Assembly (NCBI GenBank): GCA_951812955.1
Contig: OX638340.1
Location: forward strand, 96,001-160,000
Direction: 5' to 3'
Origin: an uncultured Gemmatimonadota bacterium
GTDB lineage: Bacteria; JAAXHH01
DNA: 64,000 nt
Notes under the pieces: generated by a model
Told to the model about the DNA's origin: nothing
What the model saw: only the letters and a program-made list of their open reading frames with translations
Database searches by the model: none
Program-made: the position numbers and the translations under genes
Part shown: positions 1 to 64,000 of the stretch, piece after piece
Layout of the letters: every line of letters starts with the position of its first letter
How positions within the stretch are numbered: the first letter of the stretch is position 1

Positions 1-536
1 GCCTGATACACCACGGCGAGGGCCGTACCCACACCCGATGTGGCGAGCGCGCCGGCATTGCAATGGGTGAGCACGCTCTGGCCGGACCGCAGCATGGCCG
101 CGCCGTGTTCACCGATCAGGCGGCAGGTACGCTCGTCCTCCGATTGTATCGCCTCGGCTTCTCTGAGCAGGGCGCGCTTGATGTCCTCCACCGGCGCCTC
201 ACGTTGTTCCAATGCGGTCCGGCGCATGCGTTCCAGGGCCCAGAACAGGTTCACCGCCGTGGGACGGGTCGCAGCCAGCAGGTCCACGGCCTCGTCGACC
301 TCCCGGCTGAAGGACAGGTATTCGTCCGCGCCGCTTTTCCGGACGCCGAGTACGACGCCGTAGGCCGCGGCGACGCCAATGGCCGGCGCGCCGCGCACTT
401 TCAGCCCTTTGATGGCCTCCGCCACGGATTCGATATCCCGGCAGTGCGCGTAGACCACTTCACCGGGCAGGCGCGTCTGGTCCAATAGTACCAGCACGCC
501 TTCGTCGCGGTCCCACCGTATGGTCGTGAAATTCAT
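1..536 (-). CDS. mtnA: S-methyl-5-thioribose-1-phosphate isomerase (eIF-2B alpha/beta/delta family); 5' portion only, the gene continues past the window start
   Basis: Reverse translation from ATG at 534-536 gives MNFTTIRWDRDEGVLVLLDQTRLPGEVVYAHCRD...GAPAIGVAAAYG, a classic MtnA N-terminus. It is absent from the ORF track because it is truncated by the window edge. Confidence 0.8.
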   Translation of the reverse strand, partial: MNFTTIRWDRDEGVLVLLDQTRLPGEVVYAHCRDIESVAEAIKGLKVRGAPAIGVAAAYGVVLGVRKSGADEYLSFSREVDEAVDLLAATRPTAVNLFWALERMRRTALEQREAPVEDIKRALLREAEAIQSEDERTCRLIGEHGAAMLRSGQSVLTHCNAGALATSGVGTALAVVYQ

Positions 537-567
537 GACTGCAACGTCTCTCCCGGGTTGATTCCGG

Positions 568-1467
568 TCAGGGCGTAATCATCTCCAGGAACCGGGCGTG
601 CCGGTCCGCAATCTCTTCTTCGGTGAGCGATACGAGCCGCCGGACACTGAAGTCTTCCACGTTGAAAGAAGCCATGACGCTTCCGTGCACCATGGCGCGT
701 TTCAGTGCGCCGACGCCCCTGTCGCCCGACTGGGCGAGATAACCCATGAAACCGCCCGCGAAGGTGTCCCCGGCGCCCGTCGGATCTACCACGGAGGTCA
801 CGGGGTATGAAGGGATGCCGTACCAGGCGTCGCGGGTACAGAGCGTCGCGCCGTGCGCACCTCTTTTGACGACTACGGCCCGCGGTCCGAGCTCCAGGAT
901 CCGTTCCGACGCCCGTACCAGGTTGTTGTCGTCCACCAGTTGAAGGGCCTCCTGGTCGTTGATGATCAATACGTCCACCCGGCTGAGCGTCGACAGCAGG
1001 GACGCCCGGTTGCCACTGATCCAGAAATCCATGGTGTCGCAGGCGACGATTCCGGGACGGTCCGCCTGGGAAAGCACTTCGCGCTGCAGGTCCGGGTCGA
1101 GGTTCGCCAGAAATACGTGATCGTGCGCACGGTGCCGGTCCGTCAGTACGGGTTTGAATCCGGAAAACACGTTCAATTGCGTGTCGATCGTGCGCCGGTC
1201 GTTCATATCGGCGGCGTATTCGCCTGCCCAGCGGAAGGTCTTGCCTTCCTTTATCTCAAGTCCCGATATGTCGACCTGTCTCTCCCGCAGGAAATCCAGG
1301 GACTCCAGGGGAAAGTCGTTCCCCACGACGGCGATGACGTCTACCGGCGCGTAGAAACTCGCGGCAGCCGAAAAATAGGTCGCCGAACCCCCGATCGCGT
1401 CGTTTGCTTCTCTTTCGGGCGTTTTCACAGAATCGAACGCTACCGAACCGACTACGAGAACGCCCAA
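568..1467 (-). CDS. PfkB-family carbohydrate/nucleoside kinase (ribokinase-like)
   Basis: 299 aa with an N-terminal VVGSVAFD stretch and a C-terminal DPTGAGDTFAGGF motif typical of PfkB kinases. Confidence 0.75.
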   Translation of the reverse strand: MGVLVVGSVAFDSVKTPEREANDAIGGSATYFSAAASFYAPVDVIAVVGNDFPLESLDFLRERQVDISGLEIKEGKTFRWAGEYAADMNDRRTIDTQLNVFSGFKPVLTDRHRAHDHVFLANLDPDLQREVLSQADRPGIVACDTMDFWISGNRASLLSTLSRVDVLIINDQEALQLVDDNNLVRASERILELGPRAVVVKRGAHGATLCTRDAWYGIPSYPVTSVVDPTGAGDTFAGGFMGYLAQSGDRGVGALKRAMVHGSVMASFNVEDFSVRRLVSLTEEEIADRHARFLEMITP

Positions 1468-1470
1468 TCC

Positions 1471-1908
1471 CTATGCCTCGCTTTCCAGCGCGTCCACCAC
1501 GTCTTCGGGAACGCCCGCATCCGGCCGGCGGATAATCTCACCCGTTACCGCGTCCGTCGAGACCTCGACCCGGGGCGCGTCTCCCCAGAGTCGTTCGAGT
1601 CCATAGAAAGCGCGGACTTCGTCTCTGAACACGTGTATTACCACGTCCACGTAGTCAAGCAGGACCCACCGCCAGCTCTGTTTGCCCTCCGAATGCCAGG
1701 GCGCCGTATCTCGCTCCTTGAGGTCTGCCGTTACCTGCTCGACGACCGCCTTGATCTGCGGTTCGGAACCGGCAGTCCCGATGACGAAGTAGTCCGTGAT
1801 GGAGGATAGCCCCCTGAGATCGATAATCATCACGTCGACCGCATTCTTGGCCAGCATGGAAAGGGCGGCCTGCTCAGCGATTTCTTGCGATGCCAACGCC
1901 ACGGTCAA
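1471..1908 (-). CDS. rsfS: ribosomal silencing factor RsfS (Iojap family)
   Basis: 145 aa with DYFVIGTA, VLLDYVDVVIHVF and ERLW motifs. It overlaps the next gene by 4 bp. Confidence 0.85.
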   Translation of the reverse strand: MTVALASQEIAEQAALSMLAKNAVDVMIIDLRGLSSITDYFVIGTAGSEPQIKAVVEQVTADLKERDTAPWHSEGKQSWRWVLLDYVDVVIHVFRDEVRAFYGLERLWGDAPRVEVSTDAVTGEIIRRPDAGVPEDVVDALESEA

Positions 1909-2441
1909 TCGTTCTCCTCGTAAAACAGCAGTTCACCGTAGTCTCTGCCGATCACCACCGATACGTCCACCAGGCGATCCTCATTACGCTGGAGCAGGAC
2001 GTGATGGGTGCCCAGTGCATTCCCGACCGCCCTGGCGGCCTGGGACGGGCCATCCGTTCCCCTGCGGTCCAGCACCACCGTTTCCCGGTAACCGAAATGA
2101 TCCGCGTTGTCGATATTGACCACGTCGAATCCCCGTTCCCTGAGGAAACGCATGGCCAATTGTCCGATACCCCGTTCCCCGCAACCATTCAGGACCTCCA
2201 CCTGCACCTGAAAGGCCGAGGGGTCTATGACCGCCGTGTCTGTACGTTCGGCGGATGAAGAAAATGCGGACGAAGTCGCCACCGAGTAGACCAGATAGGC
2301 GTTCAGTCCGATCAGGATAATGATAACGCCTTCGAGCAGCCGGACGCGCCAGCGGCCACCGGGCCCGCGCCCGTCCGAAACGGCGTCCCGCCTGTTCGCG
2401 GAGGGTTTGATGACTTTTCTCGCCATGGCAAAAGCCCACAC
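1905..2441 (-). CDS. LytR_C-domain protein with an N-terminal membrane anchor
   Basis: 178 aa. A hydrophobic segment (VIIILIGLNAYLVYSV) is followed by VEVLNGCGERGIGQLAMRFLRERGFDVVNIDNADHF, characteristic of the LytR C-terminal domain. Confidence 0.5.
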   Translation of the reverse strand: MWAFAMARKVIKPSANRRDAVSDGRGPGGRWRVRLLEGVIIILIGLNAYLVYSVATSSAFSSSAERTDTAVIDPSAFQVQVEVLNGCGERGIGQLAMRFLRERGFDVVNIDNADHFGYRETVVLDRRGTDGPSQAARAVGNALGTHHVLLQRNEDRLVDVSVVIGRDYGELLFYEEND

Positions 2442-2716
2442 GGTTCACGTCCTGAAAATGGCCTGTACCGGGACCGTGGGACAATAGATCTTTAGCTTTC
2501 CAAAGAATACCGGGGAGCGAACTAGGGGAATACACCAGGAAGGGAAACATAGGCAGGGTACCAACAGTGTTTCATTGACCAGTTCCTTTCACCATGCGAT
2601 CCCCCTTTGTATCCCGGTCTCGACGTAATCCCGCCTGTCCGATCGAACCCTGGTTCGACAGGTGGAATTCGATTCGCTTTCCAGACCCCTATATATACAG
2701 ATGTAAGGGTATGGTG

Positions 2717-3529
2717 TCAACTCTTTTTTGCCTGGTTCGAGGCGTCACGCGGTCCGGTTGCGCAAGGCCTTTCGCGGGCGCGTTCACGCAGCCGGGATTC
2801 GGCCTCCGACAGGTGCTCCGGGGTGTTTATCCCGACGGTCTCTTCCGGCATCCCGGCCGGTGCGTCCGCTATGGGACTGCCCTGTCGCCGGAGTATCTCG
2901 ATGGTATCCGTCAGATAGAACTCGCCCTGTCTGTTTTCCGGAGTCAGTTGATCCAGCGCCCGCAGCAGCAGGGAGGGCTCGAAACAATAGGTGCTGGTGT
3001 TGATCTCCCGAAGGGTCCGTTGTTCCGCCGTGGCGTCCTTCTCCTCTACGATCCGGTCGATGCGTCCCGCGCCGTCGCGCAGGATGCGGCCCAGGCCCGT
3101 GGGATCGCTGACGTGGGCGGTTAGTACCGAGGCCGCGGCACCGTTCCGGCTATGGGCATGAATCAACGACTCCAGGGTGGAGCGACGGATCAGCGGGGTA
3201 TCGCCGGCCAGGACGAGGACGATGCCGCTTTCACCGGCCAGCAGGGGAACGGCCTGTTGCACAGCGTGACCCGTGCCCAGTTGTTCGTTCTGCACGGCGA
3301 ATTCCACAGGCCAGCCGGCGAGGGCGCGCTTCACCGCGTCCGCCTGGTGGCCAACGATGACGATGACCCGTCGCGGGCGAAGCGCAAAGGCGGTCTCGAG
3401 CACATGGTGGATGAGCGGCCTGCCGTTTAGTCTGTGCAGCACCTTGGCCAGGTCGGATCCCATCCGGGTACCCTTTCCCGCCGCCAGAACCACCGTGATC
3501 AGGTCGCTGTTTCCTTCTGCCATGGACAC
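2717..3529 (-). CDS. sugar-phosphate nucleotidyltransferase resembling the GlmU N-terminal uridylyltransferase domain, with no LbH acetyltransferase half
   Basis: 270 aa with VLAAGKGTRMGSDLAKVLH, GTGHAVQQ and LAGDTPL motifs of GlmU/MobA-type NTP transferases. The ORF ends without the hexapeptide-repeat domain. Confidence 0.6.
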   Translation of the reverse strand: MSMAEGNSDLITVVLAAGKGTRMGSDLAKVLHRLNGRPLIHHVLETAFALRPRRVIVIVGHQADAVKRALAGWPVEFAVQNEQLGTGHAVQQAVPLLAGESGIVLVLAGDTPLIRRSTLESLIHAHSRNGAAASVLTAHVSDPTGLGRILRDGAGRIDRIVEEKDATAEQRTLREINTSTYCFEPSLLLRALDQLTPENRQGEFYLTDTIEILRRQGSPIADAPAGMPEETVGINTPEHLSEAESRLRERARERPCATGPRDASNQAKKS

Positions 3530-3534
3530 TCCGG

Positions 3535-4029
3535 TTATGGGTCGGCAACACGGCGGACGAGATGGTCCACCGGTTTCAGGTCTTCCAGCAGGTCCGATAC
3601 GGTTCGCCCGTGTACGGGGTGGACCAGGTCCGGCTGGATCTCCGCCAGGGGTGCGAGTACGAAGGCGCGCTCCGCCATGGCCGGATGGGGCAGGGAAAGC
3701 CGGGGAAGATCGAGCACCAGGTCATCGTAGATCAGCAGGTCGAGATCGATTTCACGGGGTCCGTTCTTCCAGGTCGCGGTCCGACCCAGGCGCTCTTCGA
3801 CTTTCTTCAAAGCATCCAGCAGATGCGGGGGCGACAGCGTGGTGTCCAGCAGGACGGCCCCGTTTATGAAATCCGCCTGGTCAGCGTAGCCTACCGGCCG
3901 GGTTTCGTACCATGAAGAGCCCTTCACCACCCGGATACCGGAATGTCCGGCCAGTTCGGAAACCGCCTGCCGGCACCGCCCGATCCGATCCCCCAAGTTG
4001 CTGCCCAGTCCCAGGGCGGCTGACGCCAT
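3535..4029 (-). CDS. folK: 2-amino-4-hydroxy-6-hydroxymethyldihydropteridine pyrophosphokinase (HPPK)
   Basis: The HPPK core MASAALGLGSNLGDR...WYETRPVGY...REIDLDLLIYDD is present. The ORF-track extension to 4215 is a GC-rich non-homologous leader, so the internal ATG at 4027-4029 was chosen as start. Confidence 0.8.
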   Translation of the reverse strand: MASAALGLGSNLGDRIGRCRQAVSELAGHSGIRVVKGSSWYETRPVGYADQADFINGAVLLDTTLSPPHLLDALKKVEERLGRTATWKNGPREIDLDLLIYDDLVLDLPRLSLPHPAMAERAFVLAPLAEIQPDLVHPVHGRTVSDLLEDLKPVDHLVRRVADP

Positions 4030-4058
4030 TTCACACCCTACCGGCCGGTACCTTCGTT

Positions 4059-4430
4059 CTACCGGCTCCGGTTCAATTCGACCTCCACGGCTCCAAAACG
4101 CAGCGCCCTGGCTACCGCGGGTTTGCGCAGTCTGACCACGACCTGTTCCACCTGCGGATAGGACGACAGCAAATCGTCCGCCACCCGGCCGGCGACCGCT
4201 TCCAGGAGCCGGCACGGCTCACCGCCGAGTATGTTTCCCACGCGCAGGCGTACGTCCGCATAGTCGACGGTGTCGTCCAGGCAGTCCGAGCTCGAAGGTA
4301 CGGACAGGTCCATGCGCAAGGCCACATCGGCCTCGAATACCTGTCCGCGTGTTCGTTCCCGTCCAGTTGCACCGTGATGGCCAAATGCGCGGATATCCCG
4401 CAATCTGATCCAGTCTACCGGCATGGACAT
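4059..4430 (-). CDS. folB: dihydroneopterin aldolase
   Basis: 123 aa with IRAFGHHGATGRERTRGQVFEADVAL and LLEAVAGRVADDLL, typical of FolB. It lies immediately upstream of folK. Confidence 0.8.
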   Translation of the reverse strand: MSMPVDWIRLRDIRAFGHHGATGRERTRGQVFEADVALRMDLSVPSSSDCLDDTVDYADVRLRVGNILGGEPCRLLEAVAGRVADDLLSSYPQVEQVVVRLRKPAVARALRFGAVEVELNRSR

Positions 4431-4437
4431 GATCCGA

Positions 4438-5676
4438 TCAGGCGAGACTGACCGCGGGGAATGCCCGCTTGCGCAACCGGAAACGGGACATCAGCCGGTC
4501 CATGCGTTCCAGTACGGTCTGAATCTGGGACTCGTCGCCATTGAGGGCTATCCGGACGTATCCTTCGCCGTATTCACCCAGGTACGCACCAGGCACGACG
4601 AAAACGCCTGCCTTGCGCAGCAGGATGCTGAATCGAACGGAGGAATAGCGGGGCGGCACGGGAAGCCACACGTAAGGGCCTCCCCGGGGCGTTCGCAGTT
4701 TCCAGCCGATTTCGCGCAGTCCCGAGACCATCTGATCGCGCCGCGACTGGTATGTCGAGACCACCTCTTCGGCGTGCCGGTTCAAATCCGGTAACACCGC
4801 GGCCGCCGCTGCTTCGAAGGCGGGAAGCAGCGGAGCGTGCATGTGGGAGGTCAACTGGGACATGGCGGCCAGCGCGGAAGGATTGCCTACGGCGATGCCC
4901 AGGTCACGAAAAACGCCACCGGGCAGCATGGCGAGGGAGAACAGTTCGATGCCCACGTTCATAGCGCCGGGAGTCTGCAACAGGCTGGGGGCTTGGATCC
5001 CGTCGTACGTCAGCAAGTGCTGGGTGGCGTCGTGACAGACGATGATATTGTGCCGGCGTGCGAAATCCACGAGTTCCCGGTAAAACGAGTGGTCCGCCAC
5101 GGTCCCGGTGGGATCGTTCGGATATCCGACGTACATCAGTTTTGCCTGCCCGGCGACACGGGTATCGATTTGTTTCAGATTGGGCAGGAAATCGTTCCGG
5201 CCGTGCAGGGGATAGGCCTGGACCTGACCGTTCGCCAGTACAGTTCCGGTTCTGTAGGCCGGGTGGGAAGGGTCGGGGATCAGTACGGTTTCGCCGGGAT
5301 TGACTAACGCCATGGCCACGCTGGCCGGTCCCAACGCCGTACCCGCGAAAGGCAGGATATGCAGGTCCGGATCGATATCCACGTCGAACCGGTAGGCGAA
5401 CCAGTTGCTGAATACCCTGCGGAACCCGTCGCCGGCGAGCGGACCCGCTTCGGCAGGATCCACCGGACTATCCGCCACGACCGCGCCGGCCGCTTCGGTG
5501 ACAATCCGTTCAATGGTCTCGTGATGGATGGGGGTATCGGCGAAACCCGTGGTGAGGTCAATGGGTTCGATCCCCCTGGCGGCCAGTCTTCTCAGATACC
5601 GTGAATGTTCCAGGGGCCGGTTCAGCGGGACCCGGTGAAGCCGTTCCGCGCGTTCTATGACCATCGGGTTTCTCAT
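4438..5676 (-). CDS. class I/II (fold type I) aminotransferase-like protein in which the expected PLP-lysine position reads Leu
   Basis: 412 aa with GYPNDPTGT (the NPTG motif), HDATQ (the D of DxxY) and GYVRIAL (the C-terminal substrate Arg). Where the SFSK-type segment is expected the sequence reads ELFSLAMLPGGVFRDLGIAVGNP. Confidence 0.7.
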   Translation of the reverse strand: MRNPMVIERAERLHRVPLNRPLEHSRYLRRLAARGIEPIDLTTGFADTPIHHETIERIVTEAAGAVVADSPVDPAEAGPLAGDGFRRVFSNWFAYRFDVDIDPDLHILPFAGTALGPASVAMALVNPGETVLIPDPSHPAYRTGTVLANGQVQAYPLHGRNDFLPNLKQIDTRVAGQAKLMYVGYPNDPTGTVADHSFYRELVDFARRHNIIVCHDATQHLLTYDGIQAPSLLQTPGAMNVGIELFSLAMLPGGVFRDLGIAVGNPSALAAMSQLTSHMHAPLLPAFEAAAAAVLPDLNRHAEEVVSTYQSRRDQMVSGLREIGWKLRTPRGGPYVWLPVPPRYSSVRFSILLRKAGVFVVPGAYLGEYGEGYVRIALNGDESQIQTVLERMDRLMSRFRLRKRAFPAVSLA

Positions 5677-5832
5677 GGCCTCTCCGTCGCTCTGGACCTG
5701 TCTCCGACAAACCGCCTGTCTACCGGGAAATATAGAAGCAGGCTATGTCCGCAGCAAGAAAAAACCCCCGATGCCGCCACCGGGGGTTTTTCGTGAACCG
5801 GCCGTCGACCGGTCCCTCGTTTTATATCCCGC

Positions 5833-7464
<1,632 letters not shown>

Positions 7465-7576
7465 CTATGATTCCCCGGATGATTCCGGGCGTTTCTGATC
7501 GAGGTGAACCGGCGTGGCCGCACGCACTTTTTGATTCACCTAAATACTTATATCTACAACAAGTAGCAACTCGATA

Positions 7577-7603
7577 TTAGCAGTCGATCGTCCAGTCTGC
7601 TAA
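7577..7603 (-). promoter_or_regulatory. CIRCE-like inverted repeat (putative HrcA operator) in the groEL leader
   Basis: Read on the minus strand: TTAGCAGAC-N9-GACTGCTAA, compared with the CIRCE consensus TTAGCACTC-N9-GAGTGCTAA. It sits just downstream of the predicted -10. Confidence 0.5.
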
Positions 7604-7630
7604 TATAGGAAAGGTCGGATGGGAATGCAA
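7602..7630 (-). promoter_or_regulatory. sigma70-type promoter of groEL
   Basis: The minus strand reads TTGCAT-17nt-TATATT, immediately 5' of the CIRCE-like element. Confidence 0.45.
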
Positions 7631-7677
7631 GGTTTTTTTGTTTGTGACGGCGAACGAACGGGGGATGGATCGAGGTA

Positions 7678-8511
7678 CTATCGACGTGCGCGGAGCCGTA
7701 TGGAACCGGAGCGGATGACGACGTCGTCGCCGCCGTCTCTTTCGAGCAACAGGCCGCCTTCTTCGTCGACGCGGGACACCCGGCCGGAGAGGCCGGCGGG
7801 ACTGTCGACCTCGACCGTCCGACCCCGCCAGGCGAGGCGGGCGTCGACCTCGGTGAGCACAGACTCGGGTCCGGACTCCAGGTAGTCGCCGTAGGCGGAT
7901 TCGAAGGAGGCCAGGATGGACAGGAACAGGTCCTCGCGCTTCACGGGGCCGCCCGATTCGATACGCAGCGACGTGGCGGCAGCGGAGATCTCATCGGGGA
8001 ACTGATCGCGGGTGTGATTTACGTTGATCCCCATGCCGATCACGATGACCGGCTCGTCACCTGCTACGGCGCGGGTCTCGGCAAGGATACCGGCGACCTT
8101 GCGGTCCCGAATGAGCAGGTCGTTCGGCCACTTGATCTGTACGGCCACGCCGGCAGCCTTCTCCAGGGCGCGGGCGACGGCGGCGGCCGAGCATAGCGTA
8201 AGCGGAGGGGTCCGGGCGGCGGACAGTCTCGGCCTGAGCAGGATGGACGTCCAGATTCCGCATCCGGGCGGGGAGAACCACCCGTAACCGCGCCGGCCCC
8301 GGCCGGCCGACTGCTCATCGGCCAGGCAGACCGTCCCGTGCGGAGCGCCGTGTCCGGCCATGTCCAGGATCACGTCATTGGTGGAACCCACCCGTTCTCT
8401 GTATTCCAATACGCGGCCGAAGACCCGTGTCGACAACTTCCCGCGCAACCGCTCCGCGTCATACCGATCCTGGTATTCATCGAACTCATCGGTTCCGGCA
8501 TGGGCTTTCAT
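7678..8511 (-). CDS. birA: biotin--[acetyl-CoA-carboxylase] ligase (group I, no N-terminal HTH)
   Basis: 277 aa with GRGRRGYGWFSPPG, KWPNDLL and a C-terminal SH3-like region. Confidence 0.85.
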   Translation of the reverse strand: MKAHAGTDEFDEYQDRYDAERLRGKLSTRVFGRVLEYRERVGSTNDVILDMAGHGAPHGTVCLADEQSAGRGRRGYGWFSPPGCGIWTSILLRPRLSAARTPPLTLCSAAAVARALEKAAGVAVQIKWPNDLLIRDRKVAGILAETRAVAGDEPVIVIGMGINVNHTRDQFPDEISAAATSLRIESGGPVKREDLFLSILASFESAYGDYLESGPESVLTEVDARLAWRGRTVEVDSPAGLSGRVSRVDEEGGLLLERDGGDDVVIRSGSIRLRARR

Positions 8512-8609
8512 CGTCGTTCCGGTCTGGCGGGACGCGGTGTCGCGTCGTTGGGTGGTGGCGCGGTCTGGTATCGATACATCAGGATCAGGCAGGCCCCGGG
8601 GCGCAAGGA

Positions 8610-9488
8610 TCAGGAAGATGCAACCATATTCAGACTGATATCGAGGGCCGGCGCCGAGTGGGTCAGGGCGCCGACCGATATTACGTCGACGCCGGTGTTA
8701 GCGATCGTCCCGATCCGGTCCAACTTGACCGCACCCGAAGCTTCGACCACGATAGGCCGCTCCGCCGTGGCAGCGGCGCGGATGCGTGCGACCGCAACCC
8801 GCATTTCCTCATCGTTCATGTTGTCCAGCATGATCCAGTCCGCCCCGCTGCGTACAGCCTCTTCGACCTGGGCAAGGCCGCACGTCTCCACCTCGACGGC
8901 ATACCGCCTGCCCGAAAGCGCCATGTTCGATCGGCACAAACTAACGGCGGCGGCGATGCCTCCCGCGGCGGCGATGTGATTGTCCTTGATCAGCGCCATG
9001 TCGAAGAGACCGTGGCGGTGATTGTCTCCGCCACCATGCAATACGGCCCTTTTCTCCAGTTCGCGGAGACCGGGCGTAGTCTTTCGGGTATCCACGATGC
9101 GCGCGCCGGTGTTTCGAACGGCATCGACGTATAGCCGGGTCGTCGAGGCGATACCGGAAAGGTGGCGCATGAAGTTCAGCGCCGTGCGCTCACCGGTAAG
9201 CAACGACCGCGTATCGCCCCGTACTTCGGCGATGGGCCGGCCGGATTCCACCGGGTCGCCATCGGCCAGCAACGCCTGGAATTCAAGGCTGGCGTCCACC
9301 TCCCGGTATGTGAGACACGCCGGGAACAGGCCGGATACGATACCGGGCTGCTTCGCCTCGAACCGGGCGCGGGCGAAAGACCCGGGAGCCAGCGTCCACT
9401 CGGTGGTGACATCGCCGTCTCCCACGTCTTCTCGCAAGGCGCGGGTCACGATTTCCTTAAGCGATTCCAGGTCGAACTTCGTGTCCAC
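8610..9488 (-). CDS. nadC: nicotinate-nucleotide pyrophosphorylase (carboxylating) / quinolinate phosphoribosyltransferase
   Basis: 292 aa with LLTGERTALNF, DTRKTTPGLR, ALIKDNHI and MLDNM motifs. Confidence 0.9.
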   Translation of the reverse strand: MDTKFDLESLKEIVTRALREDVGDGDVTTEWTLAPGSFARARFEAKQPGIVSGLFPACLTYREVDASLEFQALLADGDPVESGRPIAEVRGDTRSLLTGERTALNFMRHLSGIASTTRLYVDAVRNTGARIVDTRKTTPGLRELEKRAVLHGGGDNHRHGLFDMALIKDNHIAAAGGIAAAVSLCRSNMALSGRRYAVEVETCGLAQVEEAVRSGADWIMLDNMNDEEMRVAVARIRAAATAERPIVVEASGAVKLDRIGTIANTGVDVISVGALTHSAPALDISLNMVASS

Positions 9489-9503
9489 TTCAGCCTGTCC
9501 TCT

Positions 9504-11075
9504 TTATGGTGTGGCCGGCCCTTCGCCGATCTTCAGGAACGCGCCGGGCAAATGGTCTATGAGATCACCGGCCACCAGGCTGTGCGTACCCATGGCTTCC
9601 GCGCCGAGATCCCCGGCCAGCCCGTGGAGGTAGACCCCCAGACGGGCTGCGTCCCACGCGCCGAGTCCCTGTGCGAGCAAGGCGGCGATGATCCCGGTAA
9701 GCACGTCGCCCGATCCGGCGGTGGCCATGCCCGGATTCCCCGTGGGATTAACGGAAACCTTACCGCAGGGGGAAGCCACCAGCGAGGCGGCGCCCTTGAG
9801 CACGAGGGTCACCTGCAGTGAACCGGCGGTTTGCCTCGCTACCGCGGCGCGGTTCGCCTCGATCTCTTCTACGGCCACGTTCGTCAGCCTGGACAACTCG
9901 AACACATGGGGCGTCATGATCATTTCCGGCCGCGGGCCTGACAGGTCGTCCGCGTAGCCGGAGAAAGCGTTCACGCCGTCGGCGTCGATGACGACCGGCC
10001 GCTCGCTGTTCATCACGACGCGGCGGACCAGGGAAGACGTTTCCTCGTGGCGCGTGAGACCCGGCCCGATGGCCAGCACGTCCGCCCAGGAAAGCAGTGA
10101 TTCGATACCGGGTCCGGCCTCGAGAGAAAGCGATCCCCCGTCGGTTTCGGGCAGGCTTCGGAGCATCACCTCCGTGTGCCTGGCAGCGAGGGCGTCCATG
10201 AGGTTCGCAGGCGATCCGAGCATGACCATGCCCGCGCCGCCGCGCAGGGCCGCACGGGAAGCCAGCGTGGCCGAACCCGCCATACCCGCCGAGCCGGCGA
10301 CGATGGCGACCCGCCCCCTGCTGCCCTTATGGTCATCCGGGAGGTGAACAGGGACCAGGCCGGCCATCTCGCTACGCTCCGGCATGGAGAGGTACAGCCC
10401 TTCCGCTTCTACCGCCCGTTCGGGAAAACCGATGTCCGCCACATCCACGCTGCCGCACCAGGACCGGCCGGGAAAGGTGGCCAGGTCGACCTTCATCAGG
10501 CCGATCGCCAGGGTATGGTCGGCGCGGACGCATGTCCAATCCGCGGTAGGTCGGGACTGCGGATAACCGCAGCCGGGCGCCAGGCCCGACGGGGTGTCGA
10601 CGGAGAGCACGGGGGAAGGGCTGAGGTTGATCTCCGCGATGGCGGATTCGTACGGTACCCGCGGCGGCCCTTTCGTTCCGGTGCCGAGCAGGGCGTCGAT
10701 GATCAGCGCCGGCGTCCGATCGGACAGATCGAGCGGACCGTCAGGCCGGAATGCCGGTGAAAGGCCGGCTTCCTCGAGCCGCTCCAGGTGCCTCGCGGCG
10801 TCACCCGATACAGCGGTTTTGCGGGCCAGCGCGTGGCAGGTGACCCTGGCGCCCCACAGGTGGAGATACCGTGCGGCCACGAAACCGTCACCTCCGTTGT
10901 TTCCTTTTCCGCAAGCCACGGCGATTGCCTTGCCGGCCACGCCGCCAAGCATCTGCTTCGCGGTTTCGGCCACCCGGCAGCCCGCTCTTTCCATGAGTTC
11001 ATATCCGGACAGGCCGTAGTTTTCAATGGTCCGGCGGTCGATCGACCGCATCTGCCGGTTGGTACAGAGTCTCAT
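9504..11075 (-). CDS. nnr: bifunctional NAD(P)H-hydrate repair enzyme (epimerase plus ADP-dependent dehydratase; YjeF N+C)
   Basis: 523 aa. The YjeF_N part carries CGKGNNGGDGFVAARYL and the C-terminal carbohydrate-kinase-like part carries GPGLT...GSGDVLTG. Confidence 0.85.
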   Translation of the reverse strand: MRLCTNRQMRSIDRRTIENYGLSGYELMERAGCRVAETAKQMLGGVAGKAIAVACGKGNNGGDGFVAARYLHLWGARVTCHALARKTAVSGDAARHLERLEEAGLSPAFRPDGPLDLSDRTPALIIDALLGTGTKGPPRVPYESAIAEINLSPSPVLSVDTPSGLAPGCGYPQSRPTADWTCVRADHTLAIGLMKVDLATFPGRSWCGSVDVADIGFPERAVEAEGLYLSMPERSEMAGLVPVHLPDDHKGSRGRVAIVAGSAGMAGSATLASRAALRGGAGMVMLGSPANLMDALAARHTEVMLRSLPETDGGSLSLEAGPGIESLLSWADVLAIGPGLTRHEETSSLVRRVVMNSERPVVIDADGVNAFSGYADDLSGPRPEMIMTPHVFELSRLTNVAVEEIEANRAAVARQTAGSLQVTLVLKGAASLVASPCGKVSVNPTGNPGMATAGSGDVLTGIIAALLAQGLGAWDAARLGVYLHGLAGDLGAEAMGTHSLVAGDLIDHLPGAFLKIGEGPATP

Positions 11076-11101
11076 GATCTGAACTCGCGGTAGGGACCGC
11101 G

Positions 11102-12664
11102 CTATGCCCGGCCCGCGCCGGTCCCGGTGTCGTCGTAAAGTAGCTTGCGGGCTTGAGCCCTGGTCCGAATATCATGAAAAATCTGGATCGTTTCAAGCTT
11201 ATCCAGCATACGGCCGATCTCCGGCCCCTCGGGTATGCCCAGGTCGTCCATGATGTCCGCACCGTTCAATAGCAGGCCCTTATTCCGCACGGTACCGTGA
11301 CGGGTAAACAGCCCGAGCAGTCGGCGTACGGCCTTCGCGATCCTCCCGTACGCCGCGCTTCCTTCGTCCGATCCGTGCGCCAGGGCGAGGAGCGCCGCGC
11401 CGGGCGTATCGCCCTTCGTCCCGCGCAGAATCCGGCAGAGCGCTTCGTCGTCGGGTTCCCGGCGTGCAGCCGCTTCAAGTAGCCTCGCCGCACCGAAGAC
11501 CAGCTGGTGCAGCCCCTGTCTTTCCCGATTGCTCAGTCTCAGCCGGTCGGCCGCGCCTTCGACCGTTTCGAGCGCCGGGGCCGCGCCTTCGACCGTTTCA
11601 AGCGCCGGGGCCGCGCCTTCGACCGTTTCAAGCGCCGGGGCCGCGCCTTCGACCGTTTCAAGCGCCGGGGCCGCGCCGCCGACCCGAATGCGGTGCAACA
11701 CGAGGGAAGCGAAACGCAGGATCCACAGGAAGGACCGCCCGCCCGCGAGTTTCGTGCCGTAACCGGGCAGGTGGGCGTAGAGCCCGTGATCCACCAGGAA
11801 TACGTCCCGGGCGATGAGCCGGTCCGTGCGTTCCAGGGCTCGTGCGAGCATGGGAGTCGCTGGTTCCTTCCAGCCGGATAAGAGGGTCCGGAACACGCCC
11901 GAACGGACCATGGCCGAAACCCGTTCCGCCGTGCTGCGCGCGTCCAGGATCAGGGCCAGTTCGTACAGGACCCGCTCACCCGAAACCCCGCGCAGGTCTT
12001 CATCGCCTGCTTCAATCCATCGCGCGGTCTCGGGCGTTATTTCCAGCTTGAACTGGCCGGCAAGCCGGAAAGCGCGCAATATGCGCAGCGGGTCGTCGCG
12101 GAAGGACGCCTCGGATACCGCCTTGAGCCGCCTGGCCGCGAGGTCCGCAGCGCCGTCCAGGGGGTCGATCAGCGATGGTCTGCCGTCCAGGACGTCCGTC
12201 AGGCGGAAGGCCATGGCGTTGATGGTAAAGTCCCGTTTGCGCAGATCCTCCTTGAGCGTATCGCCCTTAAAGGACGATATATCGATGGTAAACCCGCGCC
12301 GCAACACGACGCGACCGGTTCGGTCCGTGTCATCGAGCGGTACGAAGGGACACCGCAGGCGGGCCGCCAGCTTCCGTCCCAGCTCAAGTCCATCCGCCGC
12401 GAGCGTAAGATCCATATCGTGTATCGTGCGGCCCAGGACGGCGTCCCGCACGGAGCCGCCCACGAGGTAGACTTCGTGGTTCACCTCCCGGCACAGATCG
12501 GTTAGATCCGAGGCGAGTCGCCTGTGGGCCTTTAGCAGGGGCTGGATACAATCGGCAAGGGCAGGCATCACGGAATCGAAGGGGCTTGCGGTCTCGGTTG
12601 GGAGGGAAGCAGGACAAGAGCACGGAGTCACCGGCGAATACCGGCCGGGACACCGGGTGACCAT
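11102..12664 (-). CDS. cca: tRNA nucleotidyltransferase (CCA-adding) / poly(A) polymerase family protein with an internal 10-aa x4 tandem repeat insertion
   Basis: It carries the Pol-beta NT head motifs (VYLVGGSVRDAVLG, RDFTINAMAF). The first ~32 aa in the ORF track look non-coding, so the true start may be the Met of MPALADCIQ. Confidence 0.75.
   Translation of the reverse strand: MVTRCPGRYSPVTPCSCPASLPTETASPFDSVMPALADCIQPLLKAHRRLASDLTDLCREVNHEVYLVGGSVRDAVLGRTIHDMDLTLAADGLELGRKLAARLRCPFVPLDDTDRTGRVVLRRGFTIDISSFKGDTLKEDLRKRDFTINAMAFRLTDVLDGRPSLIDPLDGAADLAARRLKAVSEASFRDDPLRILRAFRLAGQFKLEITPETARWIEAGDEDLRGVSGERVLYELALILDARSTAERVSAMVRSGVFRTLLSGWKEPATPMLARALERTDRLIARDVFLVDHGLYAHLPGYGTKLAGGRSFLWILRFASLVLHRIRVGGAAPALETVEGAAPALETVEGAAPALETVEGAAPALETVEGAADRLRLSNRERQGLHQLVFGAARLLEAAARREPDDEALCRILRGTKGDTPGAALLALAHGSDEGSAAYGRIAKAVRRLLGLFTRHGTVRNKGLLLNGADIMDDLGIPEGPEIGRMLDKLETIQIFHDIRTRAQARKLLYDDTGTGAGRA
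11551..11685. repeat. 30-bp tandem repeat (4 near-identical copies plus a partial one) inside the cca coding sequence
   Basis: The unit ccgcgccttcgaccgtttc[a/g]agcgccgggg occurs at 11551-11580, 11581-11610, 11611-11640 and 11641-11670, with a partial copy to about 11685. On the minus strand it encodes (APALETVEGA)x4 in frame. Confidence 0.9.
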
Positions 12665-12701
12665 CGAGCGGAACCCGACCGGATACTAGCCGTCTCCGCA
12701 G

Positions 12702-12732
12702 TCTGTGTCAAGGGATTTGTAGGTTGACACAG
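12702..12732 (+). promoter_or_regulatory. perfect 9-bp inverted repeat (candidate operator) upstream of hisA
   Basis: CTGTGTCAA-N13-TTGACACAG. The right arm contains a TTGACA -35-like hexamer. It lies in the divergent region between cca and hisA. Confidence 0.3.
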
Positions 12733-12816
12733 AGGCGCGTCCCTGTCCATCTTTAAAGTAGGTTACGTAGTTTGATCAGGCCCGTCACAGCAAGGTTTCA
12801 GGAAGCGTTACCACCC

Positions 12817-13551
12817 ATGCAACTCTATCCTGCCATCGACATCAGACACGGGCGATGCGTCCGGCTTTTAAAGGGGAGGCGTGACCGCGAGACGGTGTAT
12901 GGTTCGTCCCCGGCGGAAGTCGCGCTGAGATGGAAATCGATGGGGGCCACCTTTCTGCACGTCGTCGACCTGGACGGCGCCTTCACCGGCGCAGCGGGCA
13001 ACCTGTCGAGTGTCGTCGGCATCCTGGAACGGGCCGATATGCCGGTGCAACTCGGGGGAGGTATCCGAACGCCAGAGGCAGTGGAGAATTGGCTGGACCT
13101 CGGCGTGCGCCGAGTCGTCCTGGGCACGGCGGCCGTGGAAAACCCCGGCCTGGTGAGACATGCGGTAGACCAATGGGGACCGGAACGCATCGTTGTCGGG
13201 ATCGACGCGAAAGCCGGCAGGGCCGCGGTTAACGGATGGACGTCCGGCACATCCTGTTCCTCCCTCGAACTGGCGTCCGCCATGTGGGAGGCAGGGATCC
13301 GCAGGATCGTCTACACGGAGATCGACCGGGACGGTACGATGAACGGTCTCGATACCGCTGCCACGGCGCGCCTGGCCAGGGAAAGCGGCCTGCGTGTCAT
13401 CGCGTCGGGGGGCGTGGCGTCGCTGGACGACCTGGAACGGGCATCGAAATTCGCTGACGACGGCCTGGAAGGCGTGGTCATCGGCAAATCCCTTTATGAA
13501 GGCACGATCGACCTATCGGAAGCCGTGCGGAAATACCAGCCGGCCCCCTGA
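12817..13551 (+). CDS. hisA: ProFAR isomerase (HisA)
   Basis: MQLYPAIDIRHGRCVRL...VDLDGA...GGGIR...IVYTEIDRDGTMNG...VIASGGV. The ATG at 12817 was chosen over the upstream TTG at 12772. Confidence 0.85.
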   Translation: MQLYPAIDIRHGRCVRLLKGRRDRETVYGSSPAEVALRWKSMGATFLHVVDLDGAFTGAAGNLSSVVGILERADMPVQLGGGIRTPEAVENWLDLGVRRVVLGTAAVENPGLVRHAVDQWGPERIVVGIDAKAGRAAVNGWTSGTSCSSLELASAMWEAGIRRIVYTEIDRDGTMNGLDTAATARLARESGLRVIASGGVASLDDLERASKFADDGLEGVVIGKSLYEGTIDLSEAVRKYQPAP

Positions 13552-13574
13552 CCCGGGGACCTGGAGAGAATACC

Positions 13575-15221
13575 ATGGCGGAAAACACCGTAGAAGTCCT
13601 GATGATCGAAGACAACCCCGTGCACGTGCAGTTGATCCGCCATTTCATGGATTCCAGCCGGTTGAAGACCCGGCTTCACGTGGCGGGGACGCTCCGGGAA
13701 GGCCTGGACCTGCTCGGGAAGGAAACATTCGACGTGGTGCTGCTCGATCTGGTCCTGCCCGACAGCGCCGACCTCGACACCCTACACAGCGTTCGGTCCG
13801 CCGAACCGGACCTGCCGGTCATTATTCTGACCGGACTGGACGACGTGTCCCTGGCCGCCACGGCCGTGGAGTCAGGCGCACAGGACTACATCGTGAAGAC
13901 CCAGGCCAATACCACCATGCTCTCCCGGTCCATCCATTATGCTATCGAACGCGTACGTGCGCGCATGGGGGAATGGGATTCGGCCATGTTCAAACTGGCG
14001 CAGCAGCAGTTTCTGAAGGCGGCGCAGATCATGGGGCTCGACGAGAACATCCGGGAGCGGCTCCTCTTCCCCCAGCGGACCCACATCGTGACGCTCCCGT
14101 TCCGGCGTGACGAATATCACCTCGTGGAGAACGTATTCGGATACCGCGTGCAACACCTGCTCACCATGGGGCCGACCAAGGGCGGCATACGCTACCACGA
14201 GGACGTGAACCTGGGGGAGGTCTCCGCCCTGGCCATGTGGATGACGTGGAAATGCGCGCTGATCAACCTGCCCTTCGGCGGCGCCAAGGGCGGCGTCCGG
14301 ATCGATCCGACCGACCTGTCCCGCCGCGAACTGCAGCGCCTCACCCGCCGTTTCACGTCGGAAATCATCGACATCATCGGACCGGACAAGGACATCCCTG
14401 CTCCCGACATGGGCACGGACGAGCAAGTCATGGCCTGGATCATGGACACCTACAGCCAGCAGGCGGGTTACACGGTACCGGGCGTGGTCACCGGCAAGCC
14501 GGTCGTGCTGGGCGGCTCCCTGGGACGCCGCGAGGCGACCGGACGCGGACTGGTCTACCTGATCGAGGCGGCAGCGGAACACATGGGCATGTCCCTCGAC
14601 GGCGCCGCGGCCGTGGTCCAGGGATTCGGCAATGTCGGCAGCAATACTGCCCGTTTCCTGGATGAGGACGGCGTCAAGGTGGTCGCCGTGAGCGACGTCA
14701 CCACCGGCATCTACAATCCGAACGGCCTGGTGTTGGCGGACGTCTATAAGTACTGCGGGGAAAACCGCTTCCTCACGGGCTATCCCGAGGCCGACGAGGT
14801 AACCAACGAAGAACTGCTCGAGCTGCCCTGCGACATCCTCGCCCCGGCCGCGCTGCAGAACCAGGTCACCAGCGAAAATGCAGACCGGCTGAAGTGCAGA
14901 CTCCTCGCCGAAGGGGCCAACGGGCCCACCACGCTCGAGGCGGACGAGATTCTCACGGAAAAGGACGTGTTCATCCTGCCGGACGTCCTGGGCAACGCCG
15001 GGGGCGTTACGGTCTCCTACTTCGAGTGGGTGCAGGATACACAAAACTACATGTGGACACTCGAGGAGATCAACGGCAGGCTGCACAATATCCTCATCGA
15101 CGCTTTTGAACGGACCATACACCGGGCTTCCGAGCAGAAGATCGATATGCGTACATCGGCACTGATAGAAGGTATCAGCCGGGTGACCCAGGCGAAACTG
15201 CTTCGGGGCATATTTCCGTAA
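13575..15221 (+). CDS. fusion protein: N-terminal response-regulator receiver (REC) domain plus a complete Glu/Leu/Phe/Val (glutamate) dehydrogenase
   Basis: The REC domain (aa ~5-125) has [21 protein letters not shown] (phospho-acceptor Asp), VIILTG and QDYIVK (conserved Lys). The GDH part has [23 protein letters not shown] (catalytic Lys box) and the QGFGNVG dinucleotide-binding motif. Confidence 0.85.
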
Positions 15222-15252
15222 AACCGCGGCAGGCGTCGATGGGAGGCAGGTC

Positions 15253-18216
15253 ATGGATTCGACGGAGATTGATGCGACGTGGGTGAGGATTCTTCAGAAA
15301 ACCGCGTACCTCTGCAGCGGGATCGTCATATCGTGCTCCGTGCTCGTACTTATCGGCTGGCAATTAGATATCGCCGAGCTGCGGGGACTGATCAACCCGG
15401 GCCGGGTTCCCATGAACCCGCTCACGGCCGTGGTCTTTTTGCTGGCGGGGTTTACACTGTGCGCCCTGTTGCCGAGAAACGCCCCTTCCCAACGGAGATG
15501 GGCGGGCTTTGCCGGGGCGGGGCTGCTCATGGCCTTCGGCGCCGCCAAGCTCTTCGGACTGGACATCGGCGGCAGGGGCATCGACGAGTGGCTGTTCACG
15601 GCGTCCCTGGGCGGCAGCCGGATGGCCCCACACACCGCCTTTACCTTCATGCTTGTGGGCCTGGCCCTCCTGCTCCTCGACCTGCGCGGCCCAAGACACT
15701 GGCTGTCCCACGTCTGCGTCATGAACGCCGGGATCATCGCCCTCCTTTCTCTGGCCGGCGCGATATACAGCACGATGGTATTATACCGGGTTTCCGGCGT
15801 GATCCCCATCAGCCTGAATACGGCACTGGGCTTCGGCGTGCTGTGCGTCGGCATATTCTGCGCGCGTCCCCGCCGTGAACCGGCGGCCACGCTGGTCAGC
15901 GCAACGGCCGGCGGTATTATGGCCCGCCGCCTGCTGCCCGCGGCCTTCCTCATTCCCATCATCCTGGGCTGGCTCCAGTTCCAGGGAGAAAGAGCGGGAT
16001 TCTATGGGGTGGAGTTCGGCCATTCGATCTTCGTGGTCTGCAACGTGATCGCCTTCAACATCCTGATCTGGTGGAACGCCCGTTCGATCGGTCAGATCGA
16101 CGCGGAACGCACGCGGATCGCCCACGAACTGCATCGCCAAAACGCCCTCCTGGAAAAGACGGCCCACGACATGGTGCTGTTTCAACAGGAACTCCAGGAA
16201 GCCAAGGAGTCGGCCGAGGAAGCCAGCAGGGCCAAAAGCGAGTTTCTCGCCAACATGAGTCACGAGATCCGCACGCCCATCAACGGGATCACCGGCATGA
16301 CCCAATTGATGCTGAACAGCGACCTGTCGCCCAGGCAACGGGAATTCATGCGGTTGATCGATCAGTCCACGGAATCGCTACAGGGCCTGTTAAACGATAT
16401 CCTGGACTTCTCGAAGATCGAGGCGGGCCGACTGGAGCTCGAATCGATCCCCTTCGAATTGCGGGAGCGCATCGCCAATACGGTGCAGGCCATGTCGATC
16501 CCCGCGTCGGAAAAGGGCCTCGAACTGGCCTACCAGGTATCGCCGGACGTCCCCGATCACCTCGTGGGCGACCCGGGCCGTTTGAGCCAGATTGTGATCA
16601 ACCTGGTCGGGAACGCCATCAAGTTCACGGACTCGGGAGAAGTGGTCCTGACCATGGGGCTGGAATCGGAAACGGAAGAAGCCGTGTCGCTGGTCTGCTC
16701 GGTGGCCGACACCGGAATTGGCATCCCGGAGGACAAGCAGCAACTGATCTTCGACGTCTTCAGCCAGGCGGATAGTTCCATGTCTCGGAAATACGGAGGC
16801 ACGGGGTTGGGACTGGCCATCTGCGCGCAGCTGACATCCATGATGGACGGCCGCATATGGGTCGAAAGCGATGTGGAGCGGGGCAGCACGTTTCATTTTA
16901 CCTTCGGCATGAAGAAACAACTCGACGCGGAGAAGAAGGCCGTGTTGGACGCCGAGCCGCTGTCCGGCCTGCGGGTGCTCGTGGTCGACGACCATTCCAC
17001 CAACCGGCGGTTCCTGGTCGACATGCTGACCGAATGGTCCATGAAACCGACGGAAGCCGGCACCGGCGTGGAAACCCTGGCCGCCCTTTCCGGCGATGAT
17101 GGCGATGCCATTCAACTGGTCCTCCTGGACGAAACCATGCCGGAAATGGAGGAATACGGGCTTGTGCGGGAAATCAACCAGTGCGCAGATGGCCGGAGGC
17201 TCGGCGTCATCCTGCTCGTCTCCGCCGGTCAAAGGGAGGATCCGGATAACGGCAAGACTTTCGGAATCGCCTGTACGGTCAGCAAGCCGGTCAAGCAGTC
17301 CGACCTGCTGGACGCCATCATGGATACCGTGGCGGGCACGCGCGAACCCTCAATTGCAAAACACGCCGACGGCGCGGTTGAAGGGCTCGTTCCCCGCCGT
17401 ATCCTCCTGGCCGAGGACGGGATCGTGAACCAGCGCGTCGCGGTGCTCATGCTGGAGTCCAGGGGCCACGCGGTCACCGTGGTGAACAATGGCAGGGAAG
17501 CGGTCGAAGCGTACAAGAACGGGACCTTCGACCTGATCCTGATGGACGTGCAGATGCCCGAGATGGATGGACTGGAAGCGACCCGGACGATTCGCGGCCT
17601 GGAAACCGGAGACGCCCGCACCCCCATCATTGCGATGACGGCCCACGCCATGCGTGGAGATCGAGAGCGGTGCCTTGAAGCCGGGATGGACGAATACCTG
17701 TCGAAACCCATTCAGGCCCAACTGCTCTACTCCGTGGTGGATAACGTTCCGGTTGAGACCAGGGAGGAATCCGGTGATTCCGCTTCCGAGGCGGCACAGG
17801 GTGAGGTCCTGCCTACCGTGGCGGAAGCCGCGCCTTCTGCGCCGCCGGGGGATCCGGCGGCGATCGACTGGGTAAAGGCCGTAGCGCAATTTGACGGAGA
17901 CGAGCAGGTGGCATCGGAACTGGCCGAGCTTTTCCTGACCGAATGCCAGGGGCTTGAAGCCGGTATGCGCGAAGCGCTCGATGCCCGGAATGGCGCCGAC
18001 CTGAGACGGCATGCCCATACATTGAAAGGTTCAGCCGGGATATTCAAGGCACAGGCTGCCGTGTCCGCTGCACAGCGACTTGAAAAGATGGGCAAAGCCG
18101 GGGATTTTACCGGGGCGGAGGAGGCATGGACGGCGCTGGCCGTCGAACTGGACCGGGTGAAGGCGGTCCTCCGGGAACGGGTTGCCGAGGCGAAACAGCA
18201 ATCTGGTCTCGCTTAG
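15253..18216 (+). CDS. hybrid sensor histidine kinase: ~8-TM N-terminal sensor, coiled coil, HisKA, HATPase_c, two REC domains and a C-terminal HPt
   Basis: The H-box is [12 protein letters not shown] and the G-boxes are GNAIKFT and [12 protein letters not shown]1 has VLVVDDH...LVLLDETMP and REC2 has ILLAEDG...[13 protein letters not shown]. The HPt histidine is in [10 protein letters not shown]. Confidence 0.85.
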
Positions 18217-18325
18217 TACTGAGCCGCTTCCTGCGCGATGCCGCGCATTGCCCCGCCTCCTGATTACTGTCGTGCCGCTTCCTGCGCGATGCCGCGTTCC
18301 TGCGCTTCCTCAGCGGTTTAATGCC

Positions 18326-20020
18326 CTACGTTTGCTTTCCGTAGCGCTCCAGATACCTGTTTTCCGCTTCGATCGTCCCGATTAGAAGGATCTCGCACCC
18401 GGTGGCCAGTTTCATCGACGGAGGGGGACTCACGATACTCTCTTTGCCGGTGAAAACGGCCGTGATGTAACAGCCTGTCTCCGGGTAGATCTGAGAATCG
18501 GCGATGGTCTTGCCGGCGAGTTCTCTGGGAAGCCTGACCCGGAAGAAGTTCAACCCTTCCGTGATCATGACGATGTCGTTTCGCTTGAGCAGGTTCAGGA
18601 TGATGTTGGCGCCCATGGAAGCGTAGGACATGACGAAGTCGGCCCCCGCCCGGTGAAGCGCTTCCACGTTCCGTTCCTGTTTCGCCCGCGTGATGATCTG
18701 GATATCCGGCCGCAGCTTGCGGCAATATATCGTGAGATAGATGTTCATGTCGTCTTCATGGGACGTGATGATGACGGTCGGCGCATCCATGAGGCCGGCC
18801 TTCTTCATCGTCTCGATATCCGCGGCGTCACCCAGTACATAGTGTTTTTCGTTCCGGATCCGGTCGGGCTGCTGCTCGATGATCCGGTAGTCCAGCCCTC
18901 GCTCCACGAGCGTGCCGCCCGCCGAGCGTCCCACGCGTCCTCCGCCGATGATGACGATCGGCGGATCGGAAACGTTGTAGATGGCGAAAAGTTCATTATA
19001 GGAGATGATCTGGCTTTCCGTGCCCATGAGCACCAGGATCATCCGTTCGGTCAGCGGCGTGTCGGGCGCGATCACGCGGAACCTGCCCCGCTCCCATACA
19101 CCGACGACCGTGACGCCGGTCAGTTCGCGCAGACGCGTTTCGCGCAGGGTCTTTCCGATGAGAGGGGTATCCACGATACTCGCGTCGGCTACCATAAGAT
19201 CTTCGACGTTTCCGAGTACGTGAGACATGGAATCCACGCTCGAAGCGAGCCGTGCGAGGAGCTGCCCCATCTGCTGCCCCAGCTGGATCACGTGGGTGCA
19301 GCCCGCCAGTTCGAGGATATCCACGGAGTCGGGTGAGTTCGCCGTGGCCAGGATGGGGATGTCTTTATTGGTATTCCGGATCGTGAAGGCAATGCTGGTG
19401 TTCAGGGTATCCTTTCCCGTGGCGACGACGAGTGCGGCCTGGTCCACGTTCGCGTGCCGGTAGGTCTCCGGGTTGTCCAGGTCGCCGTACACGACATTCA
19501 GCCCCCTGTCGTGCAGGATCAGCGATTCATCCAGTTCGGGAATGATGAATACGTATTCGTTTCCGTATTGCTTGAGCCTGGAAGCGAGGGCGCTCGTCAC
19601 CTCGTCGTAATTCGTGATGACCACGTGATCTCGGAAAGTCGGATCCAGCGTGCGCGGCGCACGGGCGATGGAATGCGCGCTGAGCCAGGGGCGATAGATA
19701 AACTCCACGAAGGCGACGGGAAGAACGATGATGAGTGTAGTCAATCCGGTCAGCAGGACGCACATGGAAAAGACGCGGCCCAGGTCGCTGGTGAATATGA
19801 CATCGCCGTACCCGAGCGTGGTCATCGTGGTCAGCGTCCAGTAAAATCCGGTGAACCACGTATGATCCCGTCCTTCCATGGCCTGAAGCTCGTGAAAGAG
19901 GACGGTGTAGACCAGCATCAACAGGAAGAGGAAGATGAAAAACCGATAGAAGAACTTCAGGTTTCCCGATCCGATCGTGGTGCGCAACACACCCAGGTAC
20001 TGTCTGTAGAAGGTCTGCAT
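18326..20020 (-). CDS. 2-TM potassium channel with two RCK (TrkA-N/TrkA-C) regulatory domains (MthK/Kch-like)
   Basis: The selectivity filter TTLGYGD sits between two TM helices. Two Rossmann RCK_N domains (one with IIGGGRVG) are each followed by a TrkA_C domain. Confidence 0.85.
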   Translation of the reverse strand: MQTFYRQYLGVLRTTIGSGNLKFFYRFFIFLFLLMLVYTVLFHELQAMEGRDHTWFTGFYWTLTTMTTLGYGDVIFTSDLGRVFSMCVLLTGLTTLIIVLPVAFVEFIYRPWLSAHSIARAPRTLDPTFRDHVVITNYDEVTSALASRLKQYGNEYVFIIPELDESLILHDRGLNVVYGDLDNPETYRHANVDQAALVVATGKDTLNTSIAFTIRNTNKDIPILATANSPDSVDILELAGCTHVIQLGQQMGQLLARLASSVDSMSHVLGNVEDLMVADASIVDTPLIGKTLRETRLRELTGVTVVGVWERGRFRVIAPDTPLTERMILVLMGTESQIISYNELFAIYNVSDPPIVIIGGGRVGRSAGGTLVERGLDYRIIEQQPDRIRNEKHYVLGDAADIETMKKAGLMDAPTVIITSHEDDMNIYLTIYCRKLRPDIQIITRAKQERNVEALHRAGADFVMSYASMGANIILNLLKRNDIVMITEGLNFFRVRLPRELAGKTIADSQIYPETGCYITAVFTGKESIVSPPPSMKLATGCEILLIGTIEAENRYLERYGKQT

Positions 20021-20261
20021 GGTTAATTCGGGTTTAATGGTTATGGTTCACGTCGAGACGCGATGGCTCCTGCCCGCATCGCGCGTCGGCACCAAGAGCT
20101 ACCAGTCTAAATCCATCCTTGCCCACTGTCAAGCCCGCACGGGAAGCCCGTGGTCGAATTGCCTTGAGCCGTTACCGCATACCGCGTCGAGCCCGAAACC
20201 GGGTTGCCGCGTCTTTTTCTCCTTGCTCCACTACATACTGTTCCTGTAATCTGCCAGATGA

Positions 20262-20480
20262 ATACAGCGGCCTGCCCCGGCCCGCTCGGTTCGCCCGGCT
20301 CGTTCAGTCCTGCCGGCTCGCTCGGTTCACCCGGCTCGTCCGGCCCGCCTGGCTCGTTCAGTCCTGCCGGCTCGTCCGGCCCGCCCGGCCCGCCCGGCCC
20401 GCCCGGTTCGCTCGGATCGTTCGGTCCGGCTCGGTTCGTCCGGCCTGCACGGTTCGGTCGGCCCGCTCAGTCCGGCCGGG
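20262..20480. repeat. GC-rich degenerate minisatellite in the 540-bp divergent intergenic region
   Basis: The sequence ctcgttcagtcctgccggctcg occurs twice, at about 20309 and 20353. It is followed by (CCGGCCCG)x4 and further ggctcg/ggttcg variants. Confidence 0.6.
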
Positions 20481-20559
20481 TACCGGACGGTTCGGCCGCG
20501 TCACGGACGTCGTAAGGCATGTTTCATTCTCTCATTTCTAATGAACGGAAGCGTGGACC

Positions 20560-21930
20560 ATGAACAACGTCATATCCTATCTCGAGTCCCAACGATCCCA
20601 GGCACTTGACGGCTTGAAGGAGTTCCTCCGCATTCCGAGTGTGAGCACCCATCCCCACCACCGCGAGGACCTGCACCGGTGCGCCAGGTTCGTCGCCGGC
20701 GAACTGGAAGGGATCGGCATGCGCAACGTAGCGGTGAACCCAACGCCCGGCCATCCCATTGTGACGGCGGACTGGCTGGATGCGCCCGGTAAGCCCACCG
20801 TGCTCCTGTACGGCCATTACGACGTCCAGCCGGCGGAACCCATCGAGTTGTGGGAGAGTGATCCCTTTGATCCCGTGGTTCGGGGCGACAACCTGTATGC
20901 TCGCGGATCGACGGACGACAAGGGACAGGTGTGGGTCCACGTGAAGGCCCTGGAAGCCCACCTGCGGGAAAACGGCCGCCTCCCGGTGAACGTCCGCATG
21001 CTGATCGAGGGGGAGGAGGAAGTGTCGAGCGAGAACCTGGAAGCCTACCTGGAGGCCCATAAAGCCGAGCTGGCGGCGGACGTGGTGGTCATTTCCGACA
21101 CGTCCATGCTGGACTACGAGCGGCCCTCCATCGGTTATGCGTTACGCGGCATGGCCTACATGGAGATCCGGATCGAGGGGCCCAATAAGGACCTGCATTC
21201 GGGAGTCTACGGCGGCGCAGTGCCCAACCCCCTCAACGTCCTCTCCGAGATGCTGGGCAAGATGGTGGACCGTGACGGAAGGATCACCGTACCCGGGTTC
21301 TACGATGATGTCTTGCCCTTGAGAGACGAAGAGCGGGAATCACTTGCCGCGCTTTCCTTCGATGAGGAGGGATTCGCCGGAAAGCTGGGCCTGCCGCATG
21401 CCACGGGCGAAAAGGGATACTCGACCGTGGAACGCCTCTGGGCGCGGCCCACGCTGGATGTGAACGGGATGCTTGGGGGATTCACGGGCGAAGGGTCGAA
21501 GACCGTGATTCCTTCGAAGGCCATGGCCAAGGTGAGCATGCGCCTCGTGCCGGACCAGGACCCCGAAAAGATCGTACGGACCTTCACGGACTACGTAAAA
21601 TGCCTTGCGCCACCCTCGGTCAAGGTGGAAGTCATCTGCCACGGCACGGGGAAGCCGGTCCTCACGGCGCGGGATCATCCCGCGGTTACAGCCGCGCACA
21701 AGGCCATCGCCAGGGGCTTCGGCAAGGAACCCGTGTACATCCGGGAAGGCGGCAGCATCCCGGTAGTTGCCATGTTCGAGGAGAAACTCGGCCTTCCGAC
21801 CGTCCTGATGGCCTTCGGCCTGCCAGACTGCGACGCCCATGCGCCGAACGAGAAGTTCCACTTGCCCAATTTCTACCGGGGAATCGACAGCGCGGCCTGG
21901 TTCTACGAGGAATATGGCCGGGTCCGATGA
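20560..21930 (+). CDS. M20-family metallopeptidase (dipeptidase / ArgE-DapE-like)
   Basis: 456 aa with LLYGHYDVQP, GSTDDKG and MLIEGEEE (metal-ligand motifs) and a dimerisation/lid domain. Confidence 0.8.
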   Translation: MNNVISYLESQRSQALDGLKEFLRIPSVSTHPHHREDLHRCARFVAGELEGIGMRNVAVNPTPGHPIVTADWLDAPGKPTVLLYGHYDVQPAEPIELWESDPFDPVVRGDNLYARGSTDDKGQVWVHVKALEAHLRENGRLPVNVRMLIEGEEEVSSENLEAYLEAHKAELAADVVVISDTSMLDYERPSIGYALRGMAYMEIRIEGPNKDLHSGVYGGAVPNPLNVLSEMLGKMVDRDGRITVPGFYDDVLPLRDEERESLAALSFDEEGFAGKLGLPHATGEKGYSTVERLWARPTLDVNGMLGGFTGEGSKTVIPSKAMAKVSMRLVPDQDPEKIVRTFTDYVKCLAPPSVKVEVICHGTGKPVLTARDHPAVTAAHKAIARGFGKEPVYIREGGSIPVVAMFEEKLGLPTVLMAFGLPDCDAHAPNEKFHLPNFYRGIDSAAWFYEEYGRVR

Positions 21931-22084
21931 CCCGGTTACCGCTATGGGCATCGGGTCCGGTCTTTATCTAATCCACCTACAGTCTTCTGGATTTATGGGG
22001 ATGATTCGGCGCGATTTTGCGTGGTGTCTCGACCCGGCAGTCTATGCGTCTGGTCCCGGCGGCTAATGCGTCTGGTCCGAAACG

Positions 22085-23398
22085 CTAAGCTGACTGTCCG
22101 GCCCTTCCTGCGGCGGCCCGTTGCTCCATGGCGTTCACGGAAGTTGCCACGGCGGCGTCGCCCGTGACGTTTACCGCGGTTCGGCACATGTCGAGTATGC
22201 GGTCGACGCCGAGGATCAATGCGATGCCTGCGGCCGGTACGCCGATGGTCTCGAGGATGATGATCAGCATGATGATGCCCGCGCCGGGTACCGCGGCGGT
22301 GCCGATAGACGCGAGTACTGCCGTGAGGACGATCTGCAGCTGCGCCGTCATATCAAGACCCAGGCCAAGAGCCTGGGCGATGAACACGGCGGCAACGGCC
22401 TGGTAGAGTGCGGTGCCGTCCATGTTGATCGTGGCGCCGAGAGGCAGAACGAAGGAGGAGACCTCCTTGGAGACCCCGAGATTCCGCTCGCTCATCTCCA
22501 TCGTGACGGGCAGCGTGGCCCCGCTGGAACTCGAGGAGAAAGCCAGGAGTTGGGCCGGTGCGATCCCCCTGAAGAAGCGTCCGATCTTCATGTTGGAGAA
22601 GATTTTCAGCAGAAGCGGATAGGTGACGATGCCGTGGACCAGCAGCCCCAGGAGGACTACCAGGCAGTAAAAGCCAAGGGCCCCAAGGAGTTCTCCGACA
22701 GCTGACAGGTCGTCTCTGGCCACCTGGTTGATGGTCTTGGCGATCAGCGCAAATACCCCGATGGGGGCGACGACCATGATCATGTGCACGATCTGGATGA
22801 TGACCGACGTGAGCCCTCCGAAGAAATCAACCAGGGGTTTGCCCTTGTCGGACGGGATCAGTACCAGGGCGATGCCGAAGAGGATGGAGAAGAAAACGAC
22901 CTGAAGCATGCGACCGTTGTTGCTCAGGGCACCGAAGATGTTGTCTGGTGTCATGTCCACGAAGACCTGTAGCGGACCGCGATCTCTGGCCGTTTCGGCC
23001 CGCTCCATGTCCGATTCCGCATCGGACTGGTAGGCCGCCTGCAACTGTTCCTGCAGCCCCTGGGGCACACCGGTACCGGGTTCGAGCAGGTTGACCATGA
23101 CAAGTCCGATGGTCACGGAGACGGTCGTTGTGAGGATGTAAATGGCGATCGTCCTTCCCCCGATGCGCGATAACTTCTTCACGTCCGAGAGGGAAGCGAT
23201 GCCCATGATGAGCGAGCCCAGCACGAGGGGTACGGCGATGACCTTGAGCAGGTTGAGGAAGATGTCGCCGAAGGGCGTGATCCAGTCCTCTGTGAATTGG
23301 CTCCAGCCCATGGCCGCGGAAAGGATTCCGTACAGCCCTCCGAGGATCAGGCCGATGATGATTTTCCAGTGCAGGGGGAGGCGCCACAGGTTCATCAT
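22085..23398 (-). CDS. dicarboxylate/amino acid:cation symporter (DAACS family, GltP/GltT-like)
   Basis: 437 aa, multi-pass, with the characteristic segments FAFSSSSSGATLPVTME and PLGATINMDGTALY. Confidence 0.8.
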   Translation of the reverse strand: MMNLWRLPLHWKIIIGLILGGLYGILSAAMGWSQFTEDWITPFGDIFLNLLKVIAVPLVLGSLIMGIASLSDVKKLSRIGGRTIAIYILTTTVSVTIGLVMVNLLEPGTGVPQGLQEQLQAAYQSDAESDMERAETARDRGPLQVFVDMTPDNIFGALSNNGRMLQVVFFSILFGIALVLIPSDKGKPLVDFFGGLTSVIIQIVHMIMVVAPIGVFALIAKTINQVARDDLSAVGELLGALGFYCLVVLLGLLVHGIVTYPLLLKIFSNMKIGRFFRGIAPAQLLAFSSSSSGATLPVTMEMSERNLGVSKEVSSFVLPLGATINMDGTALYQAVAAVFIAQALGLGLDMTAQLQIVLTAVLASIGTAAVPGAGIIMLIIILETIGVPAAGIALILGVDRILDMCRTAVNVTGDAAVATSVNAMEQRAAAGRAGQSA

Positions 23399-23443
23399 GT
23401 AAGGTCTCTCCGGGGTATATACAGACGAGTATTTGCGGACAGG

Positions 23444-24445
23444 CTATACGGGAACGTCGTGGAACAGACTCTGGACTGTCCGAACCAATTTCTCTTCGTC
23501 TGGAATGGTTTCAGGTTCCAGGCCAGGGCTGAAGGGTACGGGTACGTCCATGGCGCCCAGCCGTTTGACGGGGGCGTCGAGGTAATCGAAGGCCTCGTCG
23601 GAAATCCTGGAGGCCAGTTCACCGGTAACTCCGTAGCTCTGGTAGGCTTCGTCGATCACTACGGCGCGGCTGGTCTTCTGCACGGATCGCACAATGGTTT
23701 CCATGTCCAGAGGGGACAGCGTCCTGGGGTCGACCACTTCGACGCTGATCTGTTCCTGCTCCAGCATGTCCGCAGCCTTAAGCGCGGTATGCACCATGCT
23801 CGAAGTGGCCACGATGGACACGTCGCTTCCTTCCCGTTTTATGTCGGCCACACCGAAGGGGATGGTATAGTCGTCGTCATCCGGAACCGGACCCTTCAAG
23901 GCGTACATCATCTTGTCCTCATAGATCACGGTGGGGTTATCGTCGCGAATGGCGGTTTTGAGCAGTCCCTTCAAATCGGCCGGCGTGGAAGGGATGGCCA
24001 CCTTGACGCCGGGTATGTGAGACAGCCAGGCCTGCAGGCTTTGGGAGTGCTGGGCCGCCGAGGAGCGGCCCGCCCCGATGGTGGTCCGTATGGTTAGCGG
24101 CACGCTGGCCTGTCCGCCGGTCATGTAGCACATCTTGGCCGCCTGGTTGACGATCTGGTCCATGGCGATGGTGATGAAGTCGCCGAACATGATCTCGACG
24201 ATGGGCCGCATGCCCGTCAGGGCCGCGCCTACGCCCGCTCCCATGATGCCCGCTTCCGAGATGGGCGTGTCCCGCACCCGGTCGTCGCCGAATTCGTCGA
24301 GCAGTCCCACGGTGACCTTGAAGACTCCGCCGGCCGCGGCGACGTCCTCGCCCATGAAGAAGACGGTTTCGTCCCGCCGCATCTCCTCCGCAATGGCCTC
24401 TCGGACCGCTTCCCCGTAAGTGATTACGCGTTCAGGCGTAGACAT
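23444..24445 (-). CDS. 2-oxoacid (pyruvate/acetoin-type) dehydrogenase E1 component beta subunit
   Basis: 333 aa with a transketolase-like pyrimidine-binding domain (DTPISEAGIMGAGVGAAL) and a C-terminal domain. Confidence 0.85.
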   Translation of the reverse strand: MSTPERVITYGEAVREAIAEEMRRDETVFFMGEDVAAAGGVFKVTVGLLDEFGDDRVRDTPISEAGIMGAGVGAALTGMRPIVEIMFGDFITIAMDQIVNQAAKMCYMTGGQASVPLTIRTTIGAGRSSAAQHSQSLQAWLSHIPGVKVAIPSTPADLKGLLKTAIRDDNPTVIYEDKMMYALKGPVPDDDDYTIPFGVADIKREGSDVSIVATSSMVHTALKAADMLEQEQISVEVVDPRTLSPLDMETIVRSVQKTSRAVVIDEAYQSYGVTGELASRISDEAFDYLDAPVKRLGAMDVPVPFSPGLEPETIPDEEKLVRTVQSLFHDVPV

Positions 24446-25472
24446 GATCGGTCACCTCGTCGGCCACGGGATAGGGGGACTCCTTCGCGAATTCCACGGC
24501 GTCTTCCACCAGCCCGGTGATGGTGGCGTCGATGGTATCCAGTTCCGTTTCGTCCACCATGCCCGCCTTCATCATGCGCCGGGCGAAGCGTGGTATGGGG
24601 TCGCGGGCGAGCCAGGTGTCGGTCTCCTCCTGGGTCCGGTAGGTCTTCTCCGGATCGCCGTCGCCCACGTGATGGCCCCGGTACCGGTAGGTCTTGTTCT
24701 CGATCAGGCAGGGGCCTTCGCCGGCACGGGCCCGCTTTACCATCTCCATCGCGGTCTGGTGTACCGCAACCGCGTCGTTACCGTCCACTACCACGGCCGG
24801 CATGTCGAATCCCGCGGCACGCTCGGCCACGTGTTCCCGGACGGCCGTAACGTCACTGGCCGCGGTGTATTCTCCGTAATGGTTGTTCTCGCAGACGAAT
24901 AGCACGGGCAACGACCAGACGGACGCCAGGTTGGCGGATTCCAGAAAGGCACCCTGGTTGATGGCGCCGTCGCCGAAGAAGCACACGGCCACCTGCCCGC
25001 TGTTGCGCATCTTGCCGCTCAGGGCCGCGCCGGTCGCCATGCCCATCCCGCCTCCCACGATCCCGTTGGCGCCGAGAATCCCGAGACTCATGTCGGCGAT
25101 GTGCATGGTTCCGCCCTTCCCCCGGTTGTAGCCGTCCACCTTGCCCATCATCTCGGCCATCATGCGGTCGACCTTGCCGCCCTTGGCGATCAGGTGGCCG
25201 TGGCCCCGGTGGGTACTGGTCAGGTAGTCGTCGTCGTTCAGAGCGGAACAGATGCCCACTGCCGAGGCCTCCTGCCCGATGTAGAGGTGGGCGAGGCCGC
25301 GCATCAGCCCCTGCGTGTAAATCTCCAGCACGGCTTCCTCGAACCGCCGTATGGTCAGCATTTTTTCGTAGATTTCCCTGCTCAGCGATTCGTTCAGCGG
25401 CAACGTCCCTTCGTCACTGGACGTGGTGATTATTTCCAGGGATTCCGTCATGTCTCGAACGCTCCATGGCAA
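24432..25472 (-). CDS. 2-oxoacid dehydrogenase E1 component alpha subunit (TPP-dependent)
   Basis: 346 aa with the TPP motif GDGAINQGAFLESANLA...NN. It overlaps the beta subunit by 14 bp. Confidence 0.85.
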   Translation of the reverse strand: MPWSVRDMTESLEIITTSSDEGTLPLNESLSREIYEKMLTIRRFEEAVLEIYTQGLMRGLAHLYIGQEASAVGICSALNDDDYLTSTHRGHGHLIAKGGKVDRMMAEMMGKVDGYNRGKGGTMHIADMSLGILGANGIVGGGMGMATGAALSGKMRNSGQVAVCFFGDGAINQGAFLESANLASVWSLPVLFVCENNHYGEYTAASDVTAVREHVAERAAGFDMPAVVVDGNDAVAVHQTAMEMVKRARAGEGPCLIENKTYRYRGHHVGDGDPEKTYRTQEETDTWLARDPIPRFARRMMKAGMVDETELDTIDATITGLVEDAVEFAKESPYPVADEVTDHVYA

Positions 25473-25617
25473 AGAGGCGAAACCGGTGGTATAGCCAAAA
25501 ATTCGGTACGAACGAACTGTCCCATAATACGGGAGGGCGGCAGGTCAGGCAAGAGGAAAATACCCGTGCGAACCTATGGTTCATTTCGTTCGTTAACGCC
25601 GGCTCTCGCGCGTTCGT

Positions 25618-26178
25618 TCAGCCGGTTCGATCCGGCGCGAGACTCCGGTTGAGCCGCTGAATCAGCGGCGGGGCGAAGAGAATCATCAGGATGGTCTCGG
25701 GGACGACGACACTTGCGTTGTACAACAGGGCGTAAAGCCATGGCGCCGTCCATTGCTGGAGCAGGGGCGCAAGGGTGATTCCGGTGTAATCCCGGATCAG
25801 TTCGTATACCTGCCGGTTCAGTTCGGGCGGGGTAAAGGCCGCAAAATACACCGCGCCGGACACTACGTGGCTCGCCAGCCGGAGTATGCAGGCCACCGTG
25901 ATCCCCAGCCGGGGCCAGCCGGGGAAGTACCCTATGATCCCCAGCATGGCATAGGGAAGAAGGTAATCCAGCGCGACCTGGATTGGGTGCAGGACGACGG
26001 GATCGATGATCAGCGTGACGAGACCTGCGGCGAGCCCTCCGGCCATGCCCGCCCTGGGTCCGTGCGAGATCGACAGGTAGATCAGAGGAAGGATCTTGAG
26101 CGACAGCGATCCGCCCCAGGGCAGCCGGTACAGGCGGATGAAACCGAGGAGGACCGCGAGGGCAACCGCCACGGCCAT
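25618..26178 (-). CDS. ThiT/YuaJ-like membrane protein (putative thiamine-transporter S component)
   Basis: Pattern similarity to ThiT: LKILPLIYLSISHGPRAGMAGGLAAGLVTLI against ThiT [28 protein letters not shown]. It has about 6 TM helices. The start was set at an internal Met to avoid overlapping the upstream gene. Confidence 0.5.
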   Translation of the reverse strand: MAVAVALAVLLGFIRLYRLPWGGSLSLKILPLIYLSISHGPRAGMAGGLAAGLVTLIIDPVVLHPIQVALDYLLPYAMLGIIGYFPGWPRLGITVACILRLASHVVSGAVYFAAFTPPELNRQVYELIRDYTGITLAPLLQQWTAPWLYALLYNASVVVPETILMILFAPPLIQRLNRSLAPDRTG

Positions 26179-26206
26179 TGCGGTCAGTCGGCGCGTGCCG
26201 CCGGCG

Positions 26207-26869
26207 CTACTTGCCGTTTGTGGATTCGCTTTCTTCGGGCTCGGGCTTGCCATGTCCGTTCATTTCGGCCAGGCGCTTCATCTTTTCCTGCTTGTCCAAC
26301 TTCCCCATCGTCTCGAGGAGCGCCGTGTCGAGTTTCCTTATCCGTGCGGTGGTCGAAGTCAGCTCCAGCAGGGACTGCCGCTCCCGCAGGACCATGTCGA
26401 TCGTCGACGCGATGATGAAGGAGAAGTGCACCGGGTCGAAGATGCCGCGGACGGCGCCCACCCCCCTGGTCTGCAGTCGTATCATTTTCTGGTAGGCATC
26501 CAGGACCTTCTTCAGGAGGTCGGATGGGATGTCCTCGCTGTCGTCGTCGAAGTATTCGACTGCGGCTTCCAGGTAGGACTCCCGGTTGAGCACGTCGAGG
26601 ACCCGGAACCGCCTGCGTCCCTCGGTGAGTATGTCCATGTTCCCGTTTTCGAACTGCCTGAGGATCTGCGTGATCCGGGCCGTGCAGCCCACCTGGCACA
26701 ACTGGGTTTCATGCAGGAGCAGAATGCCGAATTCCAGTTTCTCATCGAGGCATTTTTGAACCATTTCCTTGTAGCGCGGTTCGAAAATGTGAAGGTGCAG
26801 GGGCATGCCGGGAAAAAGTACGGTATTGAGCGGGAAGAGCGGGATCTCGGGTGAGTTCATAGAGTTCAT
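26207..26869 (-). CDS. Lon N-terminal (LON substrate-binding) domain protein, stand-alone
   Basis: 220 aa beginning IPLFPLNTVLFPGMPLHLHIFEPRYKEMV, typical of the Lon N domain, with no ATPase or protease part. Confidence 0.7.
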   Translation of the reverse strand: MNSMNSPEIPLFPLNTVLFPGMPLHLHIFEPRYKEMVQKCLDEKLEFGILLLHETQLCQVGCTARITQILRQFENGNMDILTEGRRRFRVLDVLNRESYLEAAVEYFDDDSEDIPSDLLKKVLDAYQKMIRLQTRGVGAVRGIFDPVHFSFIIASTIDMVLRERQSLLELTSTTARIRKLDTALLETMGKLDKQEKMKRLAEMNGHGKPEPEESESTNGK

Positions 26870-27182
26870 CGCGGTGTGTGTTACGGGAAAGGGTGCGGTG
26901 AGCGGTACGAGAAAACGATGCGGATTCCCACTGATCTAATAGACTGCGAACGCGGCCCGGCGGGTAGCGATATCGGGAATCGCCGCACGGGAAACAGTGT
27001 CAGCGGGACATGCGAATCTTAATTGGATACCGTCGGAGATGTCAATGGAATTCGGCCCGCTTTCCGGTGTTTCACGGGGCCAGTTCCTGCTTGACGACCC
27101 CCCTGCCGCAGCTATATTACGGTGTTGCTCGCGGGTATAACTGAAATAGTTTGGCGCAATTAAGTCATGTCTGGCGGTCGCG

Positions 27183-28829
27183 ATGGACGGAAGTGGAAGA
27201 AGCGGAAAGTCTAAAGAAGAGAAGAAGGACAACCGTCCTCTTCGAAAGCCATCCTTCACCAATATCTCGGGATCTCCCGTGGAGGGGCTGTACACGTCCG
27301 GGCGCCGGTCCGGTTCCGGCTATCTGCGCGACGAGGGTTATCCGGGACAGTTCCCTTACACGCGCGGGATCCATGCAACCCTTTATCGCGGCAGACCCTG
27401 GACCATCCGGCAGTTCTCCGGCTTCGGTTCCGCGGCGGATTCCAACACCCGTTTCAAGTTTCTCCTGGAACAGGGACAGGATGGCCTTTCAGTGGCTTTC
27501 GACGTGCCCACCCTGATGGGTTTCGATTCCGATCATCCGTCCTCGGAAGGGGAAGTGGGGGTCTGCGGGGTCGCCGTCGATACGCTGGAGGACATGGAAA
27601 CACTCTTATCCGGCATTCCGCTGGACCGGATAAGCACGTCCATGACCATCAACGCCCCCGCCGCGGTGCTGCTGGCGATGTACCTGGCCGTGGCCGAGAA
27701 AAGAGGGATCCCCTGGACCGCGCTGAGGGGCACGCTGCAGAACGATATTCTGAAAGAGTACATCGCCCAGAAGGAGTGGATCTGCCCACCCGCTTCGGCA
27801 TTGAAGTTCGTTACCGATACGGTGGTCTTTTGCACGGAGCGGGTTCCTCAGTGGAATCCCGTCAGCATCAGCGGATACCACATCCGGGAAGCGGGCGCGA
27901 CGGCCGCCCAGGAACTGGCGTTCACGCTGGCGGACGGGTTTGCCTACGTCGACGCCTGCGTCGACGCCGGTCTCGAAGTCGACCGGTTCGCTTCACGCCT
28001 GTCCTTCTTCTTCAACGCCCATATCGATTTCTTCGAAGAGATCGCCAAGTTCCGTGCCGCCAGGCGGATCTGGGCGCGCCACATGCGCGGGCGGTACGGC
28101 GCCCGGTCCGAACGGTCCTGGGCGCTGCGTTTCCATACCCAGACCGCGGGGTGCAGCCTGACCGCCCAGCAACCGGAGAACAACATCGTGCGCACGGCCG
28201 TCGAAGCGCTGTCCGCGGTGCTGGGGGGCACCCAGTCGCTACATACCAACGCACTGGACGAAGCCTATGCGCTGCCATCGGAAAAGGCGGCCCGAATCGC
28301 CGTGCGGACCCAGCAGATCATCGCCAGCGAGACCGGCGTGACCGATACGGTCGATCCCCTGGGTGGATCCTACTACATCGAGTCCCTCACCGACCGGCTG
28401 GAAGAGGAGGCCGAGGCCTATTTCAAGAAGATCGACGGCTTCGGGGGCATGGTTGCGGCCATCGAAGCGGGGTTTCCCCAGCGCGAGATCATGGCCGCGG
28501 CAAGCCGGTACCAGGCGGAGATCGAAAACGGGGAAAGGACCGTCACCGGCGTAAACGATTTCATCTCCCCTGAGGACAGCGACATCGACACACTTCGCAT
28601 CGACCCGCGCATCGAAAGGGAACAGCGTAGCCGTCTCGATTCGGCGCGACGGCGGCGGAACGACCTGAAAGCAGGCGAGGCTCTCGATGCACTGGGTATC
28701 GCGCTAAGGAGCGGAGCGAACATCATGCCGCCCATGCTGGCCGCGGTAAAGGCCTGCGCCACGATCGGGGAAATCGTAGGCGTGCTGCAGGAAGTGCACG
28801 GGTTGTACGAGGAACCCGTGGTGTTTTAG
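27183..28829 (+). CDS. methylmalonyl-CoA mutase family large (catalytic TIM-barrel) subunit with no fused B12-binding domain
   Basis: 548 aa with [30 protein letters not shown] and [16 protein letters not shown], characteristic of the MCM/ICM catalytic domain. Confidence 0.8.
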
Positions 28830-28892
28830 GTCGCACCGGTGTTTCCGCCGGGCGCCATGTCTTACGTCGTAACACAAAAGGAAACCGACGAC

Positions 28893-30074
28893 ATGCCTCG
28901 TATCAGAAAGGGACTGTCCACCCGCTCCGTGCACGGAGGGGAGCACCGCGACAAGCCGTTCTCCTCGGTGACCAATCCCATCGTCCAGACGTCCACTTAT
29001 GTATTTCAGAATACGCAGGAACTAATCGACTATACGACCGGAGGGGTCGACCGGGAAGAATACGGGCGCTACGGCAACCCCACCAAGTCGGTGGCGGAGC
29101 GCAAAATTGCCGAATTGGAAGGTGGAGAGGAAGCCGCTCTTTTCTCATCGGGCATGAGCGCGTTCACTTCCGTATTGCTCGCCATGCTTTCAACCGGCGC
29201 CCACGTGATCGTCATGGACGAATGTTACCGGCGCAGCCGCCAGTTCTGCAGGCAGATACTGCCGAGATACAATATCGACGTGACCTTCGTGAAGACGGGC
29301 GATTACGACGAACTCGAATCCTCGATCAACGACAAGACCCGACTCATCGTATCCGAATCTCCGACGAATCCGTACCTGAACGTGATCGATCTGGAGAAGG
29401 TAACGGAGATCGCCGCCAGGCACCGGGTCAAGGTGTTGATCGACGGCACTTTCGCCACGCCCTACAACCAGAAGCCCCTGGATTTCGGAATCGACCTCGT
29501 GCTTCACAGCGCCACCAAGTACCTCGGAGGGCACAACGACCTGCTTTCCGGCGCCATCGTGGGCAGCGCTTCCCTCATTTCCGCAATACGCGAGTTCCGC
29601 GACGTCACGGGCGGAATAGTCGACCCGCACGGCGCGTACCTGCTGATCCGCGGACTGAAGACCTTCGCTCTGCGGATGGAACAACACAACGCGAACGGCC
29701 TCGCCGTCGCCCGTTACCTGGACGGCCATCCCCGTATCCGGAGGACCTACTATCCCGGTCTGGAAAGCCACGCGGGCCATGAAACGGCGCGCAGGCAGAT
29801 GAGTGGATTCGGCGGGGTGGTGAGCTTCGAAGTCGACGGCGACATGGAAACGACTATCCGCTTCATCGATGCGATGCGCATTCCCTATATCGCGCCGAGC
29901 CTGGGCGGCGTGGAGAGCCTGATCGAACAACCCGCCATCATGTCGTTCTATGAGATGGACCGGTCCGAACGCCTGGAGATAGGCATCAAGGACGAACTCG
30001 TCCGGTTTTCCGTGGGCATTGAAAACGCCGACGATTTGATCGCCGACCTGGAACAGGCCCTGGGGAAGATCTAG
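28893..30074 (+). CDS. Cys/Met-metabolism PLP-dependent enzyme (cystathionine gamma-synthase / beta-lyase / methionine gamma-lyase family)
   Basis: It carries the PLP-lysine motif HSATKYLGGHNDL and the N-terminal YGRYGNPT. The start was set at ATG 28893, preceded by AAGGAA. Confidence 0.8.
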   Translation: MPRIRKGLSTRSVHGGEHRDKPFSSVTNPIVQTSTYVFQNTQELIDYTTGGVDREEYGRYGNPTKSVAERKIAELEGGEEAALFSSGMSAFTSVLLAMLSTGAHVIVMDECYRRSRQFCRQILPRYNIDVTFVKTGDYDELESSINDKTRLIVSESPTNPYLNVIDLEKVTEIAARHRVKVLIDGTFATPYNQKPLDFGIDLVLHSATKYLGGHNDLLSGAIVGSASLISAIREFRDVTGGIVDPHGAYLLIRGLKTFALRMEQHNANGLAVARYLDGHPRIRRTYYPGLESHAGHETARRQMSGFGGVVSFEVDGDMETTIRFIDAMRIPYIAPSLGGVESLIEQPAIMSFYEMDRSERLEIGIKDELVRFSVGIENADDLIADLEQALGKI

Positions 30075-30082
30075 ACTGCGCA

Positions 30083-30122
30083 GGCCTGTCGAAGGCGTTG
30101 CTGGCCTGTCGAAGGCGTTGCC
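30083..30122. repeat. 20-bp tandem duplication (x2, plus a degenerate third copy) in a convergent intergenic region
   Basis: ggcctgtcgaaggcgttgc occurs at 30083-30101 and 30103-30121. Confidence 0.7.
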
Positions 30123-30163
30123 GATCGGTAGTAGGCGTTGTTGGCCCGTCGACTGTGCAGGAA

Positions 30164-30235
30164 CTCCGGGGCCAGGATTCGAACCTGGATAGCCAGAACC
30201 AAAATCTGGTGTCCTGCCAATTGAACGACCCCGGA
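30164..30235 (-). tRNA. tRNA-Gln (anticodon UUG); CCA not encoded
   Basis: Manual fold: acceptor TCCGGGG/CCCCGGA, D-arm GTTC-AATTGGCA-GGAC, anticodon stem CCAGA/TCTGG with loop TTTTGGT, T-arm CCAGG-TTCGAAT-CCTGG. Confidence 0.85.
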
Positions 30236-30239
30236 TTAT

Positions 30240-30590
30240 TCACGGTCCGGTCGGTGTCACGGACCGTAAGACTTCCACTTGCGAGGCGATCTCGCACGCC
30301 CCCGTTTCCGCATCTCTTTCAGCCCGGTACCGGAGCACGGTGTCGGCGGTGATTTCCAGTGTGTCACGTGCGACGCCTGAACAGGTGGGCGATTCCACCG
30401 ACATGATCTGGGTCCCGGCCTTCACGGATCGGAACTCCGTATACGCGCCTACCGGCAGTCCCCTCGTATCACCCGCCAGGTCGACCCGAATGGCTTCGGT
30501 ACTTTCCAGTGTATTGTAAACGGTCAGTACGAAGGAGTCTCCGCCCCCGCAGGAGGCGTACAGAAATGCCGTGACGAACAGGGCAAACAT
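30240..30590 (-). CDS. small lipoprotein of unknown function
   Basis: Signal peptide with lipobox MFALFVTAFLYASCGG. The start was set at the internal Met. Confidence 0.45.
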   Translation of the reverse strand: MFALFVTAFLYASCGGGDSFVLTVYNTLESTEAIRVDLAGDTRGLPVGAYTEFRSVKAGTQIMSVESPTCSGVARDTLEITADTVLRYRAERDAETGACEIASQVEVLRSVTPTGP

Positions 30591-30927
30591 GCTGCCGGCT
30601 CGTCTGGGTGCAGACCCTGATCCTTCGATTCCATCCATGACTGTACCCGAGACCGTTCCGTCGGGTGCTTTGCGCAAACACCGGGCACCTTCCCCACGGC
30701 GCGGCTTCCGACAGTTTCCTGCGCACCGAGATTCCTGCGGTGCGGCTCAATCTACCCGGACCGGTGCCGTATGTCAATCGGAAGTTGACCGCCAGACCGC
30801 GTAGACCGGCGGCCTGCCTTGGCCCTCTGACCGGCGGCCAGCCTGGGCCTGCGATGACCGTACCTGCGTTCCCGTTATGACCGTACCCCGGTTCCCGCGT
30901 TCGCCCGTGTCCCCGGGCGTAAACAGC

Positions 30928-30956
30928 TTGACAGGATCTCTGATCGATTGTAAAAT
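30928..30956 (+). promoter_or_regulatory. sigma70 promoter of the SBP-HK-RR operon
   Basis: TTGACA-17nt-TAAAAT, about 55 bp upstream of the ATG at 31012. Confidence 0.5.
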
Positions 30957-31011
30957 GTTGGTACTCACACGTTTCCCTCCTACACATAGTGGTACTTCAG
31001 GCGGTATTTTC

Positions 31012-32658
31012 ATGCTGAAGGCACGGCATTTCCCGGTCAATCACCTGTTTGCCTGCACGTTGATGCTGGGACTGTCCCTTTTGTCCAGGCCTGATGCGGC
31101 ACGCGGTCAGAGTCCGGAGCAGCAGGTCCGCCCGGTCCTGCAAGGCGGTACGGTCACCATCGGCAAAGTGGCCGCAGGGGATCTCACCTTCCACCCCCTG
31201 TTCAACAGCCTGGGGGTGGAGAGAGAAATAGCCTCGTTGATCTACGGGGAAGGCCTGCTTCGCGTAGATGATTCAGGCATGCCTGCGGACGGGCTGGCCT
31301 ATCTGCCCATTAAGCTCTCAGGCGGCCGCGATTGGGTGTTCCGGCTCAAGCAGGATATTGAATTCCACGATGGGGAGCCGTTGACCGCCGCCGACGTGAT
31401 CTTCACGTACACCCGGTACAAGTCCTCCAGGGTATATGATCCCGTCTTTCACCGATATTTCCAAAACATCGAGCGGATAACCGCCCTCGATCGACAGACG
31501 GTCCGGATCATCATGAAGTCGCCGATCGAATCTTTTCCCAATCGGCTGGCGGCCCTGCCCATTTTGCCCGGGCACCAGATGGGCCGCGGCCTTTTCGCCG
31601 ACGCCGGTGCGCATCTGGAAACGACCCGCCCCATCGGACTGGGACCTTACCGCGTCGAGTCATGGCCCGTCAGCGATACGGTGACGCTCGCGGCCAACGA
31701 AAGCTGGCACCGGGGCCGCGCGAATCTGGACAGGGTGGTTTACCAATTCTACCCTACTTCAGAGTCCCTGCAGGCGGCCTTTATCGTGCGGGAGGTGGAT
31801 CTTATCGAGGTGGAACGAGACGGCACGTTGAAGGAACTGAAGCGGGCCCGTTCCGATGCGAGGATACAGGCGATCGTGCCTGGCAGCCGCGCTTTCTCCG
31901 CGGTCTTCTACAATAACCGGCATCCGATTCTTTCTAACACGGCTATCCGACGCGCGCTGACCTATGCCACGAACCGTCAGCGAATACTGGACGAGGTGCT
32001 CGTACGTGGTGCGGGTGTGCTTGCCCAGAGTCCCATTCACCCGAATTTCGAGTTCAAGGGCGGCGACATGGGATTCGATTTCCGTCCGCGCGAAGCTCGC
32101 GAACTGCTGCGTCTCCAGGGCTGGGAGGACAGCGACGGCGACGGGTTCCTCGACCGGCAAGGTCGTTCCCTCCGGTTCGAGCTGCTGTTCTCCAGGGGGC
32201 AGACTTCCGCCGAGAAGACGGTGCGGGTCGTCAAACTGAACCTGAACCAAATCGGCATCCAGGTCGTTCCCGTGCCCGTTACACAGAAAGAACTGGTCCA
32301 GCGGCTTGGTGTCGGCAGCTACGACGCTGCGCTGTTCGTACAGGACTTCGAACCCACAGCGGATGATCTCTACGCGGTCTTCCATTCGGAGAGCATCGGG
32401 CTGGGGAATATGCTCGGATACCGGAACCGCCAGGTCGACCGCAATATCAGTTTCCTGTTCGGGCTGCCCGACCGGCAACGGGCCGGACCCGTCTTCCAGC
32501 AGCTCGAGATGCTGTTGATTCGGGACCAGCCTTGCATGTTCCTCTATTTTGTCGACACCCGGTACGTCGCGTATGATCCCACCTTGAAAAACCTGGGCCG
32601 CCCGGGTGAAGCGCTGCGGTCGCCCGCGGTCTGGTCCCGTACCGAATACTCCCCTTGA
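31012..32658 (+). CDS. ABC-type solute-binding protein, family 5 (peptide/nickel/opine SBP fold)
   Basis: Signal peptide MLKARHFPVNHLFACTLMLGLSLL followed by the SBP_bac_5 architecture. No permease or ATPase genes follow. Confidence 0.8.
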   Translation: MLKARHFPVNHLFACTLMLGLSLLSRPDAARGQSPEQQVRPVLQGGTVTIGKVAAGDLTFHPLFNSLGVEREIASLIYGEGLLRVDDSGMPADGLAYLPIKLSGGRDWVFRLKQDIEFHDGEPLTAADVIFTYTRYKSSRVYDPVFHRYFQNIERITALDRQTVRIIMKSPIESFPNRLAALPILPGHQMGRGLFADAGAHLETTRPIGLGPYRVESWPVSDTVTLAANESWHRGRANLDRVVYQFYPTSESLQAAFIVREVDLIEVERDGTLKELKRARSDARIQAIVPGSRAFSAVFYNNRHPILSNTAIRRALTYATNRQRILDEVLVRGAGVLAQSPIHPNFEFKGGDMGFDFRPREARELLRLQGWEDSDGDGFLDRQGRSLRFELLFSRGQTSAEKTVRVVKLNLNQIGIQVVPVPVTQKELVQRLGVGSYDAALFVQDFEPTADDLYAVFHSESIGLGNMLGYRNRQVDRNISFLFGLPDRQRAGPVFQQLEMLLIRDQPCMFLYFVDTRYVAYDPTLKNLGRPGEALRSPAVWSRTEYSP

Positions 32659-34538
32659 CGACGCGCAAATCCATGTTTCCCAGAAAGTTACGAGAAGGGC
32701 TGTGGCCGCGGCTGCTCGTATCCCATATCGCGCTGGCCACCATTCCGGTGCTGATCGTCGGTCTGCTTCTGCTCGCGACGGCCCGTCGTTCGATCGAAGA
32801 TACGGTGGCCGACGGCAATCTCGAGGTCGCGCGCAGGGCGAGTAACGAGATCCGGTTGTATATCGAACAGGCGCGGCGCGTGATCGACCAGGCCGCGGAC
32901 AACATGGATATGATCGATGCAACGGACGCGGTGTACCAGAAGCTGATCGACAATCTGGTCATCCGGCAGGATTTCCTCAGCGAGCTGTCCGTGCTGGATC
33001 TGGCGGGGCGGGAGAAACTGACCACCCGCCTCGAAGGACCGTTGCGCGCGCGGCCGGACCTGGAACTCCCGGAGGACGGAGATCCCACGGTCTCCCCGGT
33101 GTTCATTTCAGACGATGGCCTGCCTGCGGTGACGATCTCCGTGCCCGTGCGGCGTTTAGGCGAGCACTCGGGATACCTTGCCGCGCGGGTGAACCTGAAG
33201 GACATGTGGGACCTGGTGGACAACATTAAACTGGGGGAGGGACAAAGGGAAGGCTTCGGCAACGCTTACGTCGCGTCCGGAAACGGGCGCCTGATCGCCC
33301 ATCCGGAACGGGACCGTGTATACCGTCAGGACGACCTGTCCGGTTCTCCCGTCGGCACGGCGCTGAGTGAACGGCAGAGCGGCGCGCTGGTCTACACCGG
33401 GCCGGCGGGTGAGATGGCCGCCGCTTTCGCGACCGTCGAACCGCTCGGGTGGAAGGTCGTCATCGAACAACCGGCCGCCAGCGCCTTCGCCCGGTCACGC
33501 GATATGATCCTGGGCATCAGCGTGCTCATGGCCATCAGCGCGGCGGTCGCATCCCTGATCGGTATTCTCGTCGTCCGGAAGATCGTCCGACCAATCTACG
33601 AACTGGTGCGCGGCGCGCAATTATTCGCGCAGGGCAGGTTGACCCATACCATTGAAACGCCGGGGCATGGAGAACTGACTGCGCTCGCGCGCGAGTTCAA
33701 CCAGATGGCCCGCGAGTTGATGGAGAAGGAACGCCGCCTGAAACAGGCCGAGCGCCTGGCTACCCTGAGCAAGTTTGCCACCATACTGTCTCACGAAATC
33801 CGCAACCCGCTTAATTCCATGATCATCAACCTCAGGATTCTCAAGCGGGACATGGAGAATCAGAACGGCGATCAACAAAACCGCGGCGGTCACTATGAAA
33901 AAGTAATATCGGAAATCTGGCGCATAGACAGTCTCGTCGAGAATTTCCTGAATTACGCCCGGCCGCCGGAACTGGCGCCTTACCCCCACGACATAAACGT
34001 GATCCTCGACGAGGTGATCGCGATCCACCAGGGTACGGCACAGGAAAGGGGCGTCCGGATCATTACCCGGTTCCGGGACGGCGAGCTGATGGTATCCGTC
34101 GACATCAACCAGATCAAGCAGGTGTTCTTGAACATCATGCTCAATGCATTCGATGCCATGGAGCACGGCGGTACGCTGACGATTTCCACGGAACGGGCGC
34201 CGCCCCGCAACAGTAGCGATCTGACCCTGGAAGCCGTCGGCGAAGTCCCCCATGTCATCATAAAATTCGAAGATACGGGAAGGGGTATTGATCCCGACCG
34301 GCTGGACCGTATATTCGAGGTGTACTACACGTCCAAGTCGACCGGGACGGGACTGGGCCTGCCCATCGCCCAGCAGATCGCGGAGAAGCACGGAGGCGGG
34401 ATCTCGGTCGAAAGCACGCCGGGCGAGGGGACGGCCTTTACGCTGGCCCTTCCGGCGCTGGGGGCGGATGCGGCAGGGCCCTCCACCGGACAACCTTCCG
34501 AAACCACAGGGACGGAGCAGCCCGGCCAGCGGGACTAG
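32655..34538 (+). CDS. sensor histidine kinase (2 TM, periplasmic Cache-like sensor, HAMP, HisKA, HATPase_c)
   Basis: The H-box is LSHEIRNPLNSM, and GTGLGLPIA lies in the ATPase domain. The start overlaps the SBP stop, indicating translational coupling. Confidence 0.85.
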   Translation: MTTRKSMFPRKLREGLWPRLLVSHIALATIPVLIVGLLLLATARRSIEDTVADGNLEVARRASNEIRLYIEQARRVIDQAADNMDMIDATDAVYQKLIDNLVIRQDFLSELSVLDLAGREKLTTRLEGPLRARPDLELPEDGDPTVSPVFISDDGLPAVTISVPVRRLGEHSGYLAARVNLKDMWDLVDNIKLGEGQREGFGNAYVASGNGRLIAHPERDRVYRQDDLSGSPVGTALSERQSGALVYTGPAGEMAAAFATVEPLGWKVVIEQPAASAFARSRDMILGISVLMAISAAVASLIGILVVRKIVRPIYELVRGAQLFAQGRLTHTIETPGHGELTALAREFNQMARELMEKERRLKQAERLATLSKFATILSHEIRNPLNSMIINLRILKRDMENQNGDQQNRGGHYEKVISEIWRIDSLVENFLNYARPPELAPYPHDINVILDEVIAIHQGTAQERGVRIITRFRDGELMVSVDINQIKQVFLNIMLNAFDAMEHGGTLTISTERAPPRNSSDLTLEAVGEVPHVIIKFEDTGRGIDPDRLDRIFEVYYTSKSTGTGLGLPIAQQIAEKHGGGISVESTPGEGTAFTLALPALGADAAGPSTGQPSETTGTEQPGQRD

Positions 34539-34556
34539 TCGAAACAGGGGTATTTA

Positions 34557-35906
34557 ATGGAACGCATCCTGATCGCGGAAGACGACCGGAACACCCGGGA
34601 AGGACTGGTGGAACTGCTATCGGGCGAGGGGTACGAAGTGACGGGTGTGGCGGACGGTGAGCAGGCCTATGAAACGGCCCGGAACGACCGATTCGACGTT
34701 TTGCTCACAGATATGAAAATGCCACGGATCAACGGACTAAACCTGATCAAGCGCATGACCGGCACCTCTCCGGAGACGAGTATCATCATGATGACGGCCT
34801 TCGCCACGGTCGAGACGGCTGTAAAGGCCATGCGCGACGGCGCCTTTTCCTACCTGACCAAGCCGGTCAAGGTCGAGGAACTGCTCGCCACCATCGAAGG
34901 GGCGCTGCAGGAGAAGAAGAACAAGCGGCGCGCTGAAGGGTCGCCCGGGTCTTCGTCCATCCCCGATCCGGACATCATTGGCGAAAGCGTCCAGATCAGA
35001 GGTATTTTCGATCGGGTGGACAAGGTCGCCAGGGCCAATACCACGGTCCTGCTGCTTGGCGAGAGCGGTACGGGCAAGAGCCTGATCGCCCGGGCGATAC
35101 ACGCCAGGAGCTTTCGAAAGGACCGGCCGTTCGTGGATGTGAGTTGCGCCTCGATTCCTGAAAGCCTGCTTGAAAGCGAACTCTTTGGTACCGAAAAAGG
35201 GGCGTACACCGGTGCGCTCAGCACGACGCGCAAGGGGTACTTCGAGCGAGCGGCCGGAGGAACGATATTTCTGGACGAAATCGGCGAAATAACCGGTAGC
35301 GTTCAGGTTAAGCTGCTGCGCGTACTGCAGGAACGCCGGTTCGAAAGACTCGGCGGAACCGAACCGCTGAATATCGACGTCCGCGTGATCGCGGCCACCA
35401 ACCGGAACCTGGAGGACGCGGTTACGGAAGGGCGTTACCGGCAGGATCTCTACTACCGCTTGAACGTCATCCCCATTCTCGTTCCTCCCCTGCGCGAGCA
35501 TCCGGACGACATCCCGCCCCTCATCGACTATTTCATCCGGAAATACACGCGGGAGAACGGGCTCGAAGACAAATACATCACCGACGACGCCCTGGAGATC
35601 TGCACGAAGTACGACTGGCCCGGAAACATCAGGGAAGTGGAGAACGCCATCGAAAGCGCCGTAGTATTGAGTGACGGCGAACGCATCCTGCCGGAACATC
35701 TGCCCGATTTCCACCATGCTCCGGCGGCCGTTTCAAGCGCGGGGCCCGTACAGGGTACGCTCAAGGACACCAGGGGACAGGCGGAGAAACGCCTCATTCA
35801 ACAGGCGCTGCTGGAGTCGGGCGGCAATCGAACGCGCGCGGCGGAAGCCCTCGGGGTGACGGTCAGGACCATCCAGTACAAGATCAAGAAATACGATCTT
35901 CAGTGA
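34557..35906 (+). CDS. sigma54-dependent response regulator (NtrC family: REC, AAA+ sigma54 activator, Fis-type HTH)
   Basis: REC with DVLLTDMKMP. Walker A is GESGTGKS, the GAFTGA-type loop reads GAYTGA (in ESELFGTEKGAYTGA), and RRFERLGG is present. A C-terminal HTH is also present. Confidence 0.9.
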   Translation: MERILIAEDDRNTREGLVELLSGEGYEVTGVADGEQAYETARNDRFDVLLTDMKMPRINGLNLIKRMTGTSPETSIIMMTAFATVETAVKAMRDGAFSYLTKPVKVEELLATIEGALQEKKNKRRAEGSPGSSSIPDPDIIGESVQIRGIFDRVDKVARANTTVLLLGESGTGKSLIARAIHARSFRKDRPFVDVSCASIPESLLESELFGTEKGAYTGALSTTRKGYFERAAGGTIFLDEIGEITGSVQVKLLRVLQERRFERLGGTEPLNIDVRVIAATNRNLEDAVTEGRYRQDLYYRLNVIPILVPPLREHPDDIPPLIDYFIRKYTRENGLEDKYITDDALEICTKYDWPGNIREVENAIESAVVLSDGERILPEHLPDFHHAPAAVSSAGPVQGTLKDTRGQAEKRLIQQALLESGGNRTRAAEALGVTVRTIQYKIKKYDLQ

Positions 35907-35967
35907 CGAACCTTCCGGAGGGACGCCATCCGTCGACCGGGATAGCGCTTACAGTCGGTACCGGGTA

Positions 35968-36864
35968 ATGGAATCGAAAACCCTCGCCGTATCCGTCGTG
36001 ATGCCCACGTATAATCGTGAGGAAAGACTGCCGGCGGCGATCCGTTCCGTCCTGGAGCAGTCGTCGCCGCCGTCGGAGATCGTCGTGATCGACGATGGTT
36101 CGACAGACGCGACTCCGGCTCTCATGGAGCGATTTCCAGACGAATTTGCCTCGGAGGGAACTCCGGAAGTACGGTACATCCGGCAGGAAAACCAGGGCGT
36201 CAGCGTGGCCAGGAACCACGGCATCCGCGCTGCGAAGCACGATTGGATCGCCTTTCTCGACTCGGACGACGAATGGCTTCCCCACAAGCTGGAGAAGCAG
36301 TGCCGCGCCCTTGCACGCGAGCCGGGATTCCGGTTCTGCCATACCGACGAAATCTGGATCCGCAAGGGCAGGCGGGTCAATCCCATGAAGAAGCATGCCA
36401 AGTCCGGGGGCCGAATCTTCAACCAGTGTCTGCCCCTGTGCGTCATCTCCCCTTCTTCGGCGCTGATACATCGAACCCTGTTCGATCGCTACGGCATGTT
36501 CGATCCGGAACTGCCGGTGTGCGAAGACTACGACCTGTGGCTGCGCATCTGTGCGCGTGAACCCGTACTCTATATCGACGAACCCCTGCTGAAGAAGTTC
36601 GGCGGCCATGATGACCAGTTGTCGCGCCGTTACTGGGGCATGGACCGTTTCCGCATCCGTGCGCTGGAGAAGCTGATTCAAAGCGGCATACTGGAAGGAG
36701 ATGCACTGTCCGCCGCGCTGGATACCCTATACCGGAAAATCGACATTTACGTTGCCGGCGCGGAGAAGCGACGCAAATTCGAGGAAGCCGACCGCTACAG
36801 GGACAGGAAACGTCAATTCAAACAGCAATTTGAAGCATGCTACGACGGGACATCGGACGGCTGA
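35968..36864 (+). CDS. family 2 glycosyltransferase
   Basis: VVMPTYNREERL...VIDDGSTD...FLDSDDEW, i.e. the GT2 DXD architecture. Confidence 0.8.
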   Translation: MESKTLAVSVVMPTYNREERLPAAIRSVLEQSSPPSEIVVIDDGSTDATPALMERFPDEFASEGTPEVRYIRQENQGVSVARNHGIRAAKHDWIAFLDSDDEWLPHKLEKQCRALAREPGFRFCHTDEIWIRKGRRVNPMKKHAKSGGRIFNQCLPLCVISPSSALIHRTLFDRYGMFDPELPVCEDYDLWLRICAREPVLYIDEPLLKKFGGHDDQLSRRYWGMDRFRIRALEKLIQSGILEGDALSAALDTLYRKIDIYVAGAEKRRKFEEADRYRDRKRQFKQQFEACYDGTSDG

Positions 36865-36992
36865 CTATACGCAAAACCTTTCACATCGTTCTGAAGGGGT
36901 TTTCCTGTTATTGCCCGAGACTCGCGCGGTTCGGTCCCTGAATTCCTGTTGTTTGGCCGGTCCGGGCCGAAAACACCGGTCCTGAATACCTG

Positions 36993-37010
36993 TCGGCATG
37001 TTATTTGCGA
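36993..37010 (+). promoter_or_regulatory. sigma54 (-24/-12) promoter upstream of the TonB-dependent receptor gene
   Basis: cGGCATG-ttat-TTGCg compared with the consensus TGGCACG-N4-TTGCW. The GG-N10-GC spacing is exact, and the element lies about 95 bp before the ATG. Confidence 0.5.
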
Positions 37011-37103
37011 ACTTTTATGATTACGGGTGATCTTTAATAGACGCGTACTGGCCATTACGCTATGTCGCGGGTACTGCGCACCCGGGTCCGTTTTGCCTGT
37101 TGA

Positions 37104-39719
37104 TTGGGAGAGATGATGAAGCGCCTCGCTACGCTGTTCATCCTTTACTGCGGTCTTGCTTCGTTTTCGGCGCATGCGGCTACCTCCGGCAAAGTCACGG
37201 GATTCGTCCGGGACGCGGCGACCAACGATCCGCTGGCGGGTGTCACGGTTCGCGCCGAAGGTACCGAATTGCGGGCCATATCCGGCTTGAACGGCGAGTA
37301 TTTCATCCTCAACGTTCCAGTAGGCTCCATCCGGCTCGAAGTCCAGATGATCGGTTACCTGCCAATCCGGACACAGGAGTTTACCGTTAACAGCGATCGC
37401 ACCACGCGGATCGATTTCGAACTGGAAACGACGATACTCGACCTGGCAGAGCCCGTTGCCATCACCGCGCCGAGGACCTCGATCCGGTCGGACCTGACCG
37501 CTTCGAGTGAAGTGATCGTTCCCCGTGAAATCGAGTCTCTGCCCGTAACGGATCTGTCGGACCTCATCTTTCTGCAGAACGGGGTGGTCCGGGATGCCGA
37601 AGGGAACCTGCACGTTAGAGGCGGCCGCGGGAACGAGATCTCCTATTACGTGGACGGAGCCACCCTGGAGGATCCCCTGCTGGGCGGCATGGGAACGCAT
37701 ATTCAGCTAGGCTCGGTCGAGGAACTGGTAATCAACCGGGGCGGTTTCAACGCGCAGTACGGGGAGGCCATGTCCGGTGTCGTCAATATCGTGACCCGCG
37801 AGGGAAGCGGTTCCCTGTCTGGTACCCTCAGGGCCGCGACGGCCATGCAGTCTCAATACGACCTGGCGTCGGGAGGCTTCGGCGAAACTTCGGCGGGAAG
37901 AGGTGGGCGCCTCGAGGGAATACTGAGCGGCGCGCTGCCCTGGCTCAAAGACCGTGGCGGTTACTTTCTTTCCGGCCAGGTATTGAGCGACGGGCACCAT
38001 ATCCCGCACAACAGCCGATCTCTGGCCACGGTGGCGGGCAACCTAGTGTTCAAACCCTATCCCCTAATGAAACTGAAGGTCAGCGGGCATTACTTCCGTC
38101 AGCGCCATCTTCAGTACGACCACCGCAATGAAAATGGACTATCCTACGATTTCAACCCGGACGGGCTGCCCGAACGACAGGCCCGGAGCCACGCGCTTAA
38201 CCTGTCCGTCAGCCAGAACATCAGCCCGCGTTTCTTCTATACTGCCCGGTTCTACAGGTATTCCACCAACAGCACGCTGCTCCCCTCCATGCTTACGGAC
38301 CGGTATTGGACGCAGTGGCCGGGCTACTCGCAAAACAGTCTCGGCGAGTACGACGGATCGATCTATGAATCCACCCAACTGCCCTCGGAACGATACGAGG
38401 GACTTCCCTTTACCGCTGCAGGCGATTTCTTCCCGCTCTACCGGGATACCCGGGCTACGTACCACGGGGTCCGGGCCGACCTGAGCGGTCAGATAACCTA
38501 TTGGAGCCAGATCCGGGCGGGCGCCGAAGCGCAGTGGTACCGGCTGAACTGGGACGAGAGGTCCTTTCTTCAGGCCGCGCCGCACGGCCAGAGATACTCC
38601 GTCAATCCCGTGGAAGGCGCGCTTTACTTTCAGAACAAGCTTGAAATGAGCAGGTTGATCGTCGACGCCGGACTCCGGGTGGACTACCTGGACACGAGCC
38701 AGCGGTTTTTTGTCGATCTGCCCACGGGCCAGGCGGAGCGAAGAGACAACTCGACCAAGATCCGGCTGAGTCCCCGGCTCGGTGTTTCCCACTCATTTAC
38801 GCCACGGAGCCTGCTCCGGTTCAATTACGGTTACTTCTACCAGCCGCCCGAGTTCCGGCTCGCTTACGCGAACTTGAGACGCGACTTCAGCGGAGATTCC
38901 CCGCGGCTGGGAAACCCGGACCTTGCGCCCCAGAAGACGGTGGCCTATGAGTTCGGGCTGGAGCATATGCTTACAGGGGACGTCCGCATCGGGTTTACGG
39001 CGTCCTACAAGACCATTTCCAACCTGACCTCGACGGCACAGGTCCAGTACCCCGGTGGGATGTATTACATCTTCAACAACGCGGACTTCGGCTCCGTGCG
39101 CAGCGTCGAACTGATCGTGAAACGGGACGTGTCGCGCGTGCTTTCCGGGTCCTTCAACTACACCTATTCCATCGCCCGGGGAAGCGCTTCGTCGCCCCAG
39201 GAGCACGCGCAGCAGGCCGATACCGGCGAGAGAGGCTATTTCCCGCTCGCTTTCGACCAGCGGCATACTGCGAAAGCCGTGATGAGCCTGCTTGCGCCCG
39301 AGACCATCCAGCGGCGCATCCTGGGCGTTCCGCTCAACGGATGGGGGTTGTCTATGATCGGCTACTTCGGCAGCGGCCTGCCGTACACGCCGACCAACAC
39401 CTTGCGCGAAAGTACGGCAACCGCACGGAACCAGGCGCGCCTGCCGGCCTTTGTCAATCTTGATCTCCGCGTTAAAAAGCGTTTCAAGGCCGGCGGATTC
39501 AGTTACACGCTGTTCTCGGAGGTCCGGAACGTGTTCGATCGCCGGAATGTCGTAAGCGTTTATGCCAACACGGGACGTCCGGGGGACGACGGATACACCC
39601 TGGAATCATTCTCGGGCCGTTCGGAGGAGTTTATCCGGTTGAGGCGCCTGTTGAGCCTGGATCCCCAACAGTACGCCCCACCCCGAGAAATCCGCATGGG
39701 TTTCGAAATAGGCTTCTGA
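37104..39719 (+). CDS. TonB-dependent outer-membrane receptor with an N-terminal carboxypeptidase-regulatory-like (CarbopepD_reg) domain
   Basis: Signal peptide, then GKVTGFVRDAATNDPLAGVTV (Cna-B/CarboxypepD fold), a plug domain, a 22-strand barrel and a C-terminal aromatic ...FEIGF. Confidence 0.85.
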   Translation: MGEMMKRLATLFILYCGLASFSAHAATSGKVTGFVRDAATNDPLAGVTVRAEGTELRAISGLNGEYFILNVPVGSIRLEVQMIGYLPIRTQEFTVNSDRTTRIDFELETTILDLAEPVAITAPRTSIRSDLTASSEVIVPREIESLPVTDLSDLIFLQNGVVRDAEGNLHVRGGRGNEISYYVDGATLEDPLLGGMGTHIQLGSVEELVINRGGFNAQYGEAMSGVVNIVTREGSGSLSGTLRAATAMQSQYDLASGGFGETSAGRGGRLEGILSGALPWLKDRGGYFLSGQVLSDGHHIPHNSRSLATVAGNLVFKPYPLMKLKVSGHYFRQRHLQYDHRNENGLSYDFNPDGLPERQARSHALNLSVSQNISPRFFYTARFYRYSTNSTLLPSMLTDRYWTQWPGYSQNSLGEYDGSIYESTQLPSERYEGLPFTAAGDFFPLYRDTRATYHGVRADLSGQITYWSQIRAGAEAQWYRLNWDERSFLQAAPHGQRYSVNPVEGALYFQNKLEMSRLIVDAGLRVDYLDTSQRFFVDLPTGQAERRDNSTKIRLSPRLGVSHSFTPRSLLRFNYGYFYQPPEFRLAYANLRRDFSGDSPRLGNPDLAPQKTVAYEFGLEHMLTGDVRIGFTASYKTISNLTSTAQVQYPGGMYYIFNNADFGSVRSVELIVKRDVSRVLSGSFNYTYSIARGSASSPQEHAQQADTGERGYFPLAFDQRHTAKAVMSLLAPETIQRRILGVPLNGWGLSMIGYFGSGLPYTPTNTLRESTATARNQARLPAFVNLDLRVKKRFKAGGFSYTLFSEVRNVFDRRNVVSVYANTGRPGDDGYTLESFSGRSEEFIRLRRLLSLDPQQYAPPREIRMGFEIGF

Positions 39720-39729
39720 TTTTTCGACC

Positions 39730-40131
39730 TTAGAGCGGTTTCGCTCGCTGCACCAGTTGCAGCGGAGCCCCTTCCGGATCGCGGAAGAAAAGCAGGATGT
39801 TCTCTCCCGCCCTCGCTGGCGGACCTTCCAGTTTCACACCCTTCGATTCGAGTACGGCGACGGCTTCGTCCATGTCATCCACGTTAAAGGCAAGATGAAC
39901 GTGGGCGGTTCGGATGTCGGCGAGTTGCGTGTCATCGTCACCGGGCATGGGGATGATCTCGATGTGTCCCGTTCCTCTGGGATCCCGGATGAAGTAGATA
40001 TTCGCGTCGTTCCCGGGATTATTGAATCTGAGCGCGATCTCGAAGCCCAGCACGTCGCAATACCACTTTGCCGCGGCGTCCGTGTCCCGGTAGGCCACGG
40101 CCACGTGTTCCAGTGAATGAATCTTTACCAA
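39730..40131 (-). CDS. VOC (glyoxalase/bleomycin-resistance/dioxygenase) family protein
   Basis: 133 aa with LEHVAVAY and HVHLAFNVDD, the paired beta-alpha-beta-beta-beta modules with metal ligands. Confidence 0.7.
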   Translation of the reverse strand: MVKIHSLEHVAVAYRDTDAAAKWYCDVLGFEIALRFNNPGNDANIYFIRDPRGTGHIEIIPMPGDDDTQLADIRTAHVHLAFNVDDMDEAVAVLESKGVKLEGPPARAGENILLFFRDPEGAPLQLVQRAKPL

Positions 40132-40149
40132 GGCAATGCTCCTTCCTGT

Positions 40150-42216
40150 TCAGGTATGATCTGTAATCCGCCGCAATCTGAGCGTTCCCGACCAGGGGTC
40201 GATTACGACGGGACTCAACACGATTTCTTCACCGGGTGAAGGCCTCCCCTCCACCTTGACCGCCATGCGCGATCCGTAATCAGGAAATTCGACAAGGACG
40301 TTCCGCTCCCTCGTTTCGAGTACGGTCGCCCGGATTCGGACGTCCTTGCGCTGCTCCAGGTACTTCAGGAGCCAGTACCATTCCCTCCGGGCCTGTATCT
40401 TGTTCAGGATCCTGCTGCGTTCCAGGGCGGACAATTCGTCCATCATTTCACTGGCGTTGTAAGCCGGGGAGCCGTCCGCCAGGGCCGCCCGCAACTGCCG
40501 CTGATGGACCAGGTCCGCATAGCGGCGGATCGGCGACGTGACCTGGCAGTAGGTATCTACGCCAAGCGTGGCGTGCGGCCTGGACTTCAGGCTCAGTTCA
40601 AGCGGTTTCATCCTTCTCAGCACCTGGAAGCGCCAGACCGCGTCGCGTTCCGCCTGCTCAAGGTCGCCCAGATCGGTCTCTGGCTGGGTACGAAAAATCG
40701 CGGGCATGTCGCGGCCGTTCAGGTACGCCGCGGCAGTCCAATTGGCGAGGATCATCAACTCCGATACGATGTGCTCGGAACGGGTGGAAGTGTCCCGGTT
40801 CACGATCCGGATGCGTTTCTCGCCGTCGACCTTGATCATGACTACACTGCGTTCCAGATCGACCGCGCCCTGGTCGATGCGCCGCTGGTAGAAAACGTCA
40901 ACCGCCTGGTTCAGGATCTGCAGCACTTCGGCGTACGGTTGCTCAATCGTTCCCAGCAGTCGGTTGGCTTCGTCGTAGGACATTCTCGCACGGTTGACGA
41001 TCACGGAAGGCACGATCCGGGATTCCAGCAATTCGAAGCCGGATGACAGCGAGAATAGGAAACTGATGGCGCAACGCCTTTCACCTTCGAGCAACGCGCA
41101 GTGGCCCTGGGAAAGGTTGGCGGGCAGCATGGGGACGTGCCGGTCCGGCAGATAAAGGGAGGACATCCGTTCCCGGGCCGCGAGGTCCAGGACCGAATCC
41201 CGAGGCACGAGGTCGGCCACGTCGGTGATATGCACGCCGATCCGGTATCCGTCCGCGGTGCGTTCCGCGGAAATGGCGTCGTCCATATCCTGGGTTGACG
41301 CGTCGTCTATCGACAGGATCGGCAATCCGGTCAGGTCTTCCCGGCCTACTTCCGAAGACCGACAGGAAGCGGTGAATGCGAGCACCTCTTCTGAGAACTC
41401 GGTCGGTATCTCGTAACGCAGCAGATCGAGATGTTGATCTTCGTCCCAGAACCCCTTGCGTACCATGACATCGAAGATGGATCGTTGCGGGTCGCCTCCC
41501 GCCAGGGTGGGTATTTCCTTAAGCAGGGAACGCACTTTTTCGATCGCAGTGTATTCGTCGCCCTGAATGACGTACTCCCGGAGATGGGATAGCCAGCGTT
41601 TCTGCCGGTTCGTCAGGGAGTGCAGGTCCTGCCGCGTATCGTCCGCGAACCAGCGGTTGAATCCTTCCCGCTCGGTCTCCACGGCCTGCTGGCGCGCTTC
41701 TTGATCGCGGATGTTGTTGACCTGGTCGGATGAGCGGGACCTGAAGCCGTTGTCCCCTTCGGAGAAGTAGAGGCACTGGCGGCTTAGATGCAGATGCATG
41801 GCCGCCCGTTGCTCCGGCGAGCCGGGTTCGCCCCAGTACAGTTCGCCGATGTCCTCCGAAGTATAGACGGCGGGATCGTCCTTCAGGACCTCCCATACTT
41901 CTTCCAGGTCGAAGGATCCGGCCTGTTCTTCGATATTTCGCCGGACTTCCAGCATTTCGGCCAGGTCGCGCACCCGGATTTCAGTGTACCGTACGATCGG
42001 GTCCGTCGAGATGTCCATGACCCGGTTGGCGGAGGTCGCCACCTTGAATTTTTTCCTGGAAACGGCCTGCAGCATGCCTATTTGAATGTCCCCGCGATGG
42101 CGGAAGATGATCAGATCGCCTGTATGCACCGATTGCCCTTTTCTACACGGATGAGACCGGGTGAATCTGCGGGGATTCGATCCATTTATCCTGTGTCTGG
42201 ACCGGGTCGAAGTCAA
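40150..42216 (-). CDS. RNB-domain 3'-5' exoribonuclease (RNase II/R family)
   Basis: RNB catalytic motifs SIDDASTQDMDDAIS and YLPDRHVPMLP, plus a C-terminal S1-like region. The N-terminal ~45 aa of the ORF may not be coding. Confidence 0.75.
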   Translation of the reverse strand: MTSTRSRHRINGSNPRRFTRSHPCRKGQSVHTGDLIIFRHRGDIQIGMLQAVSRKKFKVATSANRVMDISTDPIVRYTEIRVRDLAEMLEVRRNIEEQAGSFDLEEVWEVLKDDPAVYTSEDIGELYWGEPGSPEQRAAMHLHLSRQCLYFSEGDNGFRSRSSDQVNNIRDQEARQQAVETEREGFNRWFADDTRQDLHSLTNRQKRWLSHLREYVIQGDEYTAIEKVRSLLKEIPTLAGGDPQRSIFDVMVRKGFWDEDQHLDLLRYEIPTEFSEEVLAFTASCRSSEVGREDLTGLPILSIDDASTQDMDDAISAERTADGYRIGVHITDVADLVPRDSVLDLAARERMSSLYLPDRHVPMLPANLSQGHCALLEGERRCAISFLFSLSSGFELLESRIVPSVIVNRARMSYDEANRLLGTIEQPYAEVLQILNQAVDVFYQRRIDQGAVDLERSVVMIKVDGEKRIRIVNRDTSTRSEHIVSELMILANWTAAAYLNGRDMPAIFRTQPETDLGDLEQAERDAVWRFQVLRRMKPLELSLKSRPHATLGVDTYCQVTSPIRRYADLVHQRQLRAALADGSPAYNASEMMDELSALERSRILNKIQARREWYWLLKYLEQRKDVRIRATVLETRERNVLVEFPDYGSRMAVKVEGRPSPGEEIVLSPVVIDPWSGTLRLRRITDHT

Positions 42217-42327
42217 GGGATTTCACGGGTGGAAAGTATGCGGGTTGACTTCGCTCCGGCTATGGGATATCATGCGTTGAGTTGAATCGCGACAGACTGT
42301 TTTTCAGACGAATCGAAAGGGTCAAAG

Positions 42328-42966
42328 ATGATTTTCGAACAGGTACTGAACGGGGGCGACCGGAACTTCGGTTACCTGGTGGCCGACGAAAAGACCCGGA
42401 AAGCGGCGGCGGTCGATCCATCCTACCGGCCCGAATACTACATGCAGCGAGCGGGCGAGCTGGGCGTGGAACTTGCCTGCATCATCTGCACGCATTCCCA
42501 CCACGACCACGTAAACGGCAATGATCATCTTATCGAGGAACTGGGCATCGACGTGGTGATGTATCGGGACGCGGAGTATTTCTACGATATCGAGGTGACG
42601 GACGGCGAGGTGTTCACACTGGGTGAACTCGAACTGGCTGTGATTCACACGCCCGGCCACTGCGAGGACGGCATGTGTCTTCTGGCGGAAGACAGGCTGA
42701 TTACCGGGGACACGCTTTTCGTGGGTAAAGTGGGCGGCACGGCCACCAAAGAAGAAGCGAGGAAGGAATATGACAGCCTGCGGCGCCTGATGGAACTGGA
42801 CGACGATATCGGCGTCTACCCCGGCCATGACTTCGGAGTAAAGCCCTCGTCGTCGATCGGCTACGAGAGAGAGAACAATCCCTTTATCATGCAGCCCACT
42901 TTCGAGGATTTCCTGCATCTCAAGGAAAACTGGCTCGCGTACAAAGCGGAGCACAACATCCCATAG
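42328..42966 (+). CDS. MBL-fold metallo-hydrolase
   Basis: THSHHDHVNG (the HxHxDH motif) and HTPGH. Confidence 0.8.
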   Translation: MIFEQVLNGGDRNFGYLVADEKTRKAAAVDPSYRPEYYMQRAGELGVELACIICTHSHHDHVNGNDHLIEELGIDVVMYRDAEYFYDIEVTDGEVFTLGELELAVIHTPGHCEDGMCLLAEDRLITGDTLFVGKVGGTATKEEARKEYDSLRRLMELDDDIGVYPGHDFGVKPSSSIGYERENNPFIMQPTFEDFLHLKENWLAYKAEHNIP

Positions 42967-43044
42967 CCCGCCCCGGGATGCGCTTCACGAAATCCGGTCA
43001 AGTCTCTATTCGGTTCACGACGTCCGGTCCGGTTTTGGTGCGGC

Positions 43045-44277
43045 TCACGACGTCCTGTCCAGTCCCTCTGCAACCTTTCGCACGGCGCCAACCACGTCGT
43101 CGATATCCCCTTCGGTGTAACGCTCGTTGAATGAAATCAGCACGAGTTGTCCGAGCAGTTCGCGGGTTCTGGGGCAGAGTTCGTCCACGCGCTCGAAGTT
43201 GCGGTCTGTATACGGGCTGTAAAAGGGGAAACGGGAGTTCCCGTAGGTCCTGTGCTCCGCGAGCGCCGCCGAACACTGGAATATCGGATCGCCGATATAG
43301 CCGGCGCGTGCGCCGATCCCTTCGGCATTCAGCGCCCGTGCGAAAGTTTCGTTCGAAAACCCGGTAACGCGCATGGGATACGTCCAGTAGCTGTGTCTTG
43401 CGCCGGGCGTGACCGGCGCCGGTACGATACCGCCGAGGTGCTTTATCCCCTCGGTTAACCGGCCGCCAAGTCTGTTTCGCGATTCGACGACCCCGCCGAC
43501 TTTCTCCAACTGGGCCAGCCCCACCGCGGAATGCAGTTCCGTTATGCGGCAGTTCATGCCAAGTGATCCGTACATGCGAGATCCCGCCCGGTCCCGGTCG
43601 TATTGCTTGTCCGCGAACATCCGCATGCAACGGCCCAGGGCGTCGTCCATCGTGATGGTCATGCCGCCGTCCCCGGTGGTCATGTGCTTCGACTGCTGGA
43701 AACTGAAGCATCCCATATCCCCGAAGGTCCCGAGCAACTGTCCCCGGTAACGCGTAAGGTGGGCCTGGCAGCAGTCCTCGATCAGCGTTATCCCCTTTCG
43801 CCGTGCAATCTCCGTCAAGGCCTCCATCCGGCAAGCATTGCCGAAGAGGTGTATGGCGATGATCGCCCGCGTCCTCGGCGTAATCAGTCTTTCGACGTCA
43901 TCCGGGTCCACAGTCAGGGTATCCTGATCCGTGTCCGCGAAGACGGGCACGGCGTTCTGGTACAGGATCGGGATGATCGTGCCCAGGTCGGTGATCGCAC
44001 TCGTAATGATCTCGTCGCCGGGTTCCGGGTTTACCGCGCCGACCGCGACATGGAGGGCCGCCGTTCCCGACGTGGAACCCGTAGCGTGCTTCGCGCCATA
44101 CGTCTCGGCAAACCTGGATTCGAACAGCGGGGTGAGTTCCCCGCCCCACCTGAAAAGATTCTGGGAACGCAGCGCTTTTGTTACGAGTCGGATTTCTTCT
44201 TCGTCGAAGGGGATTCTGGCGGGGAAAGGGCGGGATACCGCGTCCCGGTAGGGGGTCCCGCCGTGCAGGGCCAGCAT
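43045..44277 (-). CDS. DegT/DnrJ/EryC1/StrS-family PLP-dependent (sugar) aminotransferase
   Basis: 410 aa with SFQQSKHMTTGDGG (PLP-Lys) and the characteristic GTxAL N-terminal region. Confidence 0.85.
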   Translation of the reverse strand: MLALHGGTPYRDAVSRPFPARIPFDEEEIRLVTKALRSQNLFRWGGELTPLFESRFAETYGAKHATGSTSGTAALHVAVGAVNPEPGDEIITSAITDLGTIIPILYQNAVPVFADTDQDTLTVDPDDVERLITPRTRAIIAIHLFGNACRMEALTEIARRKGITLIEDCCQAHLTRYRGQLLGTFGDMGCFSFQQSKHMTTGDGGMTITMDDALGRCMRMFADKQYDRDRAGSRMYGSLGMNCRITELHSAVGLAQLEKVGGVVESRNRLGGRLTEGIKHLGGIVPAPVTPGARHSYWTYPMRVTGFSNETFARALNAEGIGARAGYIGDPIFQCSAALAEHRTYGNSRFPFYSPYTDRNFERVDELCPRTRELLGQLVLISFNERYTEGDIDDVVGAVRKVAEGLDRTS

Positions 44278-44320
44278 GAACGATCTCCGTGTCTTCCGCC
44301 TGACGCTCGAATCGATATGG

Positions 44321-44360
44321 CGGCTTTACTCCGTCACCTGCGGCTTTACTCCGTCACCTG
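44321..44360. repeat. 20-bp perfect tandem duplication between the GNAT and DegT genes
   Basis: cggctttactccgtcacctg occurs twice, followed by a degenerate third copy cggctgtcactacgtgccgg. Confidence 0.8.
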
Positions 44361-44389
44361 CGGCTGTCACTACGTGCCGGCGTGAAGAC

Positions 44390-44905
44390 CTACAGATCCA
44401 CCCGGTAACGGCACTTCCATTTCGTGTCCCACGTGTACAGCGGATCGTCCGGGGGAATGGGGACGGTTTCGACCAGCGTTGAACCGATAATCTCGCAGGT
44501 TCTCCTGGAGGCGGCGTTATCGGGGTTGCAGGTGATCCACAGCGGGTTGATACCGTGCGCCCGGGCCAGGGGCAGGAGGAGCAGGCAACCGCGCGCGGCC
44601 AGGCGGCGGCCGCGGTAAGGCGGTTCCACGGAGTAGCCGATATGCCCCGCATACAATTCGATATGCTCCGTGTGGCCGATGCGCAGGGAGAGTCGTCCCA
44701 TCACGATGGACTGACGGTCCGTCTGCACCATGTCGAATATGTATTCGGGAACGACGCCCCTTCGTGCGTTGCCCTGCAGCGTCCTGCGGAGCAGCAACTG
44801 CAGATCGCCGTCCACGAGCACGCCCGGATCGCGAAATCGAAACGGGTCGTCCTCGACCTTGAATCGGTTTCTGAGGTCAGAAATCAACAGACTGATGTTT
44901 TTCAT
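44390..44905 (-). CDS. GNAT-family N-acetyltransferase
   Basis: 171 aa with the acetyl-CoA-binding segment RGRRLAARG (Q/RxxGxG/A motif). Confidence 0.65.
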   Translation of the reverse strand: MKNISLLISDLRNRFKVEDDPFRFRDPGVLVDGDLQLLLRRTLQGNARRGVVPEYIFDMVQTDRQSIVMGRLSLRIGHTEHIELYAGHIGYSVEPPYRGRRLAARGCLLLLPLARAHGINPLWITCNPDNAASRRTCEIIGSTLVETVPIPPDDPLYTWDTKWKCRYRVDL

Positions 44906-44973
44906 CGACTATGATGGACTTCCCACACCGGATCTCCGGGGCAGGAGTGAAGTCCACGTCTTTGGCGTACCCG

Positions 44974-46416
44974 TCAATACCGGTAGTGATCGGGTTTGAA
45001 GGGACCTTCGATTGGAACGCCGATGTAGTCCGCCTGGTTCCGGGACAACCGGGTCAGCGTCACGCCCAGCTTGTGCAGGTGAAGCCTGGCCACTTCCTCG
45101 TCCAGGTGTTTGGGCAGGGTCGTGACTCCGGTCTCGCGGTCATGAAGCCGCAGGTCGATCTGCGCGATCACCTGGTTGGTGAAGGAACTGGACATGACAA
45201 ATGAAGGATGGCCCGTGGCGCATCCCAGGTTGACCAGTCTTCCCTCGGCAAGCAGGTAGATGACGTGGCCGTCGGGAAAGACGTACTTGTCCACCTGGGG
45301 CTTGATGTTCTGTTTCACGATACCGGGGTATTCGTTCAGCGCGTCCACCTGGATTTCGTTGTCGAAATGGCCGATGTTGCAAACTATGGCCTGGTCCTGC
45401 ATGTTCTCCATGTGTTCGATCCGGATGATGTCGCGGTTTCCGGTCGTCGTTACGAAGATCTGGCCCTGATCGAGCGCATCTTCGACTGTAGTCACTTCAT
45501 AGCCTTCCATGGCGGCCTGAAGCGCGCAGATTGGATCGATCTCCGTGATCAGGATGCGCGCGCCGAACCCCCGCATGGACTGAGCACAACCCTTGCCCAC
45601 GTCTCCATATCCGCAGACGACGACCGTTTTTCCGGCGACCATGACGTCCAGGGCGCGTTTCAGGCCGTCCGCTAGCGATTCGCGGCAGCCGTACAGGTTG
45701 TCGAACTTCGATTTGGTCACCGAATCGTTGACGTTGATGGCCGGAAACAGAAGCTTGCCGTCCTGCATCATCTGGTAGAGCCGGTGGACCCCGGTGGTCG
45801 TCTCTTCGGATACGCCGCGGATGTTGGCACTCATTTCGTGCCAGAACCGTGGGTTTCTATCCAGCTGCCGCCTGAGCACTTCGTTAATGATCTGCATCTC
45901 GCGGCTGTCGGCCGGTTCGTCCAGGATGGAGGGGTCATCTTCGGCTTCCACGCCCCGATGAATCAGCAGGGTGGCGTCGCCGCCGTCATCCACGATCTGC
46001 GTCGGGCCGGTCTCGCCTTCGAAGGTCAACGCCTGCAGCGTGCAGGCCCAGTATTCTTCCAGACTCTCCCCCTTCCACGCGTAGACGGGCAGGCCATCGT
46101 CCGCGATGGCCGCCGCCGCGTGGTCCTGGGTCGAGAAGACGTTGCAGGATGCCCACCGTACGTCCGCGCCCAGGGCCTTGAGCGTCTGGATGAGCACGGC
46201 GGTCTGAATCGTCATGTGGAGGGAACCCATGATACGCGTGTCTTTGAGGGGCTGTTCACGGGCGTGTTTCTCTCGAATGGCCATCAGTCCGGGCATTTCC
46301 TGTTCTGCGATGGCGATTTCGCGGTGACCCAATTCGGCCTCGGACAGGTCGGCTACTTTATAGGGAAGATCGGAATAGTCCGGCAATTCGATGGTGGTCG
46401 GCACTTCCTGCGCCAT
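44974..46416 (-). CDS. ahcY: adenosylhomocysteinase (SAH hydrolase)
   Basis: MAQEVPTT...DYKVADLS...[13 protein letters not shown]-type motifs and the NAD-binding [10 protein letters not shown]. The start was set at the internal Met 46416. Confidence 0.9.
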
Positions 46417-46691
46417 GTAAGCTCTCCTTGGTACTGTTTTGCGGACTGCAGGCTCGAGGTTTCGTTCAGATAATCGATCCCTATTATATGCGGTAGCCAC
46501 CTCGAATGCAACAACCACGTTGACTGTCTACCGTCCCGCCCGGATGATTCGCGGAACCGGCCGCAATGCTGGAACTCCGCCCGCGTAGTGCAGAAATCGC
46601 TTGTAAACCGGTATCCGGACTCTTATAGTCTTTCCCATCCACTGCCATGCAGCATTACTCCACTGGACGATCTCGCACGCGGGAGGGACTC

Positions 46692-46958
46692 ATGATCGAT
46701 CAGGCATTGCTGGACATACTGGCCTGCCCGGAAACCAAGGAGGAAGTCAATCTCGCGCCAGATCACGTCGTCGAAACCGTCAATGGCCGGATAAGTGCCG
46801 GTACGCTCGTCAACCGGGGCGGCGAGAAGGTGACGGAGCCCATCGAGGGTGGATTGGTACGGGCCGACGGAGCGTATCTGTATCCTATCAGGGAAGAGAT
46901 CCCGATCATGCTGATCGACGAAGCGATTCCCCTTTCCGGCGAGGTCAACGCGCCCTGA
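46692..46958 (+). CDS. Trm112-like (DUF343) small protein
   Basis: LLDILACPETK...LYPIREEIPIML, the typical Trm112p-like zinc-ribbon pattern. Confidence 0.55.
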   Translation: MIDQALLDILACPETKEEVNLAPDHVVETVNGRISAGTLVNRGGEKVTEPIEGGLVRADGAYLYPIREEIPIMLIDEAIPLSGEVNAP

Positions 46959-47027
46959 CCGGTTCGCAGCGGCAACGAACGGTCAGATTCCCTATCTTAC
47001 CCGTACCACTCGTACAAGCGAAACTGC

Positions 47028-48383
47028 ATGTCCCAGGCACCCGATCCCTACGCACAGCTTCCCGAACACGTTAAAGACCCGCCCAAGGACCGATGGTCTA
47101 CAATCCGTCAACTGGGACCGGGCCTGCTGCTGACCGGTTCAATCGTAGGTTCCGGCGAACTCATTGCCACCACGCGACTGGGTGCCGAGGTCGGTTTCGT
47201 CGTTCTCTGGCTCATACTCCTGAGCTGCGCGGTCAAGGTACCGGTGCAAAGCGAACTCGGCCGGCACGCCATCGCCACCGGCCAGACCACCTTCGTGGCC
47301 TTCAACAAGGTGCCCGGACCGCGATTCCGGGTAACCTGGCTCGTCTGGGGAAGCCTGCTCCTCCTGCTCTGGAGCACCATGCAGGTGGGCGGCATTTTTG
47401 GAACGATGAGCCTGTCGCTGGACCTGATCTTTCCATTCTTCGGAAACACGTCCTGGCTGATTATTCTCACCTTGGTCGGCATGGGGCTCGGTCTCGTGGG
47501 ACAGTACATGACGCTGGAACGGATTACCACCCTCCTGGTGGCCCTGTTCACCTTCACGACACTGGCCAGCGCGCTGCTCCTGTTCTGGACCCCCTATGCC
47601 GTTACACCGGCAGCGCTCCTGGACGGATTGCGGTTCGCCCTCCCGTCGGACGGCGCCGTGACAGCCTTTGCCGTCTTCGGCATCACCGGTGTAGGCGCTT
47701 CCGAACTGTTGCTTTACCCGTACTGGTGCGTGGAAAAGGGCTATGCCCGGGCGGCCGGACCCCGCGACGGCAGCGCGGCCTGGCGTGAACGCGCCATGGG
47801 ATGGATCAGTGTAATGAAGAAGGACGTATGGCTGTGCATGGTCATTTACACGGTGGCGACGCTGGCCTTCTTCTTCCTCGGCGCGGCTGTGCTCCACGCC
47901 CAGGGCCTTGTTCCGGAGGGGTTCGGTACCGTGCAGATCCTTTCCGGGATGTACACCGAAACGCTGGGAAACTGGGCGTTCTACCTGTTCGGCGTCGGCG
48001 CTTTCGTAGTCCTGTTTTCGACGTATTTCGTCACCATCGTAGGCCAGTCGCGCATGCTGGCAGACGCCCTTTCGGTACTCGGCTTCATAACCTACGCGCG
48101 GCCCGAGGACAGACGCCGCGTCGTGCAGGTGATCGGTGTCCTGCTGCCCCTGGTTTACCTCGTCCTCTTCGTCTTGTGGTCCGCGCCGGTCACGATGGTG
48201 ATCTTCGGTGGACTGATGCAGACAATCCTCTTGCCAGCCATTGGATGGGCGGCGCTCTACTTCAGCCGGACCACGGCGAAGGAAGCGGGCGTCCCGCCGT
48301 CCAGGACCTTGCTGGTCGCACTGACTGCCGCCACGATCATCATGGCCGTTTTTGCCGTGTACGCCGTCTGGGTTAGACTGTAG
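47028..48383 (+). CDS. NRAMP-like divalent-metal transporter family membrane protein (about 11 TM)
   Basis: 451 aa, polytopic, with GPGLLLTGSIVGSGELIATT resembling the NRAMP/MntH N-terminal motif. The assignment is tentative. Confidence 0.45.
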   Translation: MSQAPDPYAQLPEHVKDPPKDRWSTIRQLGPGLLLTGSIVGSGELIATTRLGAEVGFVVLWLILLSCAVKVPVQSELGRHAIATGQTTFVAFNKVPGPRFRVTWLVWGSLLLLLWSTMQVGGIFGTMSLSLDLIFPFFGNTSWLIILTLVGMGLGLVGQYMTLERITTLLVALFTFTTLASALLLFWTPYAVTPAALLDGLRFALPSDGAVTAFAVFGITGVGASELLLYPYWCVEKGYARAAGPRDGSAAWRERAMGWISVMKKDVWLCMVIYTVATLAFFFLGAAVLHAQGLVPEGFGTVQILSGMYTETLGNWAFYLFGVGAFVVLFSTYFVTIVGQSRMLADALSVLGFITYARPEDRRRVVQVIGVLLPLVYLVLFVLWSAPVTMVIFGGLMQTILLPAIGWAALYFSRTTAKEAGVPPSRTLLVALTAATIIMAVFAVYAVWVRL

Positions 48384-48439
48384 TCAGGGCCGGACAGGAA
48401 ATGGCCACGCTGGACCGGACCCGAGGCGGGATGCCTCCC

Positions 48440-48575
48440 GATCAGACCAGGCTGGATTGCTGGTCGCGGGCACGATGGGCTTCCCGATCAGACCAGGCTG
48501 GATTGCTGGTCGCGGGCACCATGGGCTTCCCGTTCAGACCAGGCTGGATTGCTGGTCGCGGGTACGATGGGATGA
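48440..48575. repeat. 46-bp tandem repeat (about 2.9 copies) at the convergent junction; it supplies the last codons and stop of the HyuAB gene
   Basis: gatcagaccaggctggattgctggtcgcgggcacgatgggcttccc at 48441-48486 and 48487-48532, plus a partial third copy to about 48575. Confidence 0.85.
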
Positions 48576-51500
48576 GGCCCTCGACCGAGGCGGTCCGTAA
48601 CCGCCACCACCGGCGGACAGGGCGACGATGTGGTCCCCCGGCAGAATCGGTACCTCGGTTTCCTTGGACTTCAACATTCTTTCCGTGCCGTTGGATACCA
48701 CCTTGTAGCGGTGCGGCAGGCCCGGCTCGCCTCCGAACAGTCCGAAGGGAGGATTGATCACGCCGTCTCCGGCCATATTCAGTTTCGCTGGTTCGTCCCC
48801 CTCGTAGACCATTTCGAAAACCGCGCCCAGACCGCCCCGCCACGTGCCGTCTCCTCCTGATCCCGGCCTCAGGTCGTTCCGGACGATCTTGAAGGGGAAG
48901 CGCTCCTCGGTGATCTCCACGCTGGGACTCCGGATCGCCCCGGCCACGTTGACCTCGCCCACGCAGGACCAGCCGTCGTACCCCCGGGAAGCGCCTCCTC
49001 CGCCCCGTCCGAAGAAGAAATGCCAGATGAAGCGTTGGCCCGTCCGCGGGTCGCGTCCGGTGATCGCGAAACGAAGCCGCCTGGAAAACCCCGCGTTCAC
49101 GGCATCAGGCGCCACGGGCGCCAGCGCCTTGAAGACGGCCTCCACGATCTCTTCCCCGCAGTGATTGGTGCTCATGCAGACCGGCGCGGGAGGATTCGGG
49201 TTCACGATCAGACCCTTCGGGGCGATCACCTTCACCGGCCGCATGGATCCCTCGTTTTTGGGCACGTCGGAGGGCGCCATGTACATGATGGCGACGTGAG
49301 CCAGCGAGCGTGTATTGGCATAGGCGCTGTTGATGAATCCGGTGACCTGGGGACTCGAATCGCCCAGGTCTATGGTCATGTTGTCGTCCTGGACGGTGAC
49401 CCGTGCGCGGATGGGGATCGACACGGCGTCGAACCCGTCGTCGTCCAGCAGCGTTTCCCCGTAGTACACGCCGTCCCTCCAGCCGGTAATCAGTTGCCGG
49501 ATCCGCCGTTCCGCGCTGTCCAGGATGGCCGCGACGGAGGTTGTCAGGCCTTCGGTGCCGTAATCGTCGAGGAGCGACTGCAGCCGGCGGGCGGCGATCT
49601 GTACCGAACCGATCTGGGCGTGCAGGTCGCCGGTGAAGTTCTCAGCGTGTCTCACGTTGACCGCCAGCATGCGCAGCAGGTCCTCCCTTGGCCGGCCCGC
49701 TTCGTACAGCCTTACGGGAGGTATGCGAAGGCCCTCGTGGTAAAGTTCGCTGGCCGAGGGATTGTATCCACCGTGGGTTCCTCCGCCGATGTCGCTGTGA
49801 TGGGCGCGGTTGACGGCGAAAAACAGCAGGTTTCCGTCGCGGAACACGGGATAGATCGCCGTGATGTCCGGCAGGTGGCTGCCGCCGAAATAAGGGTCGT
49901 TCAGGATGAACAGATCGCCTTCGACGATGCCATCGCCGAAGTACTCGCGCACCGCTTCGACGGCCGGAGGCAGGGCGCTGATATGCACGGGTATACCCTC
50001 GCCCTGCGCCACGAGTTGACCCTCCGCGTCCAGGATCGCGGTGGAGAAGTCCCTGCTGGAGTTCAGGATCTGCGACATGGAGGTGCGGATCATGACGTCG
50101 GCCATCTCTCGGGCGATCGATTCCAGGCGGTGGCCCACGACCGAATGGGTAACCGGATCCGAGGTGGCCGATGCAGGGTCCAATGTAGCCGATGTCTGGT
50201 CCGATGTAGCCGAGACCGGGTCGGGCGTGGTGTGCGAAACGGACAGCACCATGCCCCCGTAGGAGTCGATTTCGAGCCGGTCGCCTTCTTCCACGAGTAC
50301 GGTGGTGAAGTCGGACTCCACGATGGCCGGTCCTTCGATCCCGACTCCGGGCGCCAGGTCGTCGGCCGTGAAAACGGCGGCTTCGGTCCAGGCGCCGGTG
50401 TATATCCGCCGCGTGCCCTTGCGGGCAGCAGGGGTCGATGCGGCGTTCGCTTTCTCCGGCAGGATGATGGAGGGCAGTTTCCCGGTAATTGTGGCCCGCA
50501 GTGTGACCAGGCGGACTTCCTGGTCGAGTTGATGGTAGGAGTAGAGGACCCGGTATCTTTCGTGAAACAGTGCCGCCCAGGTACGCCGGATGGCGTCGTC
50601 GACCTGGTCCAGGTCCGGGATGCTCACGTTGACTTCATAGATCTGGTCCAGGTACCGCATGTCGGCGGTGAACAGGGTGGTGATGTCATCGCCTGCCAGT
50701 CCCTGTTTCCTAAGCTGTGCGGTGCCCTGTTCCGCCATGCGGTCCATCAGCCTTCTCACTTCGTCCAGGTCGACTACGTCCAGACTGGCCGTGAATGACT
50801 GCGCATAGTCGTACCTCAGGTCGGATGCGAGCATGCCGTATGCAGAAAGCACCGGTGCCGCCGAAGGGAGATGGACCGTGCTTATGCCGGTCTTGCGTGC
50901 CACCTTGCCCACGTGAAGTCCTGCCGCGCCGCCGAAGGCCAGCAGGGAGAAGTTCCGGGGATCCCCGCCGCGCCGCACGGTCAGCAGCCGGATGCCTTCG
51001 GCCATGGCCGTGGTTACGACGTCCAGCACGCCGTGTGCGGCTTCCTCAACGGTAAGCCCCAGGGGTTTCGCCACGTGTGCCTCCAGTGCCTCTTGAGACC
51101 GGTTCGGATGCAGCAGGGTCCGCCCGCCCAGGAAATTCCCCGGATCGAGGTACCCCAGGACCAGGTTTGCGTCGGTCACCGTGGGCCGGTCGCCTCCCTG
51201 CCCGTAACAGGCCGGCCCCGGATCGGCCCCGGCGCTCTGGGGCCCCACGTGCAGGGTGCCTCCATCATCCACCCGGGCGATGCTACCGCCACCCGCCCCC
51301 AGCGTATGGAGATCGATCATCGGCACGGCGATTTTCCATCCCCCTTCGTAGTGTTCCCCCGAAACCTGCGGATCGCCGCCTTCGATCACCGAAATGTCCG
51401 TGCTCGTCCCGCCCATATCGAATCCGATGAGATTGGCCTCGCCGATCAGCCGGCCGTAGGCCACAGCGCCGCTGACGCCGCCGGCGGGACCCGAGAGTAT

Positions 51501-52316
51501 AGCCTGCACGGCCTGCCGTGCCGCGGCGTCCAGCGGTGTGACGCCGCCGTTGGAGGTCATGGTGAGTATCTCGTTCTCCAGCCCCAGTCCCGAAGTCTCT
51601 TCCTGCATGCGCCTGAGGTACCTGGCGTAGACTGGTCCCACGTAGGCGTTGACGGCCGTCGTGCTCAGCCGGTCGTATTCCTTGATCTGCGGCAGGATCC
51701 CGGAGGAGAGCGACAGGTAAAGGTCGGGATGCCGCTCCCGGATGCGTTCGCCCACGAACCGCTCATGGGACGGGTTCAGGTAGGAGAAAATCAGACACAC
51801 GGCCACGGATTCCACGCCGGCCTGTACGAGGACGTCCAGAATCTCGTCCAGCGCTTCGTCATCCACGGGCGCTTCGACGGCGCCGTCGGCGCGGACACGC
51901 TCCGCGAGCGTGCGGCGCAAAGCCCTGGGTACCAAAGGTTCCACGGGCGTCATCCGGAGATTGTACCGGTCTTCTTTCAAGCCTTCCCGAAGCTCCAGGA
52001 GGTCCCGGAAGCCCTCCGTAGTAATCAGGCCAACCCGGGCGCCCTTGCGCTCAAGCAGCGTGTTGGTCGCGACAGTGGTGCCGTGGATGAACAGGCGCGT
52101 CTGAGCCAGAAGTTCGGCAATGGGAAGACCGTAGGATCCTGCAATGTCCCGGAGCCCGTCCATCACCGCGTTGGAAGGTGCGTCGGGGGTGGATGCCGTC
52201 TTGAAGTAACGAGGCGCGGAACGACCTTCGACCACGACGAAATCCGTGAATGTCCCGCCAACGTCAATGCCGATGGAAAAGGGCTGAGGAGTGTCGTCCG
52301 TGGACCGACTATTCAT
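48534..52316 (-). CDS. fused hydantoinase A / hydantoinase B (5-oxoprolinase / acetone-carboxylase superfamily), about 1260 aa
   Basis: The N-terminal HyuA part has FSIGIDVGGTFTDFV and the C-terminal HyuB part has GGGGASRGYDGW...GGGGYG. A Ser/Thr/Asp-rich linker SATSDQTSATLDPASATSDP joins them. The start was set at ATG 52316, which has a GGAGAA RBS. Confidence 0.8.
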   Translation of the reverse strand: MNSRSTDDTPQPFSIGIDVGGTFTDFVVVEGRSAPRYFKTASTPDAPSNAVMDGLRDIAGSYGLPIAELLAQTRLFIHGTTVATNTLLERKGARVGLITTEGFRDLLELREGLKEDRYNLRMTPVEPLVPRALRRTLAERVRADGAVEAPVDDEALDEILDVLVQAGVESVAVCLIFSYLNPSHERFVGERIRERHPDLYLSLSSGILPQIKEYDRLSTTAVNAYVGPVYARYLRRMQEETSGLGLENEILTMTSNGGVTPLDAAARQAVQAILSGPAGGVSGAVAYGRLIGEANLIGFDMGGTSTDISVIEGGDPQVSGEHYEGGWKIAVPMIDLHTLGAGGGSIARVDDGGTLHVGPQSAGADPGPACYGQGGDRPTVTDANLVLGYLDPGNFLGGRTLLHPNRSQEALEAHVAKPLGLTVEEAAHGVLDVVTTAMAEGIRLLTVRRGGDPRNFSLLAFGGAAGLHVGKVARKTGISTVHLPSAAPVLSAYGMLASDLRYDYAQSFTASLDVVDLDEVRRLMDRMAEQGTAQLRKQGLAGDDITTLFTADMRYLDQIYEVNVSIPDLDQVDDAIRRTWAALFHERYRVLYSYHQLDQEVRLVTLRATITGKLPSIILPEKANAASTPAARKGTRRIYTGAWTEAAVFTADDLAPGVGIEGPAIVESDFTTVLVEEGDRLEIDSYGGMVLSVSHTTPDPVSATSDQTSATLDPASATSDPVTHSVVGHRLESIAREMADVMIRTSMSQILNSSRDFSTAILDAEGQLVAQGEGIPVHISALPPAVEAVREYFGDGIVEGDLFILNDPYFGGSHLPDITAIYPVFRDGNLLFFAVNRAHHSDIGGGTHGGYNPSASELYHEGLRIPPVRLYEAGRPREDLLRMLAVNVRHAENFTGDLHAQIGSVQIAARRLQSLLDDYGTEGLTTSVAAILDSAERRIRQLITGWRDGVYYGETLLDDDGFDAVSIPIRARVTVQDDNMTIDLGDSSPQVTGFINSAYANTRSLAHVAIMYMAPSDVPKNEGSMRPVKVIAPKGLIVNPNPPAPVCMSTNHCGEEIVEAVFKALAPVAPDAVNAGFSRRLRFAITGRDPRTGQRFIWHFFFGRGGGGASRGYDGWSCVGEVNVAGAIRSPSVEITEERFPFKIVRNDLRPGSGGDGTWRGGLGAVFEMVYEGDEPAKLNMAGDGVINPPFGLFGGEPGLPHRYKVVSNGTERMLKSKETEVPILPGDHIVALSAGGGGYGPPRSRASSHRTRDQQSSLV

Positions 52317-52469
52317 GGGTGTTCTCCGGACCGTGTTGACGAAAAACGATCTGTGTCCTATACTATCGAAAGGCTCGTGTGAAGGGCTCGCAGAACGGAG
52401 TGCGGAAGCTGCATGCCGGAGCACGGCAGCATCCGACAGGTCCTATCGAAGATACAGCTGGACGAATAT

Positions 52470-53063
52470 ATGAATACAGACCGCATTTTCGAAAAAAACG
52501 AACACTGGATCAAGCGAAAACTAAGCGCCGATCCCGGTTATCTCGAGCGGCTTTCGCGGCAACAACAACCCGATATACTCTACATCGGATGCGCCGACAG
52601 CCGAGTAGCTCCCGAGGCCTTCATGGGCGCCGGGCCGGGTGAGGTCTTCGTGCACCGCAACGTGGGCAATCTGGCGATCCCCCTCGACCCGAACACCGGG
52701 TCCGCCATCGTCTACGGGGTCGAACACTTGAAAGTCGGGCACATCGTCGTGTGCGGGCACTACGACTGCGGTGCGGTGAAGGCGGTCATTCAGTCGGAGG
52801 ACCTCGGCACGCTCGAGCCCTGGCTGCGGCACTTGAGGAAGGTTTACCGCCGCCACGAGTCCGTACTGGTGTCCATTCCGGATTTCGCGGCCCGGTGCGA
52901 CCGCCTGGTCGAATGCAATGTCCGCGCGCAATGCGCCAACATATTGGAGTTTCCCGAGGTGCGAAAGTCGATCGAAGAGCACGGGTTGCAGGTGCACGGC
53001 TGGGTCTTCGACCTGCGCAACGGGCTGATCAAGGACCTGGCGGTCGGTCCCGTTCGGAAATGA
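52470..53063 (+). CDS. beta-class carbonic anhydrase
   Basis: CADSRV and HYDCGAV zinc-ligand motifs. It is divergent from the HyuAB gene. Confidence 0.85.
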   Translation: MNTDRIFEKNEHWIKRKLSADPGYLERLSRQQQPDILYIGCADSRVAPEAFMGAGPGEVFVHRNVGNLAIPLDPNTGSAIVYGVEHLKVGHIVVCGHYDCGAVKAVIQSEDLGTLEPWLRHLRKVYRRHESVLVSIPDFAARCDRLVECNVRAQCANILEFPEVRKSIEEHGLQVHGWVFDLRNGLIKDLAVGPVRK

Positions 53064-53135
53064 AATCGCGCTTCCGATCGGCCCGACGCCTCTTCGACCG
53101 GTTTTTACCTGCTGTTTGCGGCGTAGGCCACGCCG

Positions 53136-54833
53136 TCAGTCTCCCCCCGCCTGCTTCCGCAATACCCTGCCCGTCAGCGCGCCCGTATGTTCCCCCGTTT
53201 CTATCACGACCGTGCCATTGACCAGGACGCTGTCGATACCCCGGGCATACTGGTGTGGATTCATGAAGTCCGCCCGGTCGATGACGGAATCCGGATCGAA
53301 GACCACGAGATCGGCGACCTGTCCGACATCGATCGTGCCGCGGCCGGAAAGGCCCAGCCTGCGGGCCGGCATGCCGGTCATCTTGTGGACGGCGGTGGGC
53401 AGGTCGAACAACCGGTCTTCGCGGCAGTACTTGCCGAGTACCCTGGGAAACGTCCCGTAGTACCTGGGATGGGGCCTGGTCTCGCTTAAAGGGCCATAGT
53501 CCGCCGCGGCGCCACCGTCCGACGCGACCATGACGAGCGGATGGGTCAGCACGGAACGGATCTCCTCCTCGCTCATGCCGAACCCCACCATGCCCACACT
53601 CCCGTTCTCGGCGATGAGGAGTTCCCGGACGAAATCGAAAGGGTCTTGTCCGCTGCGCGCGACGATCTCCGACACCCGTCGTCCCACGTAGTCCTGGTTT
53701 TCCGCCCTGCCGACCGACGTGATCATCACGGCGCTCCAGTCTCCCAGCATGTCGACTTTCTCGATGGCTGCCTGTTTCATCAGGGACAGTGTTTCCGGTG
53801 TCTGCAGCCGGCTCAGGAACGCCTCGGCGCCGCCTGCCCGGAACCGGGTTGGAAACAGGTTCTGCAGCGTCGTGGCGTAGGCGATGTAGGGATACCGGTC
53901 CAGGGTGATGTCCATCCCTTCCCCAACCGCCTGTTCGATCATTTCGAAGGCCACAGATACCTTTTCCCGGTTGCGCCTGCCGGAGGCTTTGAAGTGGGCG
54001 ATCTGCAGGGCGATTTCGGCCTTCCTTGCGGTACTGATCGCTTCGCTTACGGCTTCTATGAGGTAGTCGTCCTCGTTGCGCATGTGGGTGGCGTAAAAAC
54101 CGCTATACCCCGCCGCCACACGGCCGAGTTCGGCGATTTCATCCTCGTCGGCGAAACTTCCGGGAGTATATTCAAGCCCGGAGGAGAGTCCCCAGGCTCC
54201 TTCCGACATGGCCTGGTCCACAAGCGCCTTCATGGTATCGATCTGCCGCGCGCTGGCCGGAATGTTTTCATATCCGACCACATGTCCGCGAATGGTGCCC
54301 TGCCCCGCCAGAGATATGAAGTTAACCCCGATGCCCTGCTGTTCCAGCGTGTTGAACAGGCCCGTGAAGTCCGTCCAACCGATATCCACGCCGTACCGCC
54401 GGCCGTAACCGTCCCGCAGCGACCTTTGCCGGTCTTCGGTCAGGGGTGCAAGTGATGAGCCGTCCTGACCGGCCACTTCCGTGGTTACACCCTGCCTGAT
54501 CTTGCTTTCGGCCTTGGGATCTACCAGCAACGAAAGGTCGGTGTGCGAATGTATGTCAATGAATCCCGGACAGACGATCTTCCCCGAAGCATCGATCGTC
54601 TTTGCACCCGTGCCGCTGACCGGGCCGATCTGGACGATCCGGTCTTCCGCGATGGCAATGTCGGCATCCACGGGAGGCGCTCCCGTACCGTCGATCACGC
54701 GTCCGCCTCTTATGATCACATCGTAATTCTGAGCGATCGCACATCCGTCAATCATCAGCGGCAGAGCGCCGACAGCCGCGCCGGCGCCCGCAATTCCGGT
54801 GCTCCTGAGAAAGGTACGTCTGGTCCAATCCAT
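53136..54833 (-). CDS. N-acyl-D-amino-acid deacylase (D-aminoacylase) family amidohydrolase with a Tat signal
   Basis: RRTFLRSTGIAGAGAAVGA twin-arginine signal and CPGFIDIHSHTD metal-binding motif. Confidence 0.8.
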   Translation of the reverse strand: MDWTRRTFLRSTGIAGAGAAVGALPLMIDGCAIAQNYDVIIRGGRVIDGTGAPPVDADIAIAEDRIVQIGPVSGTGAKTIDASGKIVCPGFIDIHSHTDLSLLVDPKAESKIRQGVTTEVAGQDGSSLAPLTEDRQRSLRDGYGRRYGVDIGWTDFTGLFNTLEQQGIGVNFISLAGQGTIRGHVVGYENIPASARQIDTMKALVDQAMSEGAWGLSSGLEYTPGSFADEDEIAELGRVAAGYSGFYATHMRNEDDYLIEAVSEAISTARKAEIALQIAHFKASGRRNREKVSVAFEMIEQAVGEGMDITLDRYPYIAYATTLQNLFPTRFRAGGAEAFLSRLQTPETLSLMKQAAIEKVDMLGDWSAVMITSVGRAENQDYVGRRVSEIVARSGQDPFDFVRELLIAENGSVGMVGFGMSEEEIRSVLTHPLVMVASDGGAAADYGPLSETRPHPRYYGTFPRVLGKYCREDRLFDLPTAVHKMTGMPARRLGLSGRGTIDVGQVADLVVFDPDSVIDRADFMNPHQYARGIDSVLVNGTVVIETGEHTGALTGRVLRKQAGGD

Positions 54834-54847
54834 GCGTTCTGCTCCTG

Positions 54848-55624
54848 TTAACCGGTCAGTCGAATCTTCAGTCCCTTATCAGAAAGAAACTGCTTGATGG
54901 AATTCACGGAGTAGTGTCCGTAATGCAGCATGGAAGCCACCAGTGCCGCATCGGCGCGGCCGGCCGTGAGCGCGTCGTATAGGTGCTCGGGCCGTCCCCC
55001 GCCGCCAGAGGCGATGACCGGGATTCCCACGGTTTCGGCGATCATCCGGGTCAGCGTCAACTCGTAGCCTTCGAGGGTGCCGTCCGCGTCGATGGAATTG
55101 ACGACGATCTCACCCGCCCCGAGGGCCTCGCCCCGCCGGGCCCATTCGATGGCGTCCATGCCGGTGTCCCGGCGGCCGCCATGGGTCACGATTTCGTAAC
55201 CGGAAGGCAACGAACCGGATGATTTGGCCTTCACGTCCATGGACAGCACGACGGCCTGTACCCCGAATGCGTCGGCCGCTTCGGAAATGACACCTGGATT
55301 TGCGACGGCCGCCGTGTTCAGGTTCACCTTTTCCGCGCCGGCTTCGAGCACCTTTCTGCAGTCATCGACCGTTCGCAGGCCCCCGCCCACCGAAAAGGGT
55401 ATGAATACCTGCCGGGCTACCTCTTCCACCACGTCCAGCATGATGCCGCGCTGGTCGCTCGACGCCGTAATGTCGTAGAAGACGAGCTCGTCCAGGCCGG
55501 CCTCGTAGTACCGTCTCGCCGCCGAAACCGGGTCGCCGATGTCTTTCGTGTTGACGAAACGGACGCTCTTGACCAGCCGGCCGTCCCGGACGTCCAGGCA
55601 GGAAATGAGCCGCTTGCTCAGCAT
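54848..55624 (-). CDS. hisF: imidazole glycerol phosphate synthase, cyclase subunit
   Basis: IPCLDV-type N-terminus ([13 protein letters not shown]), GGGLR, GAEKV and SIDADGT motifs. It overlaps hisH by 7 bp. Confidence 0.85.
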
Positions 55625-56238
55625 GCGTTCCCGTCCCACTTCACGAATTCGTCCAGGATCTTCAGGCCCACGGGACCGCTTTTCTCCACGTGAAACTGGG
55701 TCGCGACGATGTTGTTCCTGCCGATGACGGCCGCAAACTCAACGTCGTACCGGCATTTTGCCAGTACATCCGTATCGTCAACCGGCGCTGGATAGTATGA
55801 ATGTACAAAGTAGACCTCGTCGCCCGTTCGCAGGTGACGGAGCACGGGATGCGCGCTGCACACCCGCAGTTCGTTCCATCCCATGTGCGGTACCTTCAGG
55901 GCGGCGTCCTCCGGTTTAAATCGAAGGCACCTGCCCTCGATCAGGTCCAGACAGCGCTGGTCGGTTTCCTCGGAATCCGAAAGCAGGATCTGGCAGCCGA
56001 CGCAGATCCCCAGGATGGGCGTTCCCCTGGCGGCGGCCGATTTGAGCGCTACGTCGAGCCCTCTTTCGTGGAGGGTTTCCAGGGCTGAATGAGCATGGCC
56101 CACCCCGGGGAAGATGATGCGTTCCGCGTGGTCCAGGTCATCCGGGATCGACGTGATGATCGAACCCACACCCAGGTGGTCCAGCGCTCTTTTCACCGAG
56201 GTCTGATTTCCAGCGTCGTAATCTACAATGTGAATCAT
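55618..56238 (-). CDS. hisH: imidazole glycerol phosphate synthase, glutamine amidotransferase subunit
   Basis: [20 protein letters not shown] (catalytic Cys) and FHVEKS (the His/Glu of the catalytic triad region). Confidence 0.85.
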
Positions 56239-56510
56239 GGAGAAGTGCGTTCGTCGAGGTTGCCTGGAGGGTACCGATCCGATTCCAACCGCATGTCCCT
56301 AGTAATCGCGGCAGAGGTTATTTGTCAAGGGAAAGATGGTGCAGCGGGGCTGCCGCGGAAGCCCTTTTATCTTGAATAGGACGTTGACATGATCGATAGG
56401 CGTTTCTATACTGGTTTGGTCCGTCATCGCACCTCGACTACCGCGCCGGAATTCGCCCCGGACCGTGAACCCAGCGCACTGAATTCGCACCATCCGGAGT
56501 CGATACCCAG

Positions 56511-57767
56511 ATGCTCTTCAACGTCGAACGTGCAACGGAGTACATGCGAGATTGCGGTCTCGATGCGCTGGTCGCGACTTCGCCCGTTAATATCACCTAT
56601 TTCACGGGTTATTTCATCTGGATCGACGGGCTCATGAAGGAGTACATGGTCAGCCCCGGCGGTTCAGCGGATATAGCGCAGGGATACGCGCTGTTTCCGG
56701 CCGACGGCGAGCCCGCTCTGGCGGTTACCGGATCGATGCTGGCCGTCAACGGCGTGGACCTCCGGGTCCGTGATCTCAGGGTAAGCGGCGACTCCGGTTT
56801 GGACTGGTCGCTGGCGCCTCGGTCGCTGTCCGGCCGAATGAACCGGGTGTACGCCCTTGTGAAGGATGCGCCGGGTTACGGCACGACTACCGAGGCACTC
56901 GCCGGCGCCCTGAGCGACCGGGGACTTGCGAGCGGGACACTGGGCGTGGAAGCGGACGGGATGACCGCCGGCCGGTACGCGCAGCTGCGCCGGACGCTCC
57001 CTGACGCCCGGCTGCTCGATTGCTCGAACCTCATACGGCTGCTCCGCATGGTCAAGACCGGCGACGAGATCGATCGGCTCGTGCAGGCGGCGGAAATCAG
57101 CGAGACGGCGGCCATGTCGGCCATGGAACAGGCGCGACCGGGCGACAACGTGCAGGACGTCATCCGCCGGTTCAGAGCGGAGTTGGGGGGCCGGGGGGCG
57201 GACCTGGATCATTTCGCCTTCGGGGTCCACGGACTGGGTATCGCGACGGAACCGGATTTCATCCTGGGAGAAACCGACGTGGAATATGTGGACTGGGGAT
57301 GCAGGTACCGCTCGGTTTATTCGGATACCGGGACCACTTACGCCATGCGGCCCTTGTCCGGGGACATGCAAGGCCGGTTCGAAGTGCTCCGCGCGTCCAT
57401 GGACGCCGGCCTGGCGGCCATACGGCCCGGAGTCCTTTCCTCGACGGTCCAGGCGGCGATGCAGGACGTGGTGGACGATGCCGGCATGGCCATGTATCCT
57501 CACGGTCACGGGGTCGGCATGGAAGTGCGAGACTACCCCATCCTGGCGCCGGATAACGGCCTGAGGATCGCCGATGACTGCGTGGATGTTCCGTCCGACC
57601 TGGTCATCGAAGAAAACATGGTGCTTAACGTGGAAGCGCCGCTCTGCCTGGCGGGGGTCGGTTCCCTGCACCTGGAACAGTCCGTCGTCGTGACGGATAG
57701 CGGGTCTCGTCCTCTCGTCGAGCAGCAACGGGAGCGGCCGGTGTTTCCCCTCGGCGCCTCGACGTAG
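56511..57767 (+). CDS. M24-family metallopeptidase (creatinase/Xaa-Pro dipeptidase type) with a creatinase_N domain
   Basis: The N-terminal domain begins ALVATSPVNITYFTGY, and the C-terminal pita-bread fold carries HGHGVGMEVRD. Confidence 0.8.
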   Translation: MLFNVERATEYMRDCGLDALVATSPVNITYFTGYFIWIDGLMKEYMVSPGGSADIAQGYALFPADGEPALAVTGSMLAVNGVDLRVRDLRVSGDSGLDWSLAPRSLSGRMNRVYALVKDAPGYGTTTEALAGALSDRGLASGTLGVEADGMTAGRYAQLRRTLPDARLLDCSNLIRLLRMVKTGDEIDRLVQAAEISETAAMSAMEQARPGDNVQDVIRRFRAELGGRGADLDHFAFGVHGLGIATEPDFILGETDVEYVDWGCRYRSVYSDTGTTYAMRPLSGDMQGRFEVLRASMDAGLAAIRPGVLSSTVQAAMQDVVDDAGMAMYPHGHGVGMEVRDYPILAPDNGLRIADDCVDVPSDLVIEENMVLNVEAPLCLAGVGSLHLEQSVVVTDSGSRPLVEQQRERPVFPLGAST

Positions 57768-57813
57768 GAGATGGGAAGTACTTAATCGGCAGCGACCTCG
57801 AAATCGGCATCCT

Positions 57814-58839
57814 ATGAAAATAACAGGGATCCAACTTCATCAGCCCGCGGGCCTGCTTCGTTTGCTTACCAACGCCGGGCTCGAGGGGCACTGTACGGGG
57901 GTTGCCGCATTGGGGCACGACGTCGATCGCGTGGCATCCATCCTGGTGGATACGAACCCCGTAGACCGGGAACGGACCTGGTGGGCGATGAAGGATCCGG
58001 GTGAAGGGTTGTCCGCATCCCTTCGCGCCGGGATCGACGTTGCCCTGTGGGACCTTTCCGCGAAGATCGCGGGCCGGCCGCTGTTCAGGCACCTGGGCGG
58101 ATTCAGGGCCCGCGTCCCAGTCTGCCGGGCTGGTACGGCGTCAGGCACTGATCGGACTGATCGGGCCCCCTCCGAGATCGTCCGGGAAGCGAAAGACGCG
58201 CGGCAGGCCGGGTTCGGAGCCTATCGATTCGGCATGCGGACCGACGAGACCTCGCTGATCCAGCTGATACATGAAGTGCGGGCGGCCGTGGGTCCGGAGT
58301 TCCCGTTGGTGCTCGACGGCCAGGCCCGGTGCGTAATCGACGAGGCGATACGAATCGGCAGGGCGCTCGACGAGGCGGATTATTTCTACTTCGACCGTCC
58401 CCGTCCTCCCGGAGATCACTCCGGCGGGAAACAGGTGGCCGGTGAGATCGATACGCCGACCAGCACCGAGGTGTCCAGTCCCATTGCGGCGTCTCAGGTC
58501 ATGTCGGCCGGGTCTGCCGATCACATTCGCACCGACGTGCTAAGTTGCGGCGGCTTGACGGACGTGTTGAAGTCGGCCCGCTGCGCCGAGGCCTTTGGCG
58601 CCTACTGCCATCTGCGCGGTTTCGGGATCTGTGACGGTTTCGCCCATCTGCATCTGGCCGGCGCCCTCAGAAACACGCCCTTTATCGAGATGACGGAACT
58701 CGAGACTGCATCGCCTTTTGTTCGAAACCCACCGCGGGCTGACGGCGGGTTTGTCCAATTGCCCGATCTTCCGGGCCTCGGGATGGAAGTCGACCTGGAC
58801 GCGGTAATGGATAGTACATCGGAATTGATCGAAGCATGA
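57814..58839 (+). CDS. enolase-superfamily (mandelate racemase / muconate lactonizing enzyme-like) protein
   Basis: N-terminal capping-domain motif IDVALWDLSAK. Several canonical barrel ligands appear to be substituted (DGQ and DRP where D and EEP are usual), so it may be divergent or inactive. Confidence 0.55.
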   Translation: MKITGIQLHQPAGLLRLLTNAGLEGHCTGVAALGHDVDRVASILVDTNPVDRERTWWAMKDPGEGLSASLRAGIDVALWDLSAKIAGRPLFRHLGGFRARVPVCRAGTASGTDRTDRAPSEIVREAKDARQAGFGAYRFGMRTDETSLIQLIHEVRAAVGPEFPLVLDGQARCVIDEAIRIGRALDEADYFYFDRPRPPGDHSGGKQVAGEIDTPTSTEVSSPIAASQVMSAGSADHIRTDVLSCGGLTDVLKSARCAEAFGAYCHLRGFGICDGFAHLHLAGALRNTPFIEMTELETASPFVRNPPRADGGFVQLPDLPGLGMEVDLDAVMDSTSELIEA

Positions 58840-58892
58840 TCGAAGCATGATCGAAGCACGATCCGAAGTACGATCAGGGATTAAGGAATACC

Positions 58893-60083
58893 ATGCAGAT
58901 CCAGGATGTAAAATGTTACGTAATGGAGGATGAGCCGGAAACGCGCCGGGAAAGCAGCGCGGACCGGGGCAGCATGGCGCCTGTGCCGCCGGGCATCTCC
59001 GGGCTGTTTACCCACGACCAGGGATTCGGCGCGGGCGCGCCCGACGGATTCTCCTTCACCGGCGACAGTCCCGAACCCAAGTATCGCCTGGTGATCCGGC
59101 TCGTGACGGACGGCGACCTGGACGCCTACGCGGATTATGGCACAGGATTCGATCCCCGGGAACTGGAATGGCAGGGCAAAGCGTTCCTTGCCCGGTACGC
59201 CCACATGCTCATCGGCGTGGACGCCTTCGACCGGGAGTATGTCTGGCAGCGTTTGTGGATGGCCCAACGCTTCATGTACACGGGAAGGGGGCTGCTCGAT
59301 ACAGTCGACCGCATGCTGTGGGACCTGGCCAGCCGGAGCGCGAGGCTCCCCATCTACAAACTCCTCGGCGCATGCCGCGAAAGCGTGCCCGCCTACTGCA
59401 ACGTGGGCGGCCGGACCATCGACGACCTGGTTGAGAACGCGGTGACGCGCGTGAACGAGGAAGGATTCATCGGCTGCAAGGATCATTCCTACCGGGGCGT
59501 GAAGGCCAACGGTGAGATGGCCGTGAGACTGCGGGAAGCGCTGGGCGACGACATCATGCTCTTTCACGACCCCGTCGAATCATACACCTACGAGGAGGCC
59601 GTGAAGATCGGGCGCATCATGGAAAGGTGCCGGTACCGGTGGATCGAAGAACCATTGCAGGACTACGACATCCTGGGACTTCAGAAGCTGTGCGCGACCC
59701 TCGACCTCCCGGTCCTGACCCTGGAGTGGATCGGGGCCATCGGGGGACAGCCCTACAACACGGCGCCGTACCTGGCGCTGCAGGCCGCCGATATCGTTCG
59801 TCAGCGGGGTATCGGCATTACGGGGCAGGTCAAGCAGGCCCAGCTGGCCGAGAGTTTCGGCGTGGAAGTGCATGGCGGGGATCCACACGTCATCCTGGCC
59901 ATCGGAAACGATCCCGTCTTCGAAGCATTCATGGGATTGCAGCCGCGCCCCCCTGCAGCGGAGCTTGACTGCCGCGGGACTCTTGTAGTGGAAAACGGCG
60001 CCATGTCGATCGCCTGGAGCGACCGCCCCGCGCCCGAACCGGACTGGGACGAGATGGCGCGCGACGCAGTAAGCGTTATTTGA
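58893..60083 (+). CDS. enolase-superfamily (MR/MLE-like) protein, second paralog
   Basis: VDRMLWDLASR capping motif, LFHDP and WIEEPL barrel motifs. Confidence 0.6.
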   Translation: MQIQDVKCYVMEDEPETRRESSADRGSMAPVPPGISGLFTHDQGFGAGAPDGFSFTGDSPEPKYRLVIRLVTDGDLDAYADYGTGFDPRELEWQGKAFLARYAHMLIGVDAFDREYVWQRLWMAQRFMYTGRGLLDTVDRMLWDLASRSARLPIYKLLGACRESVPAYCNVGGRTIDDLVENAVTRVNEEGFIGCKDHSYRGVKANGEMAVRLREALGDDIMLFHDPVESYTYEEAVKIGRIMERCRYRWIEEPLQDYDILGLQKLCATLDLPVLTLEWIGAIGGQPYNTAPYLALQAADIVRQRGIGITGQVKQAQLAESFGVEVHGGDPHVILAIGNDPVFEAFMGLQPRPPAAELDCRGTLVVENGAMSIAWSDRPAPEPDWDEMARDAVSVI

Positions 60084-60116
60084 CCCGGGTTACCAACCGA
60101 ATCACCAATATGTGGA

Positions 60117-61112
60117 GTGAACATGACTGAGAAAATACGTTGGGGCATACTCGGAACGGGCGCCATTGCCCACAAGTTCGCGGAAGCCATGGAATTCGTT
60201 CCGGATGCGGAAGTGGCGGCGGTGGGGTCGAGGGCGCGTAATACGGCGCACGCTTTCGCCGACGAGTTCGCGATACCCGGGAGGCACGAATCCTACCGGG
60301 CCCTGGCGGAAGCCCCGGATGTCGACGCGATCTACGTGGCCTCCCCGCATCCCATGCACCACGATCACACGCTGCTGTGCCTGAACGCGGACAAGGCCGT
60401 GCTTTGTGAGAAACCCTTTGCCCTCAACGCCGGGGAAGCAGAATCCATGGTTCATTGCGCAAGAGACCGGGGCCTTTTCCTCATGGAGGCCATGTGGACT
60501 CGGTATCTGCCCGCGATCGCGCAGGTACGCCGGTGGCTCGCTAAGGATGCGATCGGCGAAGTGCGCTTGATGATGGCCGATTTTGGATTCCGCGCGGGGT
60601 TCAACCCGGAAGGCCGGCTGCTGAATCCGGTGCTGGGCGGCGGTGCCCTTCTCGACATCGGCGTCTACATTGTCTCGCTGGCCTCCATGGTCTACGGAGC
60701 GCAGCCGACCCGCATCACCGCGCTCGCGGATATCGGCGAAACCGGCGTGGATGAGCAGACCACCATGGCATTTCGCTACGGTTCGGGCGCCATGGCTTCC
60801 CTGTCCTGCGCGATCCGGACCGACACGCCCAGGGATGTCCGGATCCTGGGAACAGGGGGCAGCATCCATATCCCGGCGCCCTTCTATGACGCCTGCATCG
60901 CGACGCTGAACGCGGACGGCGAAGAGCAGGTTACGGCCGAGCCCGACCGTGTGGAGAACGGATTCAAGTACGAGATCGAGGAAGCGGGCCGGTGCCTGCG
61001 GGAAGGGCTGCTCGAGAGTCCCGCGCTCCCGTTGGACGAGACCCTGGCCATCATGCGGACCCTGGACGCCGTCCGGGCGGAGATCGGGTTGGAATACCCA
61101 ATGGAGGCGTGA
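60117..61112 (+). CDS. Gfo/Idh/MocA-family NAD(P)-dependent oxidoreductase
   Basis: IRWGILGTGAIA Rossmann N-terminus and EKPFALN motif. Confidence 0.8.
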   Translation: MNMTEKIRWGILGTGAIAHKFAEAMEFVPDAEVAAVGSRARNTAHAFADEFAIPGRHESYRALAEAPDVDAIYVASPHPMHHDHTLLCLNADKAVLCEKPFALNAGEAESMVHCARDRGLFLMEAMWTRYLPAIAQVRRWLAKDAIGEVRLMMADFGFRAGFNPEGRLLNPVLGGGALLDIGVYIVSLASMVYGAQPTRITALADIGETGVDEQTTMAFRYGSGAMASLSCAIRTDTPRDVRILGTGGSIHIPAPFYDACIATLNADGEEQVTAEPDRVENGFKYEIEEAGRCLREGLLESPALPLDETLAIMRTLDAVRAEIGLEYPMEA

Positions 61113-61190
61113 CTCCTTTCGAGTGGAGGCGTGATTCCTTTCGAATAAAGGCATGGTTCCTATCGAGTAGAGGCGCGATCCCTTTCGAGG
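61103..61190. repeat. 22-bp tandem repeat x4 beginning at the stop codon of the Gfo/Idh/MocA gene
   Basis: ggaggcgtgactcctttcgagt / ggaggcgtgattcctttcgaat / aaaggcatggttcctatcgagt / agaggcgcgatccctttcgagg. Confidence 0.85.
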
Positions 61191-61266
61191 ATCCGGGTAC
61201 ACTTCACCCCACATTACCGTATCATTGAAATCTAGCGGTGTACCATTGAAATATTGAGGAGCCCCA

Positions 61267-62244
61267 ATGGAATACGGCAATATTACGAATGTAGACAAGC
61301 CCGTATCGCGACTGGTTCAGGGTACGATCATGTTGAGTACCGCCGAAGAAGAGTACAGTTTCGACTTGCTGGACCAGGTGTACGAGGCCGGCATAAACAC
61401 CTTCGACAGCGGCCATCTTTACGGGGGTGGCGAATGCGAACGCGCGTTGGGCAAGTGGATCGAGGACCGGGGCCTGCGCGACGAGATTGTTATTCTGACC
61501 AAGTGTTGCCATATGAATTCCGACCGGGAGCGGGTGACGCCCTACGATATCTCGTCTGACCTGCACGATTCGCTGGCCCGGTTGCGCACGGATTACATCG
61601 ATCTCTACCTGCTGCATCGGGATGACATCCGCGTGCCTGTCCGGCCGATCGTGGACCGGCTCAATCACTATATCGGCGCGGGCAACCTGGGCGTAATCGG
61701 CGGATCCAACTGGACCCACGACCGGATCGAGCGAGCCAACCTGTACGCCGCGACAAGCGGGCAGCAGCCTTTCACGGTCAGCAGTCCGAATTTCAGCCTG
61801 GCCGAGCAGGCCGAACCGCCCTGGAGGGGATGCATCAGTATCAGCGGGAAAGACGGCGCCGAAGCGCGTTCGTGGTACCAGGAAAACCAGATGCCGCTCT
61901 TTACCTGGTCCAGTATCGCCAGTGGTTTCTTTTCGGGCAGGGTGAACCGGGAGAACTATGACGGGATGGTCGAACAGGGCCTGCTCGACGAGAGCACGGT
62001 AAGGGCCTACTGCACGGACGACAACTTCGAACGGCTGGACCGTGTCGGACAGTTGGCGGAGGAAAAAGAACTGTCCATCCCCCAGATCGCCCTGGCCTAC
62101 GTCCTCGGACAGCCCTTGAATATCTACGCCCTCGTAGGCGCCCGAAACGGCGATGAAATCAGTGCCAACCTGCAGGCATTGCAAACTGAGCTCTCCGCGG
62201 AAGAGATGGCCTGGTTGAACCTGGAACGACCGGAACGTCCGTGA
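61267..62244 (+). CDS. aldo/keto reductase family oxidoreductase
   Basis: FDSGHLYGGGECE, ILTKC and YIDLYLLHRDD, i.e. the AKR catalytic tetrad context. Confidence 0.85.
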   Translation: MEYGNITNVDKPVSRLVQGTIMLSTAEEEYSFDLLDQVYEAGINTFDSGHLYGGGECERALGKWIEDRGLRDEIVILTKCCHMNSDRERVTPYDISSDLHDSLARLRTDYIDLYLLHRDDIRVPVRPIVDRLNHYIGAGNLGVIGGSNWTHDRIERANLYAATSGQQPFTVSSPNFSLAEQAEPPWRGCISISGKDGAEARSWYQENQMPLFTWSSIASGFFSGRVNRENYDGMVEQGLLDESTVRAYCTDDNFERLDRVGQLAEEKELSIPQIALAYVLGQPLNIYALVGARNGDEISANLQALQTELSAEEMAWLNLERPERP

Positions 62245-63953
62245 CCTGGTGGAAGAACTCGCAGACCGGTGGGGACATGATCATGAACAAGGTTACGAAA
62301 ACTGCAGCATTCTGCATTTGCGGGCTGGCAGTGATAACCTGCGTACTCTTGCTTGCCGGCCACCCTGATGCCCAGGTGCATAACGTCGTGGGCAAGGCGA
62401 TGCCCGATGATGCGGCGCCGCTGGACCGGCAGGTCTTCCGCTTTCTGAACGACGAACCGACCAACCTGGACATCGGCGTGGCCATCTACGAGGTGGGCGG
62501 CATTGTATTCCTCTTCGAACGCCTCACCATGCTGGACCACAACAACCGGGTGATACCGGGCGCCGCGACGGAATGGACGGCCAACGAGGACCAGTCGAAG
62601 TGGACCTTCAGCATGCGGCCCGGCGCCCGTTGGAGCGACGGCCGGCCAGTGACGGCCCACGATTTCGAATACAGCTACAAGCGCATGCTGGACCCGGCGT
62701 CGGGGAGCGGATACGCCTTTTTCTACTACAACATCAGGGGCGCGCGGGAATTCAACACCGGGCAGAACGCCGATCCGAACTCAGTAGGCGTTTACGCGGT
62801 GGACGATATGACCCTGGTCATCGAAACCGAAGGGCCCTGCCCCTATCTGCCCATGATCGCCGCATTCTTCACGTCGATTCCAGTACCGCGCTGGCAGGAG
62901 GAGAAATTCGGCCCCCGCTGGGCGTCCGACGAGAACGTCGTCAGCAATTCATCCTACAAGGTCGATCGCTGGCGTATCGGTGAGCGCCTTACGTTGTCGC
63001 TCGACGCCTACTACAACGGACCGGTAAAGGGGTTCTTTTCGCAGATCCATTCCATTTTCAAGAACCGGGGCAACACCGGGCTGCTTTCGTACGAAAACGA
63101 CGAGTTGGACCTGGTGCAGATCGACGTGCGCGAACTCAGCCGGATCGAGCAGGACCCGGTGTTGAGCACACAGCTGCACAAGTACATGGATTTCAACGCG
63201 CTCTACCTGTTTTTCAAGACGCGGGAAGGCCTGTTCAGCGACCTTCGCGTGCGACAGGCCATCAGCCACGCCATCGACCGCGACGCGCTTTGCAACATCG
63301 TGCTCCGGGACACGGCGCTTCCTGCGTACACCATGCTGCCCCCGGGTTTCCCGGGTTATTCCGGCGATGAATTGAAGGACGTGCAGCGATACGACCCCGA
63401 ATTGGCCAGGCGCCTGCTGGCCGAAGCCGGATATCCAGGAGGACGGGGGTTCCCATCCGTGGACATCTGGCTGCGCAACGACCCGAACCGTATCATGGCC
63501 GCCGAGGCCGTATCGGGCATGCTGTCCAACAACCTGGGCCTAAAGGTCGGCGTGCGGAACATGGAGCCCCGGGTCTACAGCGAGGCCATGGCCCAGTACC
63601 GGATCGACCTCAGCCTGATCCCCTTCCAGTACGATTTCCCCGACCCCCACAACCTCCTCGGCATGGTCTGGCACTCGCAGCCCGTGGGCGCGGGACGGCA
63701 TGACTGGATGAACGCGGAGTTCGACCGCCTTGTAGACGACGCGGCGCGGGAGACCGATGCAGAACGCCGATTCGAGATGTATCGCGAGGCGGAACGGATC
63801 CTGGTCGAGGACGTGGGCGGCGTCTTCCTCTACCACGACTACTTCCTGCAGCTTCGCAAACCCTGGCTGGCGGGCTGGCAAAAGGACTCCATGGGCCAGG
63901 AACCCTTCTTCATCGACAATTCCACGATTACGGATCTGTATATACGGCGGTAG
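62241..63953 (+). CDS. ABC-type solute-binding protein, family 5 (peptide/opine-type), with an N-terminal signal anchor
   Basis: SBP_bac_5 architecture. The GTG start overlaps the AKR stop (gTGA); an alternative ATG lies at 62277. Confidence 0.8.
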   Translation: MTWWKNSQTGGDMIMNKVTKTAAFCICGLAVITCVLLLAGHPDAQVHNVVGKAMPDDAAPLDRQVFRFLNDEPTNLDIGVAIYEVGGIVFLFERLTMLDHNNRVIPGAATEWTANEDQSKWTFSMRPGARWSDGRPVTAHDFEYSYKRMLDPASGSGYAFFYYNIRGAREFNTGQNADPNSVGVYAVDDMTLVIETEGPCPYLPMIAAFFTSIPVPRWQEEKFGPRWASDENVVSNSSYKVDRWRIGERLTLSLDAYYNGPVKGFFSQIHSIFKNRGNTGLLSYENDELDLVQIDVRELSRIEQDPVLSTQLHKYMDFNALYLFFKTREGLFSDLRVRQAISHAIDRDALCNIVLRDTALPAYTMLPPGFPGYSGDELKDVQRYDPELARRLLAEAGYPGGRGFPSVDIWLRNDPNRIMAAEAVSGMLSNNLGLKVGVRNMEPRVYSEAMAQYRIDLSLIPFQYDFPDPHNLLGMVWHSQPVGAGRHDWMNAEFDRLVDDAARETDAERRFEMYREAERILVEDVGGVFLYHDYFLQLRKPWLAGWQKDSMGQEPFFIDNSTITDLYIRR

Positions 63954-64000
63954 GTGGTTTCTCAGGCGTGCGTTTGTTGAGCAGATGAGCACGCCGCGTC

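Follow-up and report, generated by a model that had tools for sequence, protein, structure and literature searches.

Two-component systems are viewed mainly as switches of transcription, and those of their enzymatic outputs that have been studied mostly act on signaling molecules or chemoreceptors. Glutamate dehydrogenase (GDH) is known to be regulated by allostery, by ADP-ribosylation, and by a system of an FHA-domain protein and a Ser/Thr kinase. In the latter, GarA/OdhI-PknG of Actinobacteria, signaling phosphorylation controls GDH post-translationally at the glutamate/2-oxoglutarate node, and 2-oxoglutarate dehydrogenase is controlled as well.

The 64,000-nucleotide stretch of contig OX638340.1 analyzed here (the window), from an uncultured Gemmatimonadota bacterium, carries a gene for a receiver domain (REC) joined to a GDH. 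Like the CheB methylesterase, the PleD and WspR diguanylate cyclases, and the HD-GYP protein RpfG, the encoded protein has an N-terminal phosphorylatable receiver on an enzyme domain. The outputs of those four are chemoreceptor modification and turnover of c-di-GMP, whereas the output here is an oxidoreductase of central metabolism that is presumably hexameric. The locus also differs from GarA/OdhI-PknG, where a Ser/Thr kinase is paired with a stand-alone FHA-domain inhibitor protein, in that a His-Asp relay would act on an acceptor fused to the enzyme itself; no FHA or Ser/Thr protein kinase gene is linked to the REC-GDH gene and its neighboring kinase.

The first-pass annotation of this DNA held that receiver-controlled GDH is uncharacterized. 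Our literature searches agree, as they found no characterization or biochemistry of REC-GDH, but the architecture is neither new nor rare, being widespread and present in cultured model strains. Because Table 1 of the P2CS database paper (Barakat et al. 2009, PMC2716373) includes glutamate dehydrogenase (NAD(P)+), EC 1.4.1.3, in its enzyme activities of two-component system proteins and rates it "Probable", the architecture was already catalogued in 2009. That entry is a catalogue item only, without analysis of partners, conservation, or function.

A complete receiver is fused in frame to a full-length GDH

The features of the fusion gene are as follows.

13575-15221, + strand: REC::GDH fusion gene (ATG start, 548 amino acids plus stop; open reading frame list and Pfam)
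13575-13970, + strand: receiver domain with long alpha5 helix (residues 1-132; Pfam PF00072 at 8-116)
13608-13613 (E12/D13), 13746-13748 (D58), 13830-13832 (T86), and 13896-13898 (K108), + strand: phospho-site codons of the receiver
13971-13982, + strand: REC-GDH junction E133-W134-D135-S136, linking REC alpha5 to the first helix of the GDH
13983-15218, + strand: full-length GDH of the ~50-kDa class (residues 137-548; Pfam and PDB match)
14286-14288 (K238, in GGAKGG) and 14622-14639 (GFGNVG, residues 350-355), + strand: key GDH residues, which also include K202, K226, D278, and S481

The protein matches three Pfam domains: Response_reg at residues 8-116 (2.6e-18, 66.6 bits against a cutoff of 30.2), ELFV_dehydrog_N (PF02812) at 166-294 (3.8e-52, 175.8 bits, profile positions 1-128 of 129), and ELFV_dehydrog (PF00208) at 313-545 (1.3e-77, 261.2 bits, profile positions 1-241 of 241). 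A codon check places the acidic pair E12/D13 in IEDNP, the acceptor D58 in LLDLVLPD, T86 in ILTG, and K108 in DYIVK, so that the acidic pair, acceptor Asp, Thr/Ser, and Lys of a CheY-like receiver are all in place. The same check finds K238, K226, D278, K202, and S481 of the GDH, whose respective counterparts in Clostridium symbiosum GDH we take to be K125 (the catalytic lysine), K113 and D165 (the second lysine and the aspartate), and K89 and S380 (binders of the gamma-carboxyl group). The GxGxxG dinucleotide-binding fold is GFGNVG (350-355). Pfam and the codon check thus bear out both a receiver with every phospho-site residue and an in-frame, full-length ELFV dehydrogenase with GGAKGG and GFGNVG, as the first-pass annotation had described them, and the GDH is predicted to be fully catalytic.

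The closest solved relative of the GDH part is Thermotoga maritima GDH (1B26, E = 3.6e-136; query residues 136-548 against chain residues 4-416). The alignment with ~50-kDa hexameric GDHs (1B26, 3AOE/3AOG, and Bacillus subtilis RocG 3K92; E = 1e-116 to 1e-136) covers residues 136-548 from end to end, and the catalytic and substrate residues of these enzymes are kept; relative to them, the window protein adds a receiver of 135 residues and an invariant Glu-Trp at the junction. No solved structure contains REC plus GDH, and all PDB matches to the GDH begin at query residue 132 or later. Because the protein scores below the cutoffs of the named NCBIfam GDH equivalogs (GdhB_Halo, 493.9 against 620; GdhA_Arch, 488.6 against 750), we regard the window GDH as a distinct subfamily.

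The fusion is widespread and its functional residues are conserved

The combined architecture, REC plus ELFV_N plus ELFV, is shared by each of the 120 best protein clusters in the database, and 37 species-representative genomes carry the fusion. These genomes come from about five phyla (Gemmatimonadota/Latescibacterota, Planctomycetota, Myxococcota, and Alpha- and Gammaproteobacteria) and include Sinorhizobium fredii NGR234, Halomonas, and Gimesia. A conjugative plasmid of S. fredii NXT3 carries the genes, as does the megaplasmid pNGR234b. The first-pass annotation had raised the concern that a frameshift or assembly error might have joined two separate genes. The probability of such an artifact is practically nil: the same constant-length, in-frame junction is found in 120 clusters and throughout the 37 genomes without junction indels, the fusion is present in finished isolate genomes and plasmids (e.g., NC_012586.1 and NZ_CP024308.1), RefSeq annotates it as one coding sequence (WP_104840082.1), and nothing was found in favor of an artifact.

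In an alignment of 38 sequences, D58, T/S86, and K108 of the receiver are each conserved in 38/38 and D13 in 37/37, and hence the substitutions of Asp, Thr, or Lys that would have spoken against a working receiver were not seen. On the GDH side, K202, K226, K238, D278, S481, and GxGxxG are invariant in alignment set A1 and are kept in 35 to 36 of the 38 sequences of the wider alignment; across the main clade, window included, all catalytic residues are invariant. Identity across phyla is 67 to 77% for the GDH part versus 40 to 57% for REC, which indicates that catalysis is under strong constraint.

Conservation is unevenly spread within the receiver. Receivers usually signal to their output through the alpha4-beta5-alpha5 surface, and alpha1 forms the surface that sets partner specificity. 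Among the 38 sequences, the best-conserved elements are beta3, beta4, alpha4, and beta5 (0.82 to 0.85), and conservation is lowest in alpha1, beta2, and alpha2 (0.45 to 0.57). By likeness to CheB, PleD, WspR, and RpfG, phosphorylation of the Asp would be expected to relieve inhibition or to drive oligomerization via alpha4-beta5-alpha5, the best-conserved part of this receiver. The junction that follows is of fixed length, the 38 sequences being free of indels between residue 30 and about residue 275, and it contains E133 (38/38) and W134 (37/38); the nearest stand-alone GDH (P0124) has Glu-Cys at the aligned positions. An AlphaFold2 monomer model is confident across residues 11-90 (pLDDT of about 90) and for the NAD domain (pLDDT of 84 to 94); it shows alpha5 as a helix at 113-133 and, with low confidence, a helix break at 134-136. 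Because the model is poor overall (pLDDT of 67, with GDH domain I below 50), it provides no usable REC-GDH interface.

The downstream gene encodes a hybrid kinase with two intact receivers and an HPt domain

The kinase gene begins 31 nt after the stop codon of the fusion, and GGAG/GGGAGG motifs resembling Shine-Dalgarno sequences lie 5′ of the ATGs of both genes.

15253-18216, + strand: hybrid sensor histidine kinase with C-terminal HPt (ATG start, 987 amino acids plus stop; open reading frame list and Pfam)
15301-16080, + strand: membrane sensor region with 8 hydrophobic segments (residues 17-276; Kyte-Doolittle scan)
16231-16908, + strand: HisKA (327-392) and HATPase_c (439-552), with the phospho-His H337 at 16261-16263 (Pfam)
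16966-17322, + strand: first internal receiver, about residues 572-690 (D579/D580, D626 at 17128-17130, S657, K678; Pfam Response_reg)
17401-17739, + strand: second internal receiver, residues 717-829 (E721/D722, D765 at 17545-17547, T796, K818; best Pfam stretch)
17917-18165, + strand: HPt domain, residues 889-971 (H922 at 18016-18018, in HAHTLKGS; Pfam PF01627, 2e-13)

Open reading frames and Pfam, which matches Response_reg in two stretches, agree with the first-pass description of a hybrid kinase 31 bp 3′ of the fusion with HisKA/HATPase, two receivers, and an HPt, and its sensor of about eight transmembrane segments corresponds to the eight hydrophobic segments of our scan. The sensor region itself has no Pfam match even at E ≤ 10 and belongs to no known family; beyond the kinases of the window clade, it is shared only by those of L019, L021, L023, and L025. 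All phosphotransfer components of a hybrid kinase with HPt (phospho-His of HisKA, HATPase, receiver Asp, and HPt His) are present, and they are kept in an alignment of 30 kinases: H337 in 30/30, D626 and S657 in 30/30 and K678 in 29/30, every phospho-site residue of the second receiver in 30/30, and H922 in 29/30, the sole exception being L010, where HPt is a separate open reading frame.

ShkA of Caulobacter is marked by a degenerate pseudo-receiver as REC1 and by a linker that binds c-di-GMP. The kinase core matches this protein through HisKA-HATPase-REC-REC (PDB 6QRJ, DHp-CA-REC1-REC2; E = 6.5e-74, query positions 31-526 of a 688-residue fragment), and the ShkA-ShpA-TacA pathway is likewise a multi-step His-Asp-His-Asp relay. 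The window kinase differs in having a fused HPt and, unlike a pseudo-receiver, a first receiver with the full set D579/D580, D626, S657, and K678; the acceptor, moreover, would be an enzyme and not a sigma54 activator. With the "unorthodox" kinases BarA/GacS, TorS, and ArcB it has in common the order HisKA-HATPase-REC-HPt, but it differs by a second internal receiver, by its sensor, and by a partner that does not bind DNA. Its best NCBIfam matches, BarA (520.9 bits, cutoff of 890) and TorS (461.5 bits, cutoff of 676.5), both fall under the equivalog cutoffs, and we therefore reject the assignment as an orthologue of BarA/GacS or TorS.

Fusion and kinase are inherited together

The first-pass annotation had asked whether a hybrid kinase is conserved next to the fusion. 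It is: in 31 of the 37 genomes a kinase with the same core directly flanks the fusion in the same orientation, downstream in 24 and upstream in 7, and one more genome has a stand-alone HPt open reading frame as neighbor in place of the hybrid kinase. The HPt is fused to the kinase save in L009 and L010, the latter encoding it in a separate gene. No kinase was found within 8 kb of the fusion in the remaining five genomes (L011, where the contig is short, L018, L022, L027, and L035). Pairwise identities of the partners co-vary across lineages (r = 0.95 for REC and the kinase core; r = 0.93 for GDH and the kinase core), and together with adjacency this co-inheritance marks a probable cognate pair. 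In contrast to the single output, the sensor modules vary by lineage (dCache+HAMP+PAS, 4xPAS, PAS_7, CHASE+GAF+PAS_7, or transmembrane segments only), a swapping consistent with inputs that can be exchanged on a conserved output. The best reading of these observations is that REC-GDH and the kinase form a self-contained two-gene cassette that moves horizontally.

In the neighborhoods of the 37 genomes, no other gene family is conserved near the pair outside the window clade. No second response regulator is conserved beside it in any lineage, although one lies nearby in a few cases. Given the adjacency in 31/37 genomes and the lack of a rival conserved response regulator, the comparative evidence strongly supports REC-GDH as the putative terminal acceptor of the relay, as the first-pass annotation had proposed.

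A relay that may switch GDH

Given that the REC-GDH and kinase genes occur together in about five bacterial phyla, the relay probably acts directly on the GDH enzyme. We infer the following route of phosphotransfer and effect on catalysis. The kinase would sense a membrane-associated signal via its uncharacterized 8-TM domain and autophosphorylate H337; the phosphoryl group would pass to D765 of the internal receiver, D626 being a further site that may be regulatory, then to H922 of the kinase's own HPt, and finally to D58 at the N terminus of the GDH. Phosphorylated D58 would alter the conserved alpha4-beta5-alpha5 face, and the change would travel through the rigid, fixed-length alpha5-EW-alpha1 junction into GDH domain I, which by analogy with solved GDHs would be the core of the hexamer. 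The result would be a shift in GDH activity, or in the assembly state that sets activity. Such post-translational control, in place of transcription, would switch the flux between glutamate and 2-oxoglutarate plus ammonium in a matter of seconds. That the pair is a cassette whose His-Asp-His-Asp transfer ends on the receiver of GDH and modulates the enzyme seems to us a reasonably good bet, the last step being the conjectural one. More tentatively, at slightly worse than even chances, we propose the fuller account in which Asp phosphorylation by the relay switches activity or assembly of a presumably hexameric GDH, the sensor sets flux, the cassette has crossed phyla with interchangeable sensors, and catalytically dead REC-GDH paralogs serve as phospho-controlled subunits or scaffolds.

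These dead relatives deserve separate consideration. Eight divergent relatives (L027, L028, L033, P0122, P0143, P0189, P0232, and P0238) lack catalytic lysines but have an intact receiver and Glu-Trp junction, and two of them (L028 and L033) still adjoin a kinase. Because the lysines are lost, their receivers must control something besides catalysis by that subunit, and this appears to leave room for a non-catalytic role. One such role would make the GDH domain an input: glutamate, 2-oxoglutarate, or NAD(P)H, once bound, would gate gain or loss of phosphate at the receiver, and REC-GDH would be a metabolite-controlled sink or connector that tunes the kinase toward response regulators encoded elsewhere. 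HPt phosphotransfer in phosphorelays is reversible, a kinase with two intact internal receivers and an HPt could serve several partners, and a ligand-binding or scaffold role explains the dead relatives better than catalysis does. We nevertheless consider this arrangement unlikely, given that the pair lacks a conserved second response regulator, that the catalytic residues of the main clade are invariant, and that conservation is much stronger in the GDH part than in the receiver.

The same pseudo-enzymes, with their intact receivers, would also suit control of moonlighting or partner binding in place of catalysis, be it a hetero-hexamer with another GDH subunit, contact with a transcription or division factor, or localization. 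Precedents are B. subtilis RocG-GltC, Caulobacter GdhZ-FtsZ, and Thermus GdhA/GdhB, and the fusion is closely similar to the Thermus GDH chains 3AOE/3AOG (E = 2.5e-132), which we take to be a hetero-hexamer with a regulatory subunit. Against this, the window protein is itself predicted from its residues to be fully catalytic and no candidate partner gene is conserved nearby, which makes the explanation quite improbable. Pseudo-receivers typically lose phospho-site residues, and a receiver that is a constitutive structural or stability appendage beside a kinase signaling elsewhere is very hard to credit, even though fusions without a neighboring kinase exist (L018, L022, and L035), when all five phospho-site residues are kept in 37 to 38 of 38 sequences, a kinase is adjacent in most genomes, and REC and kinase core co-vary as tightly as they do.

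If relay control of GDH is correct, it would be a further mode of GDH regulation and would tie an environmental sensor directly and rapidly to the enzyme that joins carbon and nitrogen metabolism. The fixed-length junction would be a good model for receiver signaling into a large oligomeric enzyme, and a modular cassette of varied sensors with one output could be used in engineering to put flux under the control of a signal. Cultured, genetically tractable bacteria (S. fredii NGR234, Halomonas, Zobellella, Ruegeria, and Gimesia maris) carry members of the family, which makes it open to experiment.

Linkage to hisA

12772-13551, + strand: hisA (TIGR00007, 260.5 bits against a cutoff of 228.95)

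The first-pass annotation correctly had hisA adjoining the fusion upstream; the gap from its stop codon to the REC-GDH ATG is 23 nt, not 24 bp. The true start of hisA is probably the ATG at about 12817. Synteny of hisA with REC-GDH is limited to the window's own clade (L001-L006), and the linkage is therefore uninformative on function. No terminator-like site was found in the gap, and in the window hisA is probably co-transcribed with REC-GDH, yet lies outside the conserved module.

Gene organization around the receiver-GDH fusion

The window encodes a protein in which a receiver (REC) is fused in frame to a glutamate dehydrogenase (GDH), and its gene lies between hisA and a hybrid histidine kinase gene in the ORF list:

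12772-13551, + strand, hisA
13575-15221, + strand, REC-GDH, 548 aa, ATG start
15253-18216, + strand, hybrid histidine kinase, 987 aa, ATG start

The REC-GDH gene is separated by 23 nt from hisA, one fewer than the 24 bp counted in the first-pass annotation, and by 31 nt from the kinase gene, as counted there. GGAG-type ribosome-binding sequences are found upstream of both ATGs, and neither of the two gaps contains a terminator-like site. We rejected the hisA linkage as functionally meaningful, because synteny of hisA, the CCA-adding enzyme, the TrkA-type channel and the M20 peptidase is confined to the window clade (loci L001-L006).

All motifs named in the first-pass annotation occur at the expected codons of REC-GDH. 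Pfam places every domain that had been ascribed to the two proteins:

REC-GDH, residues 8-116, Response_reg (2.6e-18)
REC-GDH, residues 166-294, ELFV_dehydrog_N (3.8e-52)
REC-GDH, residues 313-545, ELFV_dehydrog (1.3e-77)
Kinase, residues 327-392, HisKA
Kinase, residues 439-552, HATPase_c
Kinase, two stretches, Response_reg
Kinase, residues 889-971, Hpt

The fusion is widespread among bacteria

Among 5.8 billion protein clusters, the best 120 matches were examined, and all 120 (537-555 aa, 69-100% identity) combine PF00072, PF02812 and PF00208. Their source names include Latescibacteria, Gemmatimonadota, Gimesia, Pseudomaricurvus, Pontibacterium and Amphritea. When one genome per GTDB species was scanned with the N-terminal 193 residues of REC-GDH, 37 loci (L002-L038) matched over REC plus the junction. 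The two domains thus share one ORF, as first proposed, in a fusion that proves widespread. The window clade is 88-92% identical and consists of MAGs labelled Gemmatimonadetes or Latescibacterota. Other loci belong to Planctomycetota (Gimesia, Pirellulales, Bremerella), Myxococcota, Alphaproteobacteria (Sinorhizobium, Ruegeria, Leisingera) and Gammaproteobacteria (Halomonas, Litchfieldella, Zobellella, Amphritea). The fusion is also carried by the S. fredii megaplasmid pNGR234b and the conjugative plasmid pSfreNXT3a; in RefSeq the plasmid-borne S. fredii fusion is annotated as a single CDS (WP_104840082.1), with a PAS hybrid kinase next in line. Clustering at 50% reduces the catalytic family to a single representative (P0121), and the nearest stand-alone GDH in that comparison is 54% identical; these results fit one origin with later horizontal spread.

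Receiver site, junction and GDH residues are conserved

The receiver phosphorylation site, described as complete in the first pass, is kept in 37 to 38 of 38 aligned sequences (D13, 37/37; D58, T/S86 and K108, 38/38 each). Conservation within REC is highest in beta3, beta4, alpha4 and beta5 (0.82-0.85) and lowest in alpha1, beta2 and alpha2 (0.45-0.57). In the same 38 sequences there are no indels between residues 30 and about 275, and the length from receiver core to GDH core is therefore fixed. At the junction, E133 occurs in every sequence and W134 in 37/38; the aligned positions in the closest unfused GDH are E-C.

Residues K202, K226, K238, D278 and S481, which we take to be equivalent to catalytic or substrate residues of C. 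symbiosum GDH, and the GFGNVG motif are invariant in a 27-sequence family alignment. With both ELFV domains present, these residues agree with the earlier reading of a full-length GDH with catalytic and dinucleotide motifs. The T. maritima GDH (1B26) is matched along the entire GDH part (query 136-548, E 3.6e-136), and no solved chain among the PDB matches reaches upstream of about residue 132. Outside the window clade, identity to the window protein is 67-77% in the GDH part and only 40-57% in REC. An AF2 run on the REC-GDH monomer, with the 27-sequence alignment as input, gave a mean pLDDT of 67 and values below 50 in GDH domain I, which makes the REC/GDH inter-domain geometry unusable, although REC and the NAD domain were modelled well. 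In this low-quality monomer model, residues 113-133 form a long alpha5 helix, and after an interruption of three residues the first GDH helix spans 137-153.

A hybrid kinase is co-inherited with the fusion

To find shared neighbors, we compared the window proteins with all ORFs of the fetched loci using phmmer. A hybrid kinase matching approximately residues 280-976 of the window kinase lies on the same strand directly downstream of the fusion in 24/37 genomes and directly upstream in 7/37 (six Planctomycetota and one Nannocystaceae). It therefore adjoins the fusion directly in 31/37 genomes, and the pairing seen in the window is a conserved one. At locus L009 REC-GDH is followed downstream by a stand-alone HPt ORF, and there the contig ends; the L010 kinase has no HPt, and a separate HPt ORF comes after it; and no kinase is within reach in 5/37 (L011, on a short contig, L018, L022, L027 and L035). 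The kinase core reaches 526-765 bits, whereas a hybrid kinase unrelated to it but present at the same Gimesia loci gets about 230-240 bits. The phospho-sites H337, D626, D765 and H922 of the partner kinases are conserved in 29-30 of 30. Pairwise identities of the kinase core correlate with those of REC (r = 0.95) and GDH (r = 0.93), also when the window clade is left out (0.93 and 0.94, respectively). All-against-all BLAST of the remaining flanking ORFs revealed no other gene family shared outside the window clade.

Within 8 kb of three REC-GDH genes, from a Planctomycetaceae MAG (L018:7992-9647), bacterium RI_301 (L022:7986-9629) and Bremerella sp. JC770 (L035:8004-9647), there is no histidine kinase, and no alternative partner emerged nearby. 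Genes for a PLP-dependent enzyme, a class-III aminotransferase, an M20 peptidase, an HGLS-family protein and SRAP are among their unrelated neighbors, and the kinase, if any, would be encoded elsewhere. On pSfreNXT3a (L082:8796-11643), the kinase after REC-GDH is annotated as two overlapping CDSs, a PAS-domain protein (8796-9662) and a hybrid histidine kinase (9580-11643). Since the same kinase is one continuous ORF in S. shofinae and S. fredii USDA 205 (L014, L015), the NXT3 kinase may be frameshifted.

The sensor regions of the partner kinases vary by lineage.

Sensor regions of the partner kinases
Gimesia: dCache + HAMP + PAS
Amphritea: four PAS domains
Sinorhizobium, Halomonas, Zobellella: PAS_7
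Ruegeria: CHASE + GAF + PAS_7
Myxococcales: CHASE
L019: PAS_3 + similarity to the N-terminal membrane region of the window kinase
Window (15301-16080, + strand): membrane-only, eight segments

A hydropathy scan places eight hydrophobic segments at residues 17-276 of the window kinase, in line with the roughly eight TM segments first described. This region has no Pfam match even at E <= 10, and only kinases from the window clade and from loci L019, L021, L023 and L025 share it; it may represent a membrane sensor domain that has yet to be described.

A proposed relay ending on GDH

Receivers normally recognize partners via alpha1 and pass output via alpha4-beta5-alpha5, and from alpha5 into the effector. 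Such signalling is in keeping with the rigid junction, the conserved alpha4-beta5-alpha5 and a variable alpha1 in covariation with the kinase. We propose a two-gene cassette, in which a lineage-specific sensor would drive a conserved His-Asp-His-Asp relay with D58 of the fused receiver as its last acceptor, and phosphorylation would change GDH activity or assembly. We infer this last step from the conserved output face, the kinase-co-varying alpha1 and the rigid junction, and regard the proposal as reasonably probable. The first-pass interpretation, a phosphorelay whose output is a metabolic enzyme, is thereby supported as far as sequence analysis goes. The case gains considerable strength from the conservation of the kinase partner and its co-inheritance, from the fixed junction and from the swapping of sensors; it is tempered by a family that is widespread and already catalogued, by the predicted nature of the functional step, and by pseudo-enzyme relatives, which possibly point to a broader role.

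These divergent REC-GDH proteins comprise cluster representatives P0122, P0143, P0189, P0232 and P0238 and three loci:

L027:4241-5914, divergent REC-GDH
L028:7989-9626, divergent REC-GDH of a cultured Halomonas salifodinae isolate
L033:1485-2933, divergent REC-GDH

Their receiver phospho-site and Glu-Trp junction are intact, and K202 is replaced by L/M/F/V. In most of them K226 is changed to Q/R (L027 retains it) and K238 to A/F/M/Q (L028 and P0122 retain it), and GxGxxG is also gone from some. They look like phospho-regulated pseudo-enzymes, whose receiver, judging from these replacements, could not regulate catalysis of its own subunit, and two rival readings therefore stay open. The GDH domain might be a metabolite sensor gating a phosphate sink, a rather improbable reading that is favored by retention of the receiver site and junction in the pseudo-enzymes and of an adjoining kinase at L028 (downstream) and L033. 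Alternatively, phosphorylation might control partner binding or hetero-oligomerization; persistence of the receiver site and EW junction in relatives without the catalytic lysines speaks for this idea, which we consider somewhat more doubtful. A purely structural receiver is very unlikely, given the conserved phospho-site residues, the frequent adjoining kinase and the covariation of REC with the kinase core, and a frameshift or assembly artefact is ruled out for practical purposes by the 120 clusters, the 37 loci, the fixed junction and the single RefSeq CDS.

Comparison with known systems

Response regulators with enzymatic outputs (CheB, PleD/WspR, RpfG) and multi-step relays with HPt (BarA/GacS, TorS, ArcB, ShkA-ShpA-TacA) are well known. 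In Actinobacteria, GarA/OdhI and PknG exert post-translational control over GDH by signalling phosphorylation; there the kinase is of the Ser/Thr type and the FHA protein is a separate one, whereas a His-Asp relay with covalently attached GDH is proposed here. The kinase core resembles Caulobacter ShkA across DHp-CA-REC-REC (6QRJ, E 6.5e-74) and the NCBIfam models of BarA and TorS, yet falls below both equivalog cut-offs. Full-text literature searches found no characterized precedent for GDH as the covalent output of a His-Asp relay, consistent with the first-pass statement on this point, and no study of the REC-GDH fusion; its only trace was a table entry in the 2009 P2CS paper, where EC 1.4.1.3 stands with the qualifier 'probable' in a list of the enzyme activities of TCS proteins (PMC2716373). 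Public databases annotate the fusions as 'response regulator' or 'Glu/Leu/Phe/Val dehydrogenase dimerization domain-containing protein'. Given these entries and the lack of a characterized precedent in our searches, the architecture is catalogued and the system unstudied. The 2026 work on GrtK/GrtR ammonia sensing (PMC12918730) was set aside as describing an ordinary DNA-binding system.

Loci from Asgard MAGs retrieved with tblastn (residues 1-193) as distant fusions were rejected as such, being REC-Lrp/AsnC regulators beside separate GDH genes:

L058:255-2500
L061:831-10723
L070:6179-10326
L076:1553-5471
L081:2394-8852

These MAGs of Promethearchaeota, Hodarchaeota and Odinarchaeota encode a regulator of ~295 aa (REC + HTH_AsnC + AsnC_trans_reg), whose receiver belongs to the REC-GDH receiver subfamily (36% identity; motifs LLDLTLPDS, IILTGLDD and GAQDYLVK). 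One to three stand-alone GDH genes lie near it, and a small histidine kinase is near 4/5 loci. The arrangement may correspond, at the level of transcription, to the bacterial fusion; because all five loci come from one lineage, the proximity counts as one event and could be a coincidence.

Surroundings of the gene pair in the window

The surroundings lean weakly towards a catabolic setting, with an M20 peptidase, a sodium:dicarboxylate (SDF) symporter, branched-chain 2-oxoacid dehydrogenase E1 subunits, methylmalonyl-CoA mutase and a peptide-binding protein. We place little weight on these genes because none is conserved with the pair.

11102-12664, - strand, PolyA_pol/CCA-adding enzyme
18326-20020, - strand, TrkA-type K+ channel
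20560-21930, + strand, M20 peptidase
22085-23398, SDF symporter
23444-25472, 2-oxoacid dehydrogenase E1 alpha + beta
27183-28829, methylmalonyl-CoA mutase
30164-30235, - strand, tRNA-Gln
30877-35906, + strand, SBP_bac_5 protein, dCache-HAMP histidine kinase and NtrC-type sigma54 activator, in a row

The last entry is a second, conventional signalling unit, and the tRNA-Gln and the amino-acid/organic-acid catabolic genes (symporter, E1 alpha/beta, mutase) are close to it. Two repeats were also observed. A 30-bp tandem repeat (11549-11684, 4.5 copies, 97% matches) within the PolyA_pol/CCA-adding enzyme gene codes for four in-frame GAAPALETVE copies, and a GC-rich 18-bp/54-bp tandem array (20276-20468, about 8 + 3 copies, 72-81% matches) occupies part of the 540-nt intergenic region between the channel and M20 peptidase genes.

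What the first reader, a model, noticed from the sequence alone, without database searches (positions are those of the whole stretch)
18326..23398. Genes for K+ flux, glutamate uptake and peptide cleavage cluster around the phosphorylatable GDH: a possible K+/glutamate osmoadaptation island
Directly next to the REC-GDH/HK locus lie three genes. The first is a TTLGYGD-filter K+ channel with two RCK domains, converging on the HK. The second is an M20 dipeptidase. The third is a DAACS-family (glutamate/aspartate-type) symporter. K+ and glutamate are the paired primary osmolytes in many bacteria, and GDH sets the glutamate pool. Co-location of a gated K+ channel, a glutamate carrier and a signal-controlled GDH could be a coordinated turgor or nitrogen-status module. 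This is a neighbourhood inference only.
Basis: inference. Interest (0 to 1): 0.5.

Follow-up and report, generated by a model that had tools for sequence, protein, structure and literature searches.

The report
Three ordinary neighbours of a kinase-controlled GDH
The potassium channel, dipeptidase and glutamate/aspartate carrier are really there, but they are three separately transcribed genes whose closeness to the signal-controlled glutamate dehydrogenase is kept only within one marine bacterial clade (channel and dipeptidase) or only in the nearest relatives (carrier), so a coordinated potassium/glutamate "island" is at most weakly supported.

Summary
Window 18326-23398 encodes a GsuK-type dual-RCK K+ channel (-), a CNDP2/Dug1-type M20 dipeptidase (+) and a GltPh/GltP-type acidic-amino-acid symporter (-), beside a REC-GDH and its hybrid histidine kinase.

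The "island" reading is only partly supported.
- **Transcription:** the three genes are convergent or divergent, so they are three separate units. No riboswitch and no shared upstream motif was found.
- **Symporter:** it travels with the downstream E1alpha-E1beta genes. It touches M20 only in the window's own sub-lineage. In sister lineages it is 5 kb away or absent.
- **Channel and dipeptidase:** they stay beside the kinase in every lineage examined of one marine clade labelled Gemmatimonadota, down to 58% channel identity. An unrelated epimerase and a DUF3078 gene persist almost as well, which fits slowly decaying synteny.
- **Outside the clade:** 14 REC-GDH loci from other lineages keep at most the kinase/Hpt partner. 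70 loci with GsuK-like channels at 43-52% identity have no GDH, kinase, M20 or symporter nearby; many sit beside TrkH/TrkA instead.

The only cross-lineage module is the phosphorelay kinase plus REC-GDH. A clade-specific link between channel and GDH remains possible but untested.

The parts
13575..15221 (+). REC-GDH: receiver domain fused to a hexameric-type glutamate dehydrogenase.
   Evidence: Pfam Response_reg, ELFV_dehydrog_N and ELFV_dehydrog. At least 120 homologues with the same three domains. E12, D13, D58 and K108 are invariant.
15253..18216 (+). Hybrid histidine kinase: membrane sensor domain of about 8 TM segments (residues 1-290, no Pfam family), then HisKA, HATPase, REC, REC and Hpt. 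It is the phosphorelay partner of REC-GDH.
   Evidence: A kinase or Hpt partner lies next to REC-GDH in 10 of the 14 loci outside the clade.
18326..20020 (-). GsuK-type K+ channel: 2-TM pore with TTLGYGD filter and two tandem RCK domains. The RCK2 nucleotide motif G359-G-G-R-V-G364...E382 is kept.
   Evidence: Ligand residues of GsuK were taken from PMC3510474.
20104..20132 (-). Sigma-70-like promoter (TTGACA, 17 nt, TAGACT) upstream of the channel gene. It is conserved in L002 and L082 but not in more distant clade members.
20276..20468 (.). GC-rich tandem repeat (18-nt period, about 190 bp) in the channel-M20 intergenic region. It varies between strains.
   Evidence: It is absent from L001, L002 and L094.
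20560..21930 (+). M20 dipeptidase of the CNDP2/Dug1/carnosinase type.
   Evidence: PRK08201, 596.7 bits against a cut-off of 441. CNDP2 2zof, E 4e-84.
22085..23398 (-). SDF/DAACS symporter of the GltPh/GltP acidic-amino-acid type. It is probably the last gene of the E1alpha-E1beta unit.
   Evidence: It lies 45 bp from E1beta on the same strand. It stays with E1beta/E1alpha in L098-L100 while separated from M20.
23444..25472 (-). PDH-type E1beta (23444-24445) and E1alpha (24432-25472), upstream of the symporter on the same strand.

Best explanation
The stretch holds three correctly identified, separately transcribed genes. Each most likely does its family's ordinary job.
- The GsuK-type channel passes K+ under the control of cytoplasmic nucleotides bound to its RCK ring.
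- The CNDP2/Dug1-type M20 enzyme hydrolyses dipeptides.
- The GltPh/GltP-type carrier imports aspartate or glutamate, probably as the last gene of the E1alpha-E1beta unit.

They are not one module. The symporter became M20's neighbour only in the window's own sub-lineage. Sister lineages have an epimerase (plus two ABC genes) at that position.

The channel and dipeptidase have sat beside the REC-GDH/kinase pair throughout one marine clade whose close relatives are labelled Gemmatimonadota. Unrelated genes persist there almost as well, which is the pattern of slowly decaying synteny rather than a selected gene cluster.

The only unit conserved across lineages is the phosphorelay: membrane sensor kinase, internal REC, Hpt, then the REC domain of the GDH.

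Shown: gene identities, orientations and the synteny pattern. Inferred: the biochemical roles (from family membership), and the lack of functional coupling (from the lack of conservation outside the clade).
For: Identities.

Separate units: the gene pairs HK/channel and M20/DAACS are convergent, and channel/M20 is divergent. The channel has its own promoter-like site. No Rfam element was found. No 14-mer is shared among the upstream regions beyond shuffled controls.

The symporter is not part of the block. L098-L100 keep E1a-E1b-DAACS together but about 5 kb from M20. L084 and L096/97 have no DAACS in the locus.

Residual-synteny signature: an epimerase orthologue (71-75% identity) follows M20 in L084, L086, L096-L100 and L175. 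A DUF3078 orthologue precedes REC-GDH in L084, L096/97 and L175.

Outside the clade, 14 REC-GDH loci have no channel, TrkA/H or SDF gene. Only one has an M20, and it is a distant paralogue at 25% identity. These loci are labelled Sinorhizobium, Halomonas, Microbulbifer, Bremerella, Gimesia-type, Myxococcales, another Gemmatimonadota MAG and Latescibacteria.

Four of those loci (L006, L089, L090, L091) carry the same 8-TM kinase sensor domain (E 1e-44 to 1e-65) without any adjacent channel.

70 loci with GsuK-like channels at 43-52% identity have no REC-GDH, kinase, M20 or DAACS within the available flanks. 17 of them have the full 10 kb on both sides. 16 of the 70 lie next to TrkH and 14 next to TrkA.

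The region shows no compositional anomaly.
Against: Within the clade the HK|channel junction is kept in all five other lineages examined. That is as often as the functional GDH|HK junction. It is more often than HisA|GDH (3 of 5) or M20|DAACS (2 of 5).

Channel and M20 are still together in L084, where the flanks on both sides differ from the window's.

The theme is coherent. K+ and glutamate are paired osmolytes. GsuK is opened by NAD+ but not NADH (PMC3510474), and NAD(P)+/NAD(P)H is the cofactor pair of GDH. One distant REC-GDH locus has an MscS channel two genes away (L174), and another has a different M20 directly upstream (L088).

Absence of local linkage in other lineages does not exclude a functional link in this one. 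No expression data were available.
Confidence: 0.6

Rival explanations
1. There is a clade-specific four-gene K+/glutamate unit made of REC-GDH, its membrane kinase, the GsuK-type channel and possibly the dipeptidase. These cooperate in this marine clade only. For example, the kinase might read membrane or K+ status, perhaps using the channel as a co-sensor, and switch GDH so that the glutamate counter-ion pool follows K+ flux. Alternatively, the NAD+/NADH shift made by GDH might feed back on the NAD+-gated channel.
For: The HK|channel and channel|M20 neighbourhood is kept in all clade lineages, down to 58% channel, 52% kinase and 65% M20 identity. This includes L084, whose flanks differ from the window's. 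The convergent HK/channel gap is tight, from 0 to 109 bp. The kinase sensor is purely membrane-embedded, with about 8 TM segments and no periplasmic domain. GsuK is activated by NAD+ and ADP (PMC3510474), and the RCK2 nucleotide motif is kept.
Against: An epimerase and a DUF3078 gene with no thematic link are retained almost as well. The same sensor-kinase/REC-GDH pair exists in four other lineages with no adjacent channel. Channel homologues elsewhere never sit near a GDH or kinase. The genes are not co-transcribed and no common operator was found. The upstream region of the channel is not conserved across the clade.
Confidence: 0.22
2. One reading: channel, dipeptidase, DAACS carrier, kinase and REC-GDH together form one coordinated K+/glutamate osmoadaptation or nitrogen-status island.
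For: All five genes are adjacent in the window and in its closest relatives L002, L082/L095 and L094. The carrier has the acidic-amino-acid binding-site residues.
Against: The carrier is tied to E1beta/E1alpha: a 45-bp gap on the same strand, and the three travel together in L098-L100. It is 5 kb away or absent in sister lineages, where an epimerase occupies its place. Its adjacency is therefore a recent, sub-lineage-specific juxtaposition. There are three transcription units with no shared motif.
Confidence: 0.06
3. The grouping reflects a peptide and amino-acid catabolism theme without K+. The dipeptidase and the Asp/Glu carrier would supply glutamate to a catabolic, signal-gated GDH, with the 2-oxoacid dehydrogenase E1 genes nearby. 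The channel would be an unrelated neighbour.
For: In the window, M20, the carrier, the GDH and the E1 genes are all amino-acid or 2-oxoacid related. A different M20 hydrolase lies directly upstream of REC-GDH in L088. Amidohydrolases or peptidases occur near REC-GDH in L090 and L173.
Against: The L088 M20 is only 25% identical, so it is a different subfamily. Most distant REC-GDH loci have no peptidase or carrier. The carrier's adjacency is recent. Within the clade the channel is retained at least as well as M20.
Confidence: 0.12

Closest known systems
GsuK, the dual-RCK multi-ligand-gated K+ channel of Geobacter sulfurreducens (PDB 4GX0/4GX5; Kong et al. 2012, PMC3510474)
   Same: The length (564 vs 565 aa) and architecture match: a 2-TM pore followed by RCK1 and RCK2. 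The alignment is colinear over residues 18-555 (E about 1e-108). A K+ selectivity filter is present. The RCK2 GxGxxG...acidic nucleotide motif is kept (G359-G364, E382).
   Different: The Zn site (His359, Cys364, Cys388, His391) is replaced by G360, R365, R389 and K392. Only 2 of the 6 Ca2+-site residues are identical: T183, N210, T214, E449, N450, Q453 correspond to D182, S209, T213, R450, N451, A454. Inhibition by Ca2+ therefore cannot be assumed. The ligands of this protein are untested.
CNDP2 / Dug1p / carnosinase group of M20 metallodipeptidases (PDB 2zof, 4g1p, 3dlj); NCBIfam PRK08201 'dipeptidase'
   Same: The match is full-length (E 4e-84 to CNDP2). It has a catalytic plus dimerisation domain layout. 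It scores above the NCBIfam equivalog cut-off. The motifs GHxDVQP, TDDKG, EGEEE and the C-terminal DAH are aligned.
   Different: The substrate (Cys-Gly, X-His, general dipeptides, or a carboxypeptidase activity like Sso-CP2) cannot be read from sequence.
GltPh/GltTk/GltP aspartate-glutamate symporters (SLC1/DAACS family)
   Same: SDF domain at 417 bits. The best solved matches are an aspartate transporter (9bgz, E 7e-99) and GltPh (E about 1e-79). The motif D399-R-I-L-D403-M-C-R406-T-A-V-N410-V-T-G-D414 keeps the residues that in GltPh are D394, R397, N401 and D405 (GltPh numbering recalled from my own knowledge).
   Different: It scores below the NCBIfam cut-offs for GltP (287 vs 638) and DctA (250 vs 513). 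It has an extra loop of about 30 residues after TM3. The coupling ion and the Asp versus Glu preference are unknown.
K+-glutamate osmoadaptation gene sets (Trk/Ktr/Kdp uptake, MscS/MscL release, glutamate synthesis) and transporter co-sensing by kinases (DctA-DcuS)
   Same: The theme is shared: a K+ pathway and a glutamate-pool enzyme under sensor-kinase control lie next to each other. The kinase sensor is membrane-embedded.
   Different: As far as I know, no described system links a K+ channel to a REC-GDH. Here there is no operon and no shared regulator, and the linkage is not conserved outside one clade. In other lineages the homologous channel sits with TrkH/TrkA instead.

Membership tests
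GsuK-type dual-RCK K+ channel | 2-TM pore domain with a K+ selectivity filter (T-x-G-Y/F-G-D) | tested here: met
   Ion_trans_2 at E 3.9e-13. TTLGYGD at residues 67-73.
GsuK-type dual-RCK K+ channel | Two tandem RCK domains (TrkA_N plus TrkA_C, twice) in the same chain | tested here: met
   TrkA_N has 2 stretches and TrkA_C has 2 stretches. Colinear with 4GX0 over residues 18-555.
GsuK-type dual-RCK K+ channel | RCK2 Rossmann nucleotide motif GxGxxG...D/E (the ADP/NAD+ site) | tested here: met
   G359-G-G-R-V-G364 and E382 align to the GsuK motif.
GsuK-type dual-RCK K+ channel | Inhibitory Ca2+ site (T183, N210, T214, E449, N450, Q453) and Zn site (H359, C364, C388, H391) | tested here: not met
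   All four Zn-site residues are replaced (G, R, R, K). At the Ca2+ site, 2 of 6 are identical. These are features of GsuK itself rather than of the architecture.
GsuK-type dual-RCK K+ channel | Activation by ADP/NAD+ and K+ conduction | not testable with these tools
   Needs flux assays or electrophysiology.
M20A dipeptidase (CNDP2/Dug1 type; NCBIfam PRK08201) | Score above the curated equivalog cut-off, with catalytic and dimerisation domains | tested here: met
   596.7 bits against a cut-off of 441. Peptidase_M20 and M20_dimer.
M20A dipeptidase (CNDP2/Dug1 type; NCBIfam PRK08201) | Conserved metal-binding and catalytic motifs | tested here: met
   GHYDVQP, TDDKG, EGEEE, ISD and DAHAPNE align to the same positions of CNDP2. 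Assigning these motifs as metal ligands rests on my own knowledge of the family.
DAACS/SLC1 acidic-amino-acid symporter (GltPh/GltP type) | SDF fold over the full length | tested here: met
   PF00375 at 417 bits, covering 1-386 of 387 profile positions.
DAACS/SLC1 acidic-amino-acid symporter (GltPh/GltP type) | Substrate-site Asp (binds the alpha-amino group) and Arg (binds the side-chain carboxylate) in TM8 | tested here: met
   DRILDMCRTAVNVTGD aligns to IDRILDMARTTVNVTGD of the aspartate transporter 9bgz. Residue roles are from my own knowledge of GltPh.
DAACS/SLC1 acidic-amino-acid symporter (GltPh/GltP type) | Equivalog-level match to GltP or DctA | tested here: not met
   GltP 287 bits (cut-off 638). 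DctA 250 bits (cut-off 513).
Conserved functional gene cluster ('K+/glutamate island') | Gene order conserved in relatives beyond background synteny | tested here: inconclusive
   Channel and M20 are kept in all clade lineages. The unrelated epimerase and DUF3078 genes are kept too. No genome-wide null could be computed.
Conserved functional gene cluster ('K+/glutamate island') | Association recurs in independent lineages that carry the hub gene | tested here: not met
   0 of 14 distant REC-GDH loci have a channel or SDF gene. 0 of 70 distant channel loci have a GDH, HK, M20 or SDF gene.
Conserved functional gene cluster ('K+/glutamate island') | All members are part of the conserved block | tested here: not met
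   The DAACS carrier is adjacent only in the window's sub-lineage. It travels with E1alpha/E1beta.
Conserved functional gene cluster ('K+/glutamate island') | Co-transcription or a shared regulatory element | tested here: not met
   Orientations are convergent or divergent. There is no Rfam hit and no shared motif above shuffled controls.
Conserved functional gene cluster ('K+/glutamate island') | Co-regulation under osmotic or nitrogen shift | not testable with these tools
   Needs expression data.

The most novel reading that the evidence does not exclude
In one marine clade whose close relatives are labelled Gemmatimonadota, a phosphorelay-controlled glutamate dehydrogenase, its 8-TM sensor kinase and an NAD+/ADP-gated GsuK-type K+ channel work as one K+/glutamate homeostasis unit, with the adjacent dipeptidase feeding amino acids. 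Either the kinase would use the channel or K+ flux as its input, or the cofactor turnover of GDH would gate the channel. In this way the cell's main cation and its main counter-anion would be adjusted together at the enzyme level rather than by transcription.
Probability: 0.18. Interest if true: 0.65.

Novelty: new member of a known kind. Interest (0 to 1): 0.25.

Why it matters
If the channel were truly coupled to the REC-GDH relay, it would be the first case of a two-component system balancing K+ and glutamate by acting directly on an enzyme and a channel. It would also give a physiological role to GsuK-type channels, which currently lack one.

As the evidence stands, the finding mainly shows how far a neighbourhood inference can be trusted. 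The only robust, cross-phylum unit is the REC-GDH with its Hpt-containing kinase. That unit is the more interesting object, and it lies outside this finding's coordinates. The three flanking genes are ordinary members of known families.

Tried and rejected
- **Riboswitch or leader RNA** (for example c-di-AMP/ydaO, glutamine) near the channel, M20 or carrier: none at Rfam gathering scores over the window, and none at E<=1 over 17900-23900.
- **Shared operator** among upstream regions: the best 14-mer matches do not exceed shuffled controls. The channel's upstream promoter block is conserved only in L002 and L082.
- **The 140-aa ORF at 20119-20541 (+)** in the intergenic region: no Pfam hit. It overlaps a strain-variable tandem repeat, so I treat it as spurious.
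- **The M20 next to REC-GDH in L088** as an independent recurrence of the same gene: rejected. It is only 25% identical, so it is a different subfamily.
- **Pfam assignment of the kinase sensor domain:** none at E<=1.
- **Literature on REC-GDH fusions, or on a K+ channel linked to GDH:** nothing relevant in four full-text searches. The J Bacteriol 2026 ammonia-sensing paper concerns a DNA-binding regulator.
- **Identity with Gaopeijia maritima:** rejected (70.4% GC and 4.2 Mb, against about 61% GC and 3.8-3.9 Mb).
- **Genome-contig scan with the REC+linker alignment:** most of the 80 loci were generic REC proteins. Only L002-L009 were true REC-GDH.
- **Relocated epimerase or ABC genes elsewhere in the window:** none found.
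- **Numbering caveat:** the queries were cut at the wrong end of minus-strand genes. Residue numbers in those outputs are the true number minus one. The report uses true numbers.


Full report
**What is there**

The window (about 61% GC, no compositional break around the region) carries the following genes from 12.7 to 26.3 kb:
- HisA (+)
- REC-GDH, 13575-15221 (+)
- hybrid histidine kinase, 15253-18216 (+)
- K+ channel, 18326-20020 (-)
- M20 dipeptidase, 20560-21930 (+)
- SDF/DAACS symporter, 22085-23398 (-)
- PDH-type E1beta, 23444-24445 (-), and E1alpha, 24432-25472 (-)
- ThiT/YuaJ thiamine transporter, 25618-26253 (-)

The channel has the filter TTLGYGD (residues 67-73) and two TrkA_N/TrkA_C pairs. 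It aligns over its full length with GsuK of Geobacter sulfurreducens (4GX0/4GX5, E about 1e-108).

The M20 protein passes the NCBIfam 'dipeptidase' equivalog (596.7 bits against 441). It is closest to CNDP2, carnosinase and Dug1 among solved structures.

The symporter is closest to an aspartate transporter (9bgz) and to GltPh/GltTk. It keeps the TM8 Asp/Arg/Asn residues of acidic-amino-acid carriers. It falls below the equivalog cut-offs for GltP and DctA.

**Anatomy**

The three genes are three transcription units.
- The kinase and the channel converge across a 109-bp gap.
- The channel and M20 diverge across 539 bp.
- M20 and the symporter converge across 154 bp.
- The symporter follows E1beta on the same strand after 45 bp, so it is probably the last gene of the E1alpha-E1beta unit.

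A sigma-70-like site (TTGACA, 17 nt, TAGACT; 20132 to 20104, minus strand) precedes the channel. It is conserved in L002 and L082 but not in more distant relatives.

No Rfam family was found in or near the region. No 14-mer is shared between the upstream regions beyond shuffled controls.

REC-GDH is not a DNA-binding regulator, so the relay itself cannot co-regulate its neighbours transcriptionally.

**Gene-order test, anchored on REC-GDH**

REC-GDH is a widespread family. The best 120 homologues, down to 69% identity, all have REC plus GDH domains. They carry labels from Gemmatimonadota, Latescibacteria, Planctomycetes (Gimesia) and Gammaproteobacteria. Proteins 93% identical to the window's are labelled Gemmatimonadota MAGs.

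Closest relatives:
- L002 (GDH 91%, channel 90%) keeps the whole order, including housekeeping flanks from QRPTase to E1beta.
- L082/L083 (GDH 83%, channel 74%) keeps the order from HPPK to ThiT.

This shows general synteny and is not informative about function.

More distant clade members:
- L086 (GDH 80%) has GDH-HK-channel(-)-M20(+) followed by an epimerase and two ABC genes.
- L175 (78%) has DUF3078-GDH-HK-channel-HAD-M20-epimerase.
- L084 (GDH 75%, kinase 52%, channel 58%, M20 65%) has flanks on both sides that differ from the window's. It still has DUF3078-GDH-HK-channel(-)-M20(+)-epimerase.

**Outside the clade**

Fourteen REC-GDH loci were examined: L003-L009, L088-L092, L173 and L174, at 36-74% GDH identity to the window. 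Ten keep a kinase or a REC-Hpt partner next to the GDH. None has a channel, TrkA/H or an SDF carrier.

Only L088 has an M20, and it is 25% identical, so it is a different subfamily.

Four of these loci (L006, L089, L090, L091) have the same 8-TM kinase sensor domain as the window (E 1e-44 to 1e-65). The sensor-relay-GDH unit therefore exists unchanged without a neighbouring channel.

**Gene-order test, anchored on the channel**

A metagenome scan with an alignment of clade channels returned 80 loci. These were compared with the window's proteins by tblastn.

Loci with channels at 65% identity or more belong to the clade. They show M20 and HK/REC-GDH wherever the contig is long enough (L094-L100).
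- In L098-L100 the E1alpha-E1beta-DAACS trio is intact but about 5 kb from M20, separated by two ABC genes and the epimerase.
- In L096/97 no DAACS is present.

The 70 loci with channels at 43-52% identity have no REC-GDH, hybrid kinase, M20 or DAACS homologue in their flanks. Seventeen of them have the full 10 kb on both sides. Their recurrent neighbours are TrkH (16 loci) and TrkA (14 loci), the K+ uptake system.

**Reading the pattern**

The junctions in the five other clade lineages score as follows.

| Junction | Kept |
|---|---|
| GDH\|HK | 5/5 |
| HK\|channel | 5/5 |
| channel\|M20 | 4/5 strictly, 5/5 allowing one inserted gene |
| HisA\|GDH | 3/5 |
| M20\|DAACS | 2/5 |
| DAACS\|E1beta | 3/3 where seen |

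The carrier is therefore not part of the block. Its contact with M20 is a recent juxtaposition in the window's sub-lineage, where the epimerase segment is missing. That segment is also absent from the whole 64-kb window.

The channel and M20 are the most persistent neighbours of the kinase, which leaves room for a clade-specific functional link. However, an NAD-dependent epimerase and a DUF3078 protein, with no thematic connection, are retained in most of the same lineages. The association is also absent in every independent lineage in both directions. The simplest account is slowly decaying synteny around a tightly packed convergent pair.

**How it most likely works**

- **Phosphorelay.** An 8-TM sensor feeds HisKA/HATPase, then the internal REC, then Hpt, then D58 of the REC-GDH. 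This presumably changes GDH activity. It is inferred from domain order, the invariant REC residues and cross-phylum pairing.
- **Channel.** It most likely conducts K+ under control of nucleotides bound at RCK2. The GxGxxG...E motif is kept. GsuK is opened by ADP and NAD+ and closed by Ca2+ (PMC3510474). GsuK's Zn site is lost here and only 2 of 6 Ca2+-site residues are identical, so Ca2+ control is uncertain.
- **M20 enzyme.** It most likely cleaves dipeptides.
- **Carrier.** It most likely imports Asp or Glu, and it is expressed with the E1 genes.

I put 0.6 on these being functionally independent neighbours of the relay. I put about 0.2 on a clade-specific unit of channel (with or without M20), GDH and kinase. 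I put under 0.1 on the full five-gene island.

**Novelty and verdict**

Each gene is a new member of a known family. The proposed island is not supported as a general module, and it is contradicted for the carrier. What remains open, and mildly interesting, is the persistent kinase/channel junction within one uncultured marine clade. The robust and more unusual object is the REC-GDH with its kinase, which lies outside this finding.

Noticed in passing
window 20276-20468: A GC-rich tandem repeat (18-nt period, also readable as 54 nt; about 190 bp) lies in the channel-M20 intergenic region. It is absent from L001, a strain with an identical REC-GDH, and from L002 and L094. It is therefore a strain-variable expansion between two divergent promoters.
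   Followed up: partly
window 15253-16120 (kinase residues 1-290): This is a membrane sensor domain of about 8 TM segments with no Pfam family at E<=1. The same domain (E 1e-44 to 1e-65) is found in the kinases next to REC-GDH in L006, L089, L090 and L091. It looks like an undescribed sensor domain specifically paired with REC-GDH.
   Followed up: partly
L124-L159 (for example L134 11693-13207; L127 10087-11436): GsuK-like channels at 46-50% identity, several from contigs whose names point to saline or soda-lake samples, are followed by convergent TrkH (16 loci) and TrkA (14 loci). In those lineages this forms a K+ channel plus K+ uptake locus.
   Followed up: partly
L174 49-6511: A REC-GDH at 74% identity is followed by a beta-CASP metallo-beta-lactamase RNase, an MscS mechanosensitive channel and a Lon protease. 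This is the only other ion channel seen near a REC-GDH.
   Followed up: no
L088 8624-12452 and 20120-21532: In an 8-Mb genome the REC-GDH has a different M20 hydrolase directly upstream. Downstream there is a stand-alone REC-Hpt protein, 49% identical to the C-terminus of the window's kinase, instead of a full hybrid kinase. A second, plain GDH lies 9 kb away.
   Followed up: partly
L091 11921-13201: A 426-aa protein with Usp and PTS_EIIA_2 domains converges on the kinase, in exactly the position the K+ channel occupies in the window.
   Followed up: no
L084 18315-19394; L086 18400-19473; L096-L100; L175 13677-14393: An NAD-dependent epimerase/dehydratase orthologue (71-75% identity) follows M20 in four clade lineages. 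A DUF3078 orthologue precedes REC-GDH in three. Both are missing from the entire 64-kb window.
   Followed up: yes
window 23444-26253: PDH-type E1alpha and E1beta genes, with no adjacent E2 or E3, lie next to a ThiT/YuaJ thiamine transporter on the same strand. This places a TPP enzyme beside a thiamine importer.
   Followed up: no
window 30164-30235: A single tRNA gene on the minus strand is the only Rfam gathering-score hit in the 64-kb window.
   Followed up: no

Follow-up and report, generated by a model that had tools for sequence, protein, structure and literature searches.

We found that the analysed stretch of DNA, which spans 64,000 nucleotides and is referred to here as the window, contains on its plus strand (30928-39719) a signalling locus with the gene order family-5 solute-binding protein (SBP), histidine kinase (HK), response regulator (RR), family-2 glycosyltransferase (GT2) and TonB-dependent receptor (TBDR), as evident from Pfam domains. 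A four-part substrate-sensing circuit is the best explanation for the locus, with a probability of roughly 0.6. The locus is a fresh instance of a known regulatory design and contains no new principle. The original prediction had listed an SBP, a Cache/HAMP HK, an NtrC-type sigma-54 RR, a GT2 and a CarboxypepD_reg TBDR, and Pfam confirmed all of this content. The features are as follows:

30928-30956, plus strand: sigma-70-type promoter, TTGACA-17 nt-TAAAAT, 56 nt before the SBP start (11/12 in the consensus scan)
31012-32658, plus strand: orphan periplasmic family-5 SBP of 548 aa with a signal peptide, AppA-like (SBP_bac_5, E 4.6e-61)
32673-34538, plus strand: membrane HK with TM, periplasmic dCache_1, TM, HAMP, HisKA and HATPase_c (Pfam)
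34557-35906, plus strand: NtrC-type RR (bacterial enhancer-binding protein) with REC, AAA+ sigma-54 domain and HTH_8 (Pfam)
35968-36864, plus strand: GT2 (Pfam Glycos_transf_2, 1.1e-37)
36870-36905, no strand assigned: two tandem 14-bp dyads, candidate upstream activator sequences for the RR (conserved pattern)
36870-36883: dyad 1, CGCAAAACCTTTCA, 124 nt upstream of the -24 element
36892-36905: dyad 2, TGAAGGGGTTTTCC, 102 nt upstream of the -24 element
36994-37009, plus strand: predicted sigma-54 (-24/-12) promoter of the TBDR, cGGCATG-TTAT-TTGCg (sequence and cross-genome conservation)
37113-39719, plus strand: monocistronic TBDR with a signal peptide, CarboxypepD_reg N-terminal domain, Plug and beta-barrel (Pfam)

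The SBP_bac_5 domain was found by Pfam in an ORF at 30877-32658, and the start of the gene had been placed at TTG 30928. This triplet actually belongs to the -35 hexamer of the conserved sigma-70-type promoter, and the true start is ATG 31012, which is followed by a signal peptide and agrees with the homologue lengths of 545-563 aa. All close relatives and L017 share the upstream sequence GCTTGACAG...TAAAAT, and TTGACA was likewise present upstream of the SBP in L023. The best solved relative in a sequence search was B. subtilis AppA (1xoc, E 3.3e-52), which was also the best fold match (TM 0.76/0.82); AppA is an oligopeptide-binding protein. The SBP clade was sharply set apart, with 52-99% identity inside the family and less than 30% to the next homologues. 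These distant SBP5 relatives adjoin BPD_transp_1 permeases, whereas the clade of the window SBP was never seen beside permeases. In agreement with the expectation that the SBP lacks its own transporter, a Pfam scan that covered nearly all larger ORFs in the 64 kb revealed no ABC permease or ATPase, and none of the nearby genes would provide the putative ligand with a path across the inner membrane. Near the window end, a second SBP_bac_5 gene (62241-63953) lies beside peptide-catabolism genes.

The gene order was compared among related loci. Each of the 26 related loci long enough to include the TBDR gene or its upstream region (23 from genome contigs together with L054, L055 and L058; SBP identity 52-99%) showed the order SBP-HK-RR-(GT2)-TBDR, three of them without the GT2. 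In a locus with 38% SBP identity, SBP-HK-RR was kept up to the contig end. The flanking genes outside the module differed between distant loci, and on the complete chromosome OY762445.1 the proteins of the SBP-to-TBDR region were 92-99% identical to those of the window. The MAG labels of the related loci include Latescibacterota and Gemmatimonadota, and the samples came from marine, sponge-named and groundwater sources.

The HK was first called as an ORF at 32655-34538, from which a translational coupling of SBP and HK by start/stop overlap had been proposed. This overlap proved to be an artefact of ORF calling: the overlapping TTG 32655 is missing in L007, L016, L017, L019, L023, L026 and L028, and the conserved HK start is ATG 32673 (MFPRKLREGLWPRLL), 14 nt past the SBP stop. 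The corresponding distance was 14-17 nt in close-clade loci and up to about 21 nt in distant ones, and over 38-99% SBP identity the SBP-HK gap was 14-70 nt. Despite the lack of overlap, the two genes are tightly linked. An HK orthologue followed the SBP in every locus that was long enough (L056 breaks off 28 nt after the SBP stop), and this adjacency was unchanged across 38-99% SBP identity while all other flanking genes varied. It is plausible, by analogy with known systems, that the SBP serves as a periplasmic co-sensor for the HK.

The HK has a ligand-binding domain of its own (dCache_1, Pfam 1e-21), so that it could sense directly and the SBP may be unneeded for sensing. The SBP would then be a transport protein that feeds an Opp/Dpp-type permease encoded elsewhere and is merely co-expressed, while the RR would still drive the TBDR. 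MppA is an orphan SBP that delivers its substrate to a permease encoded elsewhere in this manner. The fold of the window SBP is that of a normal cluster-C transport SBP, and the position of the second SBP_bac_5 gene by peptide-catabolism genes indicates that conventional peptide ABC systems are probably present in the genome. We nevertheless consider this explanation unlikely, as the invariant SBP-HK adjacency amid changing flanks and the absence of permeases beside the clade both argue against it. Additionally, kinase-acting SBPs are encoded beside signalling genes in published cases, and the published SBPs whose genes adjoin kinase genes are the signalling ones (PMC8050422).

The RR matched Sigma54_activat (1.1e-67), Response_reg and HTH_8 in Pfam, and its gene begins 18 nt after the HK stop, exactly as predicted. 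At the sequence level, its sigma-54 contact loop is intact: GAYTGA was conserved, with GAFTGA in L054 and L028, as was the phospho-acceptor context VLLTDMKMP around the receiver Asp. The proposed -24/-12 element was present as a string with the correct GG-to-GC spacing, but it did not rise above chance in the window alone, where GGCA-N6-TTGC gave 2 matches against 1.97 expected and the 16-mer consensus, allowing up to 3 mismatches, gave 73 against 85. We accept the motif as real because it is conserved across genomes and not on window statistics. In particular, [CT]GGCA[CT]-N5-TTGC was found upstream of the TBDR in 27/27 regions (26 related loci and the window), with the variants TGGCACGGATTTTGCT in L054 and TGGCACAGTATTTGCG in L026. 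The same pattern gave 9 matches in 420 kb of unrelated loci on both strands, which is about 1e-5 per strand-nucleotide or roughly 0.003 per 250-nt region. GG, the fourth-position A and TTT were invariant, and the third-position C and GC nearly so, in a surrounding intergenic alignment that was poorly conserved (37% mean identity).

The centres of the two dyads are spaced 22 bp apart. The tandem pattern, TG[CA]AA-N4-TT[GT]C[AC] twice, was derived from the same loci in which it was then counted, most of them close relatives, and gave 22 matches in 992 kb (loci and window), all upstream of the TBDR promoter and including the GT2-less L023 and L026. Tandem dyads were also present in L054 and L055, with a near-match in L058, and no second copy was found in the 64-kb window. 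The prediction that the cognate sigma-54 RR activates the TBDR via the -24/-12 promoter is well supported by comparison across genomes, because wherever a related locus is long enough to include the TBDR, the module, the promoter and the pair of upstream dyads occur together. This includes the loci without a GT2, in which the TBDR comes immediately after the RR.

It is improbable that a different enhancer-binding protein serves the TBDR promoter while the adjacent RR controls other genes and the gene neighbourhood is a mere result of shared ancestry. In favour of this reading, sigma-54 activators are able to work on remote targets, the dyads are only candidate RR sites and most loci are related by descent. 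Against this, the TBDR with dyads and promoter directly follows the RR in L023, L026 and L058 despite the lack of a GT2 and differing flanks, the tandem dyads are single-copy in 64 kb, and no other sigma-54 activator gene was found among nearly all larger ORFs of the window. The rpoN gene is itself absent from the 64-kb window.

Every locus that was long enough contained a TBDR orthologue. The receptor had been assigned to 37104-39719; its CarboxypepD_reg, Plug and barrel domains were upheld, but the TTG 37104 start was not, and translation most likely begins at ATG 37113 or 37116, which GGGAGAG precedes. Only 10 nt separate the TBDR stop from the end of a convergent glyoxalase gene, and therefore no further gene is expected downstream in the transcription unit. 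The SusC/RagA model reached 52.8 bits (cut-off 368), and no characterised close relative of the TBDR was found. A partial match to OMP_b-brl_4 (PF25183, 35.7 bits), a family that we take to include Myxococcus Oar, raises the highly improbable alternative of an Oar-like TonB-dependent exporter or surface-assembly component, in which the circuit and the GT2 would control protein or glycan secretion on a periplasmic cue. Oar is required for PopC secretion in Myxococcus, and in most loci a GT2 lies between the RR and the barrel gene. However, the barrel protein has the standard Plug and barrel of importers and no secretion-substrate gene is linked. Relatives whose SBP is at least 60% identical have the GT2 (L019, L054), but it is dispensable, being absent in L023, L026 and L058, and lies in the sensor operon upstream of the sigma-54 promoter; it is an accessory passenger of that operon, outside the module core.

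Least probable of all is that 36870-36905 is just the intrinsic terminator of the sensor operon and that the TBDR is transcribed from a sigma-70-type or Bacteroidetes-type sigma-A promoter, the -24/-12 match being non-working: for the close clade, a weak hairpin followed by a U-run can also be drawn from the dyads (the scan lists CCTTTCACATCGTTCTGAAGGG then GTTTTCC), 84% of hairpin cells pair, with two compensatory changes in one lineage (L017), and a 9/12 sigma-70-like match lies at 36993-37021, but the hairpin was no more stable than shuffled sequence in 8/8 loci (z -1.5 to +0.7) with folds that differ among loci, its closing pair is broken in 10/15 sequences, the invariant GCAA in the left half of dyad 1 lies beyond the stem, relatives do not keep the TATGAT of the sigma-70-like match, and the invariant or nearly invariant GG, CA and TTTGC of the promoter are sigma-54 contacts, with no TA-containing -10 or -7 box.

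Under the substrate-sensing circuit, the sigma-70-type promoter would drive a sensor operon of SBP, dCache_1 HK, NtrC-type activator and, in the lineage of the window, the GT2 as a passenger. The SBP would capture a periplasmic ligand, most likely oligopeptide-like, and dock on the dCache_1 domain of the HK, shifting its kinase/phosphatase balance. The phosphorylated RR may then oligomerise on the pair of tandem dyads, which lie some 100-125 bp ahead of the -24/-12 promoter, and spend ATP to open the sigma-54 holoenzyme complex. This promoter would transcribe one gene, the TBDR, and the resulting increase in outer-membrane uptake of the sensed substrate, if import is the direction of transport, would close a positive, substrate-induced loop.

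Precedents for SBP-stimulated kinases are the SBP_bac_5 protein CBP with the dCache-like ChiS, and AioX with AioS/AioR (PMC8050422). The window system resembles both. AioR belongs to the NtrC-type sigma-54 regulators and switches on a target close by, as is proposed for the window RR. AioX-AioS-AioR, which senses arsenite in Agrobacterium/Rhizobium, also shares a signalling-dedicated SBP encoded with signalling genes and a membrane HK with a Cache-like sensor (PMC8050422). The similarity is one of design only, with no detectable orthology; AioX belongs to the Phosphonate-bd family, whereas the window SBP is an SBP_bac_5 protein, and the target is the aioBA oxidase instead of an outer-membrane transporter. 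In CBP-ChiS, which senses chitin oligosaccharides in Vibrio, an SBP_bac_5 protein likewise acts on a kinase whose periplasmic domain is dCache-like, but CBP also feeds an adjacent ABC transporter, and ChiS, a hybrid kinase, binds DNA directly and has no sigma-54 regulator (PMC8050422). The CBP structures 1zu0 and 5yqw were among the fold matches of the window SBP, to which CBP is about 17% identical.

TorT and LuxP are Peripla_BP_4-type SBPs, and the TorS, LuxQ and VirA systems have hybrid kinases and sigma-70-dependent outputs. We know of no sigma-54 promoter or TBDR target in TorT-TorS, LuxP-LuxQ or ChvE-VirA. In these three systems the SBP is also the ligand-loading partner of the kinase, and its gene lies in linkage with signalling genes, although ChvE is of the Peripla_BP_4 type and thus of another SBP family (PMC8050422). 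The best NCBIfam matches were AtoS-AtoC and ZraS-ZraR, which have the same kinase core and RR architecture; unlike the window HK, AtoS and ZraS have neither an SBP partner nor a dCache_1 sensor. The scores for AtoC (471.7 bits, cut-off 714) and AtoS (197.5 bits, cut-off 646) fell far under the equivalog cut-offs, which rules out orthology with AtoS/AtoC.

Hybrid two-component systems of Bacteroides control SusC-type TBDRs, and BT1754 has a periplasmic binding-protein-like sensor domain. In these systems a single protein combines sensor, kinase, receiver and DNA-binding domain, the output does not depend on sigma-54 and a SusD accompanies the TBDR, whereas the parts in the window are separate genes with no adjacent SusD-like gene. 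The logic would nevertheless be shared, as the Bacteroides systems detect an imported breakdown product through a periplasmic binding-protein fold and raise the TonB-dependent outer-membrane importer for it.

The Pfam analysis revealed a region of five genes on the forward strand, spanning 30.9-39.7 kb of the window:

30877-32658, forward strand, open reading frame of an SBP_bac_5 protein (family-5 solute-binding protein, SBP)
32655-34538, forward strand, histidine kinase (HK) with dCache_1, HAMP, HisKA and HATPase_c domains
34557-35906, forward strand, NtrC-type regulator (RR) with Response_reg, Sigma54_activat and HTH_8 domains
35968-36864, forward strand, family-2 glycosyltransferase (GT2)
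37104-39719, forward strand, TonB-dependent receptor (TBDR) with CarboxypepD_reg, Plug and beta-barrel domains

The original prediction, in which an SBP-coupled HK/RR pair feeds a sigma-54 promoter of the TBDR gene, proved to be a real finding with a largely correct model, apart from two coordinate details. The first of these was the SBP start at TTG 30928, which was found to be the -35 hexamer of a TTGACA-17-TAAAAT promoter (11/12 matches) conserved across relatives, being kept in all close relatives and in L017, a locus with 71% SBP identity. The SBP start is ATG 31012, which gives a signal-peptide-like N-terminus and fits the 545-563 aa database homologues (100% coverage). The second was a start/stop overlap of the SBP and HK genes at TTG 32655, a codon that was missing in seven related loci (L007, L016, L017, L019, L023, L026 and L028). 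Translational coupling through this overlap was rejected, as the overlapping TTG was not conserved and a downstream ATG was, lying 14-17 nt past the SBP stop in close-clade loci and up to about 21 nt past it in distant loci; in the close clade, the HK start region opens MFPRKLREGLWPRLL. The SBP and HK genes are closely linked without overlap. The 18-nt gap between the HK and RR genes was correct as predicted, and the TBDR start is most likely ATG 37113/37116, preceded by GGGAGAG.

On its 5' side in the window, the module was flanked by genes for methylmalonyl-CoA mutase and a Cys/Met PLP enzyme, by tRNA-Gln (anticodon TTG, 30164-30235, reverse strand) and by a small lipoprotein-like ORF (30240-30593, reverse strand, MFALFVTAFLYASCGGG...). 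This ORF was preceded by a separate divergent promoter of the TTGACA type (30777-30749), itself conserved. Because only relatives with an SBP identity of 71% or more kept the ORF, it was excluded from the core module. On the 3' side, a convergent glyoxalase gene lay 10 nt past the TBDR gene, which is therefore monocistronic and constitutes a single-gene target.

To compare the locus with its relatives, one genome per species was scanned, which yielded 53 loci that were compared by tblastn with the window proteins. The homologue search showed the SBP family to be sharply bounded, with identities of 52-99% followed by a drop to less than 30%. The complete SBP-HK-RR-GT2-TBDR order was found in 20 loci (63-99% SBP identity), and the same order without GT2 in L023 (52%) and L026 (57%); in L028 (38%), SBP-HK-RR was present and the contig ended before any TBDR. 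On the complete chromosome OY762445.1, the proteins from SBP to TBDR were 92-99% identical to their counterparts in the window. Metagenomes added L054 and L055 (60%, with GT2) and L058 (55%, without GT2). The HK gene followed the SBP gene in every family locus that extended far enough, from 38 to 99% identity, the exception to this count being L056, where the sequence stops 28 nt after the SBP gene. As the flanks outside the module varied in distant loci (MutY, sulfatase, MFS, M28 peptidase and others), the conserved unit is exactly SBP-HK-RR-(GT2)-TBDR. A homologue search with the HK sensor domain returned 7 matches only and missed known orthologues. Additionally, a divergent sulfatase gene was located upstream of SBP-HK-RR in four distant marine members (L019, 1763-3208; L023, 4288-5667; L054, 2231-3607; L057, 7257-8639); L023, L054 and L057 also had an MFS transporter gene close by. 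The window does not contain this sulfatase, which could hint at sulfated substrates or reflect mere synteny.

We propose a circuit in which the sensor operon would be expressed from a constitutive sigma-70-type promoter and the periplasmic SBP would bind its ligand and modulate the dCache_1 kinase. Phosphorylated RR would then assemble on two tandem dyads and activate the sigma-54 promoter of the TBDR gene, and the TBDR, presumably working in the import direction, would raise outer-membrane uptake of the sensed compound. More broadly, our tentative reading, to which we assign a probability of about 0.45, is that an AppA-like SBP gave up transport to become a dedicated receptor for a dCache kinase whose only local output is a sigma-54-gated TBDR. 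This arrangement would be conserved in uncultured lineages labelled Latescibacterota or Gemmatimonadota, would be the equivalent, with separate genes and sigma-54, of the Bacteroidetes hybrid-sensor/SusC logic, and would possibly tune the uptake of host or prey peptides in sponge and marine habitats.

The SBP was assigned to family 5 (cluster C) by its SBP_bac_5 match (207 bits, Pfam), its signal-like N-terminus and the two-lobe fold of its predicted model. Its closest match both by sequence and by fold was AppA of Bacillus subtilis (1xoc), an oligopeptide binder, with a sequence E-value of 3.3e-52 versus 6e-26 for the next match, and the SBP model (pLDDT 75.7) aligned with 1xoc at TM scores of 0.76/0.82. 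Close behind AppA were nickel/metallophore, opine-like, sialic acid and chito-oligosaccharide binders. Among the named SBP5 equivalogs (Opp4A, NikA, DppA, OppA and CntA), the best score was 107.7 bits for Opp4A against a cut-off of 650, the others being far below; therefore, the ligand was not assignable by those models. Our best guess is an oligopeptide.

The main rival to this circuit is that the HK senses the ligand directly, while the SBP works with a permease whose gene lies at another site. At less than 30% identity, the SBP5 relatives of three examined loci (L030, L041 and L044) had BPD_transp_1 permeases next to them, unlike this family. As originally predicted, a scan that took in almost every larger ORF of the 64-kb window found no ABC permease or ATPase, and BPD_transp_1 and ABC_tran genes were found neither in the window nor adjoining the SBP in the family loci; a permease may be present in other parts of the genome. 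We tentatively favour a receptor role for the SBP, in which it would contact the kinase that accompanies it throughout the family.

The RR contained Response_reg, Sigma54_activat (1.1e-67), AAA_lid_14 and HTH_8 domains (Pfam), and comprised all parts of an intact activator: a receiver with a phospho-acceptor Asp, an AAA+ sigma-54 domain with a GAFTGA-type loop and a C-terminal Fis-type HTH. In particular, the receiver Asp context VLLTDMKMP was kept, and the sigma-54 contact loop was GAYTGA in the window but GAFTGA in L054 and L028; the Phe-to-Tyr variant of this loop is functional. The best NCBIfam matches were AtoC, NtrC and ZraR, all below their equivalog cut-offs (471.7 bits vs 714, 417.1 vs 558.6 and 390.4 vs 760, respectively). 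The scan of almost every larger ORF in the 64-kb window did not find rpoN, whose presence in the genome has indirect support from the intact activator with GAYTGA.

The predicted -24/-12 element upstream of the TBDR gene was confirmed as cGGCATG-TTAT-TTGCg at 36994-37009, with GG at -24, GC at -12 and the exact, canonical 12-nt GG-to-GC spacing of a sigma-54 promoter (TGGCAC-N5-TTGCW). In the window alone, GGCA-N6-TTGC occurred 2 times versus 1.97 expected, with no excess, and the 16-mer consensus with up to 3 mismatches gave 73 matches versus 85 expected. As the motif was not significant in the window alone, relatives were collected for comparison. The pattern [CT]GGCA[CT]-N5-TTGC was found on the correct strand in 27/27 regions upstream of TBDR orthologues, the window included, and its background in unrelated loci was 9 matches in 420 kb on both strands, or approximately 0.003 per 250-nt region. 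As evident from the multiple alignment of the intergenic regions, the mean column identity was 37%, and the invariant or near-invariant columns were largely GG, CA and TTTGC. On these sequence grounds, namely the conservation in all 27 regions, the low background and the invariant columns within a poorly conserved spacer, the element is real. The distant loci were nearer to the textbook sigma-54 consensus, with TGGCACGGATTTTGCT in L054, TGGCACAGTATTTGCG in L026 and TGGCATATATTTTGCT in L058.

We also observed a block, ACGGRTGATTGTAT, at about 37030-37045 of the window and at the same position in L003-L022, about 25-40 nt downstream of the -12 element and inside the predicted TBDR leader. The block was kept in the close clade and not in distant loci; Rfam gave no match to it, and a search of the TBDR leader and of the GT2-TBDR spacer with a threshold of E = 1 likewise gave none. 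In L013, L014 and L015, a second [CT]GGCA[CT]-N5-TTGC match was located at position 10013, within the first codons of the SBP gene; this match is probably due to chance, because it lies in coding sequence and is not conserved elsewhere.

Upstream of the promoter, two 14-bp inverted repeats began six nt past the GT2 stop, with a centre-to-centre distance of 22 bp:

36870-36883, dyad 1, CGCAAAACCTTTCA, 124 nt upstream of the -24 element
36892-36905, dyad 2, TGAAGGGGTTTTCC, 102 nt upstream of the -24 element

The dyads, which lie 102-124 nt upstream of the -24 element in the window, were found 101-186 nt upstream of it in the relatives. The pattern TG[CA]AA-N4-TT[GT]C[AC], taken twice with a 6-11 nt spacer, gave 22 matches in 992 kb (loci plus window), all at this position, a count from a pattern defined post hoc on the same sequences, most of which come from close kin. 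In L023 and L026, which lack GT2, the dyads came after the regulator gene; the pattern was also matched in L054 and L055, with a near-match in L058.

Since a hairpin with a U-run behind it can also be drawn for the block in the close clade, we considered whether it is an intrinsic terminator, a minor rival explanation. In its favour, 84% of the hairpin cells paired and compensatory changes were present, in L017 only; for covariation across the block, the observed score was reached by 11/500 shuffles. However, in eight loci the hairpin showed no greater stability than shuffled sequences (z -1.5 to +0.7), the predicted folds differed between loci, the closing pair was broken in 10/15 sequences, and the left half of dyad 1 was invariant yet outside the stem. 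We favour the dyads as candidate binding sites for the regulator, which may perhaps also act as a weak terminator. Two further readings were rejected: a Bacteroidetes-type sigma-A promoter (TAnnTTTG) over the -12 region, on inspection, because GG, CA and TTTGC were invariant with no TA conserved and because this lineage uses canonical TTGACA/TAAAAT for the sensor operon, and autoregulation of the sensor operon, as neither a dyad nor a -24/-12 match was present upstream of the SBP gene.

The TBDR itself was identified by its Plug (31 bits vs 23.9), OMP_b-brl_3, OMP_b-brl_4 and N-terminal CarboxypepD_reg domains, and it had a signal-like N-terminus, MMKRLATLFILYCGLASFSAHA. The search against solved structures returned generic Plug and carboxypeptidase-domain matches only, with no characterised close relative and no clue to the substrate. 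Against the SusC/RagA model TIGR04056, the TBDR scored 52.8 bits versus a cut-off of 368, in the N-terminal region only, and no SusD/RagB-like gene adjoined it.

Several other loci were observed during this analysis. A second SBP_bac_5 gene (62241-63953, forward strand) was located at the window edge, in a forward-strand stretch (56511-63953) with an M24 prolidase-like peptidase, two enolase-superfamily (MR_MLE) genes and an aldo-keto reductase upstream. A conventional peptide ABC operon may begin with this gene and continue beyond the window; if real, it would bear on how a peptide ligand crosses the inner membrane. At 13575-15221 (forward strand), a receiver domain was fused to a Glu/Leu/Phe/Val dehydrogenase (548 aa), directly followed by a hybrid HK with two receiver matches and an Hpt domain (15253-18216, forward strand); the fusion could be a phosphorylation-controlled amino-acid dehydrogenase. 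In L041 (6464-15650, Acidobacteriota MAG) and L044 (10001-19300, Bacteroidetes MAG), a distant SBP5 gene was followed by two BPD_transp_1 permeases, a Ser/Thr kinase of roughly 1240 aa with AAA_16 and TPR domains, and a sigma-54 activator, with a TGGCAC-N5-TTGC match just 3' of these genes, which may form another kind of SBP-linked sigma-54 circuit. In L036 (10001-14685, Terriglobia MAG), a distant SBP5 gene lay about 1 kb upstream of a membrane HAMP/HD_5 (HD-GYP-like) protein, with a small ORF between them, and the two are a candidate for a further SBP-coupled signalling pair.

Literature searches revealed no description of this gene combination or of sigma-54-controlled TBDRs in these phyla. 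The locus combines well-known parts in a way not described before, in uncultured bacteria labelled Latescibacterota or Gemmatimonadota, and no principle is overturned, because every element has a well-known precedent. The predicted circuit would extend the short list of SBP-dependent two-component systems with a peptide-type family-5 SBP and a classical sigma-54 output, and would indicate that TonB-dependent outer-membrane uptake can be gated in this way in poorly studied uncultured phyla. Its parts are compact and testable (a promoter, a pair of candidate activator sites and one target gene) and could be rebuilt in a heterologous host, which offers a route to the ligand of an uncharacterised TBDR.

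Bacteroides hybrid sensors induce SusC-type receptors, to which the proposed circuit bears a functional resemblance. The AioX-AioS-AioR system, for its part, acts through sigma-54. SBPs that act on kinases are typically encoded beside signalling genes (PMC8050422). As far as gene arrangement can tell, the window system shares this linkage with systems of the AioXSR, TorTS, LuxPQ and CBP-ChiS type, and its SBP gene has no adjacent transporter genes, as fits an SBP dedicated to signalling. AioX-AioS-AioR has the same three-gene design, although its SBP family and its target differ, and in CBP-ChiS an SBP_bac_5 protein is paired with a kinase of dCache-like type; unlike the system described here, CBP-ChiS involves an ABC transporter, and its hybrid kinase binds DNA (PMC8050422).
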